Source: an uncultured Methanosarcinales archaeon (GTDB lineage: Archaea; Nanobdellota; Nanobdellia; Woesearchaeales; GW2011-AR9). Taken from it: 64,000 bases of DNA. Each line of letters begins with the position of its first letter. The first letter of the stretch is position 1. Shown here piece after piece: positions 1 through 64,000 of this stretch. Location of the stretch: contig CAZKIP010000002.1 in the NCBI GenBank assembly GCA_964552945.1, forward strand, positions 136,990 through 200,989, written 5' to 3'. The position numbers and the translations under genes were made by a program. Under the pieces are notes generated by a model, which was not told the origin of the DNA, did not search any database, and worked only from the letters and a program-made list of their open reading frames with translations.

Positions 1-165
1 TAACATTTTGTATAAAGTGTTACGTAGTGCGTCGAAGGCCATATTTCGCACAAAAAGAGGGGGCTAATTTTCAAAATTTTTTGCGTCAAAAAAAGAGTTT
101 TATCAATTCTAAAACTTTTAATCATGGGTCGAAAGTTTTATATATTATTTTGACAAAATATTTTT

Positions 166-489
166 GTGGTTTTCAGAAAAATTGTGAGAGTGGACTCTCC
201 GGATGATTTTTATCATCCTCAGCATTTTGTTTCAAAATTTTTGCCAAGCATTTCTGCCGAACATGTCCATAGAAATTCGATGATTGTTGGCGACAGCAAA
301 AGTGTTGTAAGACAAGTGTATCATTTGCCCAATATGGGTGCTACATTAAAATATTCTAGTACTCATTCAGCATTAGATTCTTCTAAACCTTATGCAGTTA
401 CTATCTCGGTCCACGGATCAGATGAGGCTCTTTCAGAATTTGAAACACTTTTGACAGCTGCCGAGAAAAAGAATTATTCTTCCAAATAA
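166..489 (+). CDS. hypothetical protein (107 aa)
   Basis: GTG-start ORF downstream of a BRE/TATA-like CGAAAGTTTTATATA (about 130-144), followed by a T-run; no motif recognised. Confidence 0.55.
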   Translation: MVFRKIVRVDSPDDFYHPQHFVSKFLPSISAEHVHRNSMIVGDSKSVVRQVYHLPNMGATLKYSSTHSALDSSKPYAVTISVHGSDEALSEFETLLTAAEKKNYSSK

Positions 490-676
490 TTTTTTATTGT
501 ATGTTCACCCCTCATTAAGTTTCAATTGTTGCTTAAAAGTTATTGTTTTTAAACTTTTTATTTATTCTTTAATTTTTAGAAACTGCTCACTAAAACTTTT
601 AAGTTTTTCACGGAATGTGTGTAGGCATTATTTGTTGTCAACTCTTTAAATTTTGAAAGCAAAAATAGAGGAATTG

Positions 677-874
677 TCATTTGTCCGATTTCAACCTCAA
701 TTTTGGACTTATCCTATCTTTCAATGCCTTAAAGGTAATATCCTCAACATGATCTAACAACAATTGTTTTTTTTCATTTTCTAAATTTGTTAAGAATACA
801 TCTAAGCGCTTGTTTCCAGATACATCTAGCTTCTTTTTTCTCTTTTTACCACCCATTTTGATGGTATATTTCAA
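677..874 (-). CDS. small basic hypothetical protein (start possibly at the internal Met, MGGKKRKKK)
   Basis: ORF fills an otherwise empty gap divergent from the 971 operon; no homology recognised. Confidence 0.4.
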   Translation of the reverse strand: MKYTIKMGGKKRKKKLDVSGNKRLDVFLTNLENEKKQLLLDHVEDITFKALKDRISPKLRLKSDK

Positions 875-926
875 AATTATATAAATTTTTGTGAGAATTG
901 GTTGTCACTAATTAGTAATTTTTATA

Positions 927-941
927 GGAAAACTTTATAAA
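927..941 (+). promoter_or_regulatory. archaeal BRE+TATA promoter of the 971-10980 operon
   Basis: GGAAAAC-TTTATAAA about 30 bp upstream of ATG 971. Confidence 0.6.
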
Positions 942-970
942 AAAGCAATACGACTGAGTAGTGAATACAT

Positions 971-3900
971 ATGGCTTCAAAAAGATCATCTATTGCATCG
1001 CATAGAACTGCTGGTTCTCGTAGAAGTACCTCTTCCTCTTCTATACCTATTCGTTCTGTTGAACATTCTTATGAAATAAGGTTTGATAAAAAAGTTTCTG
1101 CAAAGGACAAAATGAAGGTTTGTTTAAAAATTGATGATAGAGGTGATCCTGGAACCTCTTATAAGAAATTAGGTGACGAACATAATCCTGGTGGTTTGCT
1201 AGTCACTGGAATGAGAGCGAATATAGATAAAATGCATGATGTCGTTAGAAGCGCTGACGTTTTTGATTATTCTGTACGTGAAATAGATGAATCTGATGGC
1301 GATCAAAGAGCTTTTGGTGAATTATTAGAGCATGAACGCACAAAAAATGAACTTGGTGCATCTAGAATATCAAATTCAGAATTGTCTCAAGAAGTATCTT
1401 TTTTAAAATCTAAAAACCAGAGTGTCACAGATAATTTAACATTAGTTGCTTCTGATTTAAGGAGTTCATTAGAAACATTGGCCTCTTCAGTTGGTGTTTC
1501 GGCACCTACAGACGATGTTTTTTCTGACAGAGATACTCTAGCTGACTATGTTGCTAAATTGGCTTCAGAATGTGATTCTAGGGTTGCAGCAGCTACTGTT
1601 TCAGTCATTCAAAGGGAAAGGGACGAATATCACCAGAAGGTAGATGATTTAGAAGCTCAATTAACTACATTAAGTGAAGATTTTGCTAATTTAAAAAGTG
1701 ATTCTGAATCAAAAGAATTCGAACGCGACAGAGATCTCACTGCAAAGTCTGATAAAATTAATACTTTAACAGCAGACAATCTTGGTAAGAGAAGAGAAAT
1801 CAGAAGTTTATCAACAAAAGTTGCCAATCTTGATGTGAAAGTCGAAGGTTTGAGAACTATTAACAGAAATACTGAAGCTGAAAAAAAGTTATATAGAGCT
1901 CATCTAAAAATAGTTTATGATGCATTGACTTCTGTAGCAAGTCTTGTTGATATCCAACTTCCACCTTACATGGATTTAATTAAACTATCTGAAACCAATT
2001 CAACTACATTTGAGGACGAATTAAATGTACAATACAAGTTAATTGAAGACAAAATAGGTTCCATGTCTACTGAAACTAGAGTTGTAGATCCTGATGGGAT
2101 TGAAATTCCTACCGATGCCAGTGCTTTGCTAAAATATTACAAAGAAAAAGCCAATAAAAAGGAAGAAGAATTGGTTGTTTTAACTATAGATCATGATAAA
2201 TTAACTGTTACTTATGCTAATTTGACTAATAAGCAGGGTAAATTAATAACCGATTACAATGCATTAGTAGGTAGATTCAATAATTTGTTATCTGTGAAAA
2301 ATGATCTCGCAGCAAAACACGCATCCGCTGAAAAAGAATTAGATAAAGCAAAAGATGATTTGAAATGGAAAGATCGAAGAGTAACTGATTTAAAATATAT
2401 AGTAACATCATTAGAAGAAAAATTAAATGGAGATCTTCTTCCAGATCCAAATGCTGAATTTTTACCTACTTCCCTTTGCTATGTTTTGGGGGTTTGGAAT
2501 CATAAATTGATTGGTGATATCAAGAAAAAGATTGATAACAGACTTTCACAATCGTCAAAATCAAACAACTCATTCTATGGTAATCATAGAGAGATTGTTG
2601 GTGGTAACATTGTATGGAGATACAGCGCCCTTGATAGTGAATTAACTACAGTCCTAAAAGATGATTTTGGTTTCAGTGATTCCGAATTAGCAGATAAAGA
2701 AGCTGCAGTAAAAGCATATTTTACTTACAATAAAAATAAAGAATTCTCCAATTGGGAGGATGACAAATTGGTGACCCCTAGAGAGTTATCATTGGCATTC
2801 AGAAAAACTATGAGTGGAGTTCGAAGAATGATTAAGCACGGTATCTCTACATTACCTAAATACACCGAGCAAGAGAAAGAAACTATTGATGGTGCTTACA
2901 TGAGACCTTACCTGTGGGGAGAAATAAAAAGCATTTTCTGTGAAAGAAAAAGTCATGACCTTGATATGCGTGAACCTTTCCCAGTTTATTCAGACAGGAT
3001 TGATGATTTAGAGGAACTTCTTACATCTGTAAGAGGAAAGATGGCAGAAATTGAAGGCACTCTATCAGAAAGAGAAGATTACATCTCACAATTAGAATCA
3101 GACATTGCAGATGCTAAATCTGAAATTGAAACTTCAAATGTGCAAATAGCAGAATTGGAAGCAAAAACTTCAATAAGTGATGACATAACTGCTGAGGAGT
3201 TGTTTGTTTTAGCATTCCAAAGAAATGGAATCGTAAGTAATTTTAATGCAGTTGCAAACCAATATTCGGCTATTCCATCTGGTTCAACTGATGATTTAGA
3301 AATTTTGGCAAGAGGAGAAATAGGAACTATTTTAAGAGGAATCTATGAACAGAAGATAATTACTCCCTCCAAATTGGCAAGATTAATAAAAGCAAGAAGT
3401 GACGAACTTGATGTTGATAAACTTGAATCAGCATTGCATAAAATAGCTTTACCTTTTGAACAATCTGAAGGATATAAACAAAGCAATATTGATTATGTTA
3501 GAGCTAAAGGACTGAAGAAAGCTTTTCATGCAGTTAGAAAAGACGATGATACTACTGAAGCCAAAATAAAATCTGAAGCATTAGATGTGATTAGAGCTTA
3601 TGAAAAAGATGAGAAGGATTATCTAGAAGCTCAAAAAACTGCTCAAAATATTTTATCAGTTTTACCAACCCTTAAGGAATCATATAGAGAAGCTAATACA
3701 AGATCAGGACAAGTTCTGGAAGATATGGCTAGCTCACCAGTTGAAGCCACAATTGAATGTGTTGCTTATGGAGTTAATGAAGGAGATTACAGAGTATCCT
3801 TTTTATTGTTACCAAAGTTTGCAGATATTGTTACACCTTTAGGTCTTCAGCTAACTAAAACATCAAGAGAAATTCTTGCACCATATGGTCGAGAAGATGA

Positions 3901-4093
3901 CCCTGTCACAATTTCAGAAGCTAATGGCTCTTTAAGGGTAGATGTTAACTATTCATCTAAAGAAATTTTAGGAGAAAATGGTGTTGAAGAACTGATCCAA
4001 GTATTTCAGAAAGGAATTGCCAATTCTCTCTTGGGACAAATGGGAGTAAATTTGAAAGTGAAAAATGTAGGAGAGGTCAGGAATTATGAGTGA
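971..4093 (+). CDS. large coiled-coil protein (1040 aa) with globular N-terminal, central and C-terminal segments
   Basis: Long heptad-rich stretches (about aa 115-490 and 675-735), Ser/Arg-rich N-tail; no Walker A/B, so not SMC. Confidence 0.8.
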   Translation: MASKRSSIASHRTAGSRRSTSSSSIPIRSVEHSYEIRFDKKVSAKDKMKVCLKIDDRGDPGTSYKKLGDEHNPGGLLVTGMRANIDKMHDVVRSADVFDYSVREIDESDGDQRAFGELLEHERTKNELGASRISNSELSQEVSFLKSKNQSVTDNLTLVASDLRSSLETLASSVGVSAPTDDVFSDRDTLADYVAKLASECDSRVAAATVSVIQRERDEYHQKVDDLEAQLTTLSEDFANLKSDSESKEFERDRDLTAKSDKINTLTADNLGKRREIRSLSTKVANLDVKVEGLRTINRNTEAEKKLYRAHLKIVYDALTSVASLVDIQLPPYMDLIKLSETNSTTFEDELNVQYKLIEDKIGSMSTETRVVDPDGIEIPTDASALLKYYKEKANKKEEELVVLTIDHDKLTVTYANLTNKQGKLITDYNALVGRFNNLLSVKNDLAAKHASAEKELDKAKDDLKWKDRRVTDLKYIVTSLEEKLNGDLLPDPNAEFLPTSLCYVLGVWNHKLIGDIKKKIDNRLSQSSKSNNSFYGNHREIVGGNIVWRYSALDSELTTVLKDDFGFSDSELADKEAAVKAYFTYNKNKEFSNWEDDKLVTPRELSLAFRKTMSGVRRMIKHGISTLPKYTEQEKETIDGAYMRPYLWGEIKSIFCERKSHDLDMREPFPVYSDRIDDLEELLTSVRGKMAEIEGTLSEREDYISQLESDIADAKSEIETSNVQIAELEAKTSISDDITAEELFVLAFQRNGIVSNFNAVANQYSAIPSGSTDDLEILARGEIGTILRGIYEQKIITPSKLARLIKARSDELDVDKLESALHKIALPFEQSEGYKQSNIDYVRAKGLKKAFHAVRKDDDTTEAKIKSEALDVIRAYEKDEKDYLEAQKTAQNILSVLPTLKESYREANTRSGQVLEDMASSPVEATIECVAYGVNEGDYRVSFLLLPKFADIVTPLGLQLTKTSREILAPYGREDDPVTISEANGSLRVDVNYSSKEILGENGVEELIQVFQKGIANSLLGQMGVNLKVKNVGEVRNYE

Positions 4094-5825
4094 AGAAAAA
4101 ACAATTGAAGAACTTGTAATGGATGGTGTTCTTAACCCTACACAAGTAGCAAGGTTGTTTTCTGACAAAAACTTTAATCCTAATCACAGATATACACCTG
4201 AACAATTATCTGGTTTTCTTAGTGATATTAGTGATGTTGTTACTGCAGGTGATGAAAATGAAAAAATTAATTCGGATGTTAACGTTGAAAATGAAGGCTT
4301 GTTATTTGTTTATGACCCTAAAAATCACGTTAATTATGTCACGGTTATAGAAAATGGTAAACCTAACTTTTCTCTTAGTCCTACAGGTGAGTTAGATCAA
4401 TCCAAAGTAATTCCAAGTTTAAATCCATTGATTAAAGTTTTGGCAAGCTCTGGAGCTACTGATGAGTCAGAAGCAAGGGTTCTATACAGAGGAAGTTGTG
4501 AAAAAGATAAAGCAGCAAATAATGATGGAAATGATGAAATTGAGAATAATGACAATGATAAAAAGAAGAAAAAGAAAAAAAGAAAACCCAGGAAGAAGAA
4601 ACCAGGATTCATTGTTGATGAACTTGCAGTTGATTGGTTTATTAATAATAGAAAGAGTATAATCTCAGAATACTTAAATCCTGAATCAAAACCTGGCAAG
4701 CAAACTGAACTTAAAGGAGAAGCTGCTGTAGCATCATTAGGTTTGAAGAGAGTAGAAGAGCTGAATCGTAAAGGGATGGTGGCATATTTTCAACCATGGG
4801 GTGGGTTCATAAAGAAGAATAAAGGTAGCATCAGAACACAAAGAACCATTTATATTTCAAAAGTAAGCATGGATGATAGATTTAGCTCAATTGTTAGTGA
4901 TTTTTATGACAAATTTGAATTGTTACCAAGAGATGAAAATGGTGTTCCAAATGTCTTAGGAATGTTTGTTAAACCATCTTTAGAAGATAAAGTAAAAAAT
5001 GTAGAAAGTCCTCAACAACTTATTACCTATTCTGAAGGTAGAAATCATTCTATATCAAAAAGTATTTACAAATGGTTCGAAAAAGAAATTTCTGATAAAG
5101 GACTTGATGTTAAAATTCAAATGGCGGTTGAAGTTCTGAGAAACGATATTCGTTCAAATAAATTCATGAGGAAGATGGATAAATCAATACAAAGAAGAGT
5201 TAGAGAATGTAGTGCAATTTGGGTTATGTATGCGTCTGCTGGTGAAGAAATGGCAAATAATTCATATTTAAAAGAAGATGTTCTTCCTGAATTAGAAGAC
5301 CCTGATAGAAGAAGCGTGGATAAGCAGTTTGATGTAGCGTGTCATCTTGCAAAAAGAACTATGGACCCATCAATTAATTATTCATTTACTAAGTATCGTT
5401 TCCATCTCAGAGGTTTATGGTTACAAGGGAAATTAGTAAAAGAGGAGGAGGAAGAATTAACGGGTAAAGGATTTGAAGTAACTTATATAACTCCAGTTAG
5501 CCATGTAATACAAAGAGATTCACGATACACTCCTATATTGATTGATTCTTTTAGAAACCTTCTTGAAGATGGGAGAATATCTGGTGAAGATTTAAAATTG
5601 GAAAAGTCTGAGGACTGCGCAAAGTTAGGAGCAAGGTTATACTTCAATTTAAGAGAAGCTGAGAGAAGTAAATTTACTTGGCTTAAAAATGATACCATTT
5701 TATCTAGTAAGGAAAGAAATTATTATGTTTTCAACGTTCTTAAATTTTGGGCTGGAATGAATAGAGATGGGTTAAAACAAGTTGCTGCTGATTATAATGC
5801 ATCAAAAAGTGTAAAAGTGGAGTAA
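4086..5825 (+). CDS. hypothetical protein (579 aa) with an Asn/Asp-rich then poly-Lys tract
   Basis: Long ORF overlapping the upstream stop, with GGAGAGG upstream; no family recognised. Confidence 0.8.
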   Translation: MSEEKTIEELVMDGVLNPTQVARLFSDKNFNPNHRYTPEQLSGFLSDISDVVTAGDENEKINSDVNVENEGLLFVYDPKNHVNYVTVIENGKPNFSLSPTGELDQSKVIPSLNPLIKVLASSGATDESEARVLYRGSCEKDKAANNDGNDEIENNDNDKKKKKKKRKPRKKKPGFIVDELAVDWFINNRKSIISEYLNPESKPGKQTELKGEAAVASLGLKRVEELNRKGMVAYFQPWGGFIKKNKGSIRTQRTIYISKVSMDDRFSSIVSDFYDKFELLPRDENGVPNVLGMFVKPSLEDKVKNVESPQQLITYSEGRNHSISKSIYKWFEKEISDKGLDVKIQMAVEVLRNDIRSNKFMRKMDKSIQRRVRECSAIWVMYASAGEEMANNSYLKEDVLPELEDPDRRSVDKQFDVACHLAKRTMDPSINYSFTKYRFHLRGLWLQGKLVKEEEEELTGKGFEVTYITPVSHVIQRDSRYTPILIDSFRNLLEDGRISGEDLKLEKSEDCAKLGARLYFNLREAERSKFTWLKNDTILSSKERNYYVFNVLKFWAGMNRDGLKQVAADYNASKSVKVE

Positions 5826-8800
5826 GTGATTAAAATGTCTTCTGATCCTACTTCTTGGAACTTGGAAGAGCGGTTATCTTTGGTTCTTGAAACTCTTGGA
5901 AAACTGCCTCCTGATTTTAGATGGTCTGCTGATCCCTACCTAAATAAGTTAAGAGATGAATCATTACGAAGAGGGAGTTCTGTTGAAGAAATATTCAATG
6001 CATTGGGTGGACAAAGTTTCTTTAATAGTGTTGAAGTTACAATCCCTTCTCTAAGGCAAGCTTTGGTTGCAGAACAAATTGCTAGAGCGGGTTTTTTGCA
6101 TGGTAGAAAACTGGTTGATCCAAGTATACCTGGGAGTCGTAAGACAGGTGGAGCGTTGATCGCCATAGATGCCATCAACAGAAAATATCTGCCTCAATTG
6201 ACAGGTTCTTTAGACAGAAAAGTAAAAACATTGTATTTCTGTCCGGGCCATCTTATTCCAAAAATGCAAAGTGAAGCACACCTGTTTCTAGGAGATGATA
6301 GAATAATTGTACCTATAACTCAAAAGAATAGAGAAAGGGACATTGAAAGAGCTTCAAAGGATGATGTTGATCTTGTGTTACTATCTGACTCAATGTGTTA
6401 TCAAAGTTTAAGACCAGAAAAAAATGATGATTTAGTTAACCAGTATTCATTTAATAAGTTCATCTCAGCAATGGCCGAGTTTAAAACAGTGAACGATGCT
6501 GCAAATGGGTTAGCAAAAATTATTGGAAAAAAAAGTATTTTTAGGAACTTCATGTCAAAAAATCCTCCCAAGCATGAAATAGTTGAAAGAATTGTAACTG
6601 AAAGAATTAAGGGAGAGCAAGACTCAGTGATGGAATCATTAAGAAAGAAAGTTTTTCCTAGTGATGGATTATATTATGTCATTCTCGATGAAATTCATAA
6701 CATAGTATCTCCTGATTCAGCTAGAGCAACAACAATAGAAGACTTTTTTCGTAGCTCAAGATGGGGGGTTGCCTTAACTGGAACACTTATTGGTAATTAT
6801 GTTTCAAATGACAGGTTTCTTGCTTACTTGTTAGGAATTGTTGGCGATCCCGAACATTATAATAGATTGGTAACAAATGATCCACAAAAAGTAAGAATGG
6901 TTTTCAAGCCATATACAACATTTCCAATTATTTCAGATATTAGAACAATTGATCCTGATATTCCTGAAACTACTAGAGGATTTATTAATTACGATCCATT
7001 AGAAGAAATAGTTAGACTTCATGTAGAGCTAGAAGACGCAAAATGTTTCTCAGTTGGTGAGAAAGTTTTGATATCAAGGTATCTTCTAACCAATCCCGAA
7101 AAGGTACATCCAGACAATTTTATTGATCCAGCAGAAGGAACTTTATGGTACAGAGCAGAAAGTTTCTTTAATGATCCAGAGAGATTAGATTTGTTAGAAA
7201 AATCTATTGAAAAAGGTTCCAATCGTGTCAAAGCATTAAAAAATTATTTGATTCAAACAGAACCTGATGAAAAAGCACTGATCTTTACTGTGCATACTTC
7301 TTTAACCACGAGATATTTGCAAGAAGAGTTAGAAAAATCAGGGTTCAAATTTGAAATAATTGACAAATCGGTCCCTACAGAGGTTGACGAAAATGGTCTT
7401 TCAGAGAGAATGATAAGATGGCAAAGAGCACTTTATAATCCAGAAATGAAAGGGCTTATTGGTTCTGTTGGGACATGCAAGGAAGGATTGGATGGCCAAA
7501 TGTATTCTTCAATTGTATATTATGAATCTCCCACCGTTTGGTTTGAGAAAAAACAAGGAGACGGAAGAGGTGAAAGAAGTGGACAAAGAAATAATTTACA
7601 AATTATGGAAATGATGGCAACTGGAATTCCAACTGATAAAATAATTCATGATTTTAGATCAGGAAAAGGAATGAAACCAAAAGAATTTTATCATGGTGAT
7701 GATTTAGATCTGAAAGAATTGGAATCATTCCTTAAAAAGATTGCAGAAGACAGAATTCCACAATTGGCAATTTTGAAAAATCTTGATTCAAGAGGACATT
7801 TATCATTATTTTTTAATTCAAATGTAGGCATAGGTTCGAAAGGATTCTATAAATCATTAACAACACATAATAATCACGTCTTTATGGTTGAAAGATTTAA
7901 TATCAATTATGATAGTTCTCATTCGGCAAATGTAGGACGCATGCTCCATTCAATTATTAGTGAAGGCATTGAAATTCTACCAGAAGAGAATTCTGAAAAT
8001 AACCCAGAAAAAATTTCACTTGAAAAATTAGCCAATAAAGAATTTGATGAAATAATTGATTTGGGTTCAGGATGTGCTGTTTATTCTAGAGCATCATCTA
8101 AACGAACAACTTGTGTTGACTTATCTGGAAGACAAATGGATTATGGTAGAGAAGCCTGTGAACAAAAAGGCATCAACGGAAACAAATATTATCTTGGTAG
8201 CATACATGATTTGTCTTCACTAGTATCATTGGATAATACGGAATACGACTTGTTTGTACCTGATAAAACCTATCATAATAAAGAAGGAATAAATGATAAT
8301 TCATTGGATTTGGCAGTTTGTTCAAATGCATTTTATTATTTGAATCAAGATGAAAGAAAAGACTTTTTCATTGAAATGAAGAACAAAATCAAGGATCAAC
8401 ATTATTTGGTAATGGTAGTTCCACGTTCAAAAATCTCCTCAGAATGTGAAGAAAAATTCTTACAGGATATAGAAGAGTCCGGATTTGAAATTGAAAAAAA
8501 TTTATCAGGAGAATATGCTGCTTTAAAATCTCATGATTCTGAAACTGGAAGAAGTGCAAGAAAATCAAGTTTTAGAAGTATTGTCATTATTGCTAAGAAT
8601 AATAAATATCATCAACCAAATTTTTCTTCAGATAGAGATTATTTTGTTCTGCAAAATGAATATGAGGTAAGAGACGGGAATCCTAACAAAAGAGACATTG
8701 AACACGCTGATGATGTTACCAAATCACCAAAAATTATATGTGATAGTTTTTACAAAGCAAGAAAGCTCTCTTATGCCACTAAAGAAACAGAAATTTCTAC

Positions 8801-8933
8801 AGGTATTGAATCTGATTCCAATGTCGTGGAAACACCTGCAATTGAACCGACATCAGTTTATCAAAGGCCAGATTTAAAAGAGGGATTTACTGATGCACTA
8901 AACGCATTTTCGGAGGTTTTTGGAGATGACTGA
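5826..8933 (+). CDS. SF2 (SNF2-like) helicase/ATPase fused to a C-terminal class I SAM-dependent methyltransferase
   Basis: Walker A-like PGSRKT, motif Ia LYFCPGHL, II ILDEIHN, III LTGT, IV KALIFT, V TCKEGLD, VI QGDGRGERSGQ; MTase motif I IIDLGSG, then CVDLS and DLAVCSNAFYYL; likely start ATG 5835. Confidence 0.8.
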   Translation: MIKMSSDPTSWNLEERLSLVLETLGKLPPDFRWSADPYLNKLRDESLRRGSSVEEIFNALGGQSFFNSVEVTIPSLRQALVAEQIARAGFLHGRKLVDPSIPGSRKTGGALIAIDAINRKYLPQLTGSLDRKVKTLYFCPGHLIPKMQSEAHLFLGDDRIIVPITQKNRERDIERASKDDVDLVLLSDSMCYQSLRPEKNDDLVNQYSFNKFISAMAEFKTVNDAANGLAKIIGKKSIFRNFMSKNPPKHEIVERIVTERIKGEQDSVMESLRKKVFPSDGLYYVILDEIHNIVSPDSARATTIEDFFRSSRWGVALTGTLIGNYVSNDRFLAYLLGIVGDPEHYNRLVTNDPQKVRMVFKPYTTFPIISDIRTIDPDIPETTRGFINYDPLEEIVRLHVELEDAKCFSVGEKVLISRYLLTNPEKVHPDNFIDPAEGTLWYRAESFFNDPERLDLLEKSIEKGSNRVKALKNYLIQTEPDEKALIFTVHTSLTTRYLQEELEKSGFKFEIIDKSVPTEVDENGLSERMIRWQRALYNPEMKGLIGSVGTCKEGLDGQMYSSIVYYESPTVWFEKKQGDGRGERSGQRNNLQIMEMMATGIPTDKIIHDFRSGKGMKPKEFYHGDDLDLKELESFLKKIAEDRIPQLAILKNLDSRGHLSLFFNSNVGIGSKGFYKSLTTHNNHVFMVERFNINYDSSHSANVGRMLHSIISEGIEILPEENSENNPEKISLEKLANKEFDEIIDLGSGCAVYSRASSKRTTCVDLSGRQMDYGREACEQKGINGNKYYLGSIHDLSSLVSLDNTEYDLFVPDKTYHNKEGINDNSLDLAVCSNAFYYLNQDERKDFFIEMKNKIKDQHYLVMVVPRSKISSECEEKFLQDIEESGFEIEKNLSGEYAALKSHDSETGRSARKSSFRSIVIIAKNNKYHQPNFSSDRDYFVLQNEYEVRDGNPNKRDIEHADDVTKSPKIICDSFYKARKLSYATKETEISTGIESDSNVVETPAIEPTSVYQRPDLKEGFTDALNAFSEVFGDD

Positions 8934-10038
8934 TCCTGTTGATATAAATCAATTGAAGAATCAAGCCAATGATTTAGGAAAAATTTTGGTTGATAATTTT
9001 GATAAACACAGACTCAACCCATTGTTTACATTATGGGGAGTTTCATTTTATTGGGGTTCGAGCGGTTTTTTTGAACAAGCCAGGAGTCAATATAAGAAAT
9101 TTGTTCCCACTGTATTTGATTTAGCAAACGAACGTAGTATGAATGCTACATTGCGAACTATTCCAAAAAGAAGTGGTATTGCATTCCAATACACTGCACA
9201 TTGTCTTAGTAATAGAGATTTGATTGAAATCCTCATGAGGGATTTAATTGATGATCAAGATTTGGGAGAAAAAGTACAGGATATTATTTCTGATAAAAGG
9301 TTAATCATTGAATCAGCATCTAGATATGTTTCTCTACATAAACATGGTGTTTTGTCAGAAGATGTTGATTTTATTAGTTATCTTTTGAGGTACAATCCTG
9401 ATGATGTTTCAATTAACATGGAATCAAACGAATATGGCGGTATATTTGTTCCATTGGGAGAGAGATTACTTTATCGTTTTGAAAATAAGGCAGAAGATTC
9501 AATTTTTTCTGTAGATCATCCAATGTTAGATGAAGCGTCTGAGTTACATCAAAGAGCAGTTTATGGAAAACAGAAATTAGATCAAGAATTAATTGATATG
9601 TATCATGATGTTAAGAAAAAAAATACTGATTCTGATTCAAGAACAAATGGTTCAAATGGTATAAAAATTGATGATGATAGTAGCACTAAAGTTACTAAAT
9701 TGTATTTTCCTGGGATGAGGAGAGTTAGGGTGAGAAGCAATTCTACAAATGTAAACTGGGAAAAATTCTTTGATTACAGAAATAAAGAATTAAAAATCTC
9801 CTCTTCACTAAATCCTACCGAAATTTATATAAATATGACCAAAGAATTCTTAATAAAAGAATATGAAAGTAAATTCATGCAAAATCCTGAGGGCGCATTA
9901 AATTGTTTGCAAGGAAAGATAGGGGCAAGCAAAGGGATTAAAAAAAGAGTTCTTGAAGAAGTTTATGAAACTTTCAAGGGAGCGTATGAACTAATACACT
10001 CTCCAAATCTTAATCATAATTTGAGGTTAAACAAATAA
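8926..10038 (+). CDS. hypothetical protein (about 370 aa)
   Basis: ATG 8926 overlaps the end of the helicase gene, GGAGG at 8912-8916; no family recognised. Confidence 0.75.
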   Translation: MTDPVDINQLKNQANDLGKILVDNFDKHRLNPLFTLWGVSFYWGSSGFFEQARSQYKKFVPTVFDLANERSMNATLRTIPKRSGIAFQYTAHCLSNRDLIEILMRDLIDDQDLGEKVQDIISDKRLIIESASRYVSLHKHGVLSEDVDFISYLLRYNPDDVSINMESNEYGGIFVPLGERLLYRFENKAEDSIFSVDHPMLDEASELHQRAVYGKQKLDQELIDMYHDVKKKNTDSDSRTNGSNGIKIDDDSSTKVTKLYFPGMRRVRVRSNSTNVNWEKFFDYRNKELKISSSLNPTEIYINMTKEFLIKEYESKFMQNPEGALNCLQGKIGASKGIKKRVLEEVYETFKGAYELIHSPNLNHNLRLNK

Positions 10039-10092
10039 TTAAAACATGATTTGAAATATAAATGAAACAAAAATATATGCGAGGAAAAATAA

Positions 10093-10980
10093 ATGACAAA
10101 TGGAAATGAAGATAGAAACCCAGTTGGAGCATTAATTGAAAAAGCACTTGATGCATGTTTCGGTAATGTTGTTGATGATAATGTTCGTGGATTATTAAAT
10201 GGTGGTGATTTTAGAGGAGCGGCTGCAGCACTTAAAGAAGTTGTTTCTGTAAGAGGCCCTGTTGGTGGCCTTGAAAAAGCAGTTCAAGAAAGATTTCCAG
10301 GGGTTGATACTTCTCTTGTAAGGTCTGCAATGGAATCTGCACAATATGGCGTTGTAGTTGATAGTATCATAGGCCTTTCTGAAAAATATTCTGGTGGTCA
10401 AGATAATTCTGCTAGTAATAATACAGGTGATCAATGTTCACCTATAACTCCAAATAGAGTTTTTAATCCATACGAAGGCAACCCTTTAGCAGTTGCTTTA
10501 AAGTTGTGTGGATCAATATTAAAGTACAACGGAAATGAAGCTTTGATAACTAAAGTTTCAGGTTGGAGCGCAGTAGGTGGAGATGACCAAAGATTTCCAA
10601 TTGCAGAACCTGGAACCATTGGAACTTGGCATTCAAACGCTTATGGTGGTTATGATGTTGGTATCGTCTCAGCCCATGAGGCCGATGGTACTGGCATTGT
10701 AGCTTTTTATGGCCTTAAACCAATTGTGGATGGAAAAGTAAGGGCTGAATTAAAGAGTAAAAATAAGATTGCTAATGAATGGGGATTCACTGATTCAGGA
10801 GTTTATGGAAGAAACCTTGTAACCTCAACTGGATTACCAATGGAAATTGAATTTCGTCAAGGAGGTCAAATTAATGTTGGTGGAAAAATATTCAAAATTG
10901 AGATGGAAGGTACTGAACGAGAACGAACTGCTAAAAGCGGTGACATGATGCTTGGTACCTACAAACTAGTTAAAGGATAA
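10093..10980 (+). CDS. protein with helical N-terminus and a divergent 3-methyladenine DNA glycosylase (AAG/MPG)-like C-terminal domain
   Basis: NPLAVALKLCGSIL, LITKVSGW, AEPGTI, YGGYD, VAFYGLKP and KIANEWGF follow the order of the MPG motifs; the catalytic ETEAY Glu is absent; GAGG upstream. Confidence 0.55.
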   Translation: MTNGNEDRNPVGALIEKALDACFGNVVDDNVRGLLNGGDFRGAAAALKEVVSVRGPVGGLEKAVQERFPGVDTSLVRSAMESAQYGVVVDSIIGLSEKYSGGQDNSASNNTGDQCSPITPNRVFNPYEGNPLAVALKLCGSILKYNGNEALITKVSGWSAVGGDDQRFPIAEPGTIGTWHSNAYGGYDVGIVSAHEADGTGIVAFYGLKPIVDGKVRAELKSKNKIANEWGFTDSGVYGRNLVTSTGLPMEIEFRQGGQINVGGKIFKIEMEGTERERTAKSGDMMLGTYKLVKG

Positions 10981-11010
10981 TTATTTTCTTTTTTTCATTT
11001 ATTTTTATTG
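10981..11010 (+). terminator. T-rich archaeal-type terminator of the 971-10980 operon
   Basis: TTATTTTCTTTTTTTCATTTATTTTT directly after the stop codon. Confidence 0.5.
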
Positions 11011-11123
11011 TATTTATTTGATGTTGTTGTAAGATATTCTCATTATTATTATTACTATTATTACTATATTATAATTTAAAACTATAATAAACAAAGAAAA
11101 ATTAAAAAGTAAAAACAAAAAAT

Positions 11124-11753
11124 TTAATCACACTTCACATCTGAAAATTTTTTACAACTAGAATACCTTTCAGCTACTTCATCCCAATTTACAAGTTTCA
11201 TAAAGTTGTCTATCCATTCTCCACGCTTGTTTTGATATTTCAAGTAGTAAGCATGTTCCCAAACATCACAAACCATGATTGGTTGTAATCCTTGTACCCA
11301 TACTTTCTGATGATTCTCAACAGCAAATACATGTAATGAACCATCTGGACAAGTAGCCAAGACACCCCACCCAGAACCTTCTACAGAAGTAGTAGCTGAT
11401 TTGAATTGTGCAACAAAAGCATCCCAGCTACCAAACCATTTCTCAATAGATGATAACAAATCTCCAGCTGCCTTATTATCCTCATTACCAGGACGCATGT
11501 TTTTCCAAAATAAACTATGTAGTAAATGACCAGCACCATGGAATGCTTGCTCACGTTCCCAGTGTTTTATTAAGCTGTAATCGCCAGATTCTCTGCACTC
11601 AGCTAACTTCTTAATTGCGTTGTTAACACCTTTCACATAACCAGCATGATGCTTTGTATGGTGAATTTCAACTGTTTCTTTGTCATAATATGGTTCCAGA
11701 GCATCATAGCCATATGGCAAGTCTGGCAATGTAAATTCATGTTTTTCTGTCAT
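11124..11753 (-). CDS. sod: Fe/Mn superoxide dismutase
   Basis: LPDLPYGYDALEP, HHTKHH, HSLFW, DVWEHAYY; GGAGG upstream of ATG 11753. Confidence 0.97.
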   Translation of the reverse strand: MTEKHEFTLPDLPYGYDALEPYYDKETVEIHHTKHHAGYVKGVNNAIKKLAECRESGDYSLIKHWEREQAFHGAGHLLHSLFWKNMRPGNEDNKAAGDLLSSIEKWFGSWDAFVAQFKSATTSVEGSGWGVLATCPDGSLHVFAVENHQKVWVQGLQPIMVCDVWEHAYYLKYQNKRGEWIDNFMKLVNWDEVAERYSSCKKFSDVKCD

Positions 11754-11800
11754 TCTTAAACCCTCCAATTAAAAAATTAAATTTTTTTTACAATATATTA

Positions 11801-12373
11801 CTATATTTTACCTACCAAATCCAATCCAGGCTTTAATGTAGAAGAACCCGGTTGCCAATTGGCTGGACAAACTTCTCCACCATTTTCTCTGACAAATTTA
11901 GCAGCTTTAATTTTTCTGATTAACTCTGTTGAACTTCTACCAATTGAATTATCATTTAACTCAAATGACTTCAGAATTCCATCAGGATCGATTATAAACG
12001 TCCCTCTGAGACTTAACCCTTCCATTGGAATCATCGTACCATAGGCATTGCAAATCTGTCCTGCAGGGTCAGCAACCATTGGAAATCTAATTTTTTTAAT
12101 AGTTTCTGAAGCATCATGCCATGCTTTATGAACAAAGGCAGTGTCGGTACTTACAGAAAGGACTTCACAGCCAATTTGTTGCAATTCAGCATACTTATCG
12201 GCTAAATCACCCAATTCAGTTGGACAAATGAAAGTAAAGTCAGCTGGGTAAAAAAATAAGACCACCCATTTTCCTTTGTAATCATCTAGTTTTACTGTTT
12301 TTATTTGCTCTTCATGAAAAGCCTGTGCCTCAAACTTAGGAGCTTGAGCATTAATTTCTAATTTATTTTCCAT
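11801..12373 (-). CDS. ahpC: 2-Cys peroxiredoxin AhpC
   Basis: FFYPADFTFICPTE and EVCPANW motifs. Confidence 0.97.
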   Translation of the reverse strand: MENKLEINAQAPKFEAQAFHEEQIKTVKLDDYKGKWVVLFFYPADFTFICPTELGDLADKYAELQQIGCEVLSVSTDTAFVHKAWHDASETIKKIRFPMVADPAGQICNAYGTMIPMEGLSLRGTFIIDPDGILKSFELNDNSIGRSSTELIRKIKAAKFVRENGGEVCPANWQPGSSTLKPGLDLVGKI

Positions 12374-12427
12374 TTTGTATATATTCCTCCATTCAATATA
12401 GTTTTTATTTGTAAAATGTTTTAAAAA

Positions 12428-12691
12428 CTACTTGTTAACAATTTCAAATTTAACCTCTCCTGATTTAATTGAGCATTGACAAGCCAACCTTATATCCTTA
12501 TCGAGAGTCATTTCTTTTTCATTATTACTTAAGTCAGAAAGATTTTCGATGCCTTCAATAATCTTTATTTTACATGTACCACATATTCCCTGTGTGCATC
12601 CAAAAGGAACATTTAATTTTTGACATGGAGACATGATTTTTTCTCCATCATTAACTTCAAGTTCTTTTTCATCTGTTTTTAATATTGCCAT
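12428..12691 (-). CDS. [2Fe-2S] ferredoxin
   Basis: PFGCTQGICGTC ... RLACQC; GGTGA upstream of ATG 12691. Confidence 0.9.
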   Translation of the reverse strand: MAILKTDEKELEVNDGEKIMSPCQKLNVPFGCTQGICGTCKIKIIEGIENLSDLSNNEKEMTLDKDIRLACQCSIKSGEVKFEIVNK

Positions 12692-12741
12692 TATATCACC
12701 TTTATATTTGAAATTGAATAAATATACTGAATTGATCACAT

Positions 12742-13125
12742 CTATGTTTCTAAACAACTTACACATTCACCCTTCCCTTGAATTAATAAATTGTTTATTT
12801 TAAATTTTGGATGGTTTATTTTTTTTAACACACTTTTAAATATTTTATCATTCCCAACATCATAAATTCGTTCGCATTTAATACAAACAAGGTGTTGATG
12901 AGCCTCTACAAACCCATCAAAATGATATTCATGATTAACATCTAATCTTAACAATTTTCCTTCCTCAACTAAAATATGGAGGTTTCTATAGACTGTTGCA
13001 AGAGTTATATCAGGGATCTCTTTTTTTATTTCATTGTATACTTGTTCTGCCGTAGGATGAATTCTATTTTCAACAACAAATTCAAGAATTTTTTTCCTTT
13101 GTTTAGTTAGTCTGCGGTCAACCAT
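12742..13125 (-). CDS. Fur/PerR family transcriptional repressor
   Basis: RLTKQR, HPTAEQVY, LATVYRNL, HQHLVCIKC and C-terminal CxxC; next to ahpC and sod, so PerR-like. Confidence 0.93.
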   Translation of the reverse strand: MVDRRLTKQRKKILEFVVENRIHPTAEQVYNEIKKEIPDITLATVYRNLHILVEEGKLLRLDVNHEYHFDGFVEAHQHLVCIKCERIYDVGNDKIFKSVLKKINHPKFKINNLLIQGKGECVSCLET

Positions 13126-13144
13126 TTTAATAATCTACACTTCC

Positions 13145-13167
13145 TTAATAATAATCATTATTATTAA
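13145..13167. promoter_or_regulatory. Fur/PerR-type operator (perfect 11-1-11 palindrome)
   Basis: TTAATAATAAT-C-ATTATTATTAA contains the Fur-box core ATAATCATTAT and lies between a minus-strand TATA (13171-13178) and the regulator start codon. Confidence 0.75.
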
Positions 13168-13228
13168 TAATATATAAAGTTTGTGCAACAATTAGGATTT
13201 ATCTAGAGAATAACAACAAATTTTGAAA

Positions 13229-13579
13229 TCAAATTAATCTTTTCAGCCTTTTAAGAACTGCTAATATTCTAGTAATAACCTTCTCAACTTCTTCAATATA
13301 AACTTGTCTCGATGGAGGATCCATTCTGATTCGCTTTCCATTATCGTGATAAAATTCTTGTAATGTTCTAATTTCAGTGTTAACAACTCTGGTTGCTGAT
13401 TTAATATACTTAGAAGATTCCAATTTGTTTAACCAATCAATTATTTTTCTTACATCATCTGCAAGATCACTATTGTATAATTTAATATCATAAGAAGAGC
13501 CCAAAATCTGATTTCTTTCATCCCAATCTTCACTTAACAGAGCTTGAAATTCACGAATTTCATCAATTGATGGTTTCAT
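13229..13579 (-). CDS. hypothetical helical protein
   Basis: 116-aa ATG ORF filling the gap. Confidence 0.6.
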   Translation of the reverse strand: MKPSIDEIREFQALLSEDWDERNQILGSSYDIKLYNSDLADDVRKIIDWLNKLESSKYIKSATRVVNTEIRTLQEFYHDNGKRIRMDPPSRQVYIEEVEKVITRILAVLKRLKRLI

Positions 13580-13642
13580 AATAATAATAACAATGTAATC
13601 TAGTATTTAACTTTTTCTAGAACAGATTATCTTAACAATTAT

Positions 13643-14014
13643 TTAACTGTTACCGCTCAATTCAACTTTTTCATTGCCAAAAGATAGATTACCTTCCTGA
13701 ACATAATTTTTTCCATATTTTAAACATAACTCAGCCTTATAGAGTTCTTTTCCAAGGTAAGCAGCATGTTCAAATCTGGTAATAAGTTTATTTTTTGAAA
13801 TAGTATGGTAAATATCTATAGCATTATCTCCATATATTACTTTTTTGATTTGATGCTCATTAGTTACAAAAGCTACCTCTATCCTTTTTCTGTCATTATT
13901 TACTCTAATTAGAAAATACCCGCTCGGGTCTGGTGTCCAAGATACATCTGCTCCAGATTCTAAAATCTCTTCAATTTCGTCAGATTGTTTCTTCCATTCA
14001 TACTTTTTTGTCAT
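13643..14014 (-). CDS. DUF4346-domain protein
   Basis: DPSGYFLI ... HAAYLGKELYKAE ... YVQ signature. Confidence 0.8.
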   Translation of the reverse strand: MTKKYEWKKQSDEIEEILESGADVSWTPDPSGYFLIRVNNDRKRIEVAFVTNEHQIKKVIYGDNAIDIYHTISKNKLITRFEHAAYLGKELYKAELCLKYGKNYVQEGNLSFGNEKVELSGNS

Positions 14015-14121
14015 ATTAAGGATATTTAAGTTACTTTTTATAATCCTTTCTACCAATAATTAAATGAATACTTTTATTTTTCACGGATTAAATTTATAAA
14101 CAAATTATCTATTATAACAAT

Positions 14122-15270
14122 ATGAAGAAAGAAGTTATAGTCATGGGAGATATTGAAATGGGTGCAGGAACTCCTACCGATGACTTCATTAGTGACAAAG
14201 CACTTTCTAAACTCATCAGAAATCTTGCAAAAAGAAAGCACCCCATTGACTTAGTTCTTAATGGAGACACTTTTGATTTCTTAAAATGCCCCCATATCGT
14301 AGATGGCAAATATTTGTATCCAAGGCATATCACAGCTGATATATCCATGGAAAAGATAATTGGCATTCAAAAAGCTCACCCTACTGTCTTTTCGGCACTG
14401 GGCAAATTCGCTCAATCAAAAAAAAACAGAATTTATTTTATTATAGGTAATCATGACCATGATTTATTTCACAAAGAAGTACAACAAAAGATTGAAGAAT
14501 ATTTAGATGCTAATGATAATATCTTTTTCACAATGTATTACAATAGCAATAAAGTTTATGCTGAGCATGGGCAACAATATGATTTTCTGAATAAATTTAA
14601 CGTAAGCCAGATGTATTTAACTTATAAAAATAAGCCAATTTTAAACTTTCCTTGGATATCGTTTGGATTAATGGGTAACCTTATGTTTATCAAAGAAAAA
14701 CACCCTTTCATGGAAAGAATTACTCCCTATCCATTGCTATTAAATCACCACAAAATTATTCTTCATAGATTGCTATGGAATGGCTTACAATATCTTTTTT
14801 TAAGTGTTTTTTACTACCCTTTTAGATACTTATTAGATCCAACATATTCTTTTCCTAAAGGATTATTGGGAGAGTTTTATACAAGAATTAAAAATGTTCA
14901 TTGGGATGTTGATAATGTTGTTGATGTTTTTAAAAGGAGAAGTAGAAAGATTCTGAGAAAAAACAAAATACACGTTCTAGGTCACGTACATCAAAAATAT
15001 GTTGAAGAAAAGAAAGGTTATGTAATTATTCATCCCGATACATGGAGAGACGAATATACCCTAGATTCTAAGACGAGGAAAGTATACCCAAAAACCAAAA
15101 TGTATGTTCAAGTTTTGATTGATGAAGAAGATAACATCACTTGGAATTTGCTTGAATGTCCAATAAAGAGAACGATTCTTGATTTTGAGCAGATTATTAA
15201 AGATGAGAAAAAACACCTCTATGTAGCTGCTGTTGAAGAAGAATATGATCTCAAAAAAATAAATTCATAG
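14122..15270 (+). CDS. calcineurin-like metallophosphoesterase
   Basis: GDIE, NGDTFD, GNHD, EHG and GHVH motifs. Confidence 0.85.
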   Translation: MKKEVIVMGDIEMGAGTPTDDFISDKALSKLIRNLAKRKHPIDLVLNGDTFDFLKCPHIVDGKYLYPRHITADISMEKIIGIQKAHPTVFSALGKFAQSKKNRIYFIIGNHDHDLFHKEVQQKIEEYLDANDNIFFTMYYNSNKVYAEHGQQYDFLNKFNVSQMYLTYKNKPILNFPWISFGLMGNLMFIKEKHPFMERITPYPLLLNHHKIILHRLLWNGLQYLFLSVFYYPFRYLLDPTYSFPKGLLGEFYTRIKNVHWDVDNVVDVFKRRSRKILRKNKIHVLGHVHQKYVEEKKGYVIIHPDTWRDEYTLDSKTRKVYPKTKMYVQVLIDEEDNITWNLLECPIKRTILDFEQIIKDEKKHLYVAAVEEEYDLKKINS

Positions 15271-15346
15271 TTACTACATCTATTTGCAACTTTTTTTAGT
15301 TCACTACTAATCCGCGATTAGCAACTTTTATATAGTTTCTTAATGG

Positions 15347-16051
15347 ATGATAAAATGGTGTTTTTATTTGGGTGGAAATAATTTTGGTTTGCTAGAAGAG
15401 AATTTTTCAAAAACATTGAATGAGCTAATTTTAAATGTTTTATTAGCTAAATCACCCCATCTAATTGATGAAGTTATGCCTCAAAAATCTTCTCTTTCAG
15501 TTTCTAAAACAAAGGAAAATAAAGGAAAGAAGAATAAATTTGAGAATAATAAACCAAATAAATCTAAAAAAACACTCCTTTCATTGGAAGATATAGCAAA
15601 AAACAAAAAACTTCTAAAAAAGGATGAATCTGTAGAAATATTAGAAGACGATCTTAGTGATTTAGATGAAGATGATACTTCTGAAATTTCTTTTCAATAT
15701 TCATTAGGCGAGGAAGAATTTTTAGCCAAACAATTCTATCAAACTGCTTCATTAGATTACATGAAAATGTTTTATGGTGAAAGTAAAAGCATAAAATCAT
15801 CTTATGAAAATGAGTATTTTTCTGACACAATTGCAATTTGTGATGTTGAGGCAGATCTTCTCTCAACTGTGGAGGCCGAATCTGCGTTTAAAGAGATTCA
15901 ATATGCTGCAATTGTTGGAACTGGTTTTTCAGTCAATTCTGAGAAAAAAAGAAAATTTGATATGTGGATTAAATTTAATCCAGCACTTTTTGGTTTATTT
16001 CATAGTTTATATGCAGTAACAGATGATGTTAATTATGCACCATTAACTTAA
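15347..16051 (+). CDS. hypothetical protein with a basic then acidic N-terminal region (start may be ATG 15476)
   Basis: Long ORF; no family recognised. Confidence 0.6.
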   Translation: MIKWCFYLGGNNFGLLEENFSKTLNELILNVLLAKSPHLIDEVMPQKSSLSVSKTKENKGKKNKFENNKPNKSKKTLLSLEDIAKNKKLLKKDESVEILEDDLSDLDEDDTSEISFQYSLGEEEFLAKQFYQTASLDYMKMFYGESKSIKSSYENEYFSDTIAICDVEADLLSTVEAESAFKEIQYAAIVGTGFSVNSEKKRKFDMWIKFNPALFGLFHSLYAVTDDVNYAPLT

Positions 16052-16110
16052 TTTTTAATTCTATTAGATATACTCCCTTCTATCACAAAGGTTAAAAACA
16101 AGGATATTAG

Positions 16111-16425
16111 ATGGCATTCATGACCAAACATAGAGTAAGTTCAAAAATAATCAATGGGTTCAATATTGTGTCTCCAAGAGAAGCAAAACTACATGATTTA
16201 GAAGATAAAGTTAAACTTTCTGGATTCGCAAAATCTGCTCAAGAAAAAGGCTTAATTGGTTGGGTATTTTCGCTTGGTGCAGGAATTTCTTTTAAAAATG
16301 CATTAGATAGAGCATATCATGATATTTATCAACAGGCTCGAGAAAGAAGTGCTACAGTAGCTGTTATAACAAGGCAAGCCGAAACAAAGATAAATTATTA
16401 CTTAGAAGCAGAGTTATATCGTTAG
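16111..16425 (+). CDS. small protein, weak YbjQ-like resemblance
   Basis: ALDRAYHDIYQQARERSATVAVI resembles the YbjQ helix-strand pattern. Confidence 0.45.
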   Translation: MAFMTKHRVSSKIINGFNIVSPREAKLHDLEDKVKLSGFAKSAQEKGLIGWVFSLGAGISFKNALDRAYHDIYQQARERSATVAVITRQAETKINYYLEAELYR

Positions 16426-17177
16426 TTCCAAAGATTCAACATTTCTTCTTCAGAAAAGTGAAGTTTACCAGGGATAATTAAACAATGAGGTGGTTTTCCA
16501 AAATCAAAGTTTTTTACATCAACTAATTTACCTGATTTAACAACGTTATCAGAACCCAATCTGGCACATCCAACAACAATTAAATCGTCATTTATAACTT
16601 TCCCTTTTAATCTTTTTTCAATGTCTTCAAGGACTTCTATCCCTTGAGAAACGGACATAAATTTCTTTTGATCTTCTTTAATATCTAACAGACATAATGT
16701 GTGTAATCCTCTTTCTATGTTTCCTTTAACAACGTGGTATGGTGTTTCCAATTGAGGAAAATCATCCAAAAAGGGGACAGAAGTTGTATTCCCAAATTTG
16801 TATAATTGTAATCCAGTTATCCCAACCGCTGTGAGAACGGATGAATTGTGTATTACTTCAACTTGAACATTATTTTCTTTAGCTATCTTAAATAATTCAA
16901 TATGGGTCGTAGCTGAGAAAGGGTCTCCAATAACTAAGAAAGCAACATCTTCATTTTTTGCCTGTTCAACAATTTTTTCCATTCCATTTTCAGCAGTTGT
17001 TCTATCGGCTAAAGTAATCTCCTTATCGTAGAATTTAGCTAAATCATGAAAACTACATTGTAATAATGAAGTGTATCTTTCTAGGTAAACTTCATCACAA
17101 TTTTTTACAATTTCTAGGCCTTTAAGAGTAATGTCTCTTTCATCTCCTAAGCCTATACCGATTATGTATAATGTCAT
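16422..17177 (-). CDS. dph5: diphthine synthase
   Basis: LYIIGIGLGDERDITLKGLE, GDPFSATTH, GLQLYKFG, GLHTLCLLDI, FGKPPHCLIIPG. Confidence 0.96.
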   Translation of the reverse strand: MTLYIIGIGLGDERDITLKGLEIVKNCDEVYLERYTSLLQCSFHDLAKFYDKEITLADRTTAENGMEKIVEQAKNEDVAFLVIGDPFSATTHIELFKIAKENNVQVEVIHNSSVLTAVGITGLQLYKFGNTTSVPFLDDFPQLETPYHVVKGNIERGLHTLCLLDIKEDQKKFMSVSQGIEVLEDIEKRLKGKVINDDLIVVGCARLGSDNVVKSGKLVDVKNFDFGKPPHCLIIPGKLHFSEEEMLNLWN

Positions 17178-17677
17178 TTCATTCCGTATACAACAATTGT
17201 TGCGCCTTGCATTTCATCCATTCCTAATGATACTGAGGGTTTCCATAAAAACATATCGCCTCTTTCTAACCTTTTTGGAACAATTAAACCGGATTTAGAA
17301 TATTCAACAATCCCATCTCCTTCAAGAACCAAGCAACCATTTATTCTAGTATCATTTGCTCCAATTCTTCTTAAAAAGCCATTATCATTAAATTTAATTA
17401 CTCTGGCACTTGTCATAGCTGAAACAGAATGATATAAATCATTGTAAATCTTTTTAACAGCGCTATTCATAACGACATCATTTACATTACATCTTTGATC
17501 AAGTAATTCATATCTAGCGCTTAAATTTGAATGCATTACTCCATCTCTTTCTTCAAAAGGAAGTTTACTAACCGTATGTGTGACTAATCTACGAAGATCA
17601 TTGTCTGTAATTATATCTTTAAGCTTCTCGAAAGGTACATATTTAACACTTGGACGATTTGGGGCCATTTTTGTCAC
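17174..17677 (-). CDS. hypothetical protein with a C-terminal cupin-like beta-barrel
   Basis: CLVLEGDGIV ... LERGDMFLWKP resembles cupin motifs; stop overlaps the dph5 start. Confidence 0.5.
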   Translation of the reverse strand: MTKMAPNRPSVKYVPFEKLKDIITDNDLRRLVTHTVSKLPFEERDGVMHSNLSARYELLDQRCNVNDVVMNSAVKKIYNDLYHSVSAMTSARVIKFNDNGFLRRIGANDTRINGCLVLEGDGIVEYSKSGLIVPKRLERGDMFLWKPSVSLGMDEMQGATIVVYGMK

Positions 17678-17760
17678 AAAAGGGTAGTTATTTTATAAAG
17701 ATTAGCTTTAAAATTGAGAAATAGAACTTTTAAGAATTAGAAAAAAAATAAATAAAAAAT

Positions 17761-18762
17761 TTATTCCAAACTATATGCAATAGGTTGCTCTTTAAGAACT
17801 GTTTTATAATCTGAAGGTATTTCATCACTGAAATTTAGTTTTTGCATCAATCCAGATACCCTTTTACCAACAATGTTAGGTAATGCTTTAGCAGGAATAT
17901 GTCCAGCATCTACTTTTGGTTGCATTTGTTTAGTATAGATAGCAGTTAATCCTTCTTTTACATCACCTTTAGATTCAGATGACAAATAAACTTTACCTTG
18001 CTGAGAAGCCTTTTCTAGACCTTGTACTTTCCCAGACATCTCTTTTACTACCATACTATCAGCTATTAATCCAGTAACAAATTCAACATCACTGCCGTAT
18101 TCTTGACCCCTAAATTGTAAAGGTTTTGCTTCATAATCTCCCCTTCTTTGGCTTGATTGAAGATCTGCTCTAGTGTGTATTAAAACATCAATATATGAAT
18201 CGCCTAACTTACCTACAACTTTACCAAAAATTTTATCCTTCTTTTTTGTCTGAGCTAATGCATCGTGTAAGCTAAAAACTTTCATGTGGTTACCAACAAC
18301 ATTTACTACATAAGAAACATCTGCCTCAGTCATACCTGACATCGTAGATAAAACATTATTAGCTGCTTCTGCTCCTACTTCGGCATGTTTTGGAGAAGTG
18401 TTATCTCCATTATCTTTAATCATCATAACAGGAGTTGTAGTACCATCTTCAGTAACATAAGTCATTGCTTTCCCAACATCATGTAATACTCCAGAAACTC
18501 TAAGAAGCTCTGCTCTTGTAAAATTACCAACTCTCTCAGAAACATAATCATTAAGTCTTGATCTAGCTGCATCATCACGAACAAAATCAAAAGTTAAAGC
18601 TTTTTGAATATTCGCTTCTACTGATCTTGTATGCTCTAAAACATTATCTTCAGTATGAAATTTATTTCTATCTTGTATTGATGCTAAAGCCACAACTTCT
18701 TCAGTTTGATAAAGTCTTTCAATTAATCCATCTACACTTGTTTCATTTGTTGCCATTCCCAT
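17761..18762 (-). CDS. HD-domain metal-dependent phosphohydrolase
   Basis: VLEHT, LHDVGK, HAEVGA, NHM and AD motifs; BRE/TATA at about 18779-18793 supports a start at 18762 or 18756. Confidence 0.85.
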   Translation of the reverse strand: MGMATNETSVDGLIERLYQTEEVVALASIQDRNKFHTEDNVLEHTRSVEANIQKALTFDFVRDDAARSRLNDYVSERVGNFTRAELLRVSGVLHDVGKAMTYVTEDGTTTPVMMIKDNGDNTSPKHAEVGAEAANNVLSTMSGMTEADVSYVVNVVGNHMKVFSLHDALAQTKKKDKIFGKVVGKLGDSYIDVLIHTRADLQSSQRRGDYEAKPLQFRGQEYGSDVEFVTGLIADSMVVKEMSGKVQGLEKASQQGKVYLSSESKGDVKEGLTAIYTKQMQPKVDAGHIPAKALPNIVGKRVSGLMQKLNFSDEIPSDYKTVLKEQPIAYSLE

Positions 18763-18950
18763 GAAATAACCAAATGCGTTTATAAATCTTTCCAATATTA
18801 CTACTCAATTGTAACAGCAATTTTTATTTAGACAATTTCCTTAATAAATTTTTAATGTTTCATTCAGAAAACAATCTGATGAATACTAAATATAAGTTCA
18901 AATAATATGTTTAAAGAAAGTTTTTTATAACTCAAATAATTATTAATTCT

Positions 18951-19325
18951 ATGCAAAACAAATTAGTTCCAATTTATAATAAGTTAAAAAAGCTATTAAA
19001 AGAGTATGAACTACCTTTTAAACCTAAATTTGATTTAGATAGCAAATATGACCTTTGGTCATTTAAGGATTTAGAAATAGCAGGTAGAAAAAGAAAAGAA
19101 GTTTATTTTGCTGGACTAATAATTCAAAGTAATTATGTTGGATTTTATTTTATGCCAATATATACCGACACAAAACTCAAAGATGTATTTAAACCAGAAT
19201 TACTAAATTTACTCAAAGGAAAATCTTGTTTTCATATTAAATCATTAGATGAGGAATTGGAAAAACAAATTTCTCAAGCACTAAAAATTGGATTTAAATT
19301 ATATAAAAAAAGAGAATGGGTATAA
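18951..19325 (+). CDS. DUF1801-like protein
   Basis: FAGLIIQSNYVGFYFMPIY ... LLKGKSCFH. Confidence 0.75.
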   Translation: MQNKLVPIYNKLKKLLKEYELPFKPKFDLDSKYDLWSFKDLEIAGRKRKEVYFAGLIIQSNYVGFYFMPIYTDTKLKDVFKPELLNLLKGKSCFHIKSLDEELEKQISQALKIGFKLYKKREWV

Positions 19326-20489
19326 TTAACCAAAAGTAAAAGTATAAACCATCACACCCTCTGGAACCAATAATTCTAATGTGTGAGGAGCATAGTCATC
19401 TCCCTGAATAATTTCATAAAGATCAAAATCAGAAATTGTCTGTCTACCAACTTCCTTACCATCAATTTTGACAATTATTTCTTTCTCTGTAGAAGAGCCA
19501 GCCACTAAATTGACATCTTTTGCACCATATTTCAAAAAAATCTTTCCGGTCTTACTTTTTAATTCCATACCATCTTTATTATTTTTCCAACTCCCTTCAA
19601 GATAGAATTTATCATCTAACAGCTCAGAAGGTAATTCATAACTAACCATAATTTCAGGTTTCCATCCTTCCGTGTTCCCCATTTGCCCTCTCTCAAAACC
19701 ATAACCAAAATATATCTCAGGTGTTCTTGTAGCTAAGACAAAGTTATCCAAAAATGGTTCTGATATATTTTCAGAAATTGATCTCTTCAATCCAAGAACA
19801 TCATTTTTTTCTTCTAACAACTCAATGATTCTTCGTTCAGTTTCTACGTAACCACCTTCTCCAATGTGATCATAAACAATGAAACCATCAATATCAATTA
19901 AATATTTCCGTGGCCAATATCTGTTTTTATATGCACTCCAAGTTTGATAATCGTTGTCCTGGACAACTGGATACTTTATACCCCATTTTTCAGTGGCTTT
20001 AACAACATTATCATATTTTTCTTCAAAACCAAATTCAGGTGTATGAACACCAATTATAACAAAACCATCATCTTTATATTTATCATACCAGCTTATGAGG
20101 TGGGGAAAGGTTCTTTGACAATTTATACAACTATATGTCCAGAAATCTACAAGAATTATTTTTTTTCCAATATTATCAGTGAGAGTTATATTATTAACAT
20201 TAATATATCCTTCAGGAGAGACCAATTCCTTGGCTCTGAGATAATTTCTTGCCTTGGATTTGATTCTTTTGAGGTCATTCTCAGTTAATTCATTTAGTTT
20301 AGTAGATTCAGATAATGTCTTAATCTGTTCAGCAGTTTTAACATCATGTTTTTCCAAAGGTAATGATTCCTTAACGATGTCCACATTATCACTAACATCA
20401 GAGATGTCTGGTTTTTGTTGTTCAAAATAGAAAATTGTTCCCGCAATAACGACCAAAGCAATTATTAAAATTATATATCTATTTTCCAT
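19326..20489 (-). CDS. membrane-anchored DipZ/TlpA-like redoxin
   Basis: N-terminal TM helix, DFWTYSCINC, GVHTPEF, NRYWP, GEGGY, TPEIYFG and C-terminal YTFTFG. Confidence 0.92.
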   Translation of the reverse strand: MENRYIILIIALVVIAGTIFYFEQQKPDISDVSDNVDIVKESLPLEKHDVKTAEQIKTLSESTKLNELTENDLKRIKSKARNYLRAKELVSPEGYINVNNITLTDNIGKKIILVDFWTYSCINCQRTFPHLISWYDKYKDDGFVIIGVHTPEFGFEEKYDNVVKATEKWGIKYPVVQDNDYQTWSAYKNRYWPRKYLIDIDGFIVYDHIGEGGYVETERRIIELLEEKNDVLGLKRSISENISEPFLDNFVLATRTPEIYFGYGFERGQMGNTEGWKPEIMVSYELPSELLDDKFYLEGSWKNNKDGMELKSKTGKIFLKYGAKDVNLVAGSSTEKEIIVKIDGKEVGRQTISDFDLYEIIQGDDYAPHTLELLVPEGVMVYTFTFG

Positions 20490-21228
20490 TTTTCAAAGAT
20501 ATTGATGATAAGTAAACTAAAAATCCAGGAATTAAGGGAAGAACGCAGGGACTTAAGAATGATATTAACCCAGCAAGGAAGGCAACACCTAAATTTAAAA
20601 AGCTAAAGGCCATTACATCGGCACCACCTACAGATAAAGATACAGAACTAAATATTTCTGCAACAATTTCTAAATTAGCTAGTTTATTTAATTGGTTAAC
20701 AAAAATTAGAATTCCGATTAAAATAAGTAATATACCAAAGAAAATTTGCAAATATCTTATCCATTTACCACTTTTCTTAACTAATTTTTGTGCTTGCTCA
20801 GCAAACAATCCAACCAATAAGAAAGGGATTCCTAAACCTAAAGTATAACTAACAAGTAAGATGAAGGCACTTGAAGCTTTAGTGGCTGCTAACGCCAGTA
20901 TTGCACCAAGAGCTGCTGTTACACATGGTGTCCAACCAATTGCAAAAGCTGCACCAAAAACAAATGAAGTGACATAGGATGATTTAAATTTTCTTTTTAC
21001 AGTTAATTTGTGTTCTCTTTCTAAAAATTTAGGTTTTATTAACCCAACAATGTACAATCCAAAGAAAATGATTATGATTCCTCCAATTCTTCCTAACCAA
21101 GTCTGAACCGTATACCCTACGTTACTTAGGATTGTTTGCAATAAAACTCCAACTAATGAAAATATCAATGAGAATCCCAGAACAAAAAAAATGCTACACT
21201 TGAATGTTTGTGTATTTACCTTCACCAT
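20479..21228 (-). CDS. ccdA: CcdA/DsbD-family transmembrane electron transporter, circularly permuted
   Basis: GWTPC motif central; FLAGLISFLSPCVLPLIPG (normally TM1) at the C-terminus. Confidence 0.9.
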   Translation of the reverse strand: MVKVNTQTFKCSIFFVLGFSLIFSLVGVLLQTILSNVGYTVQTWLGRIGGIIIIFFGLYIVGLIKPKFLEREHKLTVKRKFKSSYVTSFVFGAAFAIGWTPCVTAALGAILALAATKASSAFILLVSYTLGLGIPFLLVGLFAEQAQKLVKKSGKWIRYLQIFFGILLILIGILIFVNQLNKLANLEIVAEIFSSVSLSVGGADVMAFSFLNLGVAFLAGLISFLSPCVLPLIPGFLVYLSSISLKNGK

Positions 21229-21320
21229 AATATAAGAATACTTTATTTATTTATTAATATTTGTTTTTCTATTTAATATAATACCATAACCATTATAAGC
21301 TAAATAGGAACAAACTAACC

Positions 21321-21968
21321 ATGGATTTCGCAGCATTCTTAGAAAAACAAGAAAGTATCTACAACAAGTTTAGAGATACTTCTAAAATTAATGCAGAAGG
21401 TGTCAAAGCATCCGTTCCAAATCAAGGAGGTTATTTAATAGCTTTTAGACATCCAGAAAAAATAACTGATGCTTTAGGAGAGTTTTCACATCAAGTTTCT
21501 AGAATCACACCTGCAATAGTTTACAACGAAAGTAATGGCCACACAACCCTCTCTGATTATCAATTGCAAGAAGGATTTACTCCAGATAATCAAACTTTAG
21601 ACAAGCTTTCTAGAATAGTACATGCAAATCTTCGTTCAATGGAAAAAGTGAAAATTGATTATAATGTATGGTTAGTAAATCAAAGCAGTGTTATTGCTGC
21701 AGGGCTACCTAATGAAGCATTTCTTGATGCTGCAAAAAAAATTGTTGGTCATGCAAGTAAGAATGATGTTGAGTTACGCTTGCCTTGGGGAGCTCATATT
21801 ACAACTAGTCGATTTTCTGAAGCACAAAAGGATGTTGCAGATTTATTAGCTTATGTTAGAACAGGTAAACCTTTGGGAACGAGTTCACCAGAATACATAG
21901 ATGTGGGACATTTTACATTCTCACCTCAGGGATTTGAGTTACATACTCATGAAAGGTTTGAATTATAA
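21321..21968 (+). CDS. 2H phosphoesterase family protein
   Basis: Two HxT motifs (GHTTL, AHITT) about 85 aa apart. Confidence 0.75.
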   Translation: MDFAAFLEKQESIYNKFRDTSKINAEGVKASVPNQGGYLIAFRHPEKITDALGEFSHQVSRITPAIVYNESNGHTTLSDYQLQEGFTPDNQTLDKLSRIVHANLRSMEKVKIDYNVWLVNQSSVIAAGLPNEAFLDAAKKIVGHASKNDVELRLPWGAHITTSRFSEAQKDVADLLAYVRTGKPLGTSSPEYIDVGHFTFSPQGFELHTHERFEL

Positions 21969-21978
21969 TTCTAGATAA

Positions 21979-23328
21979 TTATTCACACAAACAAAACATG
22001 TGTTCTCTGAAATAATTCATCATTCGAGGAAATTTGTTAATCTTCTCAAAAGTTAGTTTATGACTTTTTACTAACTTCTTAACCTCTTCTTGAGGTAATC
22101 CATAACTTAATTCATAACTTATTTTCGGATCTAATAAAGTTCTTTTTTGTTCAATAACTTTTGTTATTCCAAACTTCTCAGGATTGTTGTAAATAGTTGT
22201 TCCTTGCTGTAAGCCAAAAATGGATGTTGAAATTAAATCAATATTTTCCTCATTTCTTTTAAGAAATTCAATAGTTTGCATAAATTCTTCCTTAGTTTCA
22301 GAAGGAAATCCAAACATGATATAAACCACATTTTTTATCCCTGCTAAATGTGAATCTCTCAGAACATTCTCAACATCTTTACTAATGGTACCTTTCTGCA
22401 TCAACTTTAATATCCTATCACTTCCAGATTCAACTCCCCAAATAACCATTGTTAATCCAGATTCAAATAATACTTCAAATAGCTCTGAAGTAAAATTAAA
22501 AGTTGGTTTCAATTGACAGGTCCATTTAACGTTCAATGGTTTCATTATTTTTGCTATTTCTAAGAGTCTTTTTACAGGAATCATATCGTCAATAAGAAAG
22601 AAATGTTTTGCAGACGAAGCAGAGATAGTTTTTTCAATCAAATCTAAAGGAAATTCATAATATTTCGCTTTACTAAAATGAGTACAAAAGGTACATTTTT
22701 TGTAATAACAAGTGTTTGAAGTCCTTATTGGAATCACAGGATAAGGCGTGAAGTACTCATTAAGATTATATATTGAAAAATCAGGAATTGTATTAAAATC
22801 AACTCTATCATGTTCAATGTTCTCACCTTTTATGTAATTCAGTAGCTCAATCTCATTGTTTAATGTTATATCTGCAAGAGCTGACAACTTTTCATTTACT
22901 GCAGGCCCTCCAATGATTGTTACAACATCCTGCAATTCTTTTATCAATGCATTAGCATAAAATACTTGGCTAGAATAGACAATACTGAAAGCTACAATAT
23001 CTGCATCAAAATCTTTTATTTTTTTCAACAATTCGTTAAAGTATTCAGGTTTCTCAGAATGGATAACTTTTTTATTGTTTTTAGAATAAGTTTGAGAGGA
23101 TAATTTGTGATACTCATTGACAACATCATTATAATTCTCCCACCTCTCAACATCATTGAAATAATTTTGATATTTTGAAAATTTTAATTTGTGAAATTCT
23201 ATATTCAAATCTAATACTTCAACATCTAAATCGCAATTACCTTTCAAGAAAGAATGAAGATGAGTCAATGAATAAGGTGGTGATGCTGGTGTACAAAAAG
23301 GCAGATATACTAATAAGATTTTTTTCAT
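21979..23328 (-). CDS. B12-binding radical SAM protein (class B-like)
   Basis: N-terminal cobalamin-binding-like domain, CYYKKCTFC, GVESGSDRILKLMQKG, MFGFPSET. Confidence 0.9.
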   Translation of the reverse strand: MKKILLVYLPFCTPASPPYSLTHLHSFLKGNCDLDVEVLDLNIEFHKLKFSKYQNYFNDVERWENYNDVVNEYHKLSSQTYSKNNKKVIHSEKPEYFNELLKKIKDFDADIVAFSIVYSSQVFYANALIKELQDVVTIIGGPAVNEKLSALADITLNNEIELLNYIKGENIEHDRVDFNTIPDFSIYNLNEYFTPYPVIPIRTSNTCYYKKCTFCTHFSKAKYYEFPLDLIEKTISASSAKHFFLIDDMIPVKRLLEIAKIMKPLNVKWTCQLKPTFNFTSELFEVLFESGLTMVIWGVESGSDRILKLMQKGTISKDVENVLRDSHLAGIKNVVYIMFGFPSETKEEFMQTIEFLKRNEENIDLISTSIFGLQQGTTIYNNPEKFGITKVIEQKRTLLDPKISYELSYGLPQEEVKKLVKSHKLTFEKINKFPRMMNYFREHMFCLCE

Positions 23329-23341
23329 GTTTAATATTAAA

Positions 23342-23881
23342 TTATTCTAATTCTCGTTTTAGCATTTTGTGAGCATTATTAATTTCCTTAAACTTTTCTA
23401 AATTCCCACCATAAACATCTGGATGAAATTCCTTTGCAAGAACCTTATATTTTTTATTTATTTCATCAATGTCTAATGAATCTTCATTTACACCAAGAAG
23501 AGCTCTTGCCCTTTTTCTATTTTTTTCAATGTCATCATCTTCAGAAAATTTTCTTGTAAATTCGTCAATACTTATTTCTTCATTAATGAATGCATTTACA
23601 TAAAAATTAATTACTTTAGATACCACATACAAATTTTCAACAAATTTATCATACATTTTGTAACTGAAATACAATTTATACCCATCAAAATACCATTCAG
23701 CAATTCCTGGAGAGTTGATTCGACAATTTCCTTCTAATGGGATTTCAACATCATCTTCAGTCAAATTGATCTTTCTGAGAGATGCAATGATGTTATTTCT
23801 CACCTGTTGAGCCCTTCTGTTATAGGAATCTCTAATTGGATTAAAATTAAATTCAGCTCCCCTTACCTTAATTCTTGGCAT
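23342..23881 (-). CDS. C-terminal J-domain (DnaJ-like) protein
   Basis: LLGV ... INKKYKVLAKEFHPD ... FKEINNAH. Confidence 0.88.
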   Translation of the reverse strand: MPRIKVRGAEFNFNPIRDSYNRRAQQVRNNIIASLRKINLTEDDVEIPLEGNCRINSPGIAEWYFDGYKLYFSYKMYDKFVENLYVVSKVINFYVNAFINEEISIDEFTRKFSEDDDIEKNRKRARALLGVNEDSLDIDEINKKYKVLAKEFHPDVYGGNLEKFKEINNAHKMLKRELE

Positions 23882-23991
23882 TTTAAGCTGAATTTCTATT
23901 TTGTTTATAAATGTTCATGAAATATTAAAGGGAAAAAAATCATTTAAACAAAAGGAACATATTTATAACAAAACTCAATTATTTGAATAAA

Positions 23992-25089
23992 ATGGGAAAA
24001 TTTGCTAAATTGGGACTAAAGAAAGAAATTTTAGACGTTTTATCTAGATTGAAATTCAATGAGTCATTTGAAGTTCAGGATACCATCGTACCTTTAGCAA
24101 TTCAAGGAAAAAATATTGTCTTCACTTCAAGAACTGGAAGTGGAAAAACTCTTGCATACCTACTTGGTTATTTAGGTAAAATTAACAAGAAACATGGTCT
24201 ACAAATGGTAATTCTTGTCCCTACAAGAGAACTTTGTATTCAAGTTGGTAAAGAAATCAAAAAAATCTGTGATTTATTAGACATCAATGTGGGAATGTTA
24301 TATGGAGGCAGAGAGATTTCTGGTGATTATAGAACTATAAAGAAAAAAAACCATATAATTGTTGGGACTCCTGGAAGACTTCTTCAACATGTCAATAAAA
24401 AATCAATTAAAGTAGGGGAGGTTAAGTATCTGGTTTTTGATGAATCCGATCAAATGTTCGACCATGGTTTTTACTATAAATGTGCTTATATGAAAGAAAG
24501 AGCAAGCAAAAATGCTCAAATAATCTTATCTTCAGCAACAATTACTGATAAAGTTAAACAATTTATTGAAGAGGAGATTATCGATTATGAATTGCTAAAC
24601 ATTGGAGAGTTAATTCCAAAAAACATTGTTCAAGAGAAGTTATATTGTGAAAAAGCTGATAAAAATAAGCTCTTGCTTAAACTATTCTCAAAAAAGAAAT
24701 TTAAACGAGCGATGATATTTTGTAATACCAAAGTAAAATCCTATGATATAACTGAATTTTTACAAGATCATAAATACAAAGCTAAATTGTTAAATAGTGA
24801 TTTAAATCAAGATGAAAGGTTAGCAAATCTTAACTTGTTCAAGAGTGGAAAACTTAAAATTCTTGTGACCACAGACGTTGCAGCCCGTGGGTTACATATT
24901 GAAAAAGTTGATATTATTGTAAACTATGATGTTCCTACAAGAGATGAGTTCTATGTACATCGAATTGGAAGGACGGGAAGAGTTGACAAAAAAGGTTATT
25001 CTATGACCTTCATCTGTCCTGAGGATGTAGATAGATTTGCCAATCTTGAGATAGAATATGAATTAAAAGTTGCCGAAATACCAAATTAA
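23992..25089 (+). CDS. DEAD-box RNA helicase (DESD variant)
   Basis: Q motif, TGSGKT, PTREL, GTPGR, DESD, SAT, TDVAARG, HRIGRTGR. Confidence 0.95.
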   Translation: MGKFAKLGLKKEILDVLSRLKFNESFEVQDTIVPLAIQGKNIVFTSRTGSGKTLAYLLGYLGKINKKHGLQMVILVPTRELCIQVGKEIKKICDLLDINVGMLYGGREISGDYRTIKKKNHIIVGTPGRLLQHVNKKSIKVGEVKYLVFDESDQMFDHGFYYKCAYMKERASKNAQIILSSATITDKVKQFIEEEIIDYELLNIGELIPKNIVQEKLYCEKADKNKLLLKLFSKKKFKRAMIFCNTKVKSYDITEFLQDHKYKAKLLNSDLNQDERLANLNLFKSGKLKILVTTDVAARGLHIEKVDIIVNYDVPTRDEFYVHRIGRTGRVDKKGYSMTFICPEDVDRFANLEIEYELKVAEIPN

Positions 25090-25130
25090 GACGTTTTCTC
25101 AAGATAACCTTATAAACAAATCTATTTTTT

Positions 25131-25535
25131 ATGAAATTTATGGCTAAATTCGATCGTTCAAAAATTGGAACTCCTAGAAGAGACAGAAGGAATAAAAGTT
25201 CTAGTGATAGGCATAGAAGAAGATCAAATGATAGGGATTCTGATAGAGGTGGAAGATCTAGAGACAGAGGAGGATTTCGTAGTGGTGGATTTAGAGATAG
25301 AGATTCTGGTCGTGATCGAAGGTCTAGCCGTGAATTAGTTAAAACTAAAGTAACATGTGATTCTTGTAGTAAAGAATGTGAGGTTCCATTCAAACCAACT
25401 AGTTCAAAACCAGTTTACTGTGATGCTTGTTATAAAAAGAACGATAAAGGAAGTTCTGGTAAACGTTCTTCAGGTGATTTAGATTTAGTCCTTGAAAAAC
25501 TTGATAAGATTATGAAAGCTTTAGAAATTAAATAA
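25131..25535 (+). CDS. CxxC-x17-CxxC zinc-ribbon protein with an R/G/D/S-rich N-terminus
   Basis: CDSC-SKECEVPFKPTSSKPVY-CDAC. Confidence 0.88.
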   Translation: MKFMAKFDRSKIGTPRRDRRNKSSSDRHRRRSNDRDSDRGGRSRDRGGFRSGGFRDRDSGRDRRSSRELVKTKVTCDSCSKECEVPFKPTSSKPVYCDACYKKNDKGSSGKRSSGDLDLVLEKLDKIMKALEIK

Positions 25536-25551
25536 TGCTTATTCAATATTG

Positions 25552-26001
25552 TTACATTATCACAAATTCTGTTTTAATCTGTTTAAGTGATGTCAATGAG
25601 ACTATTTTATCAATTCCCTTTCTTGAAATAACATTCTTTAGAAAACTATAATATGATTCCATATTTTTTGTTCTGACCTTAATAATCATTTCCCAATTAC
25701 CAGTACACACATCCACACTTTCAATCTCATCATGTTTAGCTAATTCATTACCAATTCTCTCTGGATCTCCATATTCGTCTGAAGATAACCTAATCAAAAC
25801 ATGTGTACAAAATCCCTCATCAATTTTCTTATAATCAAAAATTGCCTTGTATGCTTTAATAGCCCCTTCTTTCTCTAATTTTTTGATATTGTAATGAATT
25901 GTTGTAGAGGGTTCTTTGAGCTTTTTTGCTATTCTAGAGATTTGGGGAGTACAATATCCTTGCTTGAACAACGAAACAAGTTTAGCCTTTATGTTTTTCA
26001 T
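25552..26001 (-). CDS. Lrp/AsnC family regulator
   Basis: N-terminal HTH (ISRIAKKL ... IKKLEKEGAI) and RAM domain (TGNWEMIIKV). Confidence 0.9.
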   Translation of the reverse strand: MKNIKAKLVSLFKQGYCTPQISRIAKKLKEPSTTIHYNIKKLEKEGAIKAYKAIFDYKKIDEGFCTHVLIRLSSDEYGDPERIGNELAKHDEIESVDVCTGNWEMIIKVRTKNMESYYSFLKNVISRKGIDKIVSLTSLKQIKTEFVIM

Positions 26002-26095
26002 AAAGTTGAATAATATCCCACTTTATATAAATCTTTTGACAATTTATCGAATATTCTGCAAGAAAGTATATTAACGATAAGGTAATATAGAATAC

Positions 26096-26788
26096 ATGCC
26101 AAATATTAATCTGACAACTGATGAAGAAATTCATAATGAAATGGCACTCACTAGAGAGAACAAAAACATCCATCCTTCACTTGAAACTGAAAAAATGAGT
26201 GAAAGAAAGCTAGTGTGGCCTGAATTTGATTTTACTATAGATGACAAATTTGAAATTATAAACTTAAATAGATCAAATTTAGATTTGATTGAAAAAACTG
26301 CTTGGATATATCGTCTAGGATTTCCTGAACTATTTTGTGGAGTTTATGAAGATTTACATTTCCCTCAAAGATATGCAAATCTGCTGGGAGAAAAAAAAAT
26401 AATGGCACTCAAAAACATGCAAAATGGTGATGTTGCTTCAGCATGGTGCTTGTCACCAAGCGATCTGAACATGAGTGTTGAGTTTTCATTAACTGTCACA
26501 AACCCTGAATACCGAGGACAGGGATTATGTAGAAAATTCACCAAAATAATTGACAAAGTAGTTGAAAAAGCAGGTACAGAATTAGGTATTGTTTATTGTG
26601 CGACTTTTCATACTGCAACACAAAAAATATTTACTGAAGTTGGATTTGAAATGCAAGCTTTACTCAGAGGTTTTGTAGTTGCAAATGCAGGAGATGGAAA
26701 GTATGCAAGAGACAATGTAGTATTGTACACAAAATTATACAATCAAGCTGATAGATTATGCCCTCAAAGAATTGAATTAATGAAGTAA
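26096..26788 (+). CDS. GNAT family acetyltransferase
   Basis: VTNPEYRGQGL motif A, then TQKIFTEVGF. Confidence 0.85.
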   Translation: MPNINLTTDEEIHNEMALTRENKNIHPSLETEKMSERKLVWPEFDFTIDDKFEIINLNRSNLDLIEKTAWIYRLGFPELFCGVYEDLHFPQRYANLLGEKKIMALKNMQNGDVASAWCLSPSDLNMSVEFSLTVTNPEYRGQGLCRKFTKIIDKVVEKAGTELGIVYCATFHTATQKIFTEVGFEMQALLRGFVVANAGDGKYARDNVVLYTKLYNQADRLCPQRIELMK

Positions 26789-26842
26789 AATATGGAGCGA
26801 AAAAAATGAACCAAAATGAAATAGAGGCTAAGGCACGGAATA

Positions 26843-27700
26843 GTGCTGGTCGCCGGTATCAAAACAAAAGAAGAGTTAGTAAAACTAATCAATAGAGAAC
26901 CATTGATTGATGCTTCAGCATCATCAGAAGGCATTTCTTCCATAGATGAAGTCAAGGCATTGTATTTTGGAGTAGGTATTTGCAATGGAGTTCCATTACT
27001 TAGCCGTGGACTTCCAGTCGATGTTTTAAGCATGATTCTCACTGCCGAGCAATTAGATGTTCCAAAAAATTTCTTAATTGCAGACACTCATGCATTAAGC
27101 AACAATTTTTCTCAACATGAAGTTGACATAGTTGCAGGATGCTACCAAGAAAAAATTCAAAGAGCCATTGAAAACATGGGTCTAAAAAATTGGGAAATTG
27201 TGCTTGCTTCTCAAATAGACAAAAGCAAACAATACTTAGATCTCTTGAGTTCTGTACAAGGCTCGCATGAATACATTAGAAGAGAATTAGCAGATATGCT
27301 TTGGTTTGTTAATGAAAAAAAGGTCAATTTGAAAGTTGGTTGGGCTCTCAAAGGAAGTAAGAACTCTGATGAGAAATCATTTGACAAAAAATTTCAAGAA
27401 CAATTTGATGAAAAACTTGGATTTGTCTACAATGTACCTGGTAGAACATTCAATCCAAGTAGACCAAGAGCTGCACCATATTTCTCTGCGATTAACAGAG
27501 ATAGAATTATGCTTGATTCTGATGAAGATGTAGCTGCAAAACTCTCTTTTGCTCAAGAGATACATGGTAAACATGGAAGAAAACCATACGAAAAATTTCT
27601 TGGCCATTTGGTCAGATTTTACGAAAGGACAAATGGAAAATTGGAGCATGGACCAATATCAGATAGATTGCAGCAAATAATTAGTATATGTACAAAATGA
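26843..27700 (+). CDS. class Ic aaRS (TyrRS/TrpRS)-like Rossmann-fold protein lacking HIGH, KMSKS and the anticodon domain
   Basis: LYFG, LIADTHALSN, ENMGLK-WEIVLASQ, YIRRELAD, KVGW and RIMLDSDEDVAAKL parallel the TyrRS/TrpRS catalytic domain; start codon uncertain. Confidence 0.6.
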   Translation: MLVAGIKTKEELVKLINREPLIDASASSEGISSIDEVKALYFGVGICNGVPLLSRGLPVDVLSMILTAEQLDVPKNFLIADTHALSNNFSQHEVDIVAGCYQEKIQRAIENMGLKNWEIVLASQIDKSKQYLDLLSSVQGSHEYIRRELADMLWFVNEKKVNLKVGWALKGSKNSDEKSFDKKFQEQFDEKLGFVYNVPGRTFNPSRPRAAPYFSAINRDRIMLDSDEDVAAKLSFAQEIHGKHGRKPYEKFLGHLVRFYERTNGKLEHGPISDRLQQIISICTK

Positions 27701-28389
27701 AACATAAAATCATAGGATTGGTTGGAGGATTAGGACCAGAAACCGGATGCATGGTTTGTCTTGATGTAAATATCAAGTTCAAAATGTTTACGAATAGACA
27801 ACCACACATTTTACTAGATAATCTTCCAATTACCCATGAATCTGAAAAAAAGTTGATAGGTGGAGGTCCTTCACAAGAACATCTGAACCTACTGATTAAA
27901 TCAGTAGAAAGATTGAACATGATGGGAGCTAGTTTCATAGCAATTGCATGTAATACAGTTCACATTTTCATAGATGAACTCAGAAGAGATTCATTGGTTC
28001 CTATTTTAAGCATCATTGAAGAAACATCAAAAATATGTGTTGAAATGAAATTGAGTAAAGTTGGCCTCTTGGGTTCTACCAAAACAATTGAAACAGGACT
28101 TCATTCAAAAGAACTCAATAAAAGCAACATAAAAGCAATAATTCCAAATAAAGAAGATCAAGAATTCATCAGTAAATGTATAATCAGAATCATCAACAAA
28201 AAGATTGAGGATGATGACAAAGAAAAAATAATTGAAATAATTAAAAGTCTTCAAAATAATGGTGCCAAAGGAATTATTTTAGGATGTACAGATTTACCAT
28301 TATTGATATCAGAAAATGATTCAGACTTACCAATAATAAATACTACAAAAATATTGGTGAATTCTATCGTTAATAGATTAAAAGAGTGA
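27697..28389 (+). CDS. Asp/Glu racemase family protein
   Basis: IGLVGGLGP, IACNTVH and LGCTDLP (two catalytic Cys); ATGA overlap with the upstream gene. Confidence 0.93.
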   Translation: MKHKIIGLVGGLGPETGCMVCLDVNIKFKMFTNRQPHILLDNLPITHESEKKLIGGGPSQEHLNLLIKSVERLNMMGASFIAIACNTVHIFIDELRRDSLVPILSIIEETSKICVEMKLSKVGLLGSTKTIETGLHSKELNKSNIKAIIPNKEDQEFISKCIIRIINKKIEDDDKEKIIEIIKSLQNNGAKGIILGCTDLPLLISENDSDLPIINTTKILVNSIVNRLKE

Positions 28390-28525
28390 TTAACTATAAA
28401 GAATGTATATTGTGAAATAAAAACGTTAAGTATAAATTTTATGTATTATAAATCAAGAATAAAATTAAAATAAAAAAATAAAAATTTGTTAGAATATTAT
28501 GAATTTAAGTTAGTATGATTTGTAA

Positions 28526-28717
28526 CTATTCTTTCTTAACATTAACTGCTTTTGGACCTCGGTCCCCTTCTTCTACATCAAATGTAACTACATCGTTTTC
28601 ATGTAATGTTACGCCTTGCTCTAAAGCTGATTGGTGTACAAAAATTTCTGATCCATCATCTGCTGCAATGAATCCAAATCCTTTCATTTCGTTAAAAAAT
28701 TTTACTGTTCCTTTCAT
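28526..28717 (-). CDS. cspA: cold-shock protein
   Basis: GTVKFFN, KGFGFI (RNP1), IFVHQS (RNP2), GPKAVNV. Confidence 0.96.
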   Translation of the reverse strand: MKGTVKFFNEMKGFGFIAADDGSEIFVHQSALEQGVTLHENDVVTFDVEEGDRGPKAVNVKKE

Positions 28718-28819
28718 TTTATTTTCTCCAATTTACTCGTATTTATTTCAAAACTTCTTAAAAACTCCTAAAAAGCTCCGATGTACGTCAGAAAAATCCA
28801 CCCTTTTTAAATGCTTCTA

Positions 28820-30022
28820 TTATTTAGGAGAAATTAATCCATATTTGATTCTATGATTAAGAACAAAAGGTACAATCAATGTGGTAATAAAGGCGACTAA
28901 AACTAAAATAGTTACATGAATATTAGTTAAAATACCCAGCTGTAAACCAACAACTGCTAAAATTAATTCAACGGTTCCTCTATCATTCATCCCCCAACCG
29001 AGTGTTAACCTGTCCTCACTCTTTACAGAGCCAATTAGTGCACCAAAATAAACGCCGATAACTTTACCAAAGAAAGCGGCAATTAGGATTCCAAAAAACA
29101 ATAAAGGGGCAACAGATAATGCTGAAAAATCAACATTGAAAGCGACGGTGACAATAAATATTGGTCCCAATAAACCCAATGTAATTGTAGAAATTCTGTC
29201 TTTAAGTCTCTTTACTAAACTTTTCCCTGCAATTTCTTCCCTAACCATTAATCCAGCTAAATAAGCACCAATAATAAAATGGATACTTAACATCTCTGCT
29301 AAGAATGCAAAGAGTAACCCAACCAATATAGCAAATGTGAACCCTCGTATTGTTCTTTGTTTCATGAAATTTGTAACGTATGGAAACAATTTGTAACCAA
29401 TAAATAATGTTAAAGTAAAGAAAACTATTGCCTCTCCTAAAGTAAATAATCCACTAGAAAGGTTCAATTCTCCAACATATGCAGATTTAATTGCAACTGC
29501 CAATATAACAAAAGAAAGTAAGTTGTCAACCATTGCTGAACCCATCATTATATGGCCCAATTTTGTTTTCAATATCTTTAGATCTTGCAAAATTCTTGAT
29601 TTTGTAACCATTGAAGTTCCAGAGATTGCTGCACCAATGAAAATTCCTTGTAATATAGTTCCTCCAAACATAACTGTAGCAGCAAAACCTAATGTGAACG
29701 GAACAAGAGTTCCAAGGATGCCTATAGCAAATGCTGACTTTTTGATTTTAAGTAACTTTTTTGGATCCGTTTGTAAACCAGCATAAAACATTAAGAAAAA
29801 CATTCCCAGTTTGGCTAACATGTCTAAGCCATCTGAATAAGAAATCAAGTTAAAGATTGGTGGACCTATTATTAAACCAGCCAGCAGTTCACCTAAAACG
29901 GGAGGTAGTTTTATTCTAACAAACAATTCTCCAACAAGCCAAATAACAACAAGCAGAAATAAAACACTGACAATTGGTAAATTAAATACTCTTAAAAGAT
30001 TGTCAGTAAATTCTATCACCAT
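28820..30022 (-). CDS. CPA2 cation:proton antiporter (NapA/Kef-like)
   Basis: LPPVLGELLAGLIIGP, many TM helices, AMVDNL, GAYLAGL, DRG. Confidence 0.9.
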   Translation of the reverse strand: MVIEFTDNLLRVFNLPIVSVLFLLVVIWLVGELFVRIKLPPVLGELLAGLIIGPPIFNLISYSDGLDMLAKLGMFFLMFYAGLQTDPKKLLKIKKSAFAIGILGTLVPFTLGFAATVMFGGTILQGIFIGAAISGTSMVTKSRILQDLKILKTKLGHIMMGSAMVDNLLSFVILAVAIKSAYVGELNLSSGLFTLGEAIVFFTLTLFIGYKLFPYVTNFMKQRTIRGFTFAILVGLLFAFLAEMLSIHFIIGAYLAGLMVREEIAGKSLVKRLKDRISTITLGLLGPIFIVTVAFNVDFSALSVAPLLFFGILIAAFFGKVIGVYFGALIGSVKSEDRLTLGWGMNDRGTVELILAVVGLQLGILTNIHVTILVLVAFITTLIVPFVLNHRIKYGLISPK

Positions 30023-30085
30023 ACTTCTATCAAATCATTATTGTTTAAATAATTTTCTTGATTTATAATATAAAAAGAAACAATT

Positions 30086-30709
30086 TCAAACCTTCTTAGA
30101 AAGAACACCAATCCACTGATGTTCATGATAAGAGGATTTTAATTCAGGTAAAAATGTTTCAATTGTATAAAAACCAGTTTCATCTAAAAGAGTCATAAGT
30201 TCATCTTCCATGAAGAAGGAGTAATATTTTTCAACACCATACCTTTCATCCATGATGAATCCTTCACCTCTACCTTGTTTAACACTTACAAATAAAATGC
30301 CTCCATCTTTTAATATCTTATGAATACTTATCAATATTTTCTTAGCATGTTTTTTTTCAACACATAATAATCCTGCATTGAACCAAACTGCATCAAATGA
30401 CTTTTCTTCAAAATCTAAATGTAAAAAATCCATTACTTTAAACTTAGCTTTAGGTGCAACCGCTCTAGCCATTTTAATCATCTTAGGAGATAAATCAACA
30501 CCAACAACTTGATACCCTTCTTCAGAAAAAATTCTTGCATCTCTTCCAGGACCACAACCTAAATCTAAAATTCTTCCTTCTTCAGGAAGTTGTGATAAAA
30601 ATACATGCCTTTGATGGTATTCAACTTCTTCAAGTTCTTTAGTATTTTCAAAATATTCTTCAACGGTTTTATCATATGCTTGAATATTCTTTTTTACAAT
30701 ATCATCCAT
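30086..30709 (-). CDS. class I SAM-dependent methyltransferase
   Basis: ILDLGCGPG, GVDLS, FDAVW, LKDGG. Confidence 0.92.
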   Translation of the reverse strand: MDDIVKKNIQAYDKTVEEYFENTKELEEVEYHQRHVFLSQLPEEGRILDLGCGPGRDARIFSEEGYQVVGVDLSPKMIKMARAVAPKAKFKVMDFLHLDFEEKSFDAVWFNAGLLCVEKKHAKKILISIHKILKDGGILFVSVKQGRGEGFIMDERYGVEKYYSFFMEDELMTLLDETGFYTIETFLPELKSSYHEHQWIGVLSKKV

Positions 30710-30756
30710 CTTGCTTAAAGAAAAGAGCTATTATTTAAATTTATTCTTCCAATGAT

Positions 30757-31650
30757 TCATTTATTTTTCTTGACAGAATGTCCACCAAATTCATTACGAA
30801 TCGCAGAAATCACCCTTTTACCAAGAACGAAATGATTCATTTTAGACCTTCTTTCTTTAACAGCTTGTTCAAAAGCCATAGCATGCCCTTTTACAGATTT
30901 TACGGTAGCTTCTAGTTCATCTATAGTTACACTGCCAACATGTGGCTTAATATTTTTAAAATCCTTTCTACGCAAAGCAATAGTTGTTAAATCTAATAAC
31001 CAACTCCTTACAACAGAACTATCTTGCCATCCTTCAGTAGCTTCATCCAATTTTATCTTGTGTTTAAACTTACTTAACAATTCCATCCCCTCAGCAATTC
31101 CTTGTAAATAAGTATATTCAATTACATTGTGAACACTTTTAACAAAATGCCCACTCCCAGCTGGACCAAAATATTTATATCCTTTCTTTGTAGATAAGGC
31201 TTTCATAAGAGGTTCAACTGTTTTATATTGAGACTTAGGCCCCCCAATCATTAAAGGATAGCCATTCTTCAATCCCCAAATTCCTCCAGAAACACCAACA
31301 TCAAAAAAATGAACTCCTTTCTTTTTACACCAGACATCATGTCTCTCAGCATTTTTATAAAATGAGTTTGCACCATTAATGATAATGTCTCCTTTCTTTA
31401 AACCTTGTAAAACTTCTTTCATAACTATGTCTGTAACTTTTCCAGCAGGAAGCATTAACCAAACAATCTTTTTCTTACCCAATTTACTCAGAAGTTCTGG
31501 AATGGAATAAGCAGTAACTCCTCCCTTCCTCGCCAATTTCCTTGTACTATCTGGGCTTTTATTATAACCAACAACTTTATGCCCCTTATTTAAGAGTCTA
31601 AGAGACATGTTGTACCCCATTCTACCTAAACCAATGAATCCTATTTTCAT
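30757..31650 (-). CDS. gnd: 6-phosphogluconate dehydrogenase (short form)
   Basis: IGFIGLGRMG, DVGVSGG, GSGHFVKSVHN, RNEFGGH; ATGA overlap with zwf. Confidence 0.93.
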   Translation of the reverse strand: MKIGFIGLGRMGYNMSLRLLNKGHKVVGYNKSPDSTRKLARKGGVTAYSIPELLSKLGKKKIVWLMLPAGKVTDIVMKEVLQGLKKGDIIINGANSFYKNAERHDVWCKKKGVHFFDVGVSGGIWGLKNGYPLMIGGPKSQYKTVEPLMKALSTKKGYKYFGPAGSGHFVKSVHNVIEYTYLQGIAEGMELLSKFKHKIKLDEATEGWQDSSVVRSWLLDLTTIALRRKDFKNIKPHVGSVTIDELEATVKSVKGHAMAFEQAVKERRSKMNHFVLGKRVISAIRNEFGGHSVKKNK

Positions 31651-33032
31651 GAATACCACCTAACTTTATTCTTTTTACTCCATGATTCAAATTCTTTAGG
31701 CCCCTTACTTCCTTTAGAATATGGATGAATTTTGTACTTAGCAACATTGACTCTATCAACAATGTTCCACGCATGTTCAATTTCATCATTTCTGACAAAA
31801 ACAGATTGATCACCTTTGTATACATCTTGCAGCAAATTCTCATATGCCTCAGGTGTATTTGGTTGAGATCTACAACCTTGACAGAAATCCATCTTTACTG
31901 GCTTTGTAAAATTCTTTTGCCCAGGTACCTTGGAATTGAGTTCAAATGAAAATCCATCATGAGGTTGGACCCTGATAGAAAAATAATTTGTATCTCCAGG
32001 ACAAAATTTTGAAAGTAAACAATCAACTTCTTTAAACTTAATGTGAATACTGGTTTCTTTTTTATTCAAGAATTTTCCTGCTCTAACAAAAAAAGAAACT
32101 CCTTTCCATCTCGAATTGTTAATCTCTAATCTTAAAGCAACAAAGGTGTTTACTTTTGAATTTTTTGCTACACCTTTAATCTTTTTATAACCCGGATATT
32201 GACCAAAAATAGCATCTTTAATTTTAACTTTTTTCAATAATTTGGCTTTCTCATCTCTAATGTAATCACCGCTTAATTTATTTGGAGCTTCGATAGTTGT
32301 CAAAGCAAGTAATTGCATAGCATGATTTTGTATAACGTCTTTAAAAGCACCATAACGTTCATAGAAATCACCCCTTCCTTCTAAGCCAACATCTTCATCC
32401 ATTATTATTTGAATGGATTCAATGTCTTTATTTGACCACAAAGGTTCTAAAATTCGATTGGTAAACCGCATCAATGAAATATCACCCACCAATTCCTTAC
32501 CTAAATAATGATCGATTCTGTAAACTTGTTTTTCTTTGAAAACTCTCTGGATACATTTGTTTATTTTCATAGCAGAAGCCAAATCCCATCCAAATGGCTT
32601 TTCATATACAACTTTTACCCATTGCTTAGCAGCAACTTTTGAAAGTCTACTTTTTTGTAAATTCGAAGTGATTTTATCAAAATGTTGTGGTGCAGCTGCA
32701 AAATAAAAAATTCTGTTTCCAGAAAGACGATGTTTTCTTTCAATTTTTGATAAAAAACTTCCAAAGGTATGATAATCTTCTTCTTTATAAAAATCAAGAT
32801 GGTGGAAGTAAGCAGCATTCTCCAATTTACTCCAAACATTTTTATCAATGTTTTTAATGTATGGTCTTGACGAAGCTAAAATTTTTTTAATAGTTGTTTT
32901 ACCTCTTGCAGCCCCAAATAAAGTGAATTTGTTTATTTTTTTGTTTCTTATTAAATGATATATTGCAGGAATAAGCTTCCTTTTAGTCAAATCTCCTGTT
33001 GCTCCAAAAATTATAAATGTTACATCATCCAT
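31647..33032 (-). CDS. zwf: glucose-6-phosphate 1-dehydrogenase (bacterial type)
   Basis: FGATGDL, EKPFG, RIDHYLGKE, DVIQNH. Confidence 0.96.
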   Translation of the reverse strand: MDDVTFIIFGATGDLTKRKLIPAIYHLIRNKKINKFTLFGAARGKTTIKKILASSRPYIKNIDKNVWSKLENAAYFHHLDFYKEEDYHTFGSFLSKIERKHRLSGNRIFYFAAAPQHFDKITSNLQKSRLSKVAAKQWVKVVYEKPFGWDLASAMKINKCIQRVFKEKQVYRIDHYLGKELVGDISLMRFTNRILEPLWSNKDIESIQIIMDEDVGLEGRGDFYERYGAFKDVIQNHAMQLLALTTIEAPNKLSGDYIRDEKAKLLKKVKIKDAIFGQYPGYKKIKGVAKNSKVNTFVALRLEINNSRWKGVSFFVRAGKFLNKKETSIHIKFKEVDCLLSKFCPGDTNYFSIRVQPHDGFSFELNSKVPGQKNFTKPVKMDFCQGCRSQPNTPEAYENLLQDVYKGDQSVFVRNDEIEHAWNIVDRVNVAKYKIHPYSKGSKGPKEFESWSKKNKVRWYS

Positions 33033-33059
33033 TTTAATATCACTCTTTTACTGTCCTTT

Positions 33060-34013
33060 TTATTCAACAATTGCAGTCATCTTTTTTCCAAAAACTTTAG
33101 ATGCCTTTTTCATATAATCAACAATGTTCCTTTTAAACCAAGCAGGATGCTGCTTTTGTATTTTACCAATAACATAATATCCGATAGCCATCATTGCGGC
33201 ATAATCAGCATTTTTAGGTAGAGGAATGTTGAGAGTATTTTTTGTAATTAGCGGTTTTATTTTTTTTTCAACATTATGTCCAAACGAAATAAATAATTCT
33301 TTCGAAGGAACAACCGTAGTAGCATGAGGGATGTATTCAAAAGTTTCAACATCTCTAGAAATATTTCTTCCAAACAATTCAATAAATTTAACATTCAACA
33401 ATCTAATGATACCTTCAAATTCTTCAGGAACAATGAGGTAATATTTTTTGATTTTAGAAAAATCAGGAATTTTAACTTTATCAACTCTATTTTTGATAAA
33501 CTGAAAAATTTTCTTAGGATTTTCTTTTGTTTGACCTAAAATCATTCCCATATAAGTAGAAGTATTGTAGGTATAAGGTTCCCTATTTTTTGGGAATAGA
33601 TAAGTCTTGTCTGCATATTTTTGTGCTTCAGAATCTTTAGTATTTGTAATTAAAGTTACGTGCTTCTTATAATTCTTTGAATTCTTAGCAATTATAGGTG
33701 CATGTTTAGAACCTGATGCAGACAATAAAACAACGCCATCTATTTGTTTAATTGATTTTAATTTATCTTTAAAAGTAGATTCATCGGCAAAAACTGCAAA
33801 TTTGTCAGCAAAAATTATTCTACCTGTAGCAATGGCATTACCACTTCCTACTATCAGAGGAAATTTATATGATATTTTCATTTTAGGTATTTTAACTTCT
33901 GAGAATAGTTCTAATGCTGCAAGAACAGATAGATCTAAATCAGGAATTGACTTTTCAGAAAATGTGTTCATAACCTCCAAGTTCAACTTTCTCATAGATT
34001 TTTTCTTGACCAT
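33060..34013 (-). CDS. SIS-domain sugar-phosphate isomerase-like protein
   Basis: IVGSGNA, LSASGS, TLITN (SIS domain), then KFIELFGR and H; lies between tal and zwf. Confidence 0.7.
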   Translation of the reverse strand: MVKKKSMRKLNLEVMNTFSEKSIPDLDLSVLAALELFSEVKIPKMKISYKFPLIVGSGNAIATGRIIFADKFAVFADESTFKDKLKSIKQIDGVVLLSASGSKHAPIIAKNSKNYKKHVTLITNTKDSEAQKYADKTYLFPKNREPYTYNTSTYMGMILGQTKENPKKIFQFIKNRVDKVKIPDFSKIKKYYLIVPEEFEGIIRLLNVKFIELFGRNISRDVETFEYIPHATTVVPSKELFISFGHNVEKKIKPLITKNTLNIPLPKNADYAAMMAIGYYVIGKIQKQHPAWFKRNIVDYMKKASKVFGKKMTAIVE

Positions 34014-34051
34014 TTACTTCACGATTTATTTCATTTCACTTTAATATGATT

Positions 34052-34933
34052 CTATCTAGTCAACTCCACATATTCTTTAACAATATCTGCAGTGAATTTC
34101 TTCATGCCTTCAAATGTCTTAGGATGTTGTAACATTTTCACAAGACTTTTCTTTTTCCTCTTCAATTTAGGAAATTGTAAAATTGGAGTTATGGCAGGTT
34201 TTTCACGCATGGCAATAATTGCAGTAAAGGGTATTGTCGCTATATCTGACTTGACAGAAATGCATTCCGCTATCTGTAAAGGATTTCTTAGAGATGCAGC
34301 AAGAACCTTAGTTTTTAATTTATTTTTCTTCATAACATCAACACAAGCTTTAACCAAATGAATTCCAGACAAAATTCCTTCATCATCCACAATTATACCA
34401 TTAACAATTCCCCCTTGTGCAGGATAATAATCAGTTTTTTCAAATTTCAAAGCAGATTTTTTTCTCAAATAATCATCCATTCTTCCTGCAAATGGAGAAA
34501 CAAATGAGGCTCCAGCTTTAGCTGCAAGGTAAGCTTGCTCTGGCGTAAATATAAGCGTACAATTAATCGGAATCCCTTCTCTGGACAAAGTTTTAATTGC
34601 TTTAATTCCATCTAATTGATTTTTGTCAGACGTTGTAAATGCAGGATTAATTGGAACTTTAACATAAACATTTCCAAATGGTTTAAACAATTTGTAAATG
34701 GCCCTTCCTTGAGAAATCATCCCCTCAGCTGATGTCTCTGTAACTTCTAAACTAACAGGAGTTTTACCAGCAGATTTGAGAATTTGTTTAATATATGATT
34801 TAAGATCCTTAGCAGCTCCTGCATCAACTGCTTTCTTCATTAAAGATGGATTTGTGGTGACTCCATCATGAATTCCCCATTTGAAAACTTGTCTGATATC
34901 TTTTAAAATTGCACTATCTATGAATATTTTCAT
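34052..34933 (-). CDS. tal: transaldolase family protein
   Basis: IFIDSA, GVTTNPSL, SLEV, VKVP (Schiff-base Lys), NCTLIF, SPFAGR, AASLR. Confidence 0.9.
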   Translation of the reverse strand: MKIFIDSAILKDIRQVFKWGIHDGVTTNPSLMKKAVDAGAAKDLKSYIKQILKSAGKTPVSLEVTETSAEGMISQGRAIYKLFKPFGNVYVKVPINPAFTTSDKNQLDGIKAIKTLSREGIPINCTLIFTPEQAYLAAKAGASFVSPFAGRMDDYLRKKSALKFEKTDYYPAQGGIVNGIIVDDEGILSGIHLVKACVDVMKKNKLKTKVLAASLRNPLQIAECISVKSDIATIPFTAIIAMREKPAITPILQFPKLKRKKKSLVKMLQHPKTFEGMKKFTADIVKEYVELTR

Positions 34934-35002
34934 TGTGATAGGACCTCACAATTAATATAAAAAAATATTTGATTTTTTGTTATTTTCATTCTCATGACCT
35001 CA

Positions 35003-36055
35003 TCATAATTTGCCTCTTTTATTATGTAATGCTACAATAGCAGCACCATACAAACTTACATTATAATCGTGAATAAGAAAAATAGGCATTTTCTTCAACA
35101 AATCTTTCTGTTTAAATGAATTAACAAATTCCTCAACAAAAATTTTATGTTTGAAAGGTTCTGGGTTGGCAGCAGCTATGCCTCCAGCAATGTAAATACC
35201 ACCAAAAGGAAGGATATCTAATGCAAAGTTTTTCGCACATCTTGCATAGAATTTAACAAACGCCCTGTAAGCATCTCGAGACTGAGGGTCTTTATGTTTG
35301 TACTTAGAAATTGACATTTGTGGAGCTTCATCTTTTTTTATTAAATCTGTATATTTAGTTTTAGGATATTTTTTTAAATGTCCTATGAAATGATACAAGT
35401 TAGCAATTCCCCTACCTGAAATAAGATCTTCCCACTCAACTACTTCCCTTCTGGTTTCTTTTTGAACAAAATTAAACAATTTTCTGTCCTCTTTACCAAT
35501 AGCTACAGCATCTCCATGTCCACCTTCAGATGCATGTCCGACGTATGATTTTCTACTTTCTTCATATATTAGAAAACCCTTCCCTAACCCTGTTCCTGCA
35601 CCAATTACAATTTTTGGAGCTCTATTTACTTTAACACCATCCTTTAATTTTATAATTTTATTTTTAGGAAGGAGATTAATTCCCAATGAAACAGCTTGAA
35701 AATCGTTTATAACTGAAACAGATTTAATGTTCGATTTTTTCTTAATTTTTGTAATCTCGACACTAAAATTTCTATTTGTCAAGCTAACACCTTTTTTTGT
35801 TTGAACTCCGGCAACTGCAAAACATGCTGCAGAAAAAGTAATATTATGCTCATTTTTGGCATGATTAACAACATATTTAACAACATCTGCAAAATCTTTA
35901 ATTTCCTCACTTTTGAAATGGATGGATAAAATTAGTTTAGGTTTTTTCCCATAATGAATTCCAAAATTAGAGTTGGTTCCACCAATATCTCCAGCCAGAA
36001 CATACTTACCTTTAGGGATATTTCTAACGTACCGCTTCTTTTTGAATTCTAGCAT
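35003..36055 (-). CDS. glk: glucokinase (bacterial Glk family)
   Basis: GDIGGTN, AVAG, INDF, GAGTGLG, SEGGH, ISGRG, YIAGGI. Confidence 0.93.
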   Translation of the reverse strand: MLEFKKKRYVRNIPKGKYVLAGDIGGTNSNFGIHYGKKPKLILSIHFKSEEIKDFADVVKYVVNHAKNEHNITFSAACFAVAGVQTKKGVSLTNRNFSVEITKIKKKSNIKSVSVINDFQAVSLGINLLPKNKIIKLKDGVKVNRAPKIVIGAGTGLGKGFLIYEESRKSYVGHASEGGHGDAVAIGKEDRKLFNFVQKETRREVVEWEDLISGRGIANLYHFIGHLKKYPKTKYTDLIKKDEAPQMSISKYKHKDPQSRDAYRAFVKFYARCAKNFALDILPFGGIYIAGGIAAANPEPFKHKIFVEEFVNSFKQKDLLKKMPIFLIHDYNVSLYGAAIVALHNKRGKL

Positions 36056-36114
36056 CCAATCCTCTTTTTTTGATTAAAAAATGATTTGTAAATATAATAA
36101 TAAATTAAAAACAA

Positions 36115-36462
36115 TTAAAGCTTTGTTCTCATTGTTCTTAACAATCCTCTCTTGGTTTTAGCTGAACGCATTTCTCTCGCCAAAGATTCAGCCCCCATAA
36201 CATCATGAACCCAATTTGCAAAATCATGTTTTTCTGAATTGACGTGGTGTGCAAAAGTTTGCGCATCCATATTCTGTAAAGCATCTGGTAGCTCAGAAAC
36301 ATTCTTTAGAATTTGTCCATCATTTACAAAAAATTGATGGTGATGCTGTTGTACATCTAAATAAGATTTATTTGCATTAGATAACGGTTCTTTTTTCTTT
36401 CTTAGCACTCTCTTTTTGGATGCTTTTTTATTATTCAATGTTTTAGTTCTTTTGCGTCCCAT
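36115..36462 (-). CDS. DUF5752-like domain protein with a basic N-tail
   Basis: FFVNDG..LKNVSEL...L..MD..TF.HHVN.EKHDFANWV. Confidence 0.75.
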   Translation of the reverse strand: MGRKRTKTLNNKKASKKRVLRKKKEPLSNANKSYLDVQQHHHQFFVNDGQILKNVSELPDALQNMDAQTFAHHVNSEKHDFANWVHDVMGAESLAREMRSAKTKRGLLRTMRTKL

Positions 36463-37665
36463 TTACACTACCTCTTTTGTCAATTCAACTTGTGAGCAAT
36501 CAATTTTATCTTTCAAATCTTTAAATGCATTCATAAAATAAATAAACGCATCATAAGGACTATCATACGGATTGAAATACTTGTGGACATCACCATCACT
36601 GAACCATTTAGTACACATATAGTAAAAATGGTCAGATGTCTGCATCTTTCTCCACAAATGTAATAATTCTGGACTATTTTTTTCCTTTATATATTTTTCT
36701 AGAGAATACAATTTCTCAATAGCAGAGCATTGCATATCATTTCCCAACCATGCACTCACATCTCTCTCCATATCTGCCCAAGACATAGGGTTATGGACAT
36801 CTAAAACATCACGTGCAGGATATTCTGCTACCTCACTTGGAAATTTGAAATTGTTATCAGGATGTTGTAATAAAGCTCCTGGAAGATGACGTAAAAATTC
36901 AAAAATTCCAGTAGATTCCCACTGATGTTCTCCAAAAGTTTCATAGTCCATGAATAAATTAACTGTATCACCATTGCCATTCACAGCATTAATCCAGGAA
37001 GCATATTTTTCAACACTTAGAGGATGTTCTTTCCATTCTTTATTTGAAAATCTGAAAGCTACATCATCAGATAGACGATAATTTTTACATAAAAGAGGGA
37101 TGTTTCCACACAATGATTTGTAAACATAATTTGGAGATCTCCAACCAAGGACATTGTCCCAACCTTCCAAGAGAATGGCTTTAAATCCCATCTCTGCTAC
37201 TTTCTTTGCCAAAGAATTTTGATAAATCAACTCGGTGTTTCTAAATACTTTTGGAGTGACATTAAATAACCGCTGAATTATATCCATATGAAGTTTAACT
37301 TGTTCTTCAAATTCTTTTTCTGAATATAAATATGCTAGAGAATGATAATATGTTTCTGCTAATATCTCTACATTGCCAGTTTTTACAAGTTCTTGAAAAC
37401 TTTCTAATACTTCAGGAAGATATTTTTGACATTGTTCAAGAAAAACTCCTGAGAGACTGAAACTAATTTTAAATTCTGGGTGTTTTTTGATTAAATATAA
37501 CAATATTTTGTTTGTAGGTAAGTAACATTTTCTAGCAACTTTAATTAGAACAGCTTTATTCTTTTCATCATCAAAATAATTTCTAGAAGAACCTATGTCA
37601 AATACTTTGTATCTATTTAGTCTAAAAGGCTGGTGGACTTGAAAATAGAAACATACACTTACCAC
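36463..37665 (-). CDS. GH57 alpha-amylase-like glycoside hydrolase
   Basis: FQVHQP, ETYYHSL, FRNTEL, MDYETFGEHQ, SWAD, QTSDHFYYM. Confidence 0.95.
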   Translation of the reverse strand: MVSVCFYFQVHQPFRLNRYKVFDIGSSRNYFDDEKNKAVLIKVARKCYLPTNKILLYLIKKHPEFKISFSLSGVFLEQCQKYLPEVLESFQELVKTGNVEILAETYYHSLAYLYSEKEFEEQVKLHMDIIQRLFNVTPKVFRNTELIYQNSLAKKVAEMGFKAILLEGWDNVLGWRSPNYVYKSLCGNIPLLCKNYRLSDDVAFRFSNKEWKEHPLSVEKYASWINAVNGNGDTVNLFMDYETFGEHQWESTGIFEFLRHLPGALLQHPDNNFKFPSEVAEYPARDVLDVHNPMSWADMERDVSAWLGNDMQCSAIEKLYSLEKYIKEKNSPELLHLWRKMQTSDHFYYMCTKWFSDGDVHKYFNPYDSPYDAFIYFMNAFKDLKDKIDCSQVELTKEVV

Positions 37666-38387
37666 TCTCTTACTTGAACTGCATGTAATACAATGAAAAG
37701 AAGTACAACTATTGCGCCCACTCCCCCTATACTTAGAAGTTGTACCTCATTAGCTATAGTTACTGCAGCACCAGTCATAGTTGCCGCTTTAGAACCTAAA
37801 CCAATTGTAATGGCACAAAGCAAAACTGCTGAAATAATTGCTACTGCCTCAATCTTATGAGGAGTAGGTAGATTATCAAAATAGTTAAAATTGAAAGGTT
37901 TTTTCTCAATGAGAGAAGAAGGTTTTTTTATTTTTTTTATATTTCTAGAAATTGCATTTTTAGTAACATTATTCTTTAAATTTTTGCTTCTAGTAACTCT
38001 GACTTTGCCAGATTTACTTTTATTGACCTTGATTTTTGCTGCCTTCTTTTTATTCACAACCTTTTTAGCAACTTTCTTTTTTGGAGAGTTTCCTTTTGAG
38101 ATTTTAACAACAGCCGCTTCAACTTCCTTAATTCTTGTTGCAACTTCATACAAAACCCCTTTCCTGTGTTTATGTTGGAGCATTGCACTAGCCAATTTCT
38201 CATCTTGATGAATATCTCTTACCCAATTATGAAAGTCATGTTTTTCATCATTAACGTGATGACCAAAAATAGCATCGTCCATTTGTTGGAGTGAATTTCG
38301 TAATTCATGGAGGTTCTTAATTGCTTTACCATTGGCTAGCCAGAAGTGTTTATCGGGATGTACCTCCTTTAAGATTCTTTTAGACAT
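37659..38387 (-). CDS. DUF5752-like domain + Lys-rich linker + two C-terminal TM helices
   Basis: HFWLANG..IKNLHEL ... HHVNDEKHDFHNWV; TGAAV between the TM helices; GAGGA upstream of ATG 38387. Confidence 0.75.
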   Translation of the reverse strand: MSKRILKEVHPDKHFWLANGKAIKNLHELRNSLQQMDDAIFGHHVNDEKHDFHNWVRDIHQDEKLASAMLQHKHRKGVLYEVATRIKEVEAAVVKISKGNSPKKKVAKKVVNKKKAAKIKVNKSKSGKVRVTRSKNLKNNVTKNAISRNIKKIKKPSSLIEKKPFNFNYFDNLPTPHKIEAVAIISAVLLCAITIGLGSKAATMTGAAVTIANEVQLLSIGGVGAIVVLLFIVLHAVQVREW

Positions 38388-38490
38388 TCTATCCTCACAC
38401 GTAAAGTAATGAGTTATAGTATAAAAAGGTAACTGCTGCATAAAAAACTTATTTAGTAATAATAAACTTATAACAAATTTATAAAAACTT

Positions 38491-39696
38491 CTACCCTGCA
38501 ACCTTGACCATCAAACTTTCATAAACATCTACACATTTGGCAGCAGGTTCATTCCAACTAAACCTACCAACTTCTCTGGCACCATTCTCACGTAAACTAT
38601 GCCACAATTCATTATAATCAAGAACACCAATAATCTTGCTAGCCATTTCTTCTATATCCCAAAAATCTACTTTCAAACAATGATTCAAAACTTCAGAAAC
38701 ACCCGATTGTTTAGAAATTAACACAGGAACATTGTTGTTTAAAGATTCTAGGGGAGTTATCCCAAAAGGTTCTGAAACTGAAGGCATTACATAGAGATCA
38801 GCCAATTGGTATGCTCTATCTACATCCTTCCCTCTTAAAAATCCTGAAAAAAGAATCTTATCACCAATACCAAGTTCAGCTGCCTTTTCTATCATAGATC
38901 TCTGCATGTCTCCACTTCCTGCCATGATAAATGTAACATCATTACGTAATTCTAATACTTTTTTTGCTGCAGAAATAAAATAATCGGGACCTTTCTGTAA
39001 AGTCACCCTGCCTAAAAACAATACATTCTTCGTCCTTTCCTTTCTAATAGGTTGAGGAGTTAGTTCAACTGCATTATGTACAACTTCAATCTTATCAGGG
39101 TTAACATTATATTTTTCAACCAATTTGTTCTTCGTAAATCTGCTAACAGCTATTATTCTATCAGCATGTTCAAATCCTTCCCTTTCAATCTGATGCACAT
39201 AAGGATGCAATCCATTACCTCCAGTCCTATCAAATTCTGTAGCATGGATGTGTAAAACTAAAGGTTTTCCCGATATTTTTTTGGCTTCATAACCTGCTTG
39301 ATAAGTCATCCAGTCATGAGCATGGATTACATCATGTTCATATTTCTCAGCGACTCCTCCCGCTTGTAGAGTATATCTCCTAACTTCAGAAAATAAATTG
39401 TTCCCATACATAGATTTATTCTTAGTAGGAGAATAATTTGAATCGTTCATCATCATTGTATATTCATCCTCTGTCATATATGCTTGTAATGGAGAATTTA
39501 TTGTAACAACTTTGGCCATCATATCTGCCGCAACTAGCTTAACGTATTCAGAATCAGCAACATCTGGCAAACGAGGCACTACAAAGGTCACATCCACCCC
39601 ATTATTTGCTAAACCTTTTGTCAAACCATAACAAGCAGTTCCTAAACCTCCACTATGATGAGGGGGGAATTCCCATCCAAACATTAAAACTTTCAA
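38491..39696 (-). CDS. GT4 glycosyltransferase (glycogen synthase-like)
   Basis: GWEFPP..SGGLG, HAHDW, GRVTLQKG, SEPFG; TTG start with GAGGTG upstream. Confidence 0.93.
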   Translation of the reverse strand: MKVLMFGWEFPPHHSGGLGTACYGLTKGLANNGVDVTFVVPRLPDVADSEYVKLVAADMMAKVVTINSPLQAYMTEDEYTMMMNDSNYSPTKNKSMYGNNLFSEVRRYTLQAGGVAEKYEHDVIHAHDWMTYQAGYEAKKISGKPLVLHIHATEFDRTGGNGLHPYVHQIEREGFEHADRIIAVSRFTKNKLVEKYNVNPDKIEVVHNAVELTPQPIRKERTKNVLFLGRVTLQKGPDYFISAAKKVLELRNDVTFIMAGSGDMQRSMIEKAAELGIGDKILFSGFLRGKDVDRAYQLADLYVMPSVSEPFGITPLESLNNNVPVLISKQSGVSEVLNHCLKVDFWDIEEMASKIIGVLDYNELWHSLRENGAREVGRFSWNEPAAKCVDVYESLMVKVAG

Positions 39697-39752
39697 AGTG
39701 AAGGCACCTCACTTTGGTGGTTCAAAAAGAGATTTATTTTTGTAACTTTCAT
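39693..39752 (-). promoter_or_regulatory. 19-aa uORF plus an SD/start-sequestering hairpin ahead of the GT4 gene
   Basis: MKVTKINLFLNHQSEVPSL* whose TGA overlaps the TTG start; 8-bp perfect stem 39694-39701 / 39709-39716. Confidence 0.4.
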
Positions 39753-39781
39753 TTCTCAAATCATCTCCAAATAATCAGCAT

Positions 39782-41785
39782 TCATTTTTCATCCAGTTCC
39801 TTCAATTTTGGAGGATTACAATCTTTACATATCCCCAAATTATCAAGTTTCTCCAAATATTTATTGATTGCAATTACAAAACCTGCATGACTCCAAGTTA
39901 ATGGAGCAACTGAAACTGGGCCTCCAGAATGTGGATTAATCTGTTCAGAAAGGATGCCAGTTTCTAAAGCATGAGAAACAACCCAGTCAAATATCTCTAT
40001 AGCAGGTTGTAACATCTCTTTATTGTATGCTTTATGGATATAATACTCAGCCATCCATAATGAAGTTATGAACCATGGATTTCCTGGTGTTCCTTGTTTA
40101 TCAATACGAAAATAATAGTCATCCGTATATCTTGCAAAACCACCACTCGAGGTATTACATTTCAACCTTTCAACAGAAGCATCAATTGAACTTTTCACAC
40201 GCTCATCATCGCTGTCAAGAACGCCAAACTGAAAAATACCATATACACTACTAAAATCTAATGTTGTATCTTTCTTTAACTCATCACCATCATAGTAAAC
40301 CATTTTAACAAAATAACCCAATTCTTCATCATATAAATACTTTAGAATGGCTTTTTTAATTGAATCAGCTACCTTAAGATACTTCTTTTCCGCTTCTTTA
40401 GTTCCAAATATTCTCTCAAAATTAGCAGCAGCATTTAATCCAGCTACAACCGTTGCACAAGTAAAAGTATGGATCCCTAACTTTTCTTCCCAAAGATCGT
40501 ATGTCTCTTTAGGTAAACCTGTTTTTTTGTCAATATATGAAACCATGAAATCAGCAGCAGGACGGATAAATTTGTCAAGGTACTCCTTCATGATTTCTTT
40601 TTTACCATGTTGTACATAATGTTTCCATAAGGCATCTAGCACAAGTGCCGTTTCATCTTCTTGAATTGGTAATTGAATGTTTCCATTTTTTAACCATGAA
40701 TGCCAACTGCTTCCAAGAGAGCCATCTGGACGATATTTATGAAGTAAATAACCATATCTAGTAACAACATTTACACAAAACCTGAAAAATTGGCTAGTAA
40801 CCTCGGTGTGATTAGCCCTATCTAATGAACGAGCAATTAAAGCTCCATCTCTTGGCCACATGTAACTATAGGTATCCTTACGTGAACGAAGCATCTCTGA
40901 ATCAGAAGAAGCGATTATAGAACCTCCTTTATCGGCATGCGTATTAATTATCAACAAAGAACGTTTGAATAAATCAACAACTTCATTTGAAAGACCCATG
41001 AAATTAAATTTAGTTTTGTTAACCCATTTTTTCCAATACTTCTCAGTCTTTTCTAATAACTTTTCCGGTGTTTCCTTTAAAATCAATTCATTTAAATCCT
41101 CTACATTATGGTAACCTTTTCCAACTGCTATCCAATAAAATAACTCTTTTGACTTCTTAGCTGGTAATTGAAGATGAAATGAAATAGTTGAATCGACCGA
41201 ACCATGTTCAACTGGATTGTTACTTAAAACTCCATCTTCAGCATCCTTATAAGTTCCTTCAAGACCAAATTCACCAACTAAACCTGTTGCATATTCAGTG
41301 ATACCCTTTTTGGCAATACAACCATTCATTAAAAAATAACGTTTTCCTTTGTAATGAATTACAGATTTTAATAAGGGATTGTAATAAACAGTATCCCCAA
41401 TGTTTCCTTCTGAAATCTCAAATTGTTGATGAAAGAAAACTCTCACTTCCTTTTTTTCGTTTGATAAATTTTGAAAAGTCAATTTACGTAAAAAAATGTT
41501 TTGATCATAAATTACAGCATCGTTAAAAGTTATTTGTACCCCCAACCTTTCATTAACAGCTACAATATTAGTTACTAAAGTCTCTTTCTTGTATGACAAA
41601 TCCTTCTTCCACTCATCAGAATCAAACCAGGTAAACATTCCATTTACCCAGATGCCAAGATGATGAATCTTACCATTGACATGATTCTCTGAACCAACGT
41701 AGGGAAAATAGAAGTCACGTAACCTAGCATCTCTGTCTAATCCAACTAATATAGTTCCATTTCCTAATACAAAATGTCTAGTCAT
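39782..41785 (-). CDS. GH15 glucoamylase-like glycoside hydrolase
   Basis: YMWPRDG, QEDET, YDLWEE, GNPW, LSEQ, PLTWSHA. Confidence 0.94.
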   Translation of the reverse strand: MTRHFVLGNGTILVGLDRDARLRDFYFPYVGSENHVNGKIHHLGIWVNGMFTWFDSDEWKKDLSYKKETLVTNIVAVNERLGVQITFNDAVIYDQNIFLRKLTFQNLSNEKKEVRVFFHQQFEISEGNIGDTVYYNPLLKSVIHYKGKRYFLMNGCIAKKGITEYATGLVGEFGLEGTYKDAEDGVLSNNPVEHGSVDSTISFHLQLPAKKSKELFYWIAVGKGYHNVEDLNELILKETPEKLLEKTEKYWKKWVNKTKFNFMGLSNEVVDLFKRSLLIINTHADKGGSIIASSDSEMLRSRKDTYSYMWPRDGALIARSLDRANHTEVTSQFFRFCVNVVTRYGYLLHKYRPDGSLGSSWHSWLKNGNIQLPIQEDETALVLDALWKHYVQHGKKEIMKEYLDKFIRPAADFMVSYIDKKTGLPKETYDLWEEKLGIHTFTCATVVAGLNAAANFERIFGTKEAEKKYLKVADSIKKAILKYLYDEELGYFVKMVYYDGDELKKDTTLDFSSVYGIFQFGVLDSDDERVKSSIDASVERLKCNTSSGGFARYTDDYYFRIDKQGTPGNPWFITSLWMAEYYIHKAYNKEMLQPAIEIFDWVVSHALETGILSEQINPHSGGPVSVAPLTWSHAGFVIAINKYLEKLDNLGICKDCNPPKLKELDEK

Positions 41786-41838
41786 CTTTTTTTACTTTGT
41801 TGTTCGATTGATTAAAAATAAAGTATAAAATAAAAAAA

Positions 41839-41949
41839 TTAACCACACGTAGTACAAACACCTTTACCTTTGATAATTTTAGGTTTTTTAGGTTTTTTTG
41901 CTTTAACAGGTTTCTTTGTAGTTTTTTTCACAACTTTTTTTTTGGCCAT
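41839..41949 (-). CDS. 36-aa Lys-rich microprotein ending in CxxCG (not in the ORF track)
   Basis: MAKKKVVKKTTKKPVKAKKPKKPKIIKGKGVCTTCG*; directly downstream of the glutaredoxin and followed by a T-rich tract. Confidence 0.6.
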   Translation of the reverse strand: MAKKKVVKKTTKKPVKAKKPKKPKIIKGKGVCTTCG

Positions 41950-41978
41950 CTTAATGTCAAACTATACCTCAAAACATC

Positions 41979-42218
41979 TTACTTTTTACCTTTTTTAACA
42001 AGTTTCATGATCTCTTTGGGAGCATACCCAACAACAATGATTCCATTGATGTCAAGTACTGGAACTCCAGTTTGACCAGATTTTTCAACCATTTCTTTTT
42101 GATTTTCAGGTTTGGTAGCATCTTTCTCAGTATAAGGAATTTTGTTTTCCTTAAGAAATTCTTTTGTTTTTTTACACCACGGACAAACAGAAGTAGTGTA
42201 AATAGTTAATTTTCCCAT
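41979..42218 (-). CDS. glutaredoxin/NrdH-like redoxin
   Basis: YTTSVCPWC, SGQTGVP; GAGGTGA upstream. Confidence 0.93.
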   Translation of the reverse strand: MGKLTIYTTSVCPWCKKTKEFLKENKIPYTEKDATKPENQKEMVEKSGQTGVPVLDINGIIVVGYAPKEIMKLVKKGKK

Positions 42219-42389
42219 CTTTTCACCTCAATTATTTAATATATTTTTTCAAACAATTTATTATGTAAATATTATATTTATTTTCTAAGTATTATGTTTT
42301 AGTTTATAATTCTTACCATAAGTTAAAAAGTCATAAGTTAAAAAAAAGAACATTTAAAAACACCAACTTCTTTCCAAAAAAAAAGAGGG

Positions 42390-44753
42390 ATGTTTATGGT
42401 CAAAAAAAGAGATGAGATTAAACCGAGAAGTAGTCTTGATAAAGTTATACAATTATTAATTCCACCTTCATTGGTGCTTCTTCTTGTTGTTACAATAATT
42501 GAATTATTCTATGGTGTTAGTAAAGGAATGGGTATCTTTATTGACATTTTCGACGTTTATGTAATTGTCATTTTTGCTATTGATCTATATTATAGATGGT
42601 TTGATACACCTCAATTCTTTCCTTATGTTAAAAAACACATTCTTGATATCATTGCTACAATTCCTTTCAACTTAATATTTTTAGGAATAGAAGGCCTTGT
42701 TTTAATTAGAGCTTTAAGAGGAATTAGAATTTTAGCTAGAGCTGCCAGACTTGCTAGATTTGCAAGGTATGGACGTCTACTTAGACTAATTAGATTTGGA
42801 GCAAGGGCTCCGAGATTTATTAGGACAAGGAAATATGTCAAAAAAACAAAAATAAGGAAAGTTCAGCCTCACGAAAAAACTATGAAGAAAACTCTAAGTT
42901 TCAAGGTCATCTTATTAATTACCATCAACTCAATTATGGGAACTGGGATCTGGTTCCTTACATCCGCTGGTGCAAAGCATGCCGGTCCAGCTTCTTTATT
43001 ATCTTGGGGAATTCTTTCGCTAATATCTGTTTACATCGCCATGTGTTTTGGTGAATTAGTTTCTATGTTTCCCAAAGCTGGAGGAGTATATGAGTTTGCA
43101 AAACAATCTTATGGAAGATTCTGGTCTTTTATCATTGGTTGGACAACATCAATTGCTGGTAGTGTAACAATAGCTATGCTTCTACTTGGTGCATTGCAAT
43201 ATCTCATCCCTATTAAGTATGCATTTACTTATGTTCCTATTGCTATTTTTTTAATCGTTGCATTCAGTTACGTTGCTTTCAGAGGAATGCAAACATCAAC
43301 CGTTGTTCTTGTAACATTCGCTCTTATTACCTTAACCGCAGTCATTGCAATAATTATTCCTGGGTTCATTAATCTTAATCCACAAAATTTTGATCCTTTC
43401 TTTGTTTTTCCAACAATGAGTGTTATTTTAGCAATCTTCTTTATTGCAGAAACCTTTTTTGGGTGGGAATCAGCAATCTTTCTGGCAGCTGAAACCAAAA
43501 ACCCATCTAAGATAATGCCAAAAGCATTAATTTATGGAACTCTAATTATCGCAGTGCTATCTTTCTTATTAGCTTTCACAGCAATGGGAACAATTCCGTG
43601 GGAACAATATTCGGCATCTCTTGCTCCACTTAAAGATTTAGGAGCCACACATTTTGGATCAGTTGGAGGGATAATCTTTGCCGTCCTAATTTTTATTTCA
43701 GTAATTGGAGCAACTGCTGGATGGATTGTTACCGCCCCTAGATTACTGATGTCAATAGCAGAAGATAAATTATTCTTTACTCAATTTGCTAAAATTCATC
43801 CTAAACATAAAAGTCCTTACGTTTCAATAATGTTTCAAATACTGGTTGTCTCTGCTTTAGTTTTTGTTGGAGCAGGTTCTTACGAAACTTTACTTCATAT
43901 GTTAATTCCTCTCATTTTAGTTGTCTATTCAGCAGTGTTGTTAAGTGTGGTAATATTGAGGTTCAAGAAACCAGAACTTAAACGACCATACAAAGTTATG
44001 TTTGGAAAAGTTGGACCTATGATTACAATTCTTTTCATGATTTTCTTACTTTACATGTTCATTGTAGAAACCCATAGTGCATTAGATATACTTAGAATTT
44101 CAGCTGGTTTGATTGCCTTTGGAATACCTGCTTACTTCGCTATTGAATTGTTTTATGACAAAAAATATGTTACATTAAGACGTAATATGATGGCCAACTT
44201 ATCTCATTATTATAACGTTATTCCATTACCTAAGCGAACCTTCAACAAAATAATTTCATTGGTAGGTCCATTTAGTAAAAAGAAAAAAATAATGGTTTAT
44301 AACTCTCCTATGGGATCATTTACTCAGAAAATTGTTAAAACTAAAATGCCTTTCCGTAAAATAATTATTGCCAATCAATCTAAAGAAGAAATTAAAGTTT
44401 TCAAAGAAAAAGTTTCTGAAAAAAATAGAAAACATATTAGTATTAAATTATTAAGAAATTTAAAAATTCCTACAGATTGCGAAAGAGTAGATTCATTTGT
44501 TTCCTTTAATGACATAGGTTATGTTAAAGATGTCCCTGCATTTGTTCATGATGTAAAAAGAATTCTTAATAAGAAAGGGAAATTTTGTTTCTATAGTAAA
44601 AGTAATTTTATGAACATTTCACCAAATGCCATATTGGTTGAAGACAAGAAAAAGATTCTTGCCCTGTTCAAGAAAGAAAAGTTATCAGTAAATTATTCCA
44701 GAAGAAAAAGATTATTTAAAACAGAGATTTTTATCTATGGAAAAAAGAGGTAA
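42390..44753 (+). CDS. APC amino-acid permease fused to an N-terminal voltage-sensor domain (S1-S4) and a C-terminal degenerate SAM-MTase-like domain
   Basis: S2 IFAIDLYYR, S3 ILDIIATIP, S4 RxxR repeats; APC motifs INSIMGTGI, AGPAS, GELVSMFPKAGGVY, FFGWES, AAETKNP, PR..MSIAED, RPYK. Confidence 0.88.
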   Translation: MFMVKKRDEIKPRSSLDKVIQLLIPPSLVLLLVVTIIELFYGVSKGMGIFIDIFDVYVIVIFAIDLYYRWFDTPQFFPYVKKHILDIIATIPFNLIFLGIEGLVLIRALRGIRILARAARLARFARYGRLLRLIRFGARAPRFIRTRKYVKKTKIRKVQPHEKTMKKTLSFKVILLITINSIMGTGIWFLTSAGAKHAGPASLLSWGILSLISVYIAMCFGELVSMFPKAGGVYEFAKQSYGRFWSFIIGWTTSIAGSVTIAMLLLGALQYLIPIKYAFTYVPIAIFLIVAFSYVAFRGMQTSTVVLVTFALITLTAVIAIIIPGFINLNPQNFDPFFVFPTMSVILAIFFIAETFFGWESAIFLAAETKNPSKIMPKALIYGTLIIAVLSFLLAFTAMGTIPWEQYSASLAPLKDLGATHFGSVGGIIFAVLIFISVIGATAGWIVTAPRLLMSIAEDKLFFTQFAKIHPKHKSPYVSIMFQILVVSALVFVGAGSYETLLHMLIPLILVVYSAVLLSVVILRFKKPELKRPYKVMFGKVGPMITILFMIFLLYMFIVETHSALDILRISAGLIAFGIPAYFAIELFYDKKYVTLRRNMMANLSHYYNVIPLPKRTFNKIISLVGPFSKKKKIMVYNSPMGSFTQKIVKTKMPFRKIIIANQSKEEIKVFKEKVSEKNRKHISIKLLRNLKIPTDCERVDSFVSFNDIGYVKDVPAFVHDVKRILNKKGKFCFYSKSNFMNISPNAILVEDKKKILALFKKEKLSVNYSRRKRLFKTEIFIYGKKR

Positions 44754-44761
44754 TATAATAT

Positions 44762-45172
44762 TCATAGAACCTTAAATTTTTCTTTTTTTTTGATAAAATC
44801 AATAGATAATGAATTTATACAAAATCTTTTACCAGTTGGTTCAGGACCATCATCAAAAATATGTCCCAAATGGCTACCACATTTTTTGCATGTAACTTCG
44901 GTTCTTTTCATTCCAAGACTAGAATCATCATTGAATTCTATAGCATCTTTTTTTGCATCGTAAAAGCTGGGCCATCCACAAGATGAATCATATTTTGTGT
45001 CTGATGAAAATAATTCATTGCCACAAGCAGCACAAAGATACTTCCCTTTTTTATCATACTTGACATATTTTCCACTGAAAGGAGCTTCCGTCCCCTTTTC
45101 TCTCAAAACGTGGTATTCTTCAGGAGTAAGTTTCTTTTTCCATTCTTCTTCAGATATGGCCACTTTCTTCAT
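44762..45172 (-). CDS. msrB: methionine-R-sulfoxide reductase
   Basis: [33 protein letters not shown]. Confidence 0.97.
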
Positions 45173-45266
45173 ATTCTGTAGCAGATTGTTTTCATCTATA
45201 AAGTTTTTGATTCAAAAATAAGTGTTATACAAAAAATTTATAACTAACAGTAAACAAAATCATGAA

Positions 45267-45599
45267 ATGGCAATAACATGGAATGATTTTGAAAAAGTAG
45301 AAATGAGAGTTGGTACTATCATTGATGCAGAAGATTTTCCTAAAGCTAGGAATCCAGCATATAAATTAAAAATAAACTTTGGAGATAATGGAATCAAACA
45401 ATCAAGCGCGCAAATTAAAAAATTATACAATAAAGAAGATTTAATAGGAAAACAAATTATTGCAGTAACAAATTTCCCACCTAAACAAATTGCTAATTTT
45501 ATGTCAGAGTGTTTGGTTCTCGGCATTGTTCTAATAAATAACGAGGTGGTTTTATTTCATCCAGAAAGAGAAGTGACCAATGGATTACGTATTGCATAA
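45267..45599 (+). CDS. csaA: CsaA / tRNA-binding OB-fold protein
   Basis: DFEKVEMRVGTI, PAYKL, SSAQI, NFPPKQIA, SECLVLG. Confidence 0.92.
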   Translation: MAITWNDFEKVEMRVGTIIDAEDFPKARNPAYKLKINFGDNGIKQSSAQIKKLYNKEDLIGKQIIAVTNFPPKQIANFMSECLVLGIVLINNEVVLFHPEREVTNGLRIA

Positions 45600-45601
45600 A
45601 A

Positions 45602-46783
45602 TCAGATGTACTTCTTTCCAACTACTTTATACGCTTCTCTAAAAGGCATGCCTTTCTCAACTAACTTATATGCTTCTTCTGTGGCATACAACTCATCACT
45701 CATTGCATCAGAACACTTCTTCTCATTCATTTGTATGTTAGACACAACTAAAGAAGCAATAGCCAAAGATTGTTTAACAATATCTACTGAGTTCATTAAA
45801 GGTTCTTTAGTAAGTTGCACATCTCTGTTATATCCAGACATTAAATTAGTAATCAAACTTTTTATTTTAAACTCCTCGCCCAGAATCACATAATACTTTG
45901 CTTTAAGTAATTCTAAAACATCTGGATTCTTTTTTTGCGGCATGATTGAACTTCCAGTACAAAATTCTGTAGGCAATTTAATAAAACCAAATTCTTTCAT
46001 GCTAAATAACAATAAATCAGTTGCTAATTTATTCAGATCAAACATTATTGATGAAATCACATTTACAATTTGTCCAGCAAATTTTCCTCTACTTAATTGG
46101 CAATACATTGGATTTTTCATTACTTTTGAGAAATTCAATTCTTTAGCAGTGAGAGTTTTATCTATCTTAAAAACAGGTACTCCAAAACCTGCAGCACTAC
46201 CTAAAGGATTCTGATCTACTAAAGTGATAACAAAATCAAGTAACAAAATGTTGTCCTTCATCGAATCTTTGAAACTACCTATCCACGTTTTAACATTGGT
46301 TGGCATTGCTTTCTGCATATGCGTATAACCAGGAATCTCTATATTCCCATTAAGATTAATGAATGTCTCCATCTCCCGAATAACCCCTAAAGACAATTTT
46401 TTTATCTCTAATAGCTCTTCCTTCTGATATAACCTAATAGCAGTAAGAACTTGATCATTTCTTGACCTCCCTGTATGTATCTTCTTACCTAACTCACCAA
46501 ACTTAGAAATTAAAAAATTCTCAATAGCTGTATGACAATCCTCATCCTGTTGTTTCAAAATAAATTTACCCTCAGAATTCAACTGAATTATCTCATTTAA
46601 TCCTGAAATTAATTTATTGAGTTCTAATGAGTCAAGCAAATTTATGCTCTTCAACATTTTTGCATGAGCTATTGAGGCAAGACAATCATATTTCACCAGC
46701 TTTTTATCTAGCAAAATATCATTTCCTACTGTAAATTTTTCAATCTCTTTCTCTAGTTTGATTCCCTTATCCCATATTTTCAT
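45602..46783 (-). CDS. argH: argininosuccinate lyase
   Basis: [32 protein letters not shown]. Confidence 0.95.
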
Positions 46784-48002
46784 TGTTAGTACCTAATTTA
46801 AGTCGCAGGGCGTTCAATTTAATGAAACCAATTGCATCAGTCTGGTCATAGCCACCAGCCTTATCCATGCTGGCAATGTCCTGGTCATACAAGGACTTTT
46901 CAGACTCACGGGCTGTTACGTAAGCATTGCCCTTGTAAAGCGTCATATAGACCTTACCATCAATGTTTTCTTGACTCTTGTCTATTGCACTCATTAATAC
47001 TTCAAATTCAGGACTGAACCAAAAACCATTGTATATCAGCTCCGCAATCTTGGGCATCAACAAATCCTTCAAATGACATACTTCCTTGTCTAAAGTTATT
47101 CCCTCGATGTCCAGATGTGCCTTTAACAAGATGGTCCCTGCAGGTGTTTCGTAAATCCCTCTAGATTTAATTCCAACAAAACGATTTTCAACAAGATCAA
47201 TTCTTCCAATTCCGTTCTGAGCACCAAGTTCATTTAAGTATTGAAACAGCTCCAATGCTCCCGTAACTTCTTCCTTCTCAGTCAAATTAACAACACTAAC
47301 TGGAACACCTTGTTTAAACTCAATCATGATTTTAGTTTCTTTATCTGGGGCATTTTTAGGAGAAACTGTTTTTAGAAACATTTCTTCCATTGCTTCATAC
47401 TTTGGATCTTCAAGTAACCCAGCTTCATAACTAATGTGCATGATATTATCATCCATACTATATGGCTTTTGATGTGTCGAATCAATTGGAATTCCTTTTT
47501 CCTTAGCATAATTGATTAGGTCAGTTCTTCCATCAAATTGAGTTAAAAATTCTTGATTTTTCCAAGGACTTATAACCTCTACTTCTGGCATCAATTTCAT
47601 GTACGCTAATTCAAATCTCACCTGGTCATTACCCTTACCAGTAGCTCCATGAGAAACTAAATTGGTTCCCTCTTTCTTAGCAATCTCAATTTGCTTTTTT
47701 GCTATTAGCGGTCTTGCTAAAGAAGTTCCAAGAAGGTACTTACCTTCATAGAGAGTATTTGCTTTCAAAGATTGAAAAATGTATTTTTTTACAAACTCTT
47801 CTTTCAAATCTTCTACATAAACCTTGCTAGCCCCAATTGAAAGAGCTTTAGATTTAGCTTTGTCAAAATCATCATCTTGACCAACATCTGCAATATAACA
47901 AATAACTTCATATCCTTTATCCAAAAGCCATTTGAGTATTACAGAAGTATCAAGTCCTCCCGAATACGCTAGTATTACTTTTTCTTTAGTTTTTTCTACC
48001 AT
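46767..48002 (-). CDS. argG: argininosuccinate synthase
   Basis: [35 protein letters not shown]. Confidence 0.97.
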
Positions 48003-48163
48003 TTTAATCAAAAACTATTTTTTTGATAATGATTTATAGTTGATGACCAATACAAAACTTAAATAGACAGATTTGTTCTATTTGAAACAGAGTAGTTAAA
48101 TTTATATATTGCAACATATTTCATTAATCGGATAGGATTAAAAGAAACCTTAGCAAATTCAAA

Positions 48164-48817
48164 ATGAAGAAAAATAAAGATTTTGGAAAAAGTACAACTG
48201 AATTAACTAATGAGTACATTAATGAACATCCCTATGTGAAGAATTGTTTAAAGAAAGGTCTCATTAATTATTCTGCTTTAGCCAGACATATTTCTAAAGA
48301 ATTAAAAATAGAAAAACAAAGTTCTAAGGAAGCTATTCTAATAGCAGCAAGAAGAACTCATGATAAACTGAAAAAAGAATTTGTAGAAGAGAAAGAAATT
48401 TCTAAACTTCTTGCCATGTCAGAGATAGAAATAAAGAATAAAATAGTAGTTTTTATCGTGCATAAAATGATTAGTTTTGATTACATTGAAAAGATGCAAA
48501 CTCAAATAAAAAGAGAATCTGGTTTTTCTTATGTACTTGAAGGTTCTGATAATTACACAATTATTACACAAGAAAAATTTTCAAAGCTGATAGAGAAATA
48601 TTCAAAACCAATAAAAATTAACAAAAACATGGTTTTGATAAACATAAAATCACCCAAAGAGATTGAAACCATTCCTGGTGTAATTGCATATTTAACTTCT
48701 TTATTTGCGGAGAATGGGGTTAATATCTCTGAGTTCTTATCTTGCTGGACTGATACAATTTTTGTAATTCATCCTAAAGATCTTAACAAATCAATCAACT
48801 TTCTCAATTTTGATTAG
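48164..48817 (+). CDS. ACT-domain protein, putative amino-acid-responsive regulator
   Basis: GLINYSALAR N-terminal domain plus C-terminal ACT (PGVIAYLTSLFAENGVNI); divergent from argGH. Confidence 0.85.
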   Translation: MKKNKDFGKSTTELTNEYINEHPYVKNCLKKGLINYSALARHISKELKIEKQSSKEAILIAARRTHDKLKKEFVEEKEISKLLAMSEIEIKNKIVVFIVHKMISFDYIEKMQTQIKRESGFSYVLEGSDNYTIITQEKFSKLIEKYSKPIKINKNMVLINIKSPKEIETIPGVIAYLTSLFAENGVNISEFLSCWTDTIFVIHPKDLNKSINFLNFD

Positions 48818-48932
48818 AATAAATATTTTTTCTAAAAATTATAAGAAAATTCAGCTATACCCCTCCCCCATTATAGTAAATATTATAAATGTCCTTTATT
48901 TAATACAGAAAAACTATCATCTGAGGTGAAAA

Positions 48933-49268
48933 ATGGTAAAACATAGAAATGTATTTTTAGTGTATTTGTTCTCATTCATTACTTTTGGTATCTATAGTAT
49001 ATATTGGATGGTTCAAACCAAGAAAGAGATGAATGAAATGGGTGGAGAAATTCCAACCGCGTGGTTAATAATCATTCCTGTTGCTAACATTTATTGGGCA
49101 TACAAATATTGTGAAGCTTTTGCTACATATGTAAAGAAGGATAACAATACAATCTTGTGGTTTGTGTTATACATCTTAGTAGGGATTGTTATGCCTGCTA
49201 TCGTTCAACTTGAATTAAATAAGTTAGCTCCTGAACAACCTGCAGAAGCAGCTGAACCAGAAGCTTAA
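48933..49268 (+). CDS. DUF4234-like membrane protein
   Basis: ITFGIYSIYW ... Q.ELN; GAGGTGA upstream. Confidence 0.8.
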   Translation: MVKHRNVFLVYLFSFITFGIYSIYWMVQTKKEMNEMGGEIPTAWLIIIPVANIYWAYKYCEAFATYVKKDNNTILWFVLYILVGIVMPAIVQLELNKLAPEQPAEAAEPEA

Positions 49269-49339
49269 TTTTTTATTTTCTTTCTTTTTTTCTATTTTCA
49301 TACAAATTATTTATAAAAAAGAATTCCAATTTACATCAA

Positions 49340-49825
49340 ATGAATCATGTAGATATGTTAAATAAATTTGAGCACAACTTATTGGGATTATTGGAAAAAA
49401 ATCAAAAATATAATCTTGATTCATTAATTTCCGAGTACGATTTACCAGAAACTGGAAAAAGAGTTCTAAAAAATCATGGCTTATTAATTGAATGGGCTCA
49501 TTCCAATTATAATATCGAAGTAAGAAGAAGGATGGCTGAAAAAAAAGGGATACACCTTCTAAAAGGACTTATGGTTGTTGGAGGATTGGGTGCACTTGGT
49601 GGTGCAGGAATTCACGCAGTGATGTACTTATTTGGTAGCGATACAGATTTTTCTTCCCATGTTCAAACTGGTTTTGTGAGTGGAGTGTTCACCGAAGCAA
49701 TATTGGGTTTTGGAAGATCCGTACAACAAAGAGTCTTACAATACAATGTTTCTCAAAAATACATTCCAGAAATGCATAAATCCTACGATAGGACTTCAAA
49801 AGAATTAGAATCTCTTTTAAAGTGA
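49340..49825 (+). CDS. hypothetical protein with two Gly-rich hydrophobic helices
   Basis: LMVVGGLGALGGAGI and GFVSGVFTEAILG segments. Confidence 0.6.
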   Translation: MNHVDMLNKFEHNLLGLLEKNQKYNLDSLISEYDLPETGKRVLKNHGLLIEWAHSNYNIEVRRRMAEKKGIHLLKGLMVVGGLGALGGAGIHAVMYLFGSDTDFSSHVQTGFVSGVFTEAILGFGRSVQQRVLQYNVSQKYIPEMHKSYDRTSKELESLLK

Positions 49826-51493
49826 TTTAACCATATAAGGTCCTTCTTTATCATAACCCAATTTATTTTCATAATATTTCTTAACACCCACTCCCGAAAT
49901 AACAACCATCTTTTTTTTCTTGAAAGAAATAGCAATTTCTTCAGCTTTCAGCATCAATTTAGTACCCCATCCCTTATGTTGCACCATCCCAGAAGAACCA
50001 ATAGCAGTGGCAGTTCCATAAATATGCAATTCTCTTAACAAGGCACTACCTTCAATTATTTCTTCTCTTAAGAATTCTTTTGGAAATCTTAATCTAGCAA
50101 ACCCAATCAAAATGTCTTGACTAACATCCTCAGCAGAAATGAAAAACTCCTTTCCTCCTGAAGCGGTAAACTCTGATACTTTGATCTCAACTTTATCCCA
50201 ATTAATATCTCTTCCTTTAGGTTCTCTTGATCTAATATCTCTACTTTCTACAACCCTGGTTTGATCCATATATTGCCTAAGGTTAGTTCTATCAACTCCT
50301 GCTTTCCAATATTTTGTTGGAACGTCTCTTTGTACTCTTTGTACACGACAATATTCAGGGATTAAAGGCATTATCTCCGCAATCCTTGAAGCTGCTTCCT
50401 CTGTATCAATTGGTTCATACTCTCCTTTCTTCCATTTTTGATATAAGGCAGTTCCCTCAGCTACCATGCAAGGGTAGAATTTAATCATGTCTGGTTTGTA
50501 ATCAGGATCAGTAAATAATTGTTTCATTCCAGCAATATCCCTTTCCCTATCTGTTAAAGGAAGTCCCGGCATGTAATGAAAATTTATCTTAAATCCCAAA
50601 TCTCTTAAAATTTGAATTGATTTTTTAGCAGTTTCTGTATCATGACCACGATGTACTTCTTTTAAGACATCATCATAAACAGATTGAATTCCCAACTCCA
50701 CCCTGGTACATCCTTGTCTTAGCATTACATTTCCTTCTTTTAATAAACCCCAATCTGGTTTCGTTTCAATACATAGAGCAACACATCTCACTTTAGAAGT
50801 CTCATTCCTTAACTGCTCTTCTTCCAATGAAAGAACGTTTTCTTTTTTCATTTGATACAATTTTTCTTTAATTTTAAAAGCTCTCTCCGCACTTCTCATC
50901 TCTCCAGGAAGCATGAAAAATTCTTTGTATTCTTTCCATTTAAATTCATTATTTTCAAAAAATAAATCAGAGAAATCGTTCATTGCTTTATACAAACCAT
51001 AGACAAACTCTTCTTGATATTCTAAAGAAGTTGCTGTAAACGTTCCACCCATAATAATAATCTCAATTTTATCAAAACTATGTCCAAGTAAAGCATATTG
51101 TTGTAATCTGTTAAAAACTTGTAAATAGGAATCATAATCATTTCTGATACCTCTCATGGTAGCTGGTTCATGACCTGTGTATGATTGAGGGACATCTCCC
51201 CAAGGAGAATTTAAACCGCCGGGGCAATAGGTACATTTCCCATGAGGACATCTTGCTGGAGCGGTCATAATGGCAACTGGAGAGACTCCTGAGATGGTTC
51301 TTGTAGGTTTTGTAAGCAACTTCTTGATTAGAAGAGGAATTTCTTCATTTTGAATGTGTAAAAGAATGTCTATATTTGTAGGAATTTTAGGTAATTTGTG
51401 CTTCATAGAGAGATCTCTTTTGAAAGAAGTCCATTGTTTACTAGTAAAATCTCTTTTCTTAAGTTCTGCTGCTATTTCTTGATAAAAGTCCAT
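49817..51493 (-). CDS. elp3: tRNA U34 carboxymethylation radical SAM/GNAT enzyme Elp3
   Basis: KPTRTISGV, CPHGKCTYCPGG, QSYTG.EP, MGGTF, RELHIYG, QHKGWG. Confidence 0.97.
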   Translation of the reverse strand: MDFYQEIAAELKKRDFTSKQWTSFKRDLSMKHKLPKIPTNIDILLHIQNEEIPLLIKKLLTKPTRTISGVSPVAIMTAPARCPHGKCTYCPGGLNSPWGDVPQSYTGHEPATMRGIRNDYDSYLQVFNRLQQYALLGHSFDKIEIIIMGGTFTATSLEYQEEFVYGLYKAMNDFSDLFFENNEFKWKEYKEFFMLPGEMRSAERAFKIKEKLYQMKKENVLSLEEEQLRNETSKVRCVALCIETKPDWGLLKEGNVMLRQGCTRVELGIQSVYDDVLKEVHRGHDTETAKKSIQILRDLGFKINFHYMPGLPLTDRERDIAGMKQLFTDPDYKPDMIKFYPCMVAEGTALYQKWKKGEYEPIDTEEAASRIAEIMPLIPEYCRVQRVQRDVPTKYWKAGVDRTNLRQYMDQTRVVESRDIRSREPKGRDINWDKVEIKVSEFTASGGKEFFISAEDVSQDILIGFARLRFPKEFLREEIIEGSALLRELHIYGTATAIGSSGMVQHKGWGTKLMLKAEEIAISFKKKKMVVISGVGVKKYYENKLGYDKEGPYMVKSL

Positions 51494-51623
51494 AATTCCT
51501 CAAAATGGTAGTTTCTTTAAAAACTATTTTAAAAACAATAATTCACTAGCATATTGAGAACAATAGTATCTCAATCAGATATTGCCCAAAAACTTTATAA
51601 AGCACACCTTTAACTTACCCCCT

Positions 51624-51656
51624 ATGGTATCAAAAAATAAGATTTTTTGGAACCAT
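51624..51656. repeat. short hairpin repeat copy 1 (ATGGT..CAAAAAAT-AAG-ATTTTTTG..ACCAT)
   Basis: Imperfect palindrome in the rpl21e leader; similar to the copy at 51967-52009. Confidence 0.55.
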
Positions 51657-51678
51657 TTTCATATAGCAGGTATTTCAA

Positions 51679-51969
51679 ATGGTTACTAGAATAGGAACAA
51701 AACAAAGGAAAACCCGACATAAGTTCAAGCGAAATTATCGAACTAAAGGTAAAATCTCGATAAGCAAGTATTTGCAAGAATTTAAGGAAGGAGAGAAAGT
51801 TAACTTAAAAATCAACTCTAATGTTGTTAAAGGCAGATTTTTCCCAAGATTCCATGGTTTAACAGGCACAATTTCAGGTAAAATGAAAGGCTCCTGCTAT
51901 GAAGTAATCATTAAAGATGGTGGCAAAGAAAAACACCTATTTATACATCCTATTCACTTAAAAAAATAA
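51679..51969 (+). CDS. rpl21e: 50S ribosomal protein L21e
   Basis: RKTRHKF, FKEGEKV, RFHGLTG, DGGKEK, HPIHLK. Confidence 0.95.
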   Translation: MVTRIGTKQRKTRHKFKRNYRTKGKISISKYLQEFKEGEKVNLKINSNVVKGRFFPRFHGLTGTISGKMKGSCYEVIIKDGGKEKHLFIHPIHLKK

Positions 51970-52009
51970 AATGGTACACACAAAAATCAAATTTTTGAGT
52001 ACCATTTTA
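51967..52009. repeat. short hairpin repeat copy 2 (TAAAATGGTAC..CAAAAAT-CAA-ATTTTTG..GTACCATTTTA)
   Basis: 11-bp perfect outer stem plus 7-bp inner stem between rpl21e and rpo4. Confidence 0.55.
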
Positions 52010-52025
52010 AAGGTAAACAATTAAA

Positions 52026-52376
52026 ATGGTAAATCCACAATTTATATCAGAAGAACACTTATCCCTTGCCGACGTAAAGGTACTTATAAAAAAGATCCAA
52101 AAAAGGGACGAAGAAGTTAATTATAGGACAAATAAAGCTAATGATTTTCTGGATAATCTTGACGTAATTCTATCACAAAGTAAAAAAGATGAACTTACAA
52201 AAAAATTGCTTGATTTAAACCTAACCAGGCTTAAAGAAGAGCATATTATGAAAATAACCGATTTTCTACCCACAACTACCAACGATTTGAAGATTGTTCT
52301 TCAAGCATACCCCTTAAGTATGCCTAAAAAAGATCAAGAAAGCATCGTTAAGGTTGTTAAAGAGTTTAAAACGTAA
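52026..52376 (+). CDS. rpo4: DNA-directed RNA polymerase subunit Rpo4 (F)
   Basis: LSLADVK ... KITDFLP...DLK; conserved rpl21e-rpoF-DUF655 gene order. Confidence 0.85.
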   Translation: MVNPQFISEEHLSLADVKVLIKKIQKRDEEVNYRTNKANDFLDNLDVILSQSKKDELTKKLLDLNLTRLKEEHIMKITDFLPTTTNDLKIVLQAYPLSMPKKDQESIVKVVKEFKT

Positions 52377-52431
52377 CTTTTTTCTTTTAAAAAGCGCAAT
52401 TTTTATTAACTTAGCCTACTTTACAAAAAAA

Positions 52432-52998
52432 ATGACACAAGAACCACAAGAGAATGTACTTAGAGAAGAACAAGCAGTTGTACTAGATTTTCTTCCACAC
52501 GGATATTCTTCGGATCAAGGTAGTCTAAAAAGTCCAATTGCTCAAGCTATTGGAGTAAATCATCTTACTTTACTGGAACTTATCCCTAAAAAAGAGATTC
52601 ATTTACGCCCTCAACAAGAAGTTTATATTGGTGAAGGGAAAAGGGATGAAATTCATCATATTAAAGGTAAAATTAGTTCTGAAAGGTTAACTTCAACTGC
52701 AGAGAAAGAGCTAATTCATGCTATTACTAAGATAGTTGAAAAGAATGAAACTAAATTCATCGCATTTTTCAATAAAGCTCAGCCTTTAAGTATGAGAATG
52801 CATCAATTAGAGTTACTTCCAGGATTAGGTAAAAAACATATGTGGGAGATTCTCAACGAAAGAAAAGGTAAGCCTTTCGAAAGTTTTGAGGATTTAAAGA
52901 ATAGAGTAAAATTAATCCCAGATCCTAGTTTAGTTGTAGTAAAAAGAATTATGGCCGAGCTTCTTAAGAATGAAAAGTATAAAATCTTTGTAGGATGA
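52432..52998 (+). CDS. DUF655 putative RNA-binding protein
   Basis: VLDFLPHG, AQAIG, VYIGEGKR, RMHQLELLPGLGKK. Confidence 0.93.
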   Translation: MTQEPQENVLREEQAVVLDFLPHGYSSDQGSLKSPIAQAIGVNHLTLLELIPKKEIHLRPQQEVYIGEGKRDEIHHIKGKISSERLTSTAEKELIHAITKIVEKNETKFIAFFNKAQPLSMRMHQLELLPGLGKKHMWEILNERKGKPFESFEDLKNRVKLIPDPSLVVVKRIMAELLKNEKYKIFVG

Positions 52999-53000
52999 AG

Positions 53001-53696
53001 CTAATATAGCCTTTGCCTCACTTCTAAATAAGGAGATGCATCTAATGCAGCTGTTAGTTCTATGTAAGGTTTTACTCCATGATCCATTAAAATTGCATCA
53101 ACTTCTTTAGACCATGCTCTTCCATTTTTTAAGGCAATTATAGCCCCATTTTTTAACATCCTCATATTTTGGGGGTGCAAATCTGCAATATCTTTCAAAG
53201 CAACAACTTCTCCCAATATCCCTCTGACATCCACCATTGCATTGTCCCTACTTCTATCAACAATTAGGGCATGTAATTTGTCAGCTTCACAATTTACAAG
53301 AATTTCTTCCAATTCCTTCCTTGTTCTTAAATTTGGAGCCCTTCTTAAAATGGTTGAGCGTTCAGTTTCGGTAAGAGATTGTAAAGTGTAATTATCTATG
53401 TGCCTGTAAACAACTACCACATCAGGTCTATGTTCAACATTATCAGGAATAGAGTCACATTCTGGTCTGTAATGCACCATAAATCTATAGATCCTTGGAA
53501 TTCCTTTTTGTTGAACTTCCCATACTTTTTGCAGCATGGATCTTCCATCCATTAATTGTTTTCTTTTTTTTCCAGGACTACAACCTACTTCAACCAAGCC
53601 AAAGTATAATTCCTCACCATCATGGAAAAATGGAACACTAATACGTTGGGCTGGTGGTGTTCCTTTAGCAGAAGGAAATACGAAGTCAATACCCAT
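53001..53696 (-). CDS. hypothetical protein, possible degenerate PD-(D/E)XK C-terminal domain
   Basis: GILGEVVA ... EVDAIL ... YIEL. Confidence 0.55.
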   Translation of the reverse strand: MGIDFVFPSAKGTPPAQRISVPFFHDGEELYFGLVEVGCSPGKKRKQLMDGRSMLQKVWEVQQKGIPRIYRFMVHYRPECDSIPDNVEHRPDVVVVYRHIDNYTLQSLTETERSTILRRAPNLRTRKELEEILVNCEADKLHALIVDRSRDNAMVDVRGILGEVVALKDIADLHPQNMRMLKNGAIIALKNGRAWSKEVDAILMDHGVKPYIELTAALDASPYLEVRQRLY

Positions 53697-53760
53697 ATCC
53701 AGAATAATAATAAAGCACTTATATAGATTATTGTAATAAAAAAGAGTTTGTCTTAATCTG

Positions 53761-53822
53761 AATTTGTAAATTCTCCATTATTATCGGAAATATTTTTAAA
53801 ATTGTTATCCTTTAGTGATTAA
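53761..53822 (+). promoter_or_regulatory. 62-bp duplicated promoter, copy 1
   Basis: 61/62 identical to 55289-55350; contains the BRE/TATA-like CGGAAATATTTTTAAA. Confidence 0.85.
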
Positions 53823-53836
53823 TATAGGGTTAAAAA

Positions 53837-55159
53837 ATGAAAATAGAAGATAAAGTAGATGAAGAAAAACCAACAGTCTATATCACCAAATCACAAATGG
53901 AAGATATCAGAGAAGCTCTTTACAAATCATTGTTAGATGAAGATGAGTCTACATTAATAAGAGATAGAAATGCAAAAAATGTTGAAAATTTACGTGAAGA
54001 ATTGGATGATTTATCTGATGCAACAATTATCAGTGATGAAGAGATGTATTTGAGAAGAAATGGCATACACTCAATATATTTGACTGCATACACTGGAATA
54101 GAAATACACAATCCCTATTCACAAGACACACACTTGTATGGTAATGACGGACTCCATAGAATTGTTTGGCTTCACACTTATTTAGATTGTTCACCCAAAA
54201 GGTGGAATAATTATAGTCCAAATTTGACTACAGAACAAAAAGTCACGCTTATAGAATTAGGCATATATCCAGAAAACACAACTATAGAAAAGCAAGAGAC
54301 ATATGCTTCTTTAGTTGAATTATTAAATGCTGTAGAAATTGATCTTGGACTAGAAATGTCATTGTTACCATACATAGATGAAAGATTTTTTGACGAAAAA
54401 ATAGATGGACGTAAAAGACATGTTCTCATTGGGGAAGGGTGCCAAGGAATTGTTGTTCAGTTTCAAGGGTTTACCTTTAAATTGTCAACAGATGCAAAAA
54501 GAGAAATTGAAATTCTAAAAAAAATTAATGATGATATACAATGCAAATATGTTGTAAATATTGGTGGCACTATTACAGAAGAAACAATCGTTTTAAATGA
54601 AGGAGTAATTTTATTAGAATACATAAAAGGAGATTCGTTAGGCCAAATTGTTGATAATGATGGAATATTACCATCAGAAAAAGTATTAAAATATGGTGCT
54701 GACATATGTAATGGACTTCTTGAAATGAGAGAAAGTGGTTACTATCACACTGACCTTCACATAAACAATGTTATGATAGACCAAGAAAACGACAGAGCAG
54801 TAATAATTGATTTGGGTAGTGCTACTGATGACCCCTTAAAAATTAACCCACTGAATAGAGCTTATGGTACAAACGATTTAATTGCTCTAGGATTAATTAT
54901 GTATAAAGCAGCTACTGGGACTAATTTATTTAATATCAGTGAAGAAGAAACATTATTGTCAAGAGTAAAATGGGAAACTAAATCTGAAAGAGAAAGAACT
55001 TATGAAAATTTAACTTTGAAAAGTGAAATGTTGCGTAAAGTAAGAGAGAAAATAAATAATAAATCATTAGCTGAAGTAATTGTAAATTTACTTAATCAGG
55101 AACTCAATAAGCAACCAAGTTACTCAGAAGTTGAGGAAGCTTTTTTTGGTAATAAGTAG
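53837..55159 (+). CDS. Hanks-type Ser/Thr protein kinase with an unknown N-terminal domain
   Basis: IGEGCQG, FK, helix C Glu, LEYIKG, HTDLHINN, IDLG, DLIALG. Confidence 0.88.
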   Translation: MKIEDKVDEEKPTVYITKSQMEDIREALYKSLLDEDESTLIRDRNAKNVENLREELDDLSDATIISDEEMYLRRNGIHSIYLTAYTGIEIHNPYSQDTHLYGNDGLHRIVWLHTYLDCSPKRWNNYSPNLTTEQKVTLIELGIYPENTTIEKQETYASLVELLNAVEIDLGLEMSLLPYIDERFFDEKIDGRKRHVLIGEGCQGIVVQFQGFTFKLSTDAKREIEILKKINDDIQCKYVVNIGGTITEETIVLNEGVILLEYIKGDSLGQIVDNDGILPSEKVLKYGADICNGLLEMRESGYYHTDLHINNVMIDQENDRAVIIDLGSATDDPLKINPLNRAYGTNDLIALGLIMYKAATGTNLFNISEEETLLSRVKWETKSERERTYENLTLKSEMLRKVREKINNKSLAEVIVNLLNQELNKQPSYSEVEEAFFGNK

Positions 55160-55288
55160 ACATTAATTTCAATAGCAATTGATGATGATTAGGTTAAAAA
55201 TAAATAAAAATAATTCACAGAAATTATATAAGATATATTTAATAGTTTGTAAATTTATAATTAACATTTAATTAAAGCTAATCATTTA

Positions 55289-55350
55289 AATTTGTAAATT
55301 CTCCATTATTATCGGAAATCTTTTTAAAATTGTTATCCTTTAGTGATTAA
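55289..55350 (+). promoter_or_regulatory. 62-bp duplicated promoter, copy 2 (abuts the ATG, probably leaderless)
   Basis: 61/62 identical to 53761-53822. Confidence 0.85.
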
Positions 55351-58300
55351 ATGTCTCTAGAATCCACATTAACAGCAGAGGTTAGAAAATCTGTAATTGA
55401 AGGTATTGAAAGATATAGAAGAGAAACAACAATTATAAAATTGTTTGAACAAGCAAATGATTCAAATGTTGATGAAGTTACAGATGAACTTAAACAAGTA
55501 GTTGAATCACTTACTTCTTTGAATTCACCTGATTTAAAAGAGATTTACCAAATTGGATTCAGGACAAGTAAATTTTGTACTAAATTCAAATCAATGATAG
55601 CTTTACATGCCATTGGTGAATTAGAAGATTCAATTGTTTTGGAGGAATTTGAAAAAGTATTATTCGCTCGTGTAAATCATTCAGTTGGTGATACCAAAAA
55701 AAATTTGGTTTCCCAATATCTAGGTGTTGTTGCAAAAATAGATGAAGCAAAATTTGAACAATTCTACAATTGGAATATGTATGGACATGCTTACCTTGAT
55801 CAAATAAAAAGAAACACTTCAAATCAGTTGCCAGCATTGGCAGAAATAAACCCAATGAAATTTTCAGATTTAGCCATCAAATCTATTTTATTTCGTGGAC
55901 ATGTAGTTAAACAAGCTTCCTTATCAAATTTAAATGACCTCCTTAGGGTTAATCAGGGCGGTTATTTAGCTGCCATGAAATTCATCCTTGATGACACAGT
56001 AATTAACAATCAGTTTGAAGTTACAAATTCTTTAGAAAATTTATCTGAAATTAACCCTACTGAATTCAGAAGAATTGTTAATGAACAAGTTCTATTATAC
56101 TTAGAAGGTAAAAGTCCAAAATTAACTGTTGCCAGAAATTTAGATACTTTTGCAAAACTTTTCCCAAGTGATATTGCTGAGCATTTAAAAGTATTTTTTG
56201 AGAATGAGTTAATGACTAGTAAAAGTCGTCATTTTAATTATCCTGAAGAGATATTAATTGGACATTTAGGTGTTGTAGTAAATGAAAATAAAGAATTATT
56301 CTCTCAATTTTGTAAAAAAGGAATAACCTATGCTCCAGATACCGAGGTGTTTGAAGAAACAGTAAGAAATTTACATTTATTATTGGATTCTGATCCTGAA
56401 TTGTATGTGAAAATATTAAATGATGCACTAAAAGAAAAAAATGATTCTTTAATAAATCCAATGGCAAAATCATTTGACCAATTTATTTTAAAAAACAAAG
56501 AAGAATTTGTGAAATTTTATGAAAGGTATTTCAACATTAATTCAAGAATGATTGATGAAGGAGTAACTGAACAAATTCACCATTTAGCGAAAATTAATCC
56601 TGAAAAATATGTTGAAATTTTTTGGAATAATTTAAACAAGAAATTATACGTTTTAAAACTTGGAACTGCAAAATCATTAGGAGGGTTGGCTAAAGCAGAT
56701 CCAAAAAGATATGTAGAAGTATTTGAAAAAATTCTTGCCTCAAGAAGAAATCATGAAGTAAAGGATGAAGTTTTTGGAACACTTGATTCTTTGGTAGAAG
56801 AAGACACAGAAGAATTTCTTAGGTTGTTTGAAAAATCAATTGATTTCAAATTATATTTAGTAAACTGTCTTCCAAGTGTTGCAAGAAAAGATATTGGTTT
56901 GTTCTTGAAACATGTAGAGTATTTTGTTGATTATTTTGAGTATCAATCAGAGTTGGAAATTGAATCTTTTTTTGAGGCTTTAGATGTTATGTCTGATAAT
57001 GAACCAGTTAAATTTATTGAAACATGTAGAAATTTAATGGAAAGGTCTGAAAATTATGATGATTATATAAGAAAAAATTTAGAAAAAATTTCCCGCATCA
57101 GCATAGAGGACTACAAGAAGATGTTTATGAAATTGATTGAATCAAAAGATAAATTTCAGACAGGAAAAGTTTTTGAATCTATATCATTTTTGCCTCAATA
57201 CGACCTTGATCTATTTGAAGAATTATTTATAAAAGGTATTAATCATTCTAATCACAGAGTAAGATTTAAAACTGCAGAAACTTTAGATAAAGTTATAGCA
57301 GTTTCTCCAAAAAAATACTTAGAATTATATGGAGTAGCCATAGCAAACAATGACAATCATGTAAAAAGAGTAGTAACCAAATCATTAGAGGATTTTGCTT
57401 TAACTTTGACTGAAGAAAAAATTACTCCCTTAAAAGATAAAGCTAACAAATTTTCTAGAGATTACTTATCTTCTCCTTGCGCTGAAAGAGATGTTAAAAG
57501 ATTAGGTTTAAATTACGTAAAAGATAAATTAAAAGATATAGCAATTTCTGATAAATCTAATTTTGATAGGATGCAAAGTGTATTAAATAAAAATCCAGAA
57601 GGAATTGATGAAATCATTGAATGTAGCAGAATAAAAGTAAAGGATTACAGGATAATCAAAAAAGCTGGAAGGGGAACCATAAAAAAAGCATATAGGGCCG
57701 TAAGTTCCCATTCTGAAAGGGAAACTGTTTTCCTAATGATTGAGCCAAATTCTAGAGGATTTTCCAGACAGAAGAAAGTACATGGTGAAAATTTAAATGA
57801 TAAAGAAATAATGGAAAAAATTCTAGAAGCAGAATTTTCAAGTGGAGACTTACTTGACTTAACTGATAGAAGATACATCGCCTTAATTCATGGAATTCAC
57901 ACTGGAACTGATGACAAAGGAGAACCAGTTTATTTTCTCAAATCAGACCCATATGAAAGGACATTAGAAGAGATAGAAGGCGAAATTAAAATTGAAATTT
58001 CAGCCAAGTATGCATACCAAATGGCTTTAGCTTTAAATAATTGTCACCAAGAAGGAATTGTTCACAAAGATTTGAAACCAGGAAATATTGGAATTGATAA
58101 AAAAGGAGACATCAAATTATCAGATTTTGGATGCGCCACACAATTCAGTGTTTCCTCTAATGACTTATATCGATATCCTTTACTTTTAAGTCCACCTGAA
58201 ATGGCAACAGACAAACCAACTGAAGCAACTCCAGAGGCAAATACCTGGTCATTTGGAGCAATAATATATCAATTGATAATGGGTGAGCCCCTTATTGAAC

Positions 58301-58623
58301 TCAAATATCAAAGAACTGAATTAGGAACTGCAGAACATATAAAACAGAAAAAAGATGCATTTGCAAAAATAAAAGATTCTGAATATATAGAAAAAAGAAT
58401 TGATGAAATGAACCAAAAATTTGGAGATTCAGTTCTCAAATATAATAGAATGGAAAGTGAACTGAGGTCTGGCGTAATATTTAAAAATGAAATTGACCAA
58501 ACGGAATATAATCAATTGAAAGCCATTGCCATTTGTTATATTGTTATTAGAAGTTCCCTTAATCAAGATCCTAAAAAAAGAAAATTAGAAAGAACATTAA
58601 AAAGTATTGAATCTAAAATATAG
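55351..58623 (+). CDS. HEAT/ARM-like repeat protein with a C-terminal Ser/Thr kinase domain
   Basis: Repeated LxxLAxINPxxY/F helical units over about 700 aa; GRGTIK, HKDLKPGN, DFG, PPE, WSFG. Confidence 0.9.
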   Translation: MSLESTLTAEVRKSVIEGIERYRRETTIIKLFEQANDSNVDEVTDELKQVVESLTSLNSPDLKEIYQIGFRTSKFCTKFKSMIALHAIGELEDSIVLEEFEKVLFARVNHSVGDTKKNLVSQYLGVVAKIDEAKFEQFYNWNMYGHAYLDQIKRNTSNQLPALAEINPMKFSDLAIKSILFRGHVVKQASLSNLNDLLRVNQGGYLAAMKFILDDTVINNQFEVTNSLENLSEINPTEFRRIVNEQVLLYLEGKSPKLTVARNLDTFAKLFPSDIAEHLKVFFENELMTSKSRHFNYPEEILIGHLGVVVNENKELFSQFCKKGITYAPDTEVFEETVRNLHLLLDSDPELYVKILNDALKEKNDSLINPMAKSFDQFILKNKEEFVKFYERYFNINSRMIDEGVTEQIHHLAKINPEKYVEIFWNNLNKKLYVLKLGTAKSLGGLAKADPKRYVEVFEKILASRRNHEVKDEVFGTLDSLVEEDTEEFLRLFEKSIDFKLYLVNCLPSVARKDIGLFLKHVEYFVDYFEYQSELEIESFFEALDVMSDNEPVKFIETCRNLMERSENYDDYIRKNLEKISRISIEDYKKMFMKLIESKDKFQTGKVFESISFLPQYDLDLFEELFIKGINHSNHRVRFKTAETLDKVIAVSPKKYLELYGVAIANNDNHVKRVVTKSLEDFALTLTEEKITPLKDKANKFSRDYLSSPCAERDVKRLGLNYVKDKLKDIAISDKSNFDRMQSVLNKNPEGIDEIIECSRIKVKDYRIIKKAGRGTIKKAYRAVSSHSERETVFLMIEPNSRGFSRQKKVHGENLNDKEIMEKILEAEFSSGDLLDLTDRRYIALIHGIHTGTDDKGEPVYFLKSDPYERTLEEIEGEIKIEISAKYAYQMALALNNCHQEGIVHKDLKPGNIGIDKKGDIKLSDFGCATQFSVSSNDLYRYPLLLSPPEMATDKPTEATPEANTWSFGAIIYQLIMGEPLIELKYQRTELGTAEHIKQKKDAFAKIKDSEYIEKRIDEMNQKFGDSVLKYNRMESELRSGVIFKNEIDQTEYNQLKAIAICYIVIRSSLNQDPKKRKLERTLKSIESKI

Positions 58624-58640
58624 TGAAGATAATTTTAATA

Positions 58641-59564
58641 CTAAATCCTCCTAACGATAATCGCTCTACTGAAATCATTCAATGTATCAAGTAATGGCTT
58701 CGCCTCTGAAATAACTGCAAACTCTTCGTGTTTCCATTTACTATTGTTAACTTTATTAACTAAAGCATATCTTTTGTGTACTAATTCCTTGGTAATTTTT
58801 CCTTTATGTAAAGCAGTAAACTGTTCATAGATTAAATTAAATATTTCTTCAAGTGAATCGATTACTTTTTTTGTAGCACCATATTCCTCAACCATTTCAC
58901 TAATATGTCTAAATTTATCAATCATCTTATCAACAATCATATACAAAGTAAACAAAAGTTGTTTCTCATAATTGCTTCTACTTGACTGATCAAGAATTCT
59001 TAGATAATAAATAATAAATTTGATTATTGCATCATGATATTCATACCTATTATCATGAAAATCATTTGTGTTGTTACGCAAACTAATTAACAATTCATCA
59101 GCCATATCCTTAAATAAATAATAAATTCTTTTCCCTATCTTGTCCAAATCTTTTTCATCACCGCTAATAAAACAATGTAACTCTGTCATATTTTTTGTTT
59201 GTGATACAATTTCCATACCTATAAGACGACTCACATGCCAAGTTACAATTGTTTTCAAATTTTTAGTTTTTATACCTTTATGAAATGGAATTTCCGATTT
59301 AGAATAAGTTAAAATAATTTTATTATAATTTGTTATATATAATGTTTCTAAATGTCTAAACAACAAGTAATCATCTAAATCATCAATATTCAAAGTGATT
59401 TCTTTATCATCATTATTTTTTGGACCTAAAGAGAAACAGATTTCATTATTAAATAATGAAGTTTCCAATTCATCACCAACTTTAACGCCTGCCTTCTTAA
59501 CCCAACCAGAAGGTAAACTAACAGTTAAGGTATTGGTACCAACTCGATTAATTTTTCTTTTCAT
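58641..59564 (-). CDS. AbrB-PhoU type archaeal phosphate-uptake regulator family protein
   Basis: MKRKINRVGTNTLTVSLPSGWVK ... GDEL, IGMEIV. Confidence 0.85.
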   Translation of the reverse strand: MKRKINRVGTNTLTVSLPSGWVKKAGVKVGDELETSLFNNEICFSLGPKNNDDKEITLNIDDLDDYLLFRHLETLYITNYNKIILTYSKSEIPFHKGIKTKNLKTIVTWHVSRLIGMEIVSQTKNMTELHCFISGDEKDLDKIGKRIYYLFKDMADELLISLRNNTNDFHDNRYEYHDAIIKFIIYYLRILDQSSRSNYEKQLLFTLYMIVDKMIDKFRHISEMVEEYGATKKVIDSLEEIFNLIYEQFTALHKGKITKELVHKRYALVNKVNNSKWKHEEFAVISEAKPLLDTLNDFSRAIIVRRI

Positions 59565-59805
59565 TGTAAATCTTCTATTAAAACCAAATATATTCTATGT
59601 CAAAATCATTACTCTTATAAATACTTTTCCACAAATAATTACATAATTACAAATAATAATTATAATTGGTAAAAATATATATCTGTCAACTACCTAACTA
59701 GGAATATGTCCGGAGAAAATGGACGTGTTCCAAACAAAACAAAAAATTAACATAATGTTTCAACAAAAACGTTCAATATTAAACAAATAAAAAAATAAAA
59801 TAAAA

Positions 59806-60249
59806 ATGAATCAAAAACAATACAAATTGCTTGGACATCTTCGGAAAAATTCCAGAGAGAAGCTTACAACCATAAGTAAAAAAACAAATATCCCCATCTC
59901 TACTCTATTCGATACTCTGAAAGAGATTCAAGGATCTTTGATATCAAAAAGTACCATCCTTCTAAATTATGAAAACCTAGGTTACCATGCCAGAGCAAAA
60001 GTATTCCTTAAAGTTGACAAGGAAGATAAAGAGAGATTGTGTAAACGTCTGCAATTTAGCAATAATGTTAATTCCATTTACAAAATTAACAACAATTGGA
60101 ATTTCATAGTTGAAACAGTTCATAAAAATGTGAAAGAACTAGATCAATTCCTAGAACAATTGCAATCAGACTTCAAAATAGAGGATAAACAAATCCACTA
60201 TTTAATTGAAGACATTAAGAGAGAGGGTTTTGAAGTCACCCCGACCTAA
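59806..60249 (+). CDS. Lrp/AsnC family regulator
   Basis: LRKNSREKLTTISKKTNIPISTLFD HTH, LGY, VNSIYKIN. Confidence 0.9.
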   Translation: MNQKQYKLLGHLRKNSREKLTTISKKTNIPISTLFDTLKEIQGSLISKSTILLNYENLGYHARAKVFLKVDKEDKERLCKRLQFSNNVNSIYKINNNWNFIVETVHKNVKELDQFLEQLQSDFKIEDKQIHYLIEDIKREGFEVTPT

Positions 60250-60808
60250 TTACCCTCTCTTTTTTTCTTCCTATATTTAGATCTTCCAGCTCAGCATTCC
60301 CACCACTGCTTCTAATCATTCTAATCCTCCCTACATCAACATAATCCTTCAAACCCATATTAAATAGGTAATGGGAAGGAACCATCTCTTCATACTCTCT
60401 TCTAAGTTCATTGTTATGGCAGCAAGTCATCACAGCAAAAGGTAATTCATTATCCAGCCCTAAAGAAATAACTTTCTCAGTTAATTTCCCACAAGCATGA
60501 ATTGATAACAACAATCCTTCCTCTAAATCACTTAAAGAATACAAATCCCTCTGCATAAATTCATAATTGCTTAAACCACTTTGTTCACTCAATTCTTTGA
60601 AACGATTTGTCTTGTTATTATCAACAAAATGAACAAAGGCATCCTTGTTTCTTTCAAGGATATAAAAGCCAAGCATTCCACTTCCACAACAAAGGTCATA
60701 GATTGTCCCATTTAAATGAAAATGTTCTTCAACTAGTTCAACAAAATTTTTTACCTTATTGTAATCTCTTAAATCCTTCTTGGTTCTAACTAAATCAAGT
60801 AAAGCCAT
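60236..60808 (-). CDS. SAM-dependent methyltransferase (Methyltransf_32-like)
   Basis: IYDLCCGSG, IHACGKLT, TCCH. Confidence 0.85.
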   Translation of the reverse strand: MALLDLVRTKKDLRDYNKVKNFVELVEEHFHLNGTIYDLCCGSGMLGFYILERNKDAFVHFVDNNKTNRFKELSEQSGLSNYEFMQRDLYSLSDLEEGLLLSIHACGKLTEKVISLGLDNELPFAVMTCCHNNELRREYEEMVPSHYLFNMGLKDYVDVGRIRMIRSSGGNAELEDLNIGRKKERVIRSG

Positions 60809-60830
60809 TAGCAATTCAAATTAATGAACC

Positions 60831-62315
60831 CTATTTCTCAGGACGCATGAAAGGAAACAAGATGACATCTCTTATAGAGGGTTGTTCTGTTAACAACATA
60901 ACCATTCTATCAATTCCTAAACCCAATCCTCCCGTAGGAGGCATTCCATACTCTAAAGCCCTGACAAAATCTCCATCGTAAGGATGTGCTTCTTCATTAC
61001 CTGCCCTCAATTGTTCAACCTGCTCTGCAAACAATTGCCTTTGTAGGATAGGATCATTCAACTCTGAGTAAGCATTTCCAATCTCCATCCCTGCAACAAA
61101 TGGTTCAAATCTTTCAATAAGATTAGGGTCTCTACGATGACCCTTACATAGTGGAGTGCTTTCTTTTGGATGGTCTGTGATAAATACAGGACCAACTAAA
61201 GTATCTTCAACATATTGCTCAAACAATTCTTGAACAACTTCTCCCCTAGATTCGTCATCGCCCACGTAGGGGATATTTGATAAATCTCTTCTTGCAATTT
61301 CCGCTGCAATCTCTGCCTTATCCATGTTACTTACATCTAAACCTAGAACTCTGTTGATAGCATCATACATGGTAACCCTTTCCCATGGTGTTTTAAAATC
61401 AATTTCATGGTCTTGATAATTAATTCTAGTACTGCCATTAACTTCATTGAAAATATGTTCATACATGGTTTCAGTTAACTCCATCATGTCATTATAATCA
61501 GCAAAAGCCCAATAACATTCCATCATTGTAAATTCTGGGTTGTGAGTTTTGTCAATTCCCTCATTACGGAAATTCTTACAGATGGTATAATTCTTATTTA
61601 GCCCACCAACAATTAACCTTTTCAAATACAACTCAGGGGAAATGCTAAGATACAAAGGAATACCTAAAGCATTTAGAGTTGTAGTGAAAGGGCGTGCAGA
61701 AGCTCCACCATAGATAGATTGTAAAGTAGGAATTTCTACTTCTAAAAATCCTTTACCATCAAGAAACTTTCTCATTTCGCTTATTGCTTTAGATCTTTTA
61801 ACAAAAACTTCCCTTACTGCAAGGTCTGTCATTAAATCAAGTGACCTCTGTCTATACCTAATTTCCTTATCTTTAACTCCATGAAATTTATCTGGTAAAT
61901 TTCTTAAAGATCTGGTTAGAATTTGGTAATCTCTTACATCGATAGAAACTTCTCCTCTTCTTGATTTACAAGGAACTCCTTCAATCCCAACAATATCACC
62001 TACTGCAAAACCAGTTAAATCTTTGTAACCTTCACTTCCTAATTTGTTCTTTCTTACTAATAGTTGGACTCTACCTTCACCATCATCTAAATCAATGAAA
62101 GCAATTTTTCCCATTCTTCTTTGAGACATAATTCTTCCACCTAAGGAAACTTTTCCTTCAAGTGATTGTCCTGGTTCAAGCTTGTCTGCTTCTTTTTTTA
62201 TTTTGGCAGAATCTGTGTTAACTTCAAATCTGTATGGGTATGGGTTATCTCCTTTATCCCTCATCTCTTTAACCAATGCAACTTTAACTGCGTTCAATCC
62301 TTCTTCCAATTTCAT
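60831..62315 (-). CDS. lysS: class II lysyl-tRNA synthetase
   Basis: OB anticodon domain, YRQR, YGGASARPF, SPELYLKRL, FRNEG, HNPEFT, YSELNDP, GMPPTGGLGLGIDR. Confidence 0.97.
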   Translation of the reverse strand: MKLEEGLNAVKVALVKEMRDKGDNPYPYRFEVNTDSAKIKKEADKLEPGQSLEGKVSLGGRIMSQRRMGKIAFIDLDDGEGRVQLLVRKNKLGSEGYKDLTGFAVGDIVGIEGVPCKSRRGEVSIDVRDYQILTRSLRNLPDKFHGVKDKEIRYRQRSLDLMTDLAVREVFVKRSKAISEMRKFLDGKGFLEVEIPTLQSIYGGASARPFTTTLNALGIPLYLSISPELYLKRLIVGGLNKNYTICKNFRNEGIDKTHNPEFTMMECYWAFADYNDMMELTETMYEHIFNEVNGSTRINYQDHEIDFKTPWERVTMYDAINRVLGLDVSNMDKAEIAAEIARRDLSNIPYVGDDESRGEVVQELFEQYVEDTLVGPVFITDHPKESTPLCKGHRRDPNLIERFEPFVAGMEIGNAYSELNDPILQRQLFAEQVEQLRAGNEEAHPYDGDFVRALEYGMPPTGGLGLGIDRMVMLLTEQPSIRDVILFPFMRPEK

Positions 62316-63490
62316 TTTTCTGCCTCCAAGCCATCTTCAACTTTTTTATTTAAAACCAAATAATTATGAATTTCGTCTTCTCTAACAACAACTCCACAGC
62401 CGGGCGTATCAGTAACACTAATTAGAATTTCATCTTTCTCAACACCATCACCTAAAGATTTCTGCAATCTGCTAAAAGAAGATAATTCTGCACTTACAAA
62501 ATTTCTGTGTGAAAGAAATGCATGAATACCCATAGAAATACCAAGCTGTGATTCAAGCATAGAACCAATTTGACAAGGGACGCCATATTTTTCTGCTAGC
62601 TCAGCAATTCTTAAAGCTTCAAAAATTCCTCCCGTCTTCATCAATTTAACATTAATCAAATCTACAGCTTTTAATTCCAAAAGAAGCTTGGCATCATTAT
62701 AATTATGTACAGACTCATCGGCCATTAATTTAACATTACATATGTTTTTAATTGTTTTAAATCCTAATTTATCATCAGCAATAATAGGTTGTTCAATCCA
62801 ATCAAGGAAACCTTCCATTCTTTTAATGACTTTAACTGCATCACTTGCACAATGATACCCTTGATTTGCATCCAAGGCCAATTTAATAGAAGGATTTATT
62901 CTATTAATGATCTCTCGAGAATTTCTTACCACCGCTATATCTCTAATAAAAGGGTCATCTCCTTCACTTCTTATCCCTCCTTTAAGCTTAATTACCTTAA
63001 CACCTTTAAGAGCCATCTCCTCAACTCTATTCAAAGTTTCTTCAATAGGATAAATTCCAATAACTCCATTACTCTCAACTTTTTCATTTAAACCACCAAA
63101 AAGTTCATAGAGCGGTTTCTCAACAAATTTCCCATAAGCATCAAGTAACGATTGTTCTAATGCTGCTTTAGCAGAGGGAGCACCCCAAACACTTTTTGAA
63201 ATAATTTCCATCAAATTTTTTACATCGTCCAATGAATCAACATCATGTCCTATCAAATTAAGTCCTGTTCTTTTCTCATCCAAAAGATGATTAATTACAT
63301 CAATAACTCCAAATTGGGTCTCTCCTGTAACTTCCCATGCTGGAATAGCTTCTCCATAACCAATCAAACCATTATCCATGGTTACTTTTACAATAACATA
63401 GAACATATCATCGTTTACAACATTACTAATTACAAAAGGTTCTTTGAATTTCAATTTTACTGGAAATGTTTCAATAGATTTTATTTTCAT
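62312..63490 (-). CDS. dipeptide epimerase (L-Ala-D/L-Glu epimerase-like, enolase superfamily)
   Basis: GYGEA, VTGET, KLK, DANQ, EQP, ADES, NVKLMKTGG, GSMLES. Confidence 0.9.
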   Translation of the reverse strand: MKIKSIETFPVKLKFKEPFVISNVVNDDMFYVIVKVTMDNGLIGYGEAIPAWEVTGETQFGVIDVINHLLDEKRTGLNLIGHDVDSLDDVKNLMEIISKSVWGAPSAKAALEQSLLDAYGKFVEKPLYELFGGLNEKVESNGVIGIYPIEETLNRVEEMALKGVKVIKLKGGIRSEGDDPFIRDIAVVRNSREIINRINPSIKLALDANQGYHCASDAVKVIKRMEGFLDWIEQPIIADDKLGFKTIKNICNVKLMADESVHNYNDAKLLLELKAVDLINVKLMKTGGIFEALRIAELAEKYGVPCQIGSMLESQLGISMGIHAFLSHRNFVSAELSSFSRLQKSLGDGVEKDEILISVTDTPGCGVVVREDEIHNYLVLNKKVEDGLEAEK

Positions 63491-64000
63491 TTTTCTACAC
63501 CTATTCTTAGAATCATATTTGGATCAGGAGAAATTGTTACAAATTCATCTCTTTCTTCCAATGTAACAACGCCCTTCATCTTGCTTAAATCTCTAACAAT
63601 TTGAAAATGTAGATGAGGGGGCCAATTGCCATTCAAAGGAAAGTTTCCTACTTCTCCCACCTGCTCACCTTTTCTAACGACTTGTCCTTTCTTCTTTCCA
63701 TCCAAAGATGCTAAACTTAAATGGGCATACATTGTATAGAAAGTAACTCCTTGAACAATATGTTTGAGAATTATTCTGGGACCAAAATCTCCTTTTCCAG
63801 AGTCCCTATTTTCTACTAAAAAATATTCTGCATCAAGAGGAGCTAAAACACTTGTTCCAGCAGGAACCCATAAATCAACACCCAAATGTACGGTCCTTTT
63901 TCTGTAAAATAATTGTGTTAAGTAAATCTCTCTCTCCTCATTATACTTACCTATTCCAATTACAGCATTATTTTCATCAAGTTTTGAATTGATATAGGCT
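63487..64000 (-). CDS. M23 family Zn metallopeptidase (5' end outside the window)
   Basis: Frame open to the window end: GIGKYNEER ... RTVHLGVD (HxxxD) ... YAHL ... PHLHFQ (HxH); ATGA overlap with the epimerase. Confidence 0.9.
   Translation of the reverse strand, partial: AYINSKLDENNAVIGIGKYNEEREIYLTQLFYRKRTVHLGVDLWVPAGTSVLAPLDAEYFLVENRDSGKGDFGPRIILKHIVQGVTFYTMYAHLSLASLDGKKKGQVVRKGEQVGEVGNFPLNGNWPPHLHFQIVRDLSKMKGVVTLEERDEFVTISPDPNMILRIGVEK

Follow-up and report, generated by a model that had tools for sequence, protein, structure and literature searches.

Herein, we analyzed a 64-kb stretch of DNA, referred to as the window, in which ORF calling revealed five ORFs (genes A to E), all on the plus strand and overlapping or abutting one another. 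The spacings were -8 nt between A and B, 0 nt between B and C, -14 nt between C and D, and +54 nt between D and E. The initial annotation had described five co-oriented genes, the first four overlapping or abutting, and their coordinates and strand were recovered unchanged. Its lengths were also right for genes A and B, but gene D encodes 372 aa instead of the 370 aa given there. A TATA-like sequence, TTTATAAA, was located ~30 nt 5' of the ATG of gene A; like the putative terminator, it was picked out by eye. A consensus scanner revealed no excess of promoter-like sites (52 against 50.5 expected) or terminator-like sites (5 against 5.3 expected), its signals being bacterial and not applicable to archaea. 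The window matched neither a tRNA nor any Rfam family. We infer that the products of genes A, B, and D are made by coupled translation.

Features of the cassette and its surroundings (positions counted from the first nucleotide of the window)
Feature	Position	Strand	Description
Segment without DNA similarity to sister genome G001	47..11158	.	blastn, G000 against G001
107-aa ORF	166..489	+	Inside the variable segment; no Pfam match
65-aa lysine-rich ORF	677..874	-	Divergent from gene A; could be a regulator
Putative archaeal BRE/TATA	927..941	+	Purine-rich GGAAAA, then A/T-rich TTTATAAA at 934-941; by eye
Gene A	971-4093	+	1040 aa, ATG start
Gene B	4086-5825	+	579 aa, ATG start
Gene C	5826-8933	+	1035 aa, GTG start; SNF2-family ATPase and class I (type 11) SAM methyltransferase by sequence, conserved C-terminal tail
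SNF2 ATPase core of gene C	6109..7685	+	About residues 95-620; motifs and family profile
Methyltransferase domain of gene C	8028..8600	+	About residues 735-925; motifs and profile
Gene D	8920-10038	+	372 aa, TTG start
Gene E	10093-10980	+	295 aa, ATG start
Putative archaeal terminator	10981..11010	+	T-rich, 3' of the gene E stop; by eye

The domain calls for genes C and E were made on gene families, not on the window proteins alone. When the family profile of gene C (A4) was compared with solved chains, it matched SNF2 proteins, with 1z63 as the best match (E = 4.1e-21) and CSB/ERCC6, Rad54, DDM1, and HELLS among the others. Motifs I (PGSRKTG), II (DEIHN), III (LTGT), and VI (GRxxRSGQ) were read in the protein. 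Against the SNF2-rel_dom cut-off of 24.9 bits, the gene C protein alone scored 12 bits, while its cassette relatives scored 37 bits (L031), 32.9 bits (L055), and 96-118 bits (short forms of the fusion). The helicase part also matched the phage family phrog_62 (E = 2.9e-11). On its motifs and profile matches, the N-terminal part of the gene C product belongs to the SNF2 family of SF2 ATPases.

The C-terminal part of the protein contained a methyltransferase motif I (DLGSGCA), a conserved acidic residue after strand 2, and a recognizable motif IV region, and G110, D126, and D189 were invariant in the methyltransferase alignment (A12). The profile of this alignment matched 68 methyltransferases among the solved chains at E<=0.1, led by 3l8d (5.6e-12), so the fusion of an SNF2-like helicase with a SAM methyltransferase that the initial annotation had proposed was borne out in both halves. 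Relatives exceeded the Pfam cut-offs for Methyltransf_11 and Methyltransf_25, and the gene C protein alone fell just below (23.4 against 27 bits for Methyltransf_25 and 20.7 against 21.2 bits for Methyltransf_11). Judged by these matches, it is a generic type 11 class I SAM methyltransferase, and the ATPase and the methyltransferase both retain their nucleotide- and SAM-binding motifs. The nearest solved relatives of the methyltransferase were either uncharacterised or enzymes acting on small molecules, proteins, or RNA; those with names included the rRNA enzymes RRP8 (E = 3e-4) and RlmA (E = 0.034), and the copy in genome G184 matched Methyltransf_8, the RRP8 family (E = 2.9e-6). The (D/N/S)PP(Y/F/W) motif was absent at motif IV of the alignment, where the window reads DLAVCSNAF and the short forms DLAVCSLAL, and there was no Pfam match to N6_Mtase, N6_N4_Mtase, or MethyltransfD12 in the window proteins or their relatives. 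Considering this generic type, the substrates of the nearest relatives, and the absence of the motif, DNA as the substrate of the methyltransferase is an assumption.

The fifth gene had been annotated as AAG/MPG-like, which the family profile confirmed: profile A9 matched human AAG with E = 6.8e-6 over residues 10-117 of the crystallised domain. Three of the eight family members matched PF02245 at E<=0.1 (best 1.3e-11), and two of them passed the cut-off of 27 bits (44.7 and 44.2) while the third failed (20.8). The window protein, which carries a 125-residue N-terminal extension, had no Pfam match by itself, and its tie to the family came from an HMM whose training set excluded it (E = 3.1e-10). 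By these sequence comparisons, gene E belongs to the AAG/MPG fold family (PF02245). The canonical motif IVETEAY, whose general-base Glu we take to be Glu125 of human AAG, reads ITKVSGW in the window protein, replacing the catalytic Glu with Ser. In an alignment (A13) with low identity to canonical MPG (18-27%), the Glu was kept in one of the eight members (L031), and the others had Ser (the window protein), Gly, Leu, or Arg. The stacking aromatic residue after the catalytic motif was kept in all eight, and the Tyr-Gly wedge was also kept. Gene E probably encodes a binder rather than an enzyme.

No known family was found for genes A, B, and D in Pfam, PADLOC, or PHROGs, where nothing rose above the thresholds; the gene E protein likewise scored below them in all three. 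The gene A protein is acidic (pI 5.15) and probably rich in coiled coils, all matches of that type being below threshold. Its C-terminal 350 residues were conserved with the first cassette gene of G184 (BLASTP E = 2e-11, residues 690-1037), and no homology was detected between the gene A proteins of the two cassette subgroups (hhalign probability 0.2%). Gene B carries a poly-lysine tract, KKKKKKKRKPRKKKP; it was matched by tblastn in G184 (4e-24) and G279 (8e-31), and its homology between the subgroups was weak (hhalign 44%). Profiles of B and D had no match among the sequences of solved structures. An AF2 model of the gene D protein was all-helical (pLDDT 67.4, pTM 0.64). The initial annotation had suggested Foldseek comparisons of all five models; this was carried out for D, with 0 matches in the PDB at E<=0.001, and in a wide VIA-align search the best match (Z 6.4) was confined to a C-terminal helical hairpin. 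A further idea, that B and D could be divergent versions of the HTH-repeat proteins found at the same positions in G571, was dropped because the comparison gave no evidence of homology (hhalign 12%, 0.2%, and 1%).

The initial annotation had called the operon an orphan and had made its reading depend on co-occurrence of the genes in other genomes. The full A-B-C-D-E cassette was found in the same order and with similar gene sizes in four genomes of the same class (G184, G286, G309, and G604), and partial cassettes lay at contig ends in G094 and L061; the genes do co-occur, and the proposed refutation failed. A search of 5.8 billion proteins yielded 2 close relatives of gene C, and the gene D family had 78 cluster representatives among 1.84 billion. 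"Orphan" was therefore too strong a term, although the cassette is indeed rare: searching 40 close relatives, the sister species among them, did not reveal it (gene C was present in one of 41 genomes, namely that of the window, G000), and cassette-type matches occurred in 6 of the 401 genomes of a phylum sample and 6 of the 401 of a class sample, G000 being counted in both. Genes C, D, and E were homologous across the two cassette subgroups, as recognized by HMMs built solely from the opposite subgroup (D, E = 6.6e-9; E, E = 3.1e-10), and genes A and B had positional equivalents in the cassettes of other genomes. Of the five genes, D marks the cassette most specifically. Overlapping spacings (-4 to -14 nt) recurred across genomes, the 4-nt overlaps being conserved, and the codon usage of the cassette genes was typical of their own genome. 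Cross-genome conservation, recurring overlaps, and genome-typical codon usage together indicate that the cassette genes are more than chance ORFs.

Several shorter variants of the cassette were present in further genomes. Short SNF2-methyltransferase forms accompanied by an MPG-like protein, HTH-repeat proteins, or DUF488 were found in G571, G248, and G557, and in G279 a NucS-like PD-(D/E)XK nuclease was fused to D, with a separate MnmC-type methyltransferase. The neighbours of the cassette also varied by genome, being a recombinase and SOD in G000 and RNA polymerase genes in G184. With a pattern scan and a close alignment of C, none of 359 candidate stretches in metagenome contigs and none of 113 in genome contigs was a relative. 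Contigs with identical cassette fragments were obtained from two further sequencing runs of the same two studies, which indicates presence only.

We tentatively favor the explanation that the five genes form one horizontally moving accessory nucleic-acid-modification operon of conflict (defence) type. The SNF2 motor of C would track along DNA, and its methyltransferase would place a methyl group of a non-canonical kind, perhaps on a ring nitrogen of a purine, giving the type of base to which the AAG fold responds. E could then flip the marked base (or its unmethylated form) out and bind it with no cleavage, and so act as a reader separating marked from unmarked DNA, while the coiled-coil A, the lysine-rich B, and the helical D may serve as scaffold or adaptor subunits. 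The effector may vary among relatives, as the nuclease fused to D in G279 suggests, and such variable accessory parts were counted in favor of a defence-type reading, as were the conserved gene order, the tight coupling of the genes, the sporadic distribution, the neighbours that differ by genome, the motifs and profile matches of C and E, and the different gene set at the equivalent site of the sister genome. Counted against it were the window neighbours, which are housekeeping genes and do not form a defence island, the absence of a PADLOC system, the weak or undetected homology of B and A between the subgroups, the sub-threshold Pfam scores of the gene E protein, and the low identity of the alignment behind its Glu loss. 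In agreement with the initial annotation, no nuclease was found in the window by Pfam or PADLOC, and it holds no other effector; interference would therefore be BREX-like, that is, non-cutting, or would proceed via host repair enzymes. The write/read system that the initial annotation had put forward is still conditional, the loss of the catalytic Glu in E speaking for it and the methyltransferase, which is not of a known DNA type, against it. The native codon usage implies that any transfer of the cassette was old or came from kin.

A lineage-specific DNA-repair or chromatin module is one alternative. Here, the motor would clear or remodel DNA-bound proteins and, together with E, find alkylated or damaged purines, and the methyltransferase would act on protein or RNA. 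The repair enzymes CSB/ERCC6 and Rad54 among the matches of C, the derivation of E from a repair glycosylase, the native codon usage, and a canonical MPG gene that directly adjoins the cassette in G309 and G094 all agree with such a role. The window neighbours include the oxidative-stress genes SOD, peroxiredoxin, and Fur, which also fits repair. However, a module of this kind accords poorly with 6 of 401 genomes in either sample (G000 included), none of 40 close relatives, and a neighbourhood that changes from genome to genome, and E, with the catalytic Glu missing from seven of its eight members, is ill-suited to be a repair enzyme. We consider this explanation unlikely. The sporadic distribution and genome-specific neighbours likewise made a poor fit with the DPANN-specific chromosome-handling complex that the initial annotation had offered as its second possibility.

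Comparison with the sister genome G001 bears on a further explanation, in which the cassette is cargo of a mobile element, such as the remnant of an integrated plasmid or virus, and would protect the DNA of the element from host restriction, as an anti-defence function, or work as an addiction module. DNA similarity between G000 and G001 stopped at window position 46 and restarted at 11159 (blastn), so that the segment holding the cassette is swapped; the syntenic DNA around it carries a tyrosine recombinase to the left and a superoxide dismutase to the right. G001 had an A-type ATP-synthase operon and a GT2 gene at the equivalent site, with no cassette. The recombinase gene lies ~1 kb upstream of the cassette (L002:19305-19925, Pfam E = 6e-28), and helicase-methyltransferase fusions are known among phage and plasmid anti-restriction proteins, for example DarB of phage P1; the match of C to phrog_62 is a further point in favor. 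Yet the counterpart of the recombinase in G001 was 82% identical; because the sister keeps the recombinase without the cassette, it is not a cassette component, and its value as a sign of an integrated element is weakened. Moreover, no replication, capsid, or transfer genes were found in the segment (Pfam, PHROGs, ORF survey), and two scans of viral contigs gave no relative: the close alignment of C had three weak 69-residue matches at 32% identity, taken as generic helicase similarity, and the second alignment had none. Mobile cargo is thus distinctly unlikely. A system directed at RNA, with the methyltransferase acting on rRNA, tRNA, or viral RNA and the motor on RNA-protein or R-loop substrates, could appeal to RRP8 and RlmA among the nearest named relatives, the Methyltransf_8 match in G184, and the likeness of the separate methyltransferase of G279 to MnmC, a tRNA-modification family, but it is very improbable given that SNF2 enzymes are double-strand-DNA translocases, that the AAG fold acts on DNA, that G279 adds a NucS-like DNA nuclease, and that variants bear DNA-binding HTH arrays.

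If the preferred reading of a conflict-type modification operon holds, it would represent an undescribed archaeal system in which an SNF2 motor is coupled directly to a non-canonical methyltransferase, a new enzyme class in the marking of DNA or other nucleic acid. It would also offer a rare case of a repair enzyme turned sensor, with a disabled glycosylase reused as a base reader, and a candidate for defence in DPANN-type archaea, about whose immune systems little is known. A bolder version, that the cassette deliberately writes a lesion-like methylpurine (N3- or N1-methyladenine, or N7-methylguanine) into DNA by means of a remodeller-driven type 11 methyltransferase, for a repair glycosylase without its catalytic residue to read, seems quite improbable to us; if true, a damage-type base would be the signal, as a new epigenetic mark of self and non-self. 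Genes A, B, and D, having no known family, are targets for structural and functional work, and the position of the cassette at the site of the ATP-synthase operon of the sister bears on how large functions are gained and lost at one site in reduced genomes.

As the initial annotation had expected, PADLOC gave only weak single-domain matches for the five proteins and no defence system, and no system with this gene set was described in PADLOC, Pfam, or the literature, the last being covered by listings and the beginnings of abstracts. Known type III and ISP restriction-modification systems differ from the locus, since ResIII, with 13.6 bits, fell short of its cut-off (22.5) and neither a nuclease nor an N6 methyltransferase family was found in the window. 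DISARM consists of the SNF2 helicase DrmD, the methyltransferase DrmMI or DrmMII, DrmA, DrmB, and DrmC. Like the cassette, it is a multi-gene operon of sporadic spread in which a methyltransferase is joined by an SNF2-type ATPase and by large accessory proteins; DrmD matched C weakly in PADLOC (E = 8e-4, residues 549-634, in the C-terminal lobe of the helicase). However, the cassette had no match to DrmA, DrmB (DUF1998), or DrmC (PLD) in PADLOC or Pfam, and its methyltransferase is type 11 and fused to the motor instead of being an N6-adenine or C5-cytosine DNA methyltransferase; to our knowledge, DISARM has no AAG-like subunit. BREX, with the phosphatase PglZ, the methyltransferase PglX, the ATPase BrxC, and BrxL, is likewise modification-based, combines a helicase with a methyltransferase, usually without a nuclease, and interferes without cutting, as proposed for the cassette. 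BrxHI/HII matched C weakly (PADLOC E = 0.023), but PglZ, PglX, BrxC, and BrxL had no PADLOC match in the cassette, and the class of methyltransferase differs. The best PADLOC match of the methyltransferase domain of C was mad2 of the methylation-associated defence system, MADS (E = 2.1e-6, residues 732-889), although this domain matched alone and no other mad model matched any cassette protein.

Among single proteins, the AAG/MPG glycosylases (PF02245; human AAG 1f4r, 1ewn, and 3qi5) resemble E in the profile match and in the kept aromatic residue and Tyr-Gly wedge, and they differ in the general-base Glu, mostly lost in the E family, and in the N-terminal extension of the window protein. The best solved match of C, the SNF2/Rad54-family ATPase of Sulfolobus solfataricus (1z63), is likewise archaeal but has no methyltransferase domain, the match being limited to the ATPase lobes. 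The eukaryotic DNMT5 fusion and the eukaryotic couples of DDM1/HELLS with DNMTs, whose methyltransferases are C5-cytosine enzymes, provide an analogy of mechanism only, and shared descent of the fusion is not implied: in C, as in these couples, methylation may be coupled to an ATPase that opens access to DNA at the expense of ATP.

The five co-oriented ORFs proposed in the initial annotation were recovered at exactly the same window positions, and they form a tightly coupled operon that is conserved in other genomes. The spacings at the A/B, B/C, C/D, and D/E junctions were -8, 0, -14, and +54 nt, respectively. A promoter and terminator scan, performed with a scanner that models bacterial signals, revealed no excess in the window of this archaeal host. 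When compared with the long ORFs of the genome, A-D lay inside the bulk in codon usage and GC3, and the codon usage of E was somewhat atypical (74th percentile of distance). The region was tiled by overlapping contigs in two sequencing runs, possibly those from which this DNA came, one 7.65-kb run contig covering 3034-10683 and another (10660-11739) joining E to the SOD gene. Cassette fragments of identical sequence also occurred in another two runs, which come from the same pair of studies. In each of the four runs, the summed contig depth increased approximately 5-fold at 1601-2000 and 11201-11600, with loose contig ends at 1719 and 11227-11411 within these bins. The second bin falls within the conserved SOD gene; the first lies inside gene A, where a short stretch may be common to an abundant organism.

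Coordinates of the cassette genes, related loci and surrounding features (window positions unless a locus is named)
Feature	Position	Strand	Details
Gene A	971-4093	+	1040 aa
Gene B	4086-5825	+	579 aa
Gene C (SNF2 ATPase-SAM methyltransferase fusion)	5826-8933	+	1035 aa, GTG start
Gene D	8920-10038	+	372 aa, TTG start
Gene E (AAG/MPG-like)	10093-10980	+	295 aa
TATA-like TTTATAAA	934-941		~30 nt 5' of first ATG, purine-rich stretch in front; read by eye
T runs	3' of last stop (E)		read by eye
Lysine-rich ORF	677-874	-	65 aa, divergent from gene A, inside swapped segment
Tyrosine recombinase	L002:19305-19925	-	206 aa, ~1 kb upstream of gene A, just outside window
ATP-synthase operon and GT2 gene of sister species G001	L013 (G001:C5) 2888-12250		opposite window 47-11158
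Canonical MPG gene	L032:14556-15107	-	183 aa, Pfam E ~1e-59
Canonical MPG gene	L056:2826-3377	-	183 aa, Pfam E ~1e-59
D homolog and MnmC-like gene of G279	L030 (G279:C21) 5197-6978 and 7024-7704
B in two ORFs	L061 4491-5962		211 + 272 aa
Repeat proteins around short fusion of G571	L057 (G571:C1) 8297-15558		571, 390 and 673 aa

The cassette had been called an orphan, a label that goes too far in the light of the wider searches. The full five-gene pattern, with a full-length C, was found in four compared genomes, namely G184 (A-E of 902, 543, 1034, 364, and 216 aa), G286 (782, 500, 945, 385, and 197 aa), G309 (812, 497, 1013, 386, and 216 aa), and G604 (753, 499, 1008, 386, and 207 aa). In addition, G094 carried a C fragment at a contig start followed by ORFs of 390 and 227 aa, G279 a helicase-only form, and locus L061 genes A, B, and C up to the contig end. 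The L061 contig was of low coverage, and its split B stems from a frameshift or from misassembly. The distribution was sporadic and the contexts changed. C was not detected in 40 relatives, the single positive among 41 genomes being the host itself, and when 5.8 billion proteins were searched by word index, just two close relatives came up (49% and 52% identity). Whole-genome HMM searches gave 14 matches at E<=1e-5 in a phylum sample and 54 at E<=1e-8 in a class sample (401 genomes each), most of which were generic similarity to the C-lobe of other helicases.

Two subgroups were compared, the first including the cassette of the window and the second made up of those of G286, G309, G604, and G094. 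By tblastn, G184 was found to encode relatives of B, C, D, and E of the window, and G279 relatives of B, C, and D; the C-terminal 350 residues of A matched the first gene of the G184 cassette (E=2e-11). HMMs built from the second subgroup only recovered D (E=6.6e-9) and E (E=3.1e-10) of the window, and the reciprocal search held as well. B showed a weak, collinear profile-profile match across the subgroups (probability 44%, E=2.3e-4, 320 columns), and the same comparison found no similarity for A. Overall, A and E evolved fastest and C slowest. No family was matched by A or B; A gave coiled-coil-type matches only, all sub-threshold, and B carries a poly-lysine tract. The AF2 model of D was all-helical with moderate confidence (pLDDT 67.4, pTM 0.64), with no Foldseek match at E<=0.001 and a best Z of 6.4, on a helical hairpin, in a wide structural search. 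A profile HMM search with D against 1.84 billion cluster representatives yielded 78 matches at E<=0.001, 66 at <=1e-10, and 24 at <=1e-30, and the word-indexed search yielded 5 clusters; the D family is real and rare.

Both halves of C are intact, as judged from conserved motifs. SNF2 motifs I, II, III, and VI were conserved in the family. Its profile matched SNF2 ATPases of solved structure, with the SNF2/Rad54 protein of Sulfolobus (1z63, E=4.1e-21) first and Chd1, INO80, SWR1, ISWI, DDM1/HELLS, and CSB next. The C-terminal domain belongs to the class I SAM methyltransferases and is of the generic 'type 11' kind (best solved match 3l8d, E=5.6e-12), with an invariant glycine-rich motif I and two invariant acidic positions. 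Among its named matches were enzymes acting on small molecules, proteins, and rRNA (RRP8 at 3e-4). The (D/N/S)PP(Y/F/W) motif was not found in it, and no DNA amino-methyltransferase family was matched. The window C fell below Pfam cut-offs because it is strongly diverged.

The AAG-fold protein E seems to have mostly lost its catalytic residue. The profile of its eight members matched human AAG (E=6.8e-6), and three of the eight matched PF02245, of which two passed the cut-off. In an alignment that included canonical archaeal MPG genes, the place of their IVETEAY motif was occupied by ITKVSGW in the window and by VTETGAY, IVQTGAY, IVQVGAY, IIEVEAW, ITDVRAW, and FSEVLSW (twice) in the other members. 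The general-base Glu was retained in one of the eight, that of G286, in this low-identity alignment; the aromatic residue that follows was retained in all eight, and a Tyr-Gly further on is also kept. The roles of these residues are those assigned in human AAG studies. No canonical PF02245 gene was found in the host genome. G309 and G094, which belong to a single genus, each have a canonical MPG gene directly 3' of E in convergent orientation; E could have arisen from it through duplication, or the two could be functional partners.

Variant cassettes were also recovered. In G279, the helicase has no methyltransferase, the D homolog has an N-terminal NucS-like PD-(D/E)XK nuclease (E=5e-6), and where the AAG-like gene would stand there is a separate MnmC-like methyltransferase (Methyltransf_30, E=1.5e-27). 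G571 and G248 encode a shorter SNF2-type 11 methyltransferase fusion of ~785 aa with clear Pfam matches, adjoining an MPG-like protein of 148-160 aa (E ~1e-11), together with proteins of many HTH or 'homing-endonuclease-associated' repeats; G557 has a short fusion with one such repeat protein and a DUF488 protein. Therefore, the SNF2-methyltransferase and AAG-like pair is a recurrent core, and the DNA-binding and effector parts are changeable. The three proteins flanking the G571 fusion consist almost wholly of repeated HTH units, each matching up to 60 Pfam HTH families, and a Fic gene lies upstream in that locus.

The host genome is 1.31 Mb in 38 contigs, with 33% GC and a 100% completeness rating, and the window lies on contig 2 (136990-200989). 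Three contigs (C19, C22, and C26) of ~5 kb each have 47-56% GC and are probably foreign or mis-binned. The neighbours of the cassette are cellular, archaeal genes, including a fused primase, RNA polymerase subunit L, glycosyltransferases, and PAC2 on the 5' side and SOD, peroxiredoxin, ferredoxin, and Fur on the 3' side. The sister species shares the frame from PAC2 and the recombinase (82% identical) to SOD, and DNA similarity ends at window position 46 and returns at 11159. The intervening DNA of the sister species encodes a full A-type ATP synthase (subunits H, I, E, C, F, A, B, and D, in one operon) and a GT2 protein; a search with nine subunits found no match in the host genome. Within the family, the ATPase A subunit has a patchy distribution (10 of 45 other genomes), and in G010 it again lies ~9 kb after PAC2. 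These placements and the shared recombinase mark the site as a swap point, and the recombinase, which has three weaker paralogs elsewhere in the genome (C2, C9, and C23), may mark a recombination hotspot. The lysine-rich ORF divergent from gene A could be a small DNA-binding regulator.

Taken together, we tentatively favour a modification-based conflict system. The motor-coupled methyltransferase C would put a mark on nucleic acid, E would bind the flipped base as a reader without excising it, and the remaining subunits would serve as a scaffold, with effectors differing between variants. Three points count against it: none of the five window proteins matched a defence system, no defence genes occur among the window neighbours, and the active-site assignment in E comes from an alignment of low identity. 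A repair or chromatin module appears unlikely. Cargo serving a mobile element is rather improbable, the recombinase at the swap point being resident and not part of the cassette. An RNA-directed system is very doubtful. A bolder version of the modification-based conflict system would have C place a deliberate 'lesion-like' methylpurine mark that is read by a disabled glycosylase.

A full-text literature search, judged on titles and abstract openings, found no description of this gene set. We rate the cassette as belonging with helicase-methyltransferase modification systems, as a variant not described before. It is alike in logic to DISARM, BREX, and related systems but falls outside their definitions; in mechanism, the closest analogy is with the SNF2-methyltransferase couples of eukaryotes.

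Follow-up and report, generated by a model that had tools for sequence, protein, structure and literature searches.

The cyclodipeptide synthases (CDPS) AlbC and Rv2275 are built on a Rossmann domain derived from class Ic aminoacyl-tRNA synthetases, in which the ATP motifs have been lost but the aminoacyl pocket, marked by Y-x-x-x-E, is kept. A catalytic serine located after strand 1 of CDPS forms the aminoacyl-enzyme, and their genes are usually found together with those of tailoring oxidases. HisZ, a paralog of the class II synthetase HisRS, regulates a biosynthetic enzyme, ATP-phosphoribosyltransferase. Like the double-length tyrosyl-tRNA synthetase (TyrRS) of trypanosomatids, HisZ is a synthetase-derived unit without aminoacylation motifs that is maintained next to, or in fusion with, a functional partner (PMC9437257). 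The same review of synthetase duplications, from 2022, lists no paralog function for TyrRS in its Table 1. TyrRS is described as having the weakest stereospecificity among the synthetases, no editing domain and a reliance on trans factors (PMC6765224). A known pathway for D- to L-amino-acid conversion is encoded by N-succinylamino-acid racemase (NSAR) operons (PMC12006748, citing Sakai et al., 2006).

We analyzed a locus in a 64,000-nucleotide stretch of archaeal DNA (the window) that a first-pass annotation had read as a biosynthetic cluster of an Lrp regulator, a GNAT, a synthetase-like protein of 285 residues and a two-Cys racemase, the 285-residue protein acting as a CDPS-like enzyme on aminoacyl-tRNA. 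All four open reading frames were found at the positions given there, as was the ATGA overlap between the last two. The regulator (149 aa; positions 25552–26001, minus strand) belongs to the Lrp/AsnC family: its AsnC-type ligand-binding domain is recognized by PF01037 (45.3 bits, cut-off 25), and Pfam matches to an N-terminal HTH are sub-threshold. It diverges from a plus-strand operon that encodes a 230-aa protein (26096–26788), the 285-aa protein, which we call X285 (26843–27700, GTG start), and the racemase (27688–28389). The intergenic region (26002–26095) is, judged purely by position, the presumed promoter/operator; a scan with the sigma-70 consensus, which is not applicable to archaea, found 17 sites versus 19.2 expected in shuffled sequences.

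We read X285 as a non-adenylating, tyrosine-specific paralog of TyrRS that handles D-/L-tyrosine or tyrosyl-tRNA on behalf of TyrRS, probably in chiral proofreading with recycling by the racemase, and put the probability of this reading at roughly one in three. The AF2 model of X285 (pLDDT 91.9, pTM 0.91) predicts a class Ic TyrRS/TrpRS catalytic-domain fold of the TyrRS type, in agreement with the fold assignment of the first-pass annotation. In the Foldseek search that this annotation had suggested, the best matches to the model were M. jannaschii TyrRS variants (E 4e-9). Superposition with VIA-align on A. pernix TyrRS (2cya) gave Z 19.7 and an rmsd of 3.4 with 249 of 285 residues aligned, so that nearly the whole of X285 is covered, and TrpRS gave Z 16–17. 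Scores for CDPS were far lower (Z 8–12), and the best of them, 11.9, extended over 166 residues confined to model residues 19–201. At the level of single sequences, X285 matched no Pfam family at E ≤ 0.1, and the NCBIfam TyrRS model PRK08560 detected residues 73–139 with E 2.1e-4 (20.4 bits, below its cut-off of 220). When 137 members of the X285 family were compared by hhalign with 15 Nanoarchaeota TyrRS, the two groups matched with 93% probability (E 3.4e-7); this alignment is unreliable beyond residue 160.

The losses read from the X285 sequence by the first-pass annotation hold for its relatives as well. The TyrRS HIGH motif falls opposite L52–R55 in the hhalign alignment, and no His is present at residues 45–60 of X285 or of 24–25 aligned relatives, the segment reading L-S-x-G-L-P-x-D. 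Nothing similar to KMSKS was found in the alignment of X285 and these relatives; in its place, the loop after strand 5 carries invariant G200, P212-Y213 and R221. Together with HIGH and KMSKS, the ribose-binding G-x-D-Q position of TyrRS appears to be gone, a statement about the former ribose/KMSKS site that is based on secondary-structure collinearity and not on residue-level superposition. The claim that X285 has no anticodon domain proved too strong. In the AF2 model, two helices (residues 230–264 and 272–284) follow the catalytic domain, another difference from CDPS. Since these helices sit inside the TyrRS-chain alignment, which extends to chain residue 343 of 2cya, X285 probably retains a truncated helical remnant of the TyrRS C-terminal region.

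Relatives of X285 are numerous. Thirty-seven proteins were retrieved at E ≤ 0.001, the weakest at 8e-40, and the family comprises 511 clusters at 50% identity in a library of 1.84 billion proteins; hence the family signal is far above chance. It is a large family without a Pfam match, newly recognized here. Across 70 of its members, tRNA-synt_1b (PF00579), the family of archaeal/eukaryal-type TyrRS, was the sole recurrent Pfam family (10/70, weak, best E 7.2e-4), and the CDPS model (PF16715) was not among the 25 Pfam families listed for these 70 proteins.

The A-D-x-H-A-x-x-N and Y-x-x-x-[QE]-x-x-D motifs of TyrRS are collinear with X285. In the hhalign alignment, Y41 corresponds to the Tyr of the TyrRS strand-1 motif, A80-D81 and N87 to the A-D...N motif, and Y144/E148/D151 to the Y...Q..D motif of the same genome's own TyrRS; we take the aligned TyrRS positions to be those that bind the amino group and phenol OH of tyrosine. 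D81 is kept in 133 of the 137 family members, Y144 in 135 and D151 in 124. The YxxxE motif pointed out in the first-pass annotation is formed by Y144 and E148, and position 148 is occupied throughout the family by either Glu (81/137) or Gln (56/137). Position 41 is more variable, with Tyr in just 65 members and Phe in 44. All seven sequences with Trp41 have N83 and Gln or His at 151, and positions 41, 83 and 151 covary as would be expected if they lined one pocket. The counterparts of the tyrosine-binding residues of TyrRS (Y41, D81, Y144, E148 and D151) are in this way aligned and kept. Other conserved residues are the family's own and not those of TyrRS. Eleven positions are invariant across the 137 diverse members; the invariant residues include P58, D60, K164, W167, E177, P212, Y213 and R221, as well as G43 and G45 after strand 1, and D176 and D181 are nearly so.

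A retained aminoacyl pocket combined with lost ATP motifs, on a fold shared with CDPS (Z 11.9), would also suit a tRNA-dependent transferase, which is close to what the first-pass annotation had in mind. In the manner of CDPS or SbzA-type enzymes, X285 would then move tyrosyl from Tyr-tRNA(Tyr) to another aminoacyl-tRNA or an amine and so give a tyrosine-containing dipeptide or amide; the neighbors (racemase/epimerase, ligase, GNAT, peptidase) would tailor the product and a transporter would export it. Weak atlas leads to CDPS and PvcA clusters run in the same direction, with scores of 0.80–0.81 that lie below the 0.9 level deemed meaningful. We consider the transferase a serious rival, though less probable than proofreading. 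TyrRS is by far the better structural match, CDPS is absent from the recurrent Pfam families, and no Ser or Cys nucleophile is fixed after strand 1 among the 137 members: position 47 is Cys in 69, Ser in 24, Ala in 14 and Thr in 12, and position 48 is Thr, Ser, Asn or Gly. The analogy with CDPS is weak, and the CDPS-like biosynthetic interpretation as a whole is partly supported.

The gene that follows X285 encodes a PLP-independent two-Cys racemase of the Asp/Glu/hydantoin family, identified by PF01177 (110.8 bits, cut-off 31) and TIGR00035 (150.3 bits, cut-off 93.1). The motifs around the catalytic cysteines C88 and C200 are invariant in all nine aligned co-located racemases. Equivalog models all remained below their cut-offs (CuyB, 142.4 versus 190; PRK10200, 80.3 versus 417). 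The best solved relative, aligned over the full length, is the P. horikoshii aspartate racemase 1jfl (E 1.2e-30); that it is not a tyrosine racemase speaks against chiral proofreading. The racemase ORF has its first ATG at 27688, and the codon of its Met4, an ATG at 27697, overlaps the TGA stop codon of X285 (27698–27700).

Conservation of the neighborhood, proposed earlier as a check, was found for part of the cluster. The racemase gene lies immediately 3′ of X285 in nine of 11 related archaeal loci, and an Lrp homolog (68–77% identical) is divergent from X285 in seven of 11; Lrp is found in genomes G109 and G221, too. The 230-aa gene, on the other hand, is missing from all 11 related genome loci, and none of 48 metagenome loci carries a GNAT label. 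This gene nevertheless encodes a GNAT-fold acyltransferase. Its own Pfam matches are below threshold (FR47, E 0.007; Acetyltransf_3, E 0.062), but its model (pLDDT 80.6) matched many solved GNATs, best 3igr with a Foldseek E of 4.3e-9, and PF13508 and PF00583 occur among its homologs (13 besides itself), of which two carry PF13508 and one is called GNAT by NCBI. The conserved archaeal unit is Lrp-X285-racemase, with the GNAT confined to this window, and the three-gene cluster of GNAT, X285 and racemase is not supported as defined. For the transferase, the GNAT that adjoins X285 here and a GNAT of a different family fused to one relative (P0057, one architecture) might be counted as tailoring enzymes; the lack of conservation counts against this, and the window GNAT is not similar to the one in P0057.

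The connection with aminoacyl-tRNA is stronger than could have been seen from the window. Genuine TyrRS is joined to an X285-family domain in three architectures and in both domain orders: X285 + tyrS (P0056, 227 bits, cut-off 113.8), tyrS + X285 (P0059, 268.7 bits, on six contigs) and X285 + archaeal-type TyrRS (P0093, 320.4 bits, cut-off 220). In metagenome loci, which were retrieved by one sequence pattern and sample part of the X285 family, a TyrRS gene lies at most three genes from X285 in 26 of the 45 having neighbors, and in 19 of 35 neighborhoods after near-identical loci were collapsed. All eight adjacent synthetases tested scored above TyrRS equivalog cut-offs, and none was a TrpRS. 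Among the archaeal genomes, G109 has a TyrRS gene about 2 kb from X285, and an island in G223 with the order Lrp-X285-GCS2-enolase-like-GATase/C26-EamA also contains an aminotransferase gene as well as an additional TyrRS of the bacterial type. In the window's genome, TyrRS is on a different contig from X285. We propose that the X285 family works together with TyrRS. A fused or adjacent TyrRS could equally supply the substrate of a transferase, and the G223 island, with its extra TyrRS, EamA transporter and regulator, resembles a biosynthetic cluster that has its own synthetase.

The remaining neighbors are suggestive of D/L stereo-inversion or of the editing of aminoacyl-tRNA. Asp/Glu racemases adjoin X285 in two separate bacterial-type clades as well, and the tree shows the racemase-X285 pairing in three clades or more. 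Other recurrent neighbors are an NSAR-like enolase with a GCS-like ligase and a C26-type hydrolase, VanX/VanY-type M15 peptidases, aminotransferases and YbaK-type tRNA_edit genes. For the enolase-superfamily partners, the best model was OSBS/NSAR (TIGR01928), followed by N-acetyl-D-Glu racemase and L-Ala-D/L-Glu epimerase. These operons, with their ligase, OSBS/NSAR-like enolase and amidohydrolase-type enzyme, recall the acylate-racemize-deacylate logic of the NSAR pathway (PMC12006748), but use a GCS2-like ligase and a class I GATase/peptidase C26 or an M15 peptidase; in the window, a single two-Cys racemase takes the place of these enzymes. Read differently, the GCS2-type ligase, dipeptide-epimerase-like enolase, and C26 and M15 peptidases are small-peptide enzymes of the kind that a transferase pathway might employ. 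However, the accessory genes differ between lineages, whereas a single product needs a single pathway, and so alternative solutions to D/L-tyrosine around TyrRS fit better than one fixed biosynthetic pathway. YbaK-type editing factors also fit poorly with biosynthesis, and the context of TyrRS and D/L-converting enzymes is unlike that of CDPS genes. YbaK-type deacylases accompany X285 in four of 35 groups, lineages that therefore possess a deacylase already.

Under the chiral-proofreading reading, X285 would be a duplicated TyrRS catalytic domain incapable of forming aminoacyl-adenylate and still holding a tyrosine-shaped amino-acid pocket. Its ligand would more likely be the tyrosyl ester on the 3′ terminus of tRNA(Tyr) than free D/L-tyrosine, and the residues newly fixed in the former ATP site (K164, W167, D176, E177, D181, Y213 and R221) would act on the carboxyl-linked group, presumably by hydrolysis. 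Chiral quality control is the most probable task. Since TyrRS charges D-Tyr, X285 would clear away or capture the resulting D-tyrosyl species, and the translationally coupled racemase would turn released D-Tyr into L-Tyr. Elsewhere, a ligase with an N-acyl-amino-acid racemase and a hydrolase, an aminotransferase, or a VanX-like peptidase may fill the role of the racemase; Lrp would switch the module on upon an amino-acid signal. As a tentative extension, the whole family could be the missing "editing domain" of TyrRS, a duplicated synthetic site without ATP motifs that clears D-tyrosyl or other wrong tyrosyl-like tRNA(Tyr), in trans or, in the three fusions, in cis, and is coupled to D-to-L stereo-inversion enzymes recycling the rejected amino acid. 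It would then constitute a mobile "tyrosine chirality" module of small-genome archaea and bacteria.

This proposed task, the shielding of tRNA(Tyr) charging from D-tyrosine, likens X285 to DTD/DTD2 by function only (PMC6765224), as these are related to it neither in sequence nor in fold. In favor of the proposal, no match to DTD or DTD2 was found in the window's genome, which is 100% complete by markers. DTD2 is present alongside X285 in four of the seven X285-bearing genomes, compared with 165 of the 401 sampled from the phylum, so distribution does not mark X285 as a DTD substitute. These DTD2 counts speak against chiral proofreading, as do the YbaK frequency, the incomplete conservation of Y41, the unlinked TyrRS in the window's genome and the rarity of X285, which occurs in seven of 401 phylum genomes and is absent from the 41 others that share its taxonomic family. 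Such rarity suggests an accessory function.

The same losses and retained pocket positions could belong to a non-catalytic tyrosine sensor or adaptor. Like HisZ, X285 would bind L-/D-tyrosine and regulate or feed TyrRS, the racemase or the stereo-inversion enzymes, or it would form a pseudo-heterodimer with TyrRS as in the double-length trypanosomatid TyrRS. Fusion to TyrRS in both orders is compatible with a partner domain, the racemase is translationally coupled to X285, and the pseudo-dimeric TyrRS offers a precedent (PMC9437257), Leishmania TyrRS 3p0h matching the X285 model with Z 16.5. The second half of the trypanosomatid enzyme was not matched when PDB sequences were searched with the X285 profile, which sets the X285 family apart as a lineage of its own. 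We regard the sensor/adaptor as a less probable account than proofreading: the 11 invariant positions include a charged cluster without TyrRS counterpart (D60, K164, E177, R221, and near-invariant D176 and D181) that is more suggestive of an active site than of a sensor, and partners besides TyrRS vary. Finally, X285 could be a TyrRS duplicate that is in decay or neutral and shares no function with its neighbors. Its presence in so few phylum genomes and the unlinked TyrRS would agree with this, but conservation makes it very improbable, given 511 clusters with invariant residues, the retained X285-racemase order with overlapping stop and start, the recurrence of that pairing between clades and the TyrRS fusions.

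X285 thus belongs to a large, conserved, TyrRS-derived family whose members adjoin TyrRS or are joined to it in one protein, amid enzymes of D/L conversion and editing. A role in proofreading or in feeding tyrosine would represent a new route to homochiral translation and a fresh case of a synthetic site repurposed for other chemistry; a tRNA-dependent transferase would mean that this fold has given rise to a CDPS-like enzyme a second time. Either answer would explain why minimal-genome episymbiotic archaea and bacteria retain the module, and X285 is a defined, easily expressed target of 285 aa with a testable ligand. The hosts of the family are small-genome archaea and bacteria, a distribution that counts against the transferase.

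The Lrp/AsnC regulator gene of the window locus (25552-26001, minus strand; PF01037, 45.3 bits) is followed on the plus strand by a 230-aa ORF with a GNAT fold (26096-26788), the gene for X285, the 285-aa TyrRS-like protein (26843-27700, GTG start), and a 233-aa ORF of the Asp/Glu/hydantoin racemase family (27688-28389; PF01177, 110.8 bits; TIGR00035, 150.3 bits, above the cut-off). The GNAT matches of the 230-aa protein itself are sub-threshold; the assignment is supported by homologs, some of which carry GNAT Pfam domains, and by a model (pLDDT 80.6) that matches many solved GNATs. The best solved relative of the racemase is P. horikoshii aspartate racemase (E 1.2e-30), and both catalytic cysteines are invariant in nine aligned co-located racemases. 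The first ATG of the racemase ORF is at 27688, and an internal ATG at 27697 is overlapped by the stop codon of X285 (TGA, 27698-27700); the ATGA coupling described in the first-pass annotation is therefore real. A promoter and terminator scan gave nothing above shuffled sequences.

The flanking genes are unrelated housekeeping genes, encoding a DEAD-box helicase, a zinc-finger protein, a cold-shock protein, a Na+/H+ exchanger and a methyltransferase. Directly downstream of the helicase gene lies a 134-aa zinc-finger gene (25131-25535, plus strand), whose product has a low-complexity N terminus rich in Arg, Asp, Ser and Gly and a treble-clef zinc finger (PF23477, 50.8 bits). A 449-aa radical SAM protein with a B12-binding domain (21979-23328, minus strand) adjoins a DnaJ-domain protein (23342-23881, minus strand), and overlapping genes at 30757-33032 (minus strand) resemble, from translations read by eye, a 6-phosphogluconate-dehydrogenase-like protein and glucose-6-phosphate dehydrogenase.

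No Pfam model matched X285, and its sole NCBIfam match, to archaeal TyrRS (E 2.1e-4, residues 73-139), is weak and far under the cut-off. When PDB sequences were searched with X285 by phmmer and by profile, only matches to human TyrRS at E 0.5-1 were returned, and the ESM Atlas gave sub-threshold leads only (best 0.84). An AlphaFold2 model built from an alignment of 25 relatives (pLDDT 91.9, pTM 0.91) had M. jannaschii TyrRS variants as its top Foldseek matches (E 4e-9), and an exhaustive structural search with it placed A. pernix TyrRS (2cya) at Z 19.7 (rmsd 3.4, 249 residues aligned over model residues 8-285) and other TyrRS and TrpRS at Z 14-18. The class Ic synthetase fold first proposed from sequence is thus borne out, as is the loss of the ATP motifs: neither HIGH nor KMSKS is seen in the alignment of X285 with its relatives. 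The claim that X285 has no anticodon domain needs qualifying; there is no complete domain, but two C-terminal helices of the model fall within the TyrRS-aligned range, and we therefore read them as a putative remnant of the C-terminal domain, not as its full absence. Since the genome encodes one normal TyrRS and two TrpRS elsewhere, X285 is its fourth, very divergent class Ic paralog. The two TrpRS paralogs (contigs C5 and C20; loci L013 and L014) are full length, and both carry HIGH-type and KMSSS motifs.

The first-pass annotation had inferred that X285 is a tRNA-dependent amide-bond-forming enzyme, on the model of cyclodipeptide synthases. The fold and the missing motifs on which it drew stand; the best cyclodipeptide synthase in the exhaustive search reached Z 11.9, with 166 residues aligned (model residues 19-201). 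A tRNA-dependent transferase of this kind is to us a less likely reading than the one favoured below.

A word-indexed search with X285 returned 37 proteins, nearly all of about 285 aa, the named ones coming from Woesearchaeota MAGs. Run against 1.84 billion representatives, a profile search gave 511 clusters at E <= 0.001, of which 402 lie at <= 1e-10 and 209 at <= 1e-30; one named member is from a Simkaniaceae bacterium. In the source records family proteins are called hypothetical, and the fusions simply TyrRS. When 70 members were scanned singly against Pfam, no family but tRNA-synt_1b was matched more than once; ten of the 70 matched it (best E 7.2e-4). An alignment of 137 sequences was made from the window protein and those of the best 150 matches that reach 240 aa, with four fusions cut to the domain. 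G43, G45, P58, K164, W167, E177, P212, Y213 and R221 are invariant in it; D60, Y144, D181 and G200 are kept in at least 135 sequences, and A80, D81, H83, A84, S123, D151 and D176 in at least about 90%. Cys47, which might have served as a nucleophile, occurs in just 69 of the 137.

Only this alignment gave a significant profile comparison with TyrRS; the narrow X285 alignment was unusable against either a single TyrRS or a set of 15. With hhalign, the 137 members matched the 15 same-phylum TyrRS (chosen from 30 fetched loci, the ORF having to show both signature patterns) at a probability of 93% (E 3.4e-7). In the confident part, Y41 pairs with the Tyr of the TyrRS strand-1 motif, and A80-D81 and N87 fall opposite A-D...N; the Y...Q..D motif in the TyrRS of this genome is matched by Y144, E148 and D151. 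We take the paired TyrRS residues to be those that hold the alpha-amino group and phenolic OH of tyrosine. Judged from the alignment, the amino-acid pocket of TyrRS is apparently kept in X285. The hhalign pairing is wrong after residue 160, and statements on the former ribose and KMSKS sites follow the order of secondary structure in the model. Position 148 is E in 81 members and Q in 56, and nothing else. All seven sequences with W41 have N83, found nowhere else in the family alignment, and Q or H at 151; such covariation of positions 41, 83 and 151 is as expected if they contact one ligand and determine which it is, and suggests a different amino-acid ligand for this subgroup. Its members are P0132, P0149, P0161, P0180, P0181, P0183 and P0185, in which these residues replace Y(F)41, H83 and D151.

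Four of the 150 listed matches are longer proteins, and three of these join the X285 domain to TyrRS. In P0056 the domain precedes a bacterial-type TyrRS (TIGR00234, 227.4 bits, cut-off 113.8), in P0059 (on six contigs, a cluster of three) it follows the TyrRS (TIGR00234, 268.7 bits), and in P0093 it precedes an archaeal-type TyrRS (PRK08560, 320.4 bits, cut-off 220). The fourth, P0057, has a GNAT domain (Acetyltransf_6; PF13480, 89.4 bits, cut-off 22) ahead of the X285 domain. No further fused forms were found among 8000 scored candidates, which is weak evidence.

TyrRS genes also lie next to free-standing X285 genes. We fetched 48 metagenome loci with a narrower alignment, which sampled only relatives with one motif variant, and analyzed them by crude gene calls and BLAST clustering of neighbours. 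A TyrRS gene was present within three genes of X285 at 26 of the 45 loci with any neighbour, and in 19 of 35 groups once loci with X285 at least 90% identical were collapsed. All eight adjacent synthetases tested passed a TyrRS equivalog cut-off, and by simple patterns 25 of 31 TyrRS-labelled ORFs near X285 have a HIGH-type motif and 29 a KMSKS-type motif. In one compared genome (G109), about 2 kb separates X285 from the TyrRS gene. TyrRS is the constant partner of the family. Next to so steady a partner, X285 could be pictured as a HisZ-like sensor or adaptor, the kept pocket and missing ATP motifs being features of the same protein; set beside the variable neighbours, this role, like that of a transferase, seems to us less likely than the reading favoured below. 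At two metagenome loci (L057, 3435-5924; L074, 2725-5339) a pair of TyrRS-like genes adjoins the X285 homolog; both copies have HIGH/KMSKS-type motifs in L057, and in L074 the second copy has neither by simple pattern.

The variable partners differ between lineages. Among 11 genome loci, the racemase gene directly follows X285 at nine (L001-L009) and a divergent Lrp gene (68-77% identical) lies upstream at seven, but the GNAT gene occurs at none; the cluster originally proposed is thus conserved in its racemase and regulator, not in its acetyltransferase. At L011 an aminotransferase takes the place of the racemase. A beta-propeller protein and a small protein of 120-146 aa are encoded beside the X285-racemase pair at two archaeal loci, L008 (649-1947) and L004 (2171-2611); neither has a Pfam match, and by eye the small proteins resemble one another at their N termini.

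X285 was present in seven of 401 sampled genomes of the phylum, all in one order, and in none of 41 further genomes from the family to which the window belongs. The racemase adjoins it in six of the seven, and the seventh, G223, has a ligase-enolase-hydrolase set. Because X285 is rare and its neighbour sets differ, the module is accessory and patchy, and probably mobile. In a synteny comparison with G127, of the same genus, flanking genes matched only at 28-33% identity and on other contigs, and no island was defined. G223, an archaeon from the same order, has the module in an enlarged form (L103, contig C39, 4967-12922): an island that runs from Lrp/AsnC and X285 through a GCS2-type ligase, an enolase-superfamily protein sharing 38% identity with the bacterial-type partner, and a class I GATase/peptidase C26 to an EamA transporter. 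Genes for an aminotransferase and a bacterial-type TyrRS lie convergent to these. PF00579 genes number three in G223, which makes this TyrRS an extra copy. The island looks horizontally acquired.

Several gene orders recur: GCS-like ligase, enolase-superfamily, GATase/C26, X285 and TyrRS (often then prephenate dehydratase); TyrRS, GCS-like, X285, enolase-superfamily and GATase; a 423-aa protein, enolase-superfamily, an M15 (VanX/VanY-type) peptidase, X285 and TyrRS; X285, a YbaK-type tRNA_edit protein and TyrRS; an Asp/Glu racemase adjoining X285; and X285 followed by a class I/II aminotransferase. Of 37 non-redundant groups, 35 with at least one neighbour called, 31 have a racemase, epimerase, ligase, hydrolase, peptidase, editing or aminotransferase gene near X285. 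The top model for the enolase-superfamily partners is OSBS/NSAR (TIGR01928; 43-169 bits, under the cut-off of 200.65), followed by N-acetyl-D-Glu racemase and L-Ala-D/L-Glu epimerase. Operons for NSAR, N-succinylamino-acid racemase, are described as a pathway for D- to L-amino-acid conversion (PMC12006748, citing Sakai et al., 2006). The 423-aa protein (L059, 210-1481, and relatives; seven loci) always accompanies an enolase-like gene and an M15 peptidase beside X285. It has no Pfam or NCBIfam match and may be the acylating enzyme of the M15-peptidase variant.

For a tree (FastTree, LG+gamma, rooted at the midpoint, read without support values) we combined the window protein, the four fusion domains and those X285 proteins from the loci that reach 250 aa; L045, L046, L048 and L049 were left out as duplicates. 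Pairing with an Asp/Glu racemase occurs at three distinct points of this tree: in the archaeal clade, at L079/L093 and at L088/L089. The racemases of the two bacterial-type groups share only 32-35% identity with that of the window. The variable partners are read as different ways to invert or supply an amino acid, or to edit charged tRNA.

Synthetase paralogs without adenylation are a known kind of protein. In Table 1 of a 2022 review of synthetase duplications the TyrRS row carries no paralog-function entry, and cyclodipeptide synthases are treated separately there (PMC9437257). We found no description of the X285 family in open-access papers and preprints; neither the family, nor its fusions to TyrRS, nor its D/L-conversion context appears to have been described before.

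The constant TyrRS partner and the variable inverting, supplying and editing partners lead us to read X285, tentatively, as a TyrRS paralog that does not adenylate, is specific for tyrosine and handles D/L-tyrosine on behalf of TyrRS; we give this reading a probability of roughly one in three. The absence of both D-aminoacyl-tRNA deacylases, DTD and DTD2, from the window's genome, G021 and G221 counts in favour of this reading, and the co-occurrence of YbaK with X285 in some operons counts against it. Bacterial DTD is absent from all six X285-bearing genomes tested. X285 as a DTD substitute by phyletic complementarity was not supported: DTD2 is present in four of seven X285-bearing genomes, compared with 165 of 401 overall, a tally that takes in the unpublished genomes G332 and G359. 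This co-occurrence likewise counts against our reading. If X285 does handle D/L-tyrosine, its remodelled active site would remove D-tyrosyl-tRNA(Tyr) or D-tyrosyl adenylate, the racemase would recycle D-Tyr to L-Tyr, and Lrp would control the X285-racemase module. The GNAT of the window could, speculatively, acetylate the D-amino acid.

Follow-up and report, generated by a model that had tools for sequence, protein, structure and literature searches.

Among the three rules by which a kinase is called dead is that its beta3 lysine has been lost, and WNK has been described as the sole functional ePK family that lacks this residue. A lysine at the third position of the Gly loop is catalytic in both WNK and POMK (PMC1821047, PMC10211241). 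The beta3 site that is freed in WNK is thought to allow the binding of chloride; Leu369 is needed in this chloride site, and a WNK L369F mutant is chloride-insensitive. In PKA, G55K restores the K72A mutant to ~400% activity, but only 1.84% activity is retained when G55K is combined with K72M and 2.5% when it is combined with K72H (PMC5130182). Here, we describe an archaeal protein, P0001, which shares with POMK/SgK196 and CAK-chloro a positive charge that has left beta3 for the Gly loop or beta2 (position 55). POMK, which phosphorylates O-mannose, no longer has HRD, DFG or the alphaC Glu, and CAK-chloro carries Arg55, Met72 and Phe91, whereas the P0001 family keeps the standard ePK catalytic set. 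The reading that we favour, and hold to be rather probable, is that P0001 is a soluble solenoid-kinase, predicted to be active, in which Lys778 replaces the beta3 lysine and whose WNK geometry arose independently via a two-lysine ancestor.

The host of P0001 is a small-genome archaeon. Positions given here are those of the window, the whole 64,000-nucleotide stretch of DNA that was analysed, and lie on the + strand unless stated otherwise. The gene (55351..58623) encodes 1090 amino acids which, from the ORF translation, Pfam and a full-length model, comprise ~750 residues of predicted alpha-solenoid and then a C-terminal Hanks-type kinase. A frameshift or sequencing artefact was considered and rejected, since the gene is a single open frame and the same pattern recurs in 28 relatives. 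The solenoid and its helical linker (residues ~9-760; 55375..57630) are predicted from the full-length model and from homology to be all-helical, and the N-terminal 750 residues are so throughout that model (pLDDT 69, pTM 0.48). The sequence-only reading had described a HEAT-repeat kinase with a HEAT-like solenoid. The looser wording is supported by the all-helical model and by homology to three proteins that bear Pfam HEAT domains (P0156-P0158; E 4e-21), and the nearest ESM Atlas clusters to the solenoid are HEAT, at a weak score of 0.91. The HEAT_2 match itself reaches 17.7 bits against a Pfam cut-off of 27.7, so 'HEAT-like' seems a fair label on sequence and model while P0001 is a candidate only for 'HEAT' in the strict sense. 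Self-BLAST of P0001 revealed no internal repeats, the matches listed for a fold search with the full-length model were all kinases, and the protein carries no membrane or signal segment (maximum hydropathy 1.05).

The P0001 family as defined here consists of 29 sequences that are 31-48% identical to the query, two of the rows being incomplete. It is small and patchy, and its members are Woesearchaeota where named. P0001 has no close paralogue in its own genome, and the family was not found in 41 searched genomes of the same taxonomic family; a metagenome scan returned at least one family locus among the 79 loci listed. A viral origin was also considered and rejected, as viral contigs held no family-level match (best E 2e-8).

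The kinase domain (residues 766-1090; 57646..58620) is recognised both by Pfam Pkinase (84.8 bits against a cut-off of 31.7), which is present in 29/29 family members, and by its fold (Z 20-22 to ePKs; Z 22.4, rmsd 3.4, 251 aligned). Bacterial PknB/StkP-type Hanks kinases, together with eukaryotic Aurora, MARK and CDK, resemble it in fold (Z 20-22, rmsd ~3 A over ~250 residues) and are its best sequence matches, but retain the beta3 Lys along with GT/GS and D220, and lack the extra helix that the P0001 family inserts between beta3 and alphaC. An AlphaFold2 model of residues 760-1090 without ATP has pLDDT 91 and pTM 0.89. The Gly loop reads A772-G-R-G-T-I-K778-K-A-Y (G773 to K778, 57667..57684), which places Lys778 (codon 57682-57684) at the third-Gly position, that is PKA G55 and WNK1 K233. 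Strand beta3 (E791-I797; 57721..57741) reads E791-T-V-F-L795-M-I-E-P, with Leu795 (codon 57733-57735) where the lysine would be. Both assignments draw on the family alignment, the model and the HMMER register, in which the family N-lobe aligns gap-free with MARK4, PLK4 and CDK1, K778 falling on the third Gly and L795 on the VAIK lysine. In the AlphaFold2 model K778 opens beta2, L795 lies within beta3 and E828 (57832..57834) ends the alphaC helix. A single-sequence N-lobe search of the PDB gave weak CK2 matches and noise only. The catalytic loop HKDLKPGN (905-912; 58063..58086), DFG (925-927; 58123..58131) and PPE (948-950) are intact. Translation of ORF 55351-58623 thus bears out the residues from which the sequence-only reading started, and the WNK-type lysine placement that it proposed is upheld by the HMMER register, the model and the conservation described below. 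Two other invariant changes had escaped that reading: Pro943, where the GT threonine would stand, and Asn964, where the subdomain IX Asp would be.

Among the family rows that cover each position, Lys778 is found in 27/27, Leu795 in 27/27 and the alphaC Glu828 in 28/28, and with this conservation the K778/L795 pattern is not chance. Invariance in the N-lobe is limited to five columns (G775, K778, L795, P799 and E828), of which K778 alone is basic. A substitute N-lobe lysine in the style of ULK4 was examined and rejected, since Lys occurs at 779 in 14/27 rows, at 796 in 2/27 and at 802 in 18/27, and K778 alone is invariant. Outside the family, a Lys at the third Gly-loop position was seen in one of the 144 Gly-loop matches of the first search, and this was a two-lysine relative. 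His905, the catalytic Asp907, Asn912, DFG and Glu950 are each conserved in 29/29 members and Lys909 in 27/29, the triad being HKD in 27/29 and HRD in the other two. Asn964 (58240..58242), which replaces the subdomain IX Asp (PKA D220), is likewise found in 29/29 and is common to the six-member two-lysine clade. With the beta3 Lys, the GT motif and the subdomain IX Asp all replaced, the P0001 kinase is, by its sequence, a variant of the Hanks-type fold and not the canonical Ser/Thr ePK form.

Judged from these residues, the kinase is likely to be active. Lys778 would reach from beta2 to anchor ATP through its alpha and beta phosphates and would pair with Glu828 of alphaC, while Asp907, Lys909, Asn912 and Asp925 would serve catalysis and Mg binding. 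Several features nevertheless speak against activity, namely the PKA K72M precedent, the lost GT threonine and the Asn in place of D220. The beta3 Leu equals Met in bulk; the residue there is Cys in WNK and Ala in bacterial Gly-loop-Lys kinases. P0001 could then be an ATP-binding pseudokinase or a very slow kinase, in which Lys778 would help to bind nucleotide, Leu795 would clamp the Gly loop and the neighbouring kinases of the cassette would be switched by the domain, allosterically or as a scaffold. The 1.84% activity of the PKA K72M and G55K combination and the loss of both the GT threonine and D220 would fit such a protein, as would the frequent tandem arrangement of these genes with other kinases (in the window, L001, L005 and L103). 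We consider it unlikely, however, given that the HxD Asp, the Asn, DFG, the alphaC Glu and the Lys168 equivalent (27/29) are retained across a diverse family, and that the members at L002, L003 and L020 have no adjacent kinase in the DNA examined. If P0001 is an active kinase, its switch is probably not activation-loop phosphorylation, because the triad is HKD and there is no GT motif; the binding of a partner or substrate by the ~750-residue solenoid is the more probable trigger.

The P+1 loop (Y942-P943-L-L-L-S-P-P-E950; 58174..58200) raises the matter of substrate class. Tyrosine-kinase catalytic loops read AAR or RAA, without a Lys168 equivalent, whereas P0001 keeps the Ser/Thr-type LKPxN with that lysine present in 27/29 members. 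Pro943 aligns gap-free with the Thr or Ser of Aurora A GT and MARK3 GS; it is invariant (29/29) and is preceded by Tyr, Cys or His. By its sequence this is a new case of an invariant Pro in place of the GT threonine of Ser/Thr kinases, as in tyrosine kinases, which usually have a Pro there that touches the substrate Tyr (PMC3513839, PMC4718614). P0001 might accordingly be active on tyrosine, be of dual specificity or act on a non-protein acceptor. GT or GS stands at this position in 26/28 scored outgroup rows, and POMK offers a Gly-loop-Lys kinase that phosphorylates a sugar. Against this, the LKPxN loop is of Ser/Thr type and the Pkinase score exceeds that of PK_Tyr_Ser-Thr (43.9 bits). The Thr is already gone in relatives, being Asn in 5/7 two-lysine rows, such that the Pro may reflect drift of a decayed motif, and GP is read at this position in one further, unrelated kinase from the genome of P0001. 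We therefore regard a tyrosine-type or non-protein specificity as possible but improbable.

Gene context is the basis on which we consider the biological role of P0001. The gene lies in a swappable, fast-turnover kinase cassette adjoining an AbrB-type regulator. The conserved left flank of the cassette is a DUF655 gene (52354..52998, 78% identical in the same-genus genome G441) and the right flank an Lrp/AsnC-type regulator (59806..60249, 68% identical in G441). Within it, upstream of P0001, is a 440-residue kinase of another family (53837..55159) that keeps its beta3 Lys and reads HTD and DLG. Convergent to the P0001 gene, on the - strand, is a recurring downstream neighbour, a 307-residue regulator with an AbrB/MazE domain (58641..59564). 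In G441 the same slot holds a TPR plus APH-like protein and a HAD hydrolase. An AbrB-type gene occurs no more than two genes downstream in 5/7 family loci, and also in 2/2 scorable two-lysine loci. This neighbourhood is not specific to the P0001 family: at other AbrB loci an ePK is adjacent in 2/20 and an APH-like gene in a third. The described kinase defence systems (MADS, PD-T4-6, BREX PglW and Stk2) were compared and rejected, with NCBIfam scores of 51 vs 460 bits for MAD6 and 18 vs 990 for PglW. All NCBIfam matches of P0001 are to generic kinases and fall below cut-off, and its PADLOC matches are generic and confined to the kinase domain, with none for the AbrB neighbour. P0001 may be one interchangeable sensor-kinase module of this cassette, most likely with a conflict role inside the cell in which it would sense a virus, host contact or stress.

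The sequence-only reading had raised the alternative of a host-directed effector, in which P0001 would be exported, its solenoid docking on a protein of a microbial host that the kinase would then modify. Woesearchaeota lead a host-dependent lifestyle, the cassette is patchy and of fast turnover with varied N-terminal domains, and 'LE' stands within residues 2-8 of 16/31 family and two-lysine proteins, a count that is inflated by the kinship of the family members, compared with 51/1255 genome ORFs. The 'LE' is also present in the unrelated G441 cargo. As a genome-wide export tag it was rejected, there being 51 occurrences against 50 in an internal window and so no N-terminal enrichment. Given also that P0001 has no signal or membrane segment, and that no secretion genes were found among the cassette neighbours in the loci read, we think export to a host improbable, and favour the sensor-kinase module.

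The origin of the lysine placement can be approached through archaeal kinases that carry both lysines (P0099, P0139, P0156-P0159, two in L005 and one in L017). Those with a solenoid (P0099, P0139, P0156-P0159 and L005) share with P0001 the Gly-loop Lys and the Asn at D220, and the two groups have in common a DExxECS-type pre-kinase helix, an xP motif after beta3, the same solenoid and the same cassette; P0001 aligns with a two-lysine solenoid kinase over its whole length (23% over 1030 columns, E 3e-42). The two-lysine kinases differ in keeping the beta3 Lys and in having mostly Val57 and mostly Asn at the GT position. In a careful tree, from which both trait columns were removed and whose rows did not include WNK sequences, 14 P0001 family rows group together (support 100/100). 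They fall within an archaeal clade of 22 rows (98/88) that also holds seven two-lysine rows and one Ser55/Lys72 row, and a Gly55/Lys72 row is basal (99/93). The branch uniting the family with six of the two-lysine rows has support of 87/78, the seventh (L017) being a long branch outside. Because the family nests among two-lysine archaeal kinases in this tree, it likely came to its WNK geometry by a two-step path of its own, separate from that of WNK. The Gly-loop position would have changed from Gly or Ser to Lys, and the beta3 Lys later to Leu; a Val to Ala change at 780 (PKA V57), where 26/27 rows of the family have Ala and 6/7 two-lysine rows have Val, may give space for the beta3 Leu.

Bacterial Hanks kinases with a Gly-loop Lys (P0256, from a named Chloroflexota, P0261 and P0263) show the same two-site swap and GxGxxK, but have Ala at beta3 and keep HRD, GT and D220. 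They carry an AAA_16 domain, with TPR in two, and nest within a PknB-like clade of bacteria (96/87). The AU test rejects one shared origin with the P0001 family (p-AU 1.1e-4), and on these sequences the archaeal relocation is separate from the bacterial one.

Of the 'convergent or related' geometry and the ion sensitivity that the sequence-only reading had offered, convergence is favoured by the nesting among beta3-Lys archaeal kinases and the solenoid held in common, while ion sensitivity is not supported. WNK1 and P0001 are alike in the Lys at the PKA G55 position, a beta3 without Lys, the alphaC Glu and the catalytic Asp and Asn. Unlike WNK, the P0001 family has Pro at the GT position and a kinase C-terminal to a 750-residue solenoid. 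A motif scan of viral contigs for WNK gave one locus, L100, a non-kinase. True kinship with WNK, or chloride sensing at the freed beta3 site, is very improbable despite the shared lysine shift, as the family has Leu for Cys at beta3, HKD (27/29) for HRD (R348 in WNK1), a place among archaeal kinases and no WNK in its top 60 sequence or top 50 fold matches (weak evidence, Z values being tied), and chloride sensing is unlikely by analogy because DFG (29/29) puts Phe where the WNK pocket requires Leu369, as in the chloride-insensitive L369F mutant.

The P0001 family thereby separates lysine relocation from chloride sensing. Lysine relocation is also found in archaea, apart from its bacterial origin, and therefore motif-based counts of prokaryotic pseudokinases are likely too high. 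The boldest version of our reading, to which we would attach little confidence, is that this archaeal lineage keeps the whole WNK-type route, from Gly or Ser with a beta3 Lys, through both lysines, to a Gly-loop Lys with Leu at beta3. Its end point would be an active tyrosine or dual-specificity kinase of Hanks fold that has acquired the P+1 Pro of tyrosine kinases and is gated by its solenoid within a conflict module. The invariant tyrosine-kinase-type Pro raises the question of archaeal tyrosine phosphorylation, and with living two-lysine relatives the migration of a catalytic residue without a dead intermediate becomes directly testable.

The P0001 gene is a single open frame (55351-58623, + strand) encoding 1090 residues, set among genes that are, as judged by reading their translations, of archaeal housekeeping type. 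Its Pkinase domain lies above the Pfam cut-off (84.8 vs 31.7 bits), with a Gly loop reading G773-R-G-T-I-K778 and a beta3 strand reading E791-T-V-F-L795-M-I. In a gapless alignment of the family N-lobe to MARK4, PLK4 and CDK1 (HMMER), K778 falls at the third Gly of the loop and L795 at the lysine of VAIK. An AlphaFold2 model built for residues 760-1090 from a 29-row alignment (pLDDT 91.1, pTM 0.89) has K778 opening beta2, E828 ending alphaC and, within beta3, Leu795 rather than another lysine. The model also carries an additional helix at 802-811, and in a fold search it matched many ePKs at tied Z values of 20-22.

We took as the family 29 sequences, chosen by score and motif inspection from 150 proteins listed in a search of 50%-identity representatives, leaving out the high-scoring multi-kinase proteins P0015, P0033 and P0035-P0037. 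K778 (27/27), L795 (27/27) and E828 (28/28) are conserved throughout the alignment, two rows of which end short, and H905, D907, N912, DFG, Y940, P943, P949, E950, N964 and G969 occur in all 29 rows. Invariant columns number 20 of 224, with K778 the sole invariant basic residue of the N-lobe. Outside the family, a Gly-loop lysine was found in one of 144 Gly-loop matches in the first protein set, and in three of 151 other kinase domains once a second search was added. Register, model and conservation together bear out the WNK-type placement proposed in the sequence-only reading, with a lysine in the Gly loop and none on beta3, as well as its intact catalytic loop, DFG and PPE motifs. Lysine relocation is already known from WNK, POMK and CAK-chloro; the listings and abstract openings searched, in a mainly open-access literature, yielded no account of this feature in an archaeal family or of natural two-lysine intermediates. 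We conclude that the archaeal moved-lysine family is real.

The N-terminal regions of the family are diverse, comprising HEAT-like, TPR and unnamed domains and, in P0007, a Walker-A-bearing domain. The HEAT-like solenoid suggested for P0001 is predicted as an all-helical region (residues 9-760 in a full-length model; 12 rows, pLDDT 69, pTM 0.48), although its HEAT_2 match at residues 626-696 is below the Pfam threshold. Relatives that bear names are Candidatus Woesearchaeota (P0003, P0099, loci L001-L003 and L005), and the window probably comes from the same lineage. Members are uncommon: at E < 1e-120 the family occurs in 3 of 401 genomes from the window's order (the window's own included, and one with three copies), two further genomes among these having two-lysine types, and a phylum sample gave 2 of 401 genomes (own included) and 0 of 41 from the window's own taxonomic family. 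The 1424-residue kinase of L004 has a long insertion beyond the PPE motif; the same protein occurs in a genome of the window's order, so the Methanosarcinales label of L004 is doubtful.

Lysine at both sites was found in P0099, P0139, P0156-P0159, two L005 kinases and one L017 kinase. Most of these resemble the family in having a DExxECS-type helix ahead of the kinase and Asn at the PKA D220 position. The solenoids of P0156-P0158, which bear Pfam HEAT matches, match that of P0001 (E 4e-21 to 3e-19), and P0001 aligns with the two-lysine kinase L005:5940-9227 over 1030 columns (23%, E 3e-42). The latter lies in a row of five large tandem kinase genes (L005:297-14259), of which two are two-lysine, one is Ser55/Lys72 and two have HLD catalytic loops. 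With the Gly-loop and beta3 columns removed before tree building, a quick tree (70 rows, 28 from the family) supported the family at 99. A more careful tree, built from 268 columns and 46 rows (14 of them drawn from the family's 28) with P0033 as the root, gave 100/100 for the family and 100/98 for six two-lysine rows, but only 87/78 for the two together. A 22-row clade (98/88) took in a seventh two-lysine row and one Ser55/Lys72 kinase, with a Gly55/Lys72 row basal to it (99/93). On the simplest reading, the Gly-loop lysine was gained first and the beta3 lysine lost second, an order sensitive to the rooting and to some long branches.

Three bacterial kinases, P0256 (named Chloroflexota), P0261 and P0263, pair a Gly-loop lysine with a beta3 Ala. 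They retain HRD, GT and D220, whereas the archaeal family mostly has HKD, with Pro943 and N964; their architecture is kinase-AAA_16(-TPR) and they sit within PknB-like rows (96/87, careful tree). A topology constrained to unite them with the archaeal family was rejected (p-AU 1.1e-4), the bacterial group having been chosen after one member appeared in the first tree. We take these kinases to be a WNK-type origin independent of the archaeal one.

As to WNK itself, the sequence-only reading had allowed either kinship or convergence. Published work gives WNK a beta3 Cys (PMC12599244) and an HRD Arg (PMC1821047), whereas the family has beta3 Leu and HKD in 27 of 29 rows (HRD in two). WNK was absent from the best 60 PDB sequences of three sequence searches and the best 50 folds of two fold searches, which is weak evidence. 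Our verdict is that the family appears convergent, being nested among archaeal kinases in trees that took in no WNK sequence. The WNK1 chloride site is described as Gly370/Leu371 with Leu369, L369F being chloride-insensitive (PMC7606576). Since all 29 family rows have Phe at the Leu369 position, chloride sensing is unlikely and the ion-sensitive kinase once suggested is probably not what these proteins are.

We consider it likely that the family kinase is active, as had been proposed. Every catalytic residue is retained, and a lysine at the moved position is reported to be catalytic in WNK and POMK (PMC1821047, PMC10211241). In PMC5130182, PKA K72A+G55K has ~400% activity, but K72M+G55K has 1.84% and K72H+G55K 2.5%; the bulky beta3 Leu makes activity less certain because of the low K72M+G55K value. 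Of the two-lysine rows, 6 of 7 have Val at the PKA V57 position; 26 of 27 family rows have Ala there, and it is possible that this Ala could offset the Leu. With respect to substrate, the family retains the catalytic-loop Lys of Ser/Thr-type kinases, yet Pro943 aligns gaplessly to the Aurora A GT Thr and MARK3 GS Ser, where Pro is described as usual in tyrosine kinases, contacting the substrate Tyr (PMC3513839, PMC4718614). This site is Y/C/H-P in 28/28 family rows of the tree set, Asn in 5 of 7 two-lysine rows, and GT or GS in 26 of 28 scored outgroup rows.

An export role for P0001 is possible, but no membrane or signal segment was found in the protein. Its gene lies in a cassette with a 231-residue ORF (53001-53696, - strand; no Pfam match), an upstream kinase (53837-55159, + strand) with HTD and DLG motifs and its beta3 Lys retained, and an AbrB/MazE-domain gene (58641-59564, - strand). 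L116 has a kinase like the upstream one, facing a pair of AbrB and Lrp genes. Counting duplicates once, an AbrB/MazE gene lies tail to tail with the kinase, at most two genes away, in five of the seven family loci (the window, L001, L004, L020 and L021; not L002 or L003) and in both scorable two-lysine loci (L005 and L103; L105 ends too soon). Such regulators gave 2 to 13 matches per genome in five genomes searched. Of 21 other AbrB loci read, 20 were scored (in L111 the gene was not called): two had an adjoining ePK and a third an APH-like gene, and so the slot draws kinases in general.

The residues 'LE' occur within positions 2-8 (inside 55351-55380 in P0001) in 16 of the 31 proteins that make up the family and its two-lysine relatives, including some with unrelated N-terminal domains, and are seen in other cassette cargo as well; the corresponding count for ORFs of the genome is 51 of 1255. 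On weak grounds, they may be a targeting tag. Beside another AbrB regulator, L114:1139-5086 holds five related ORFs in a row with a LEPRIESSLLY-type start; the one scanned had no Pfam match. The viral contig L100 is non-kinase and has several short frames on both strands sharing a W-R-R-V-A-type tail, which suggests invertible or swappable tail-fibre ends.

In the same-genus genome G441, conserved flanks bound the cassette (DUF655 at 78% and Lrp at 68% identity), but its slot is occupied by a HAD hydrolase and a 1001-residue protein with TPR and APH-like parts. The G441 AbrB is only 26% identical to that of the window; cargo and regulator are thus swapped together. Across the window (53001-59564), L126 (G441:C16:8000-18500), L005, L103, L106, L107 and L116, the slot 3' of the regulator is filled by interchangeable proteins of kinase fold from unrelated families (ePK and APH-like), which are often fusions with TPR or HEAT-like solenoids. 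The data fit a reading in which P0001 would be an interchangeable module, with a solenoid sensor and a kinase output, serving a role in conflict.
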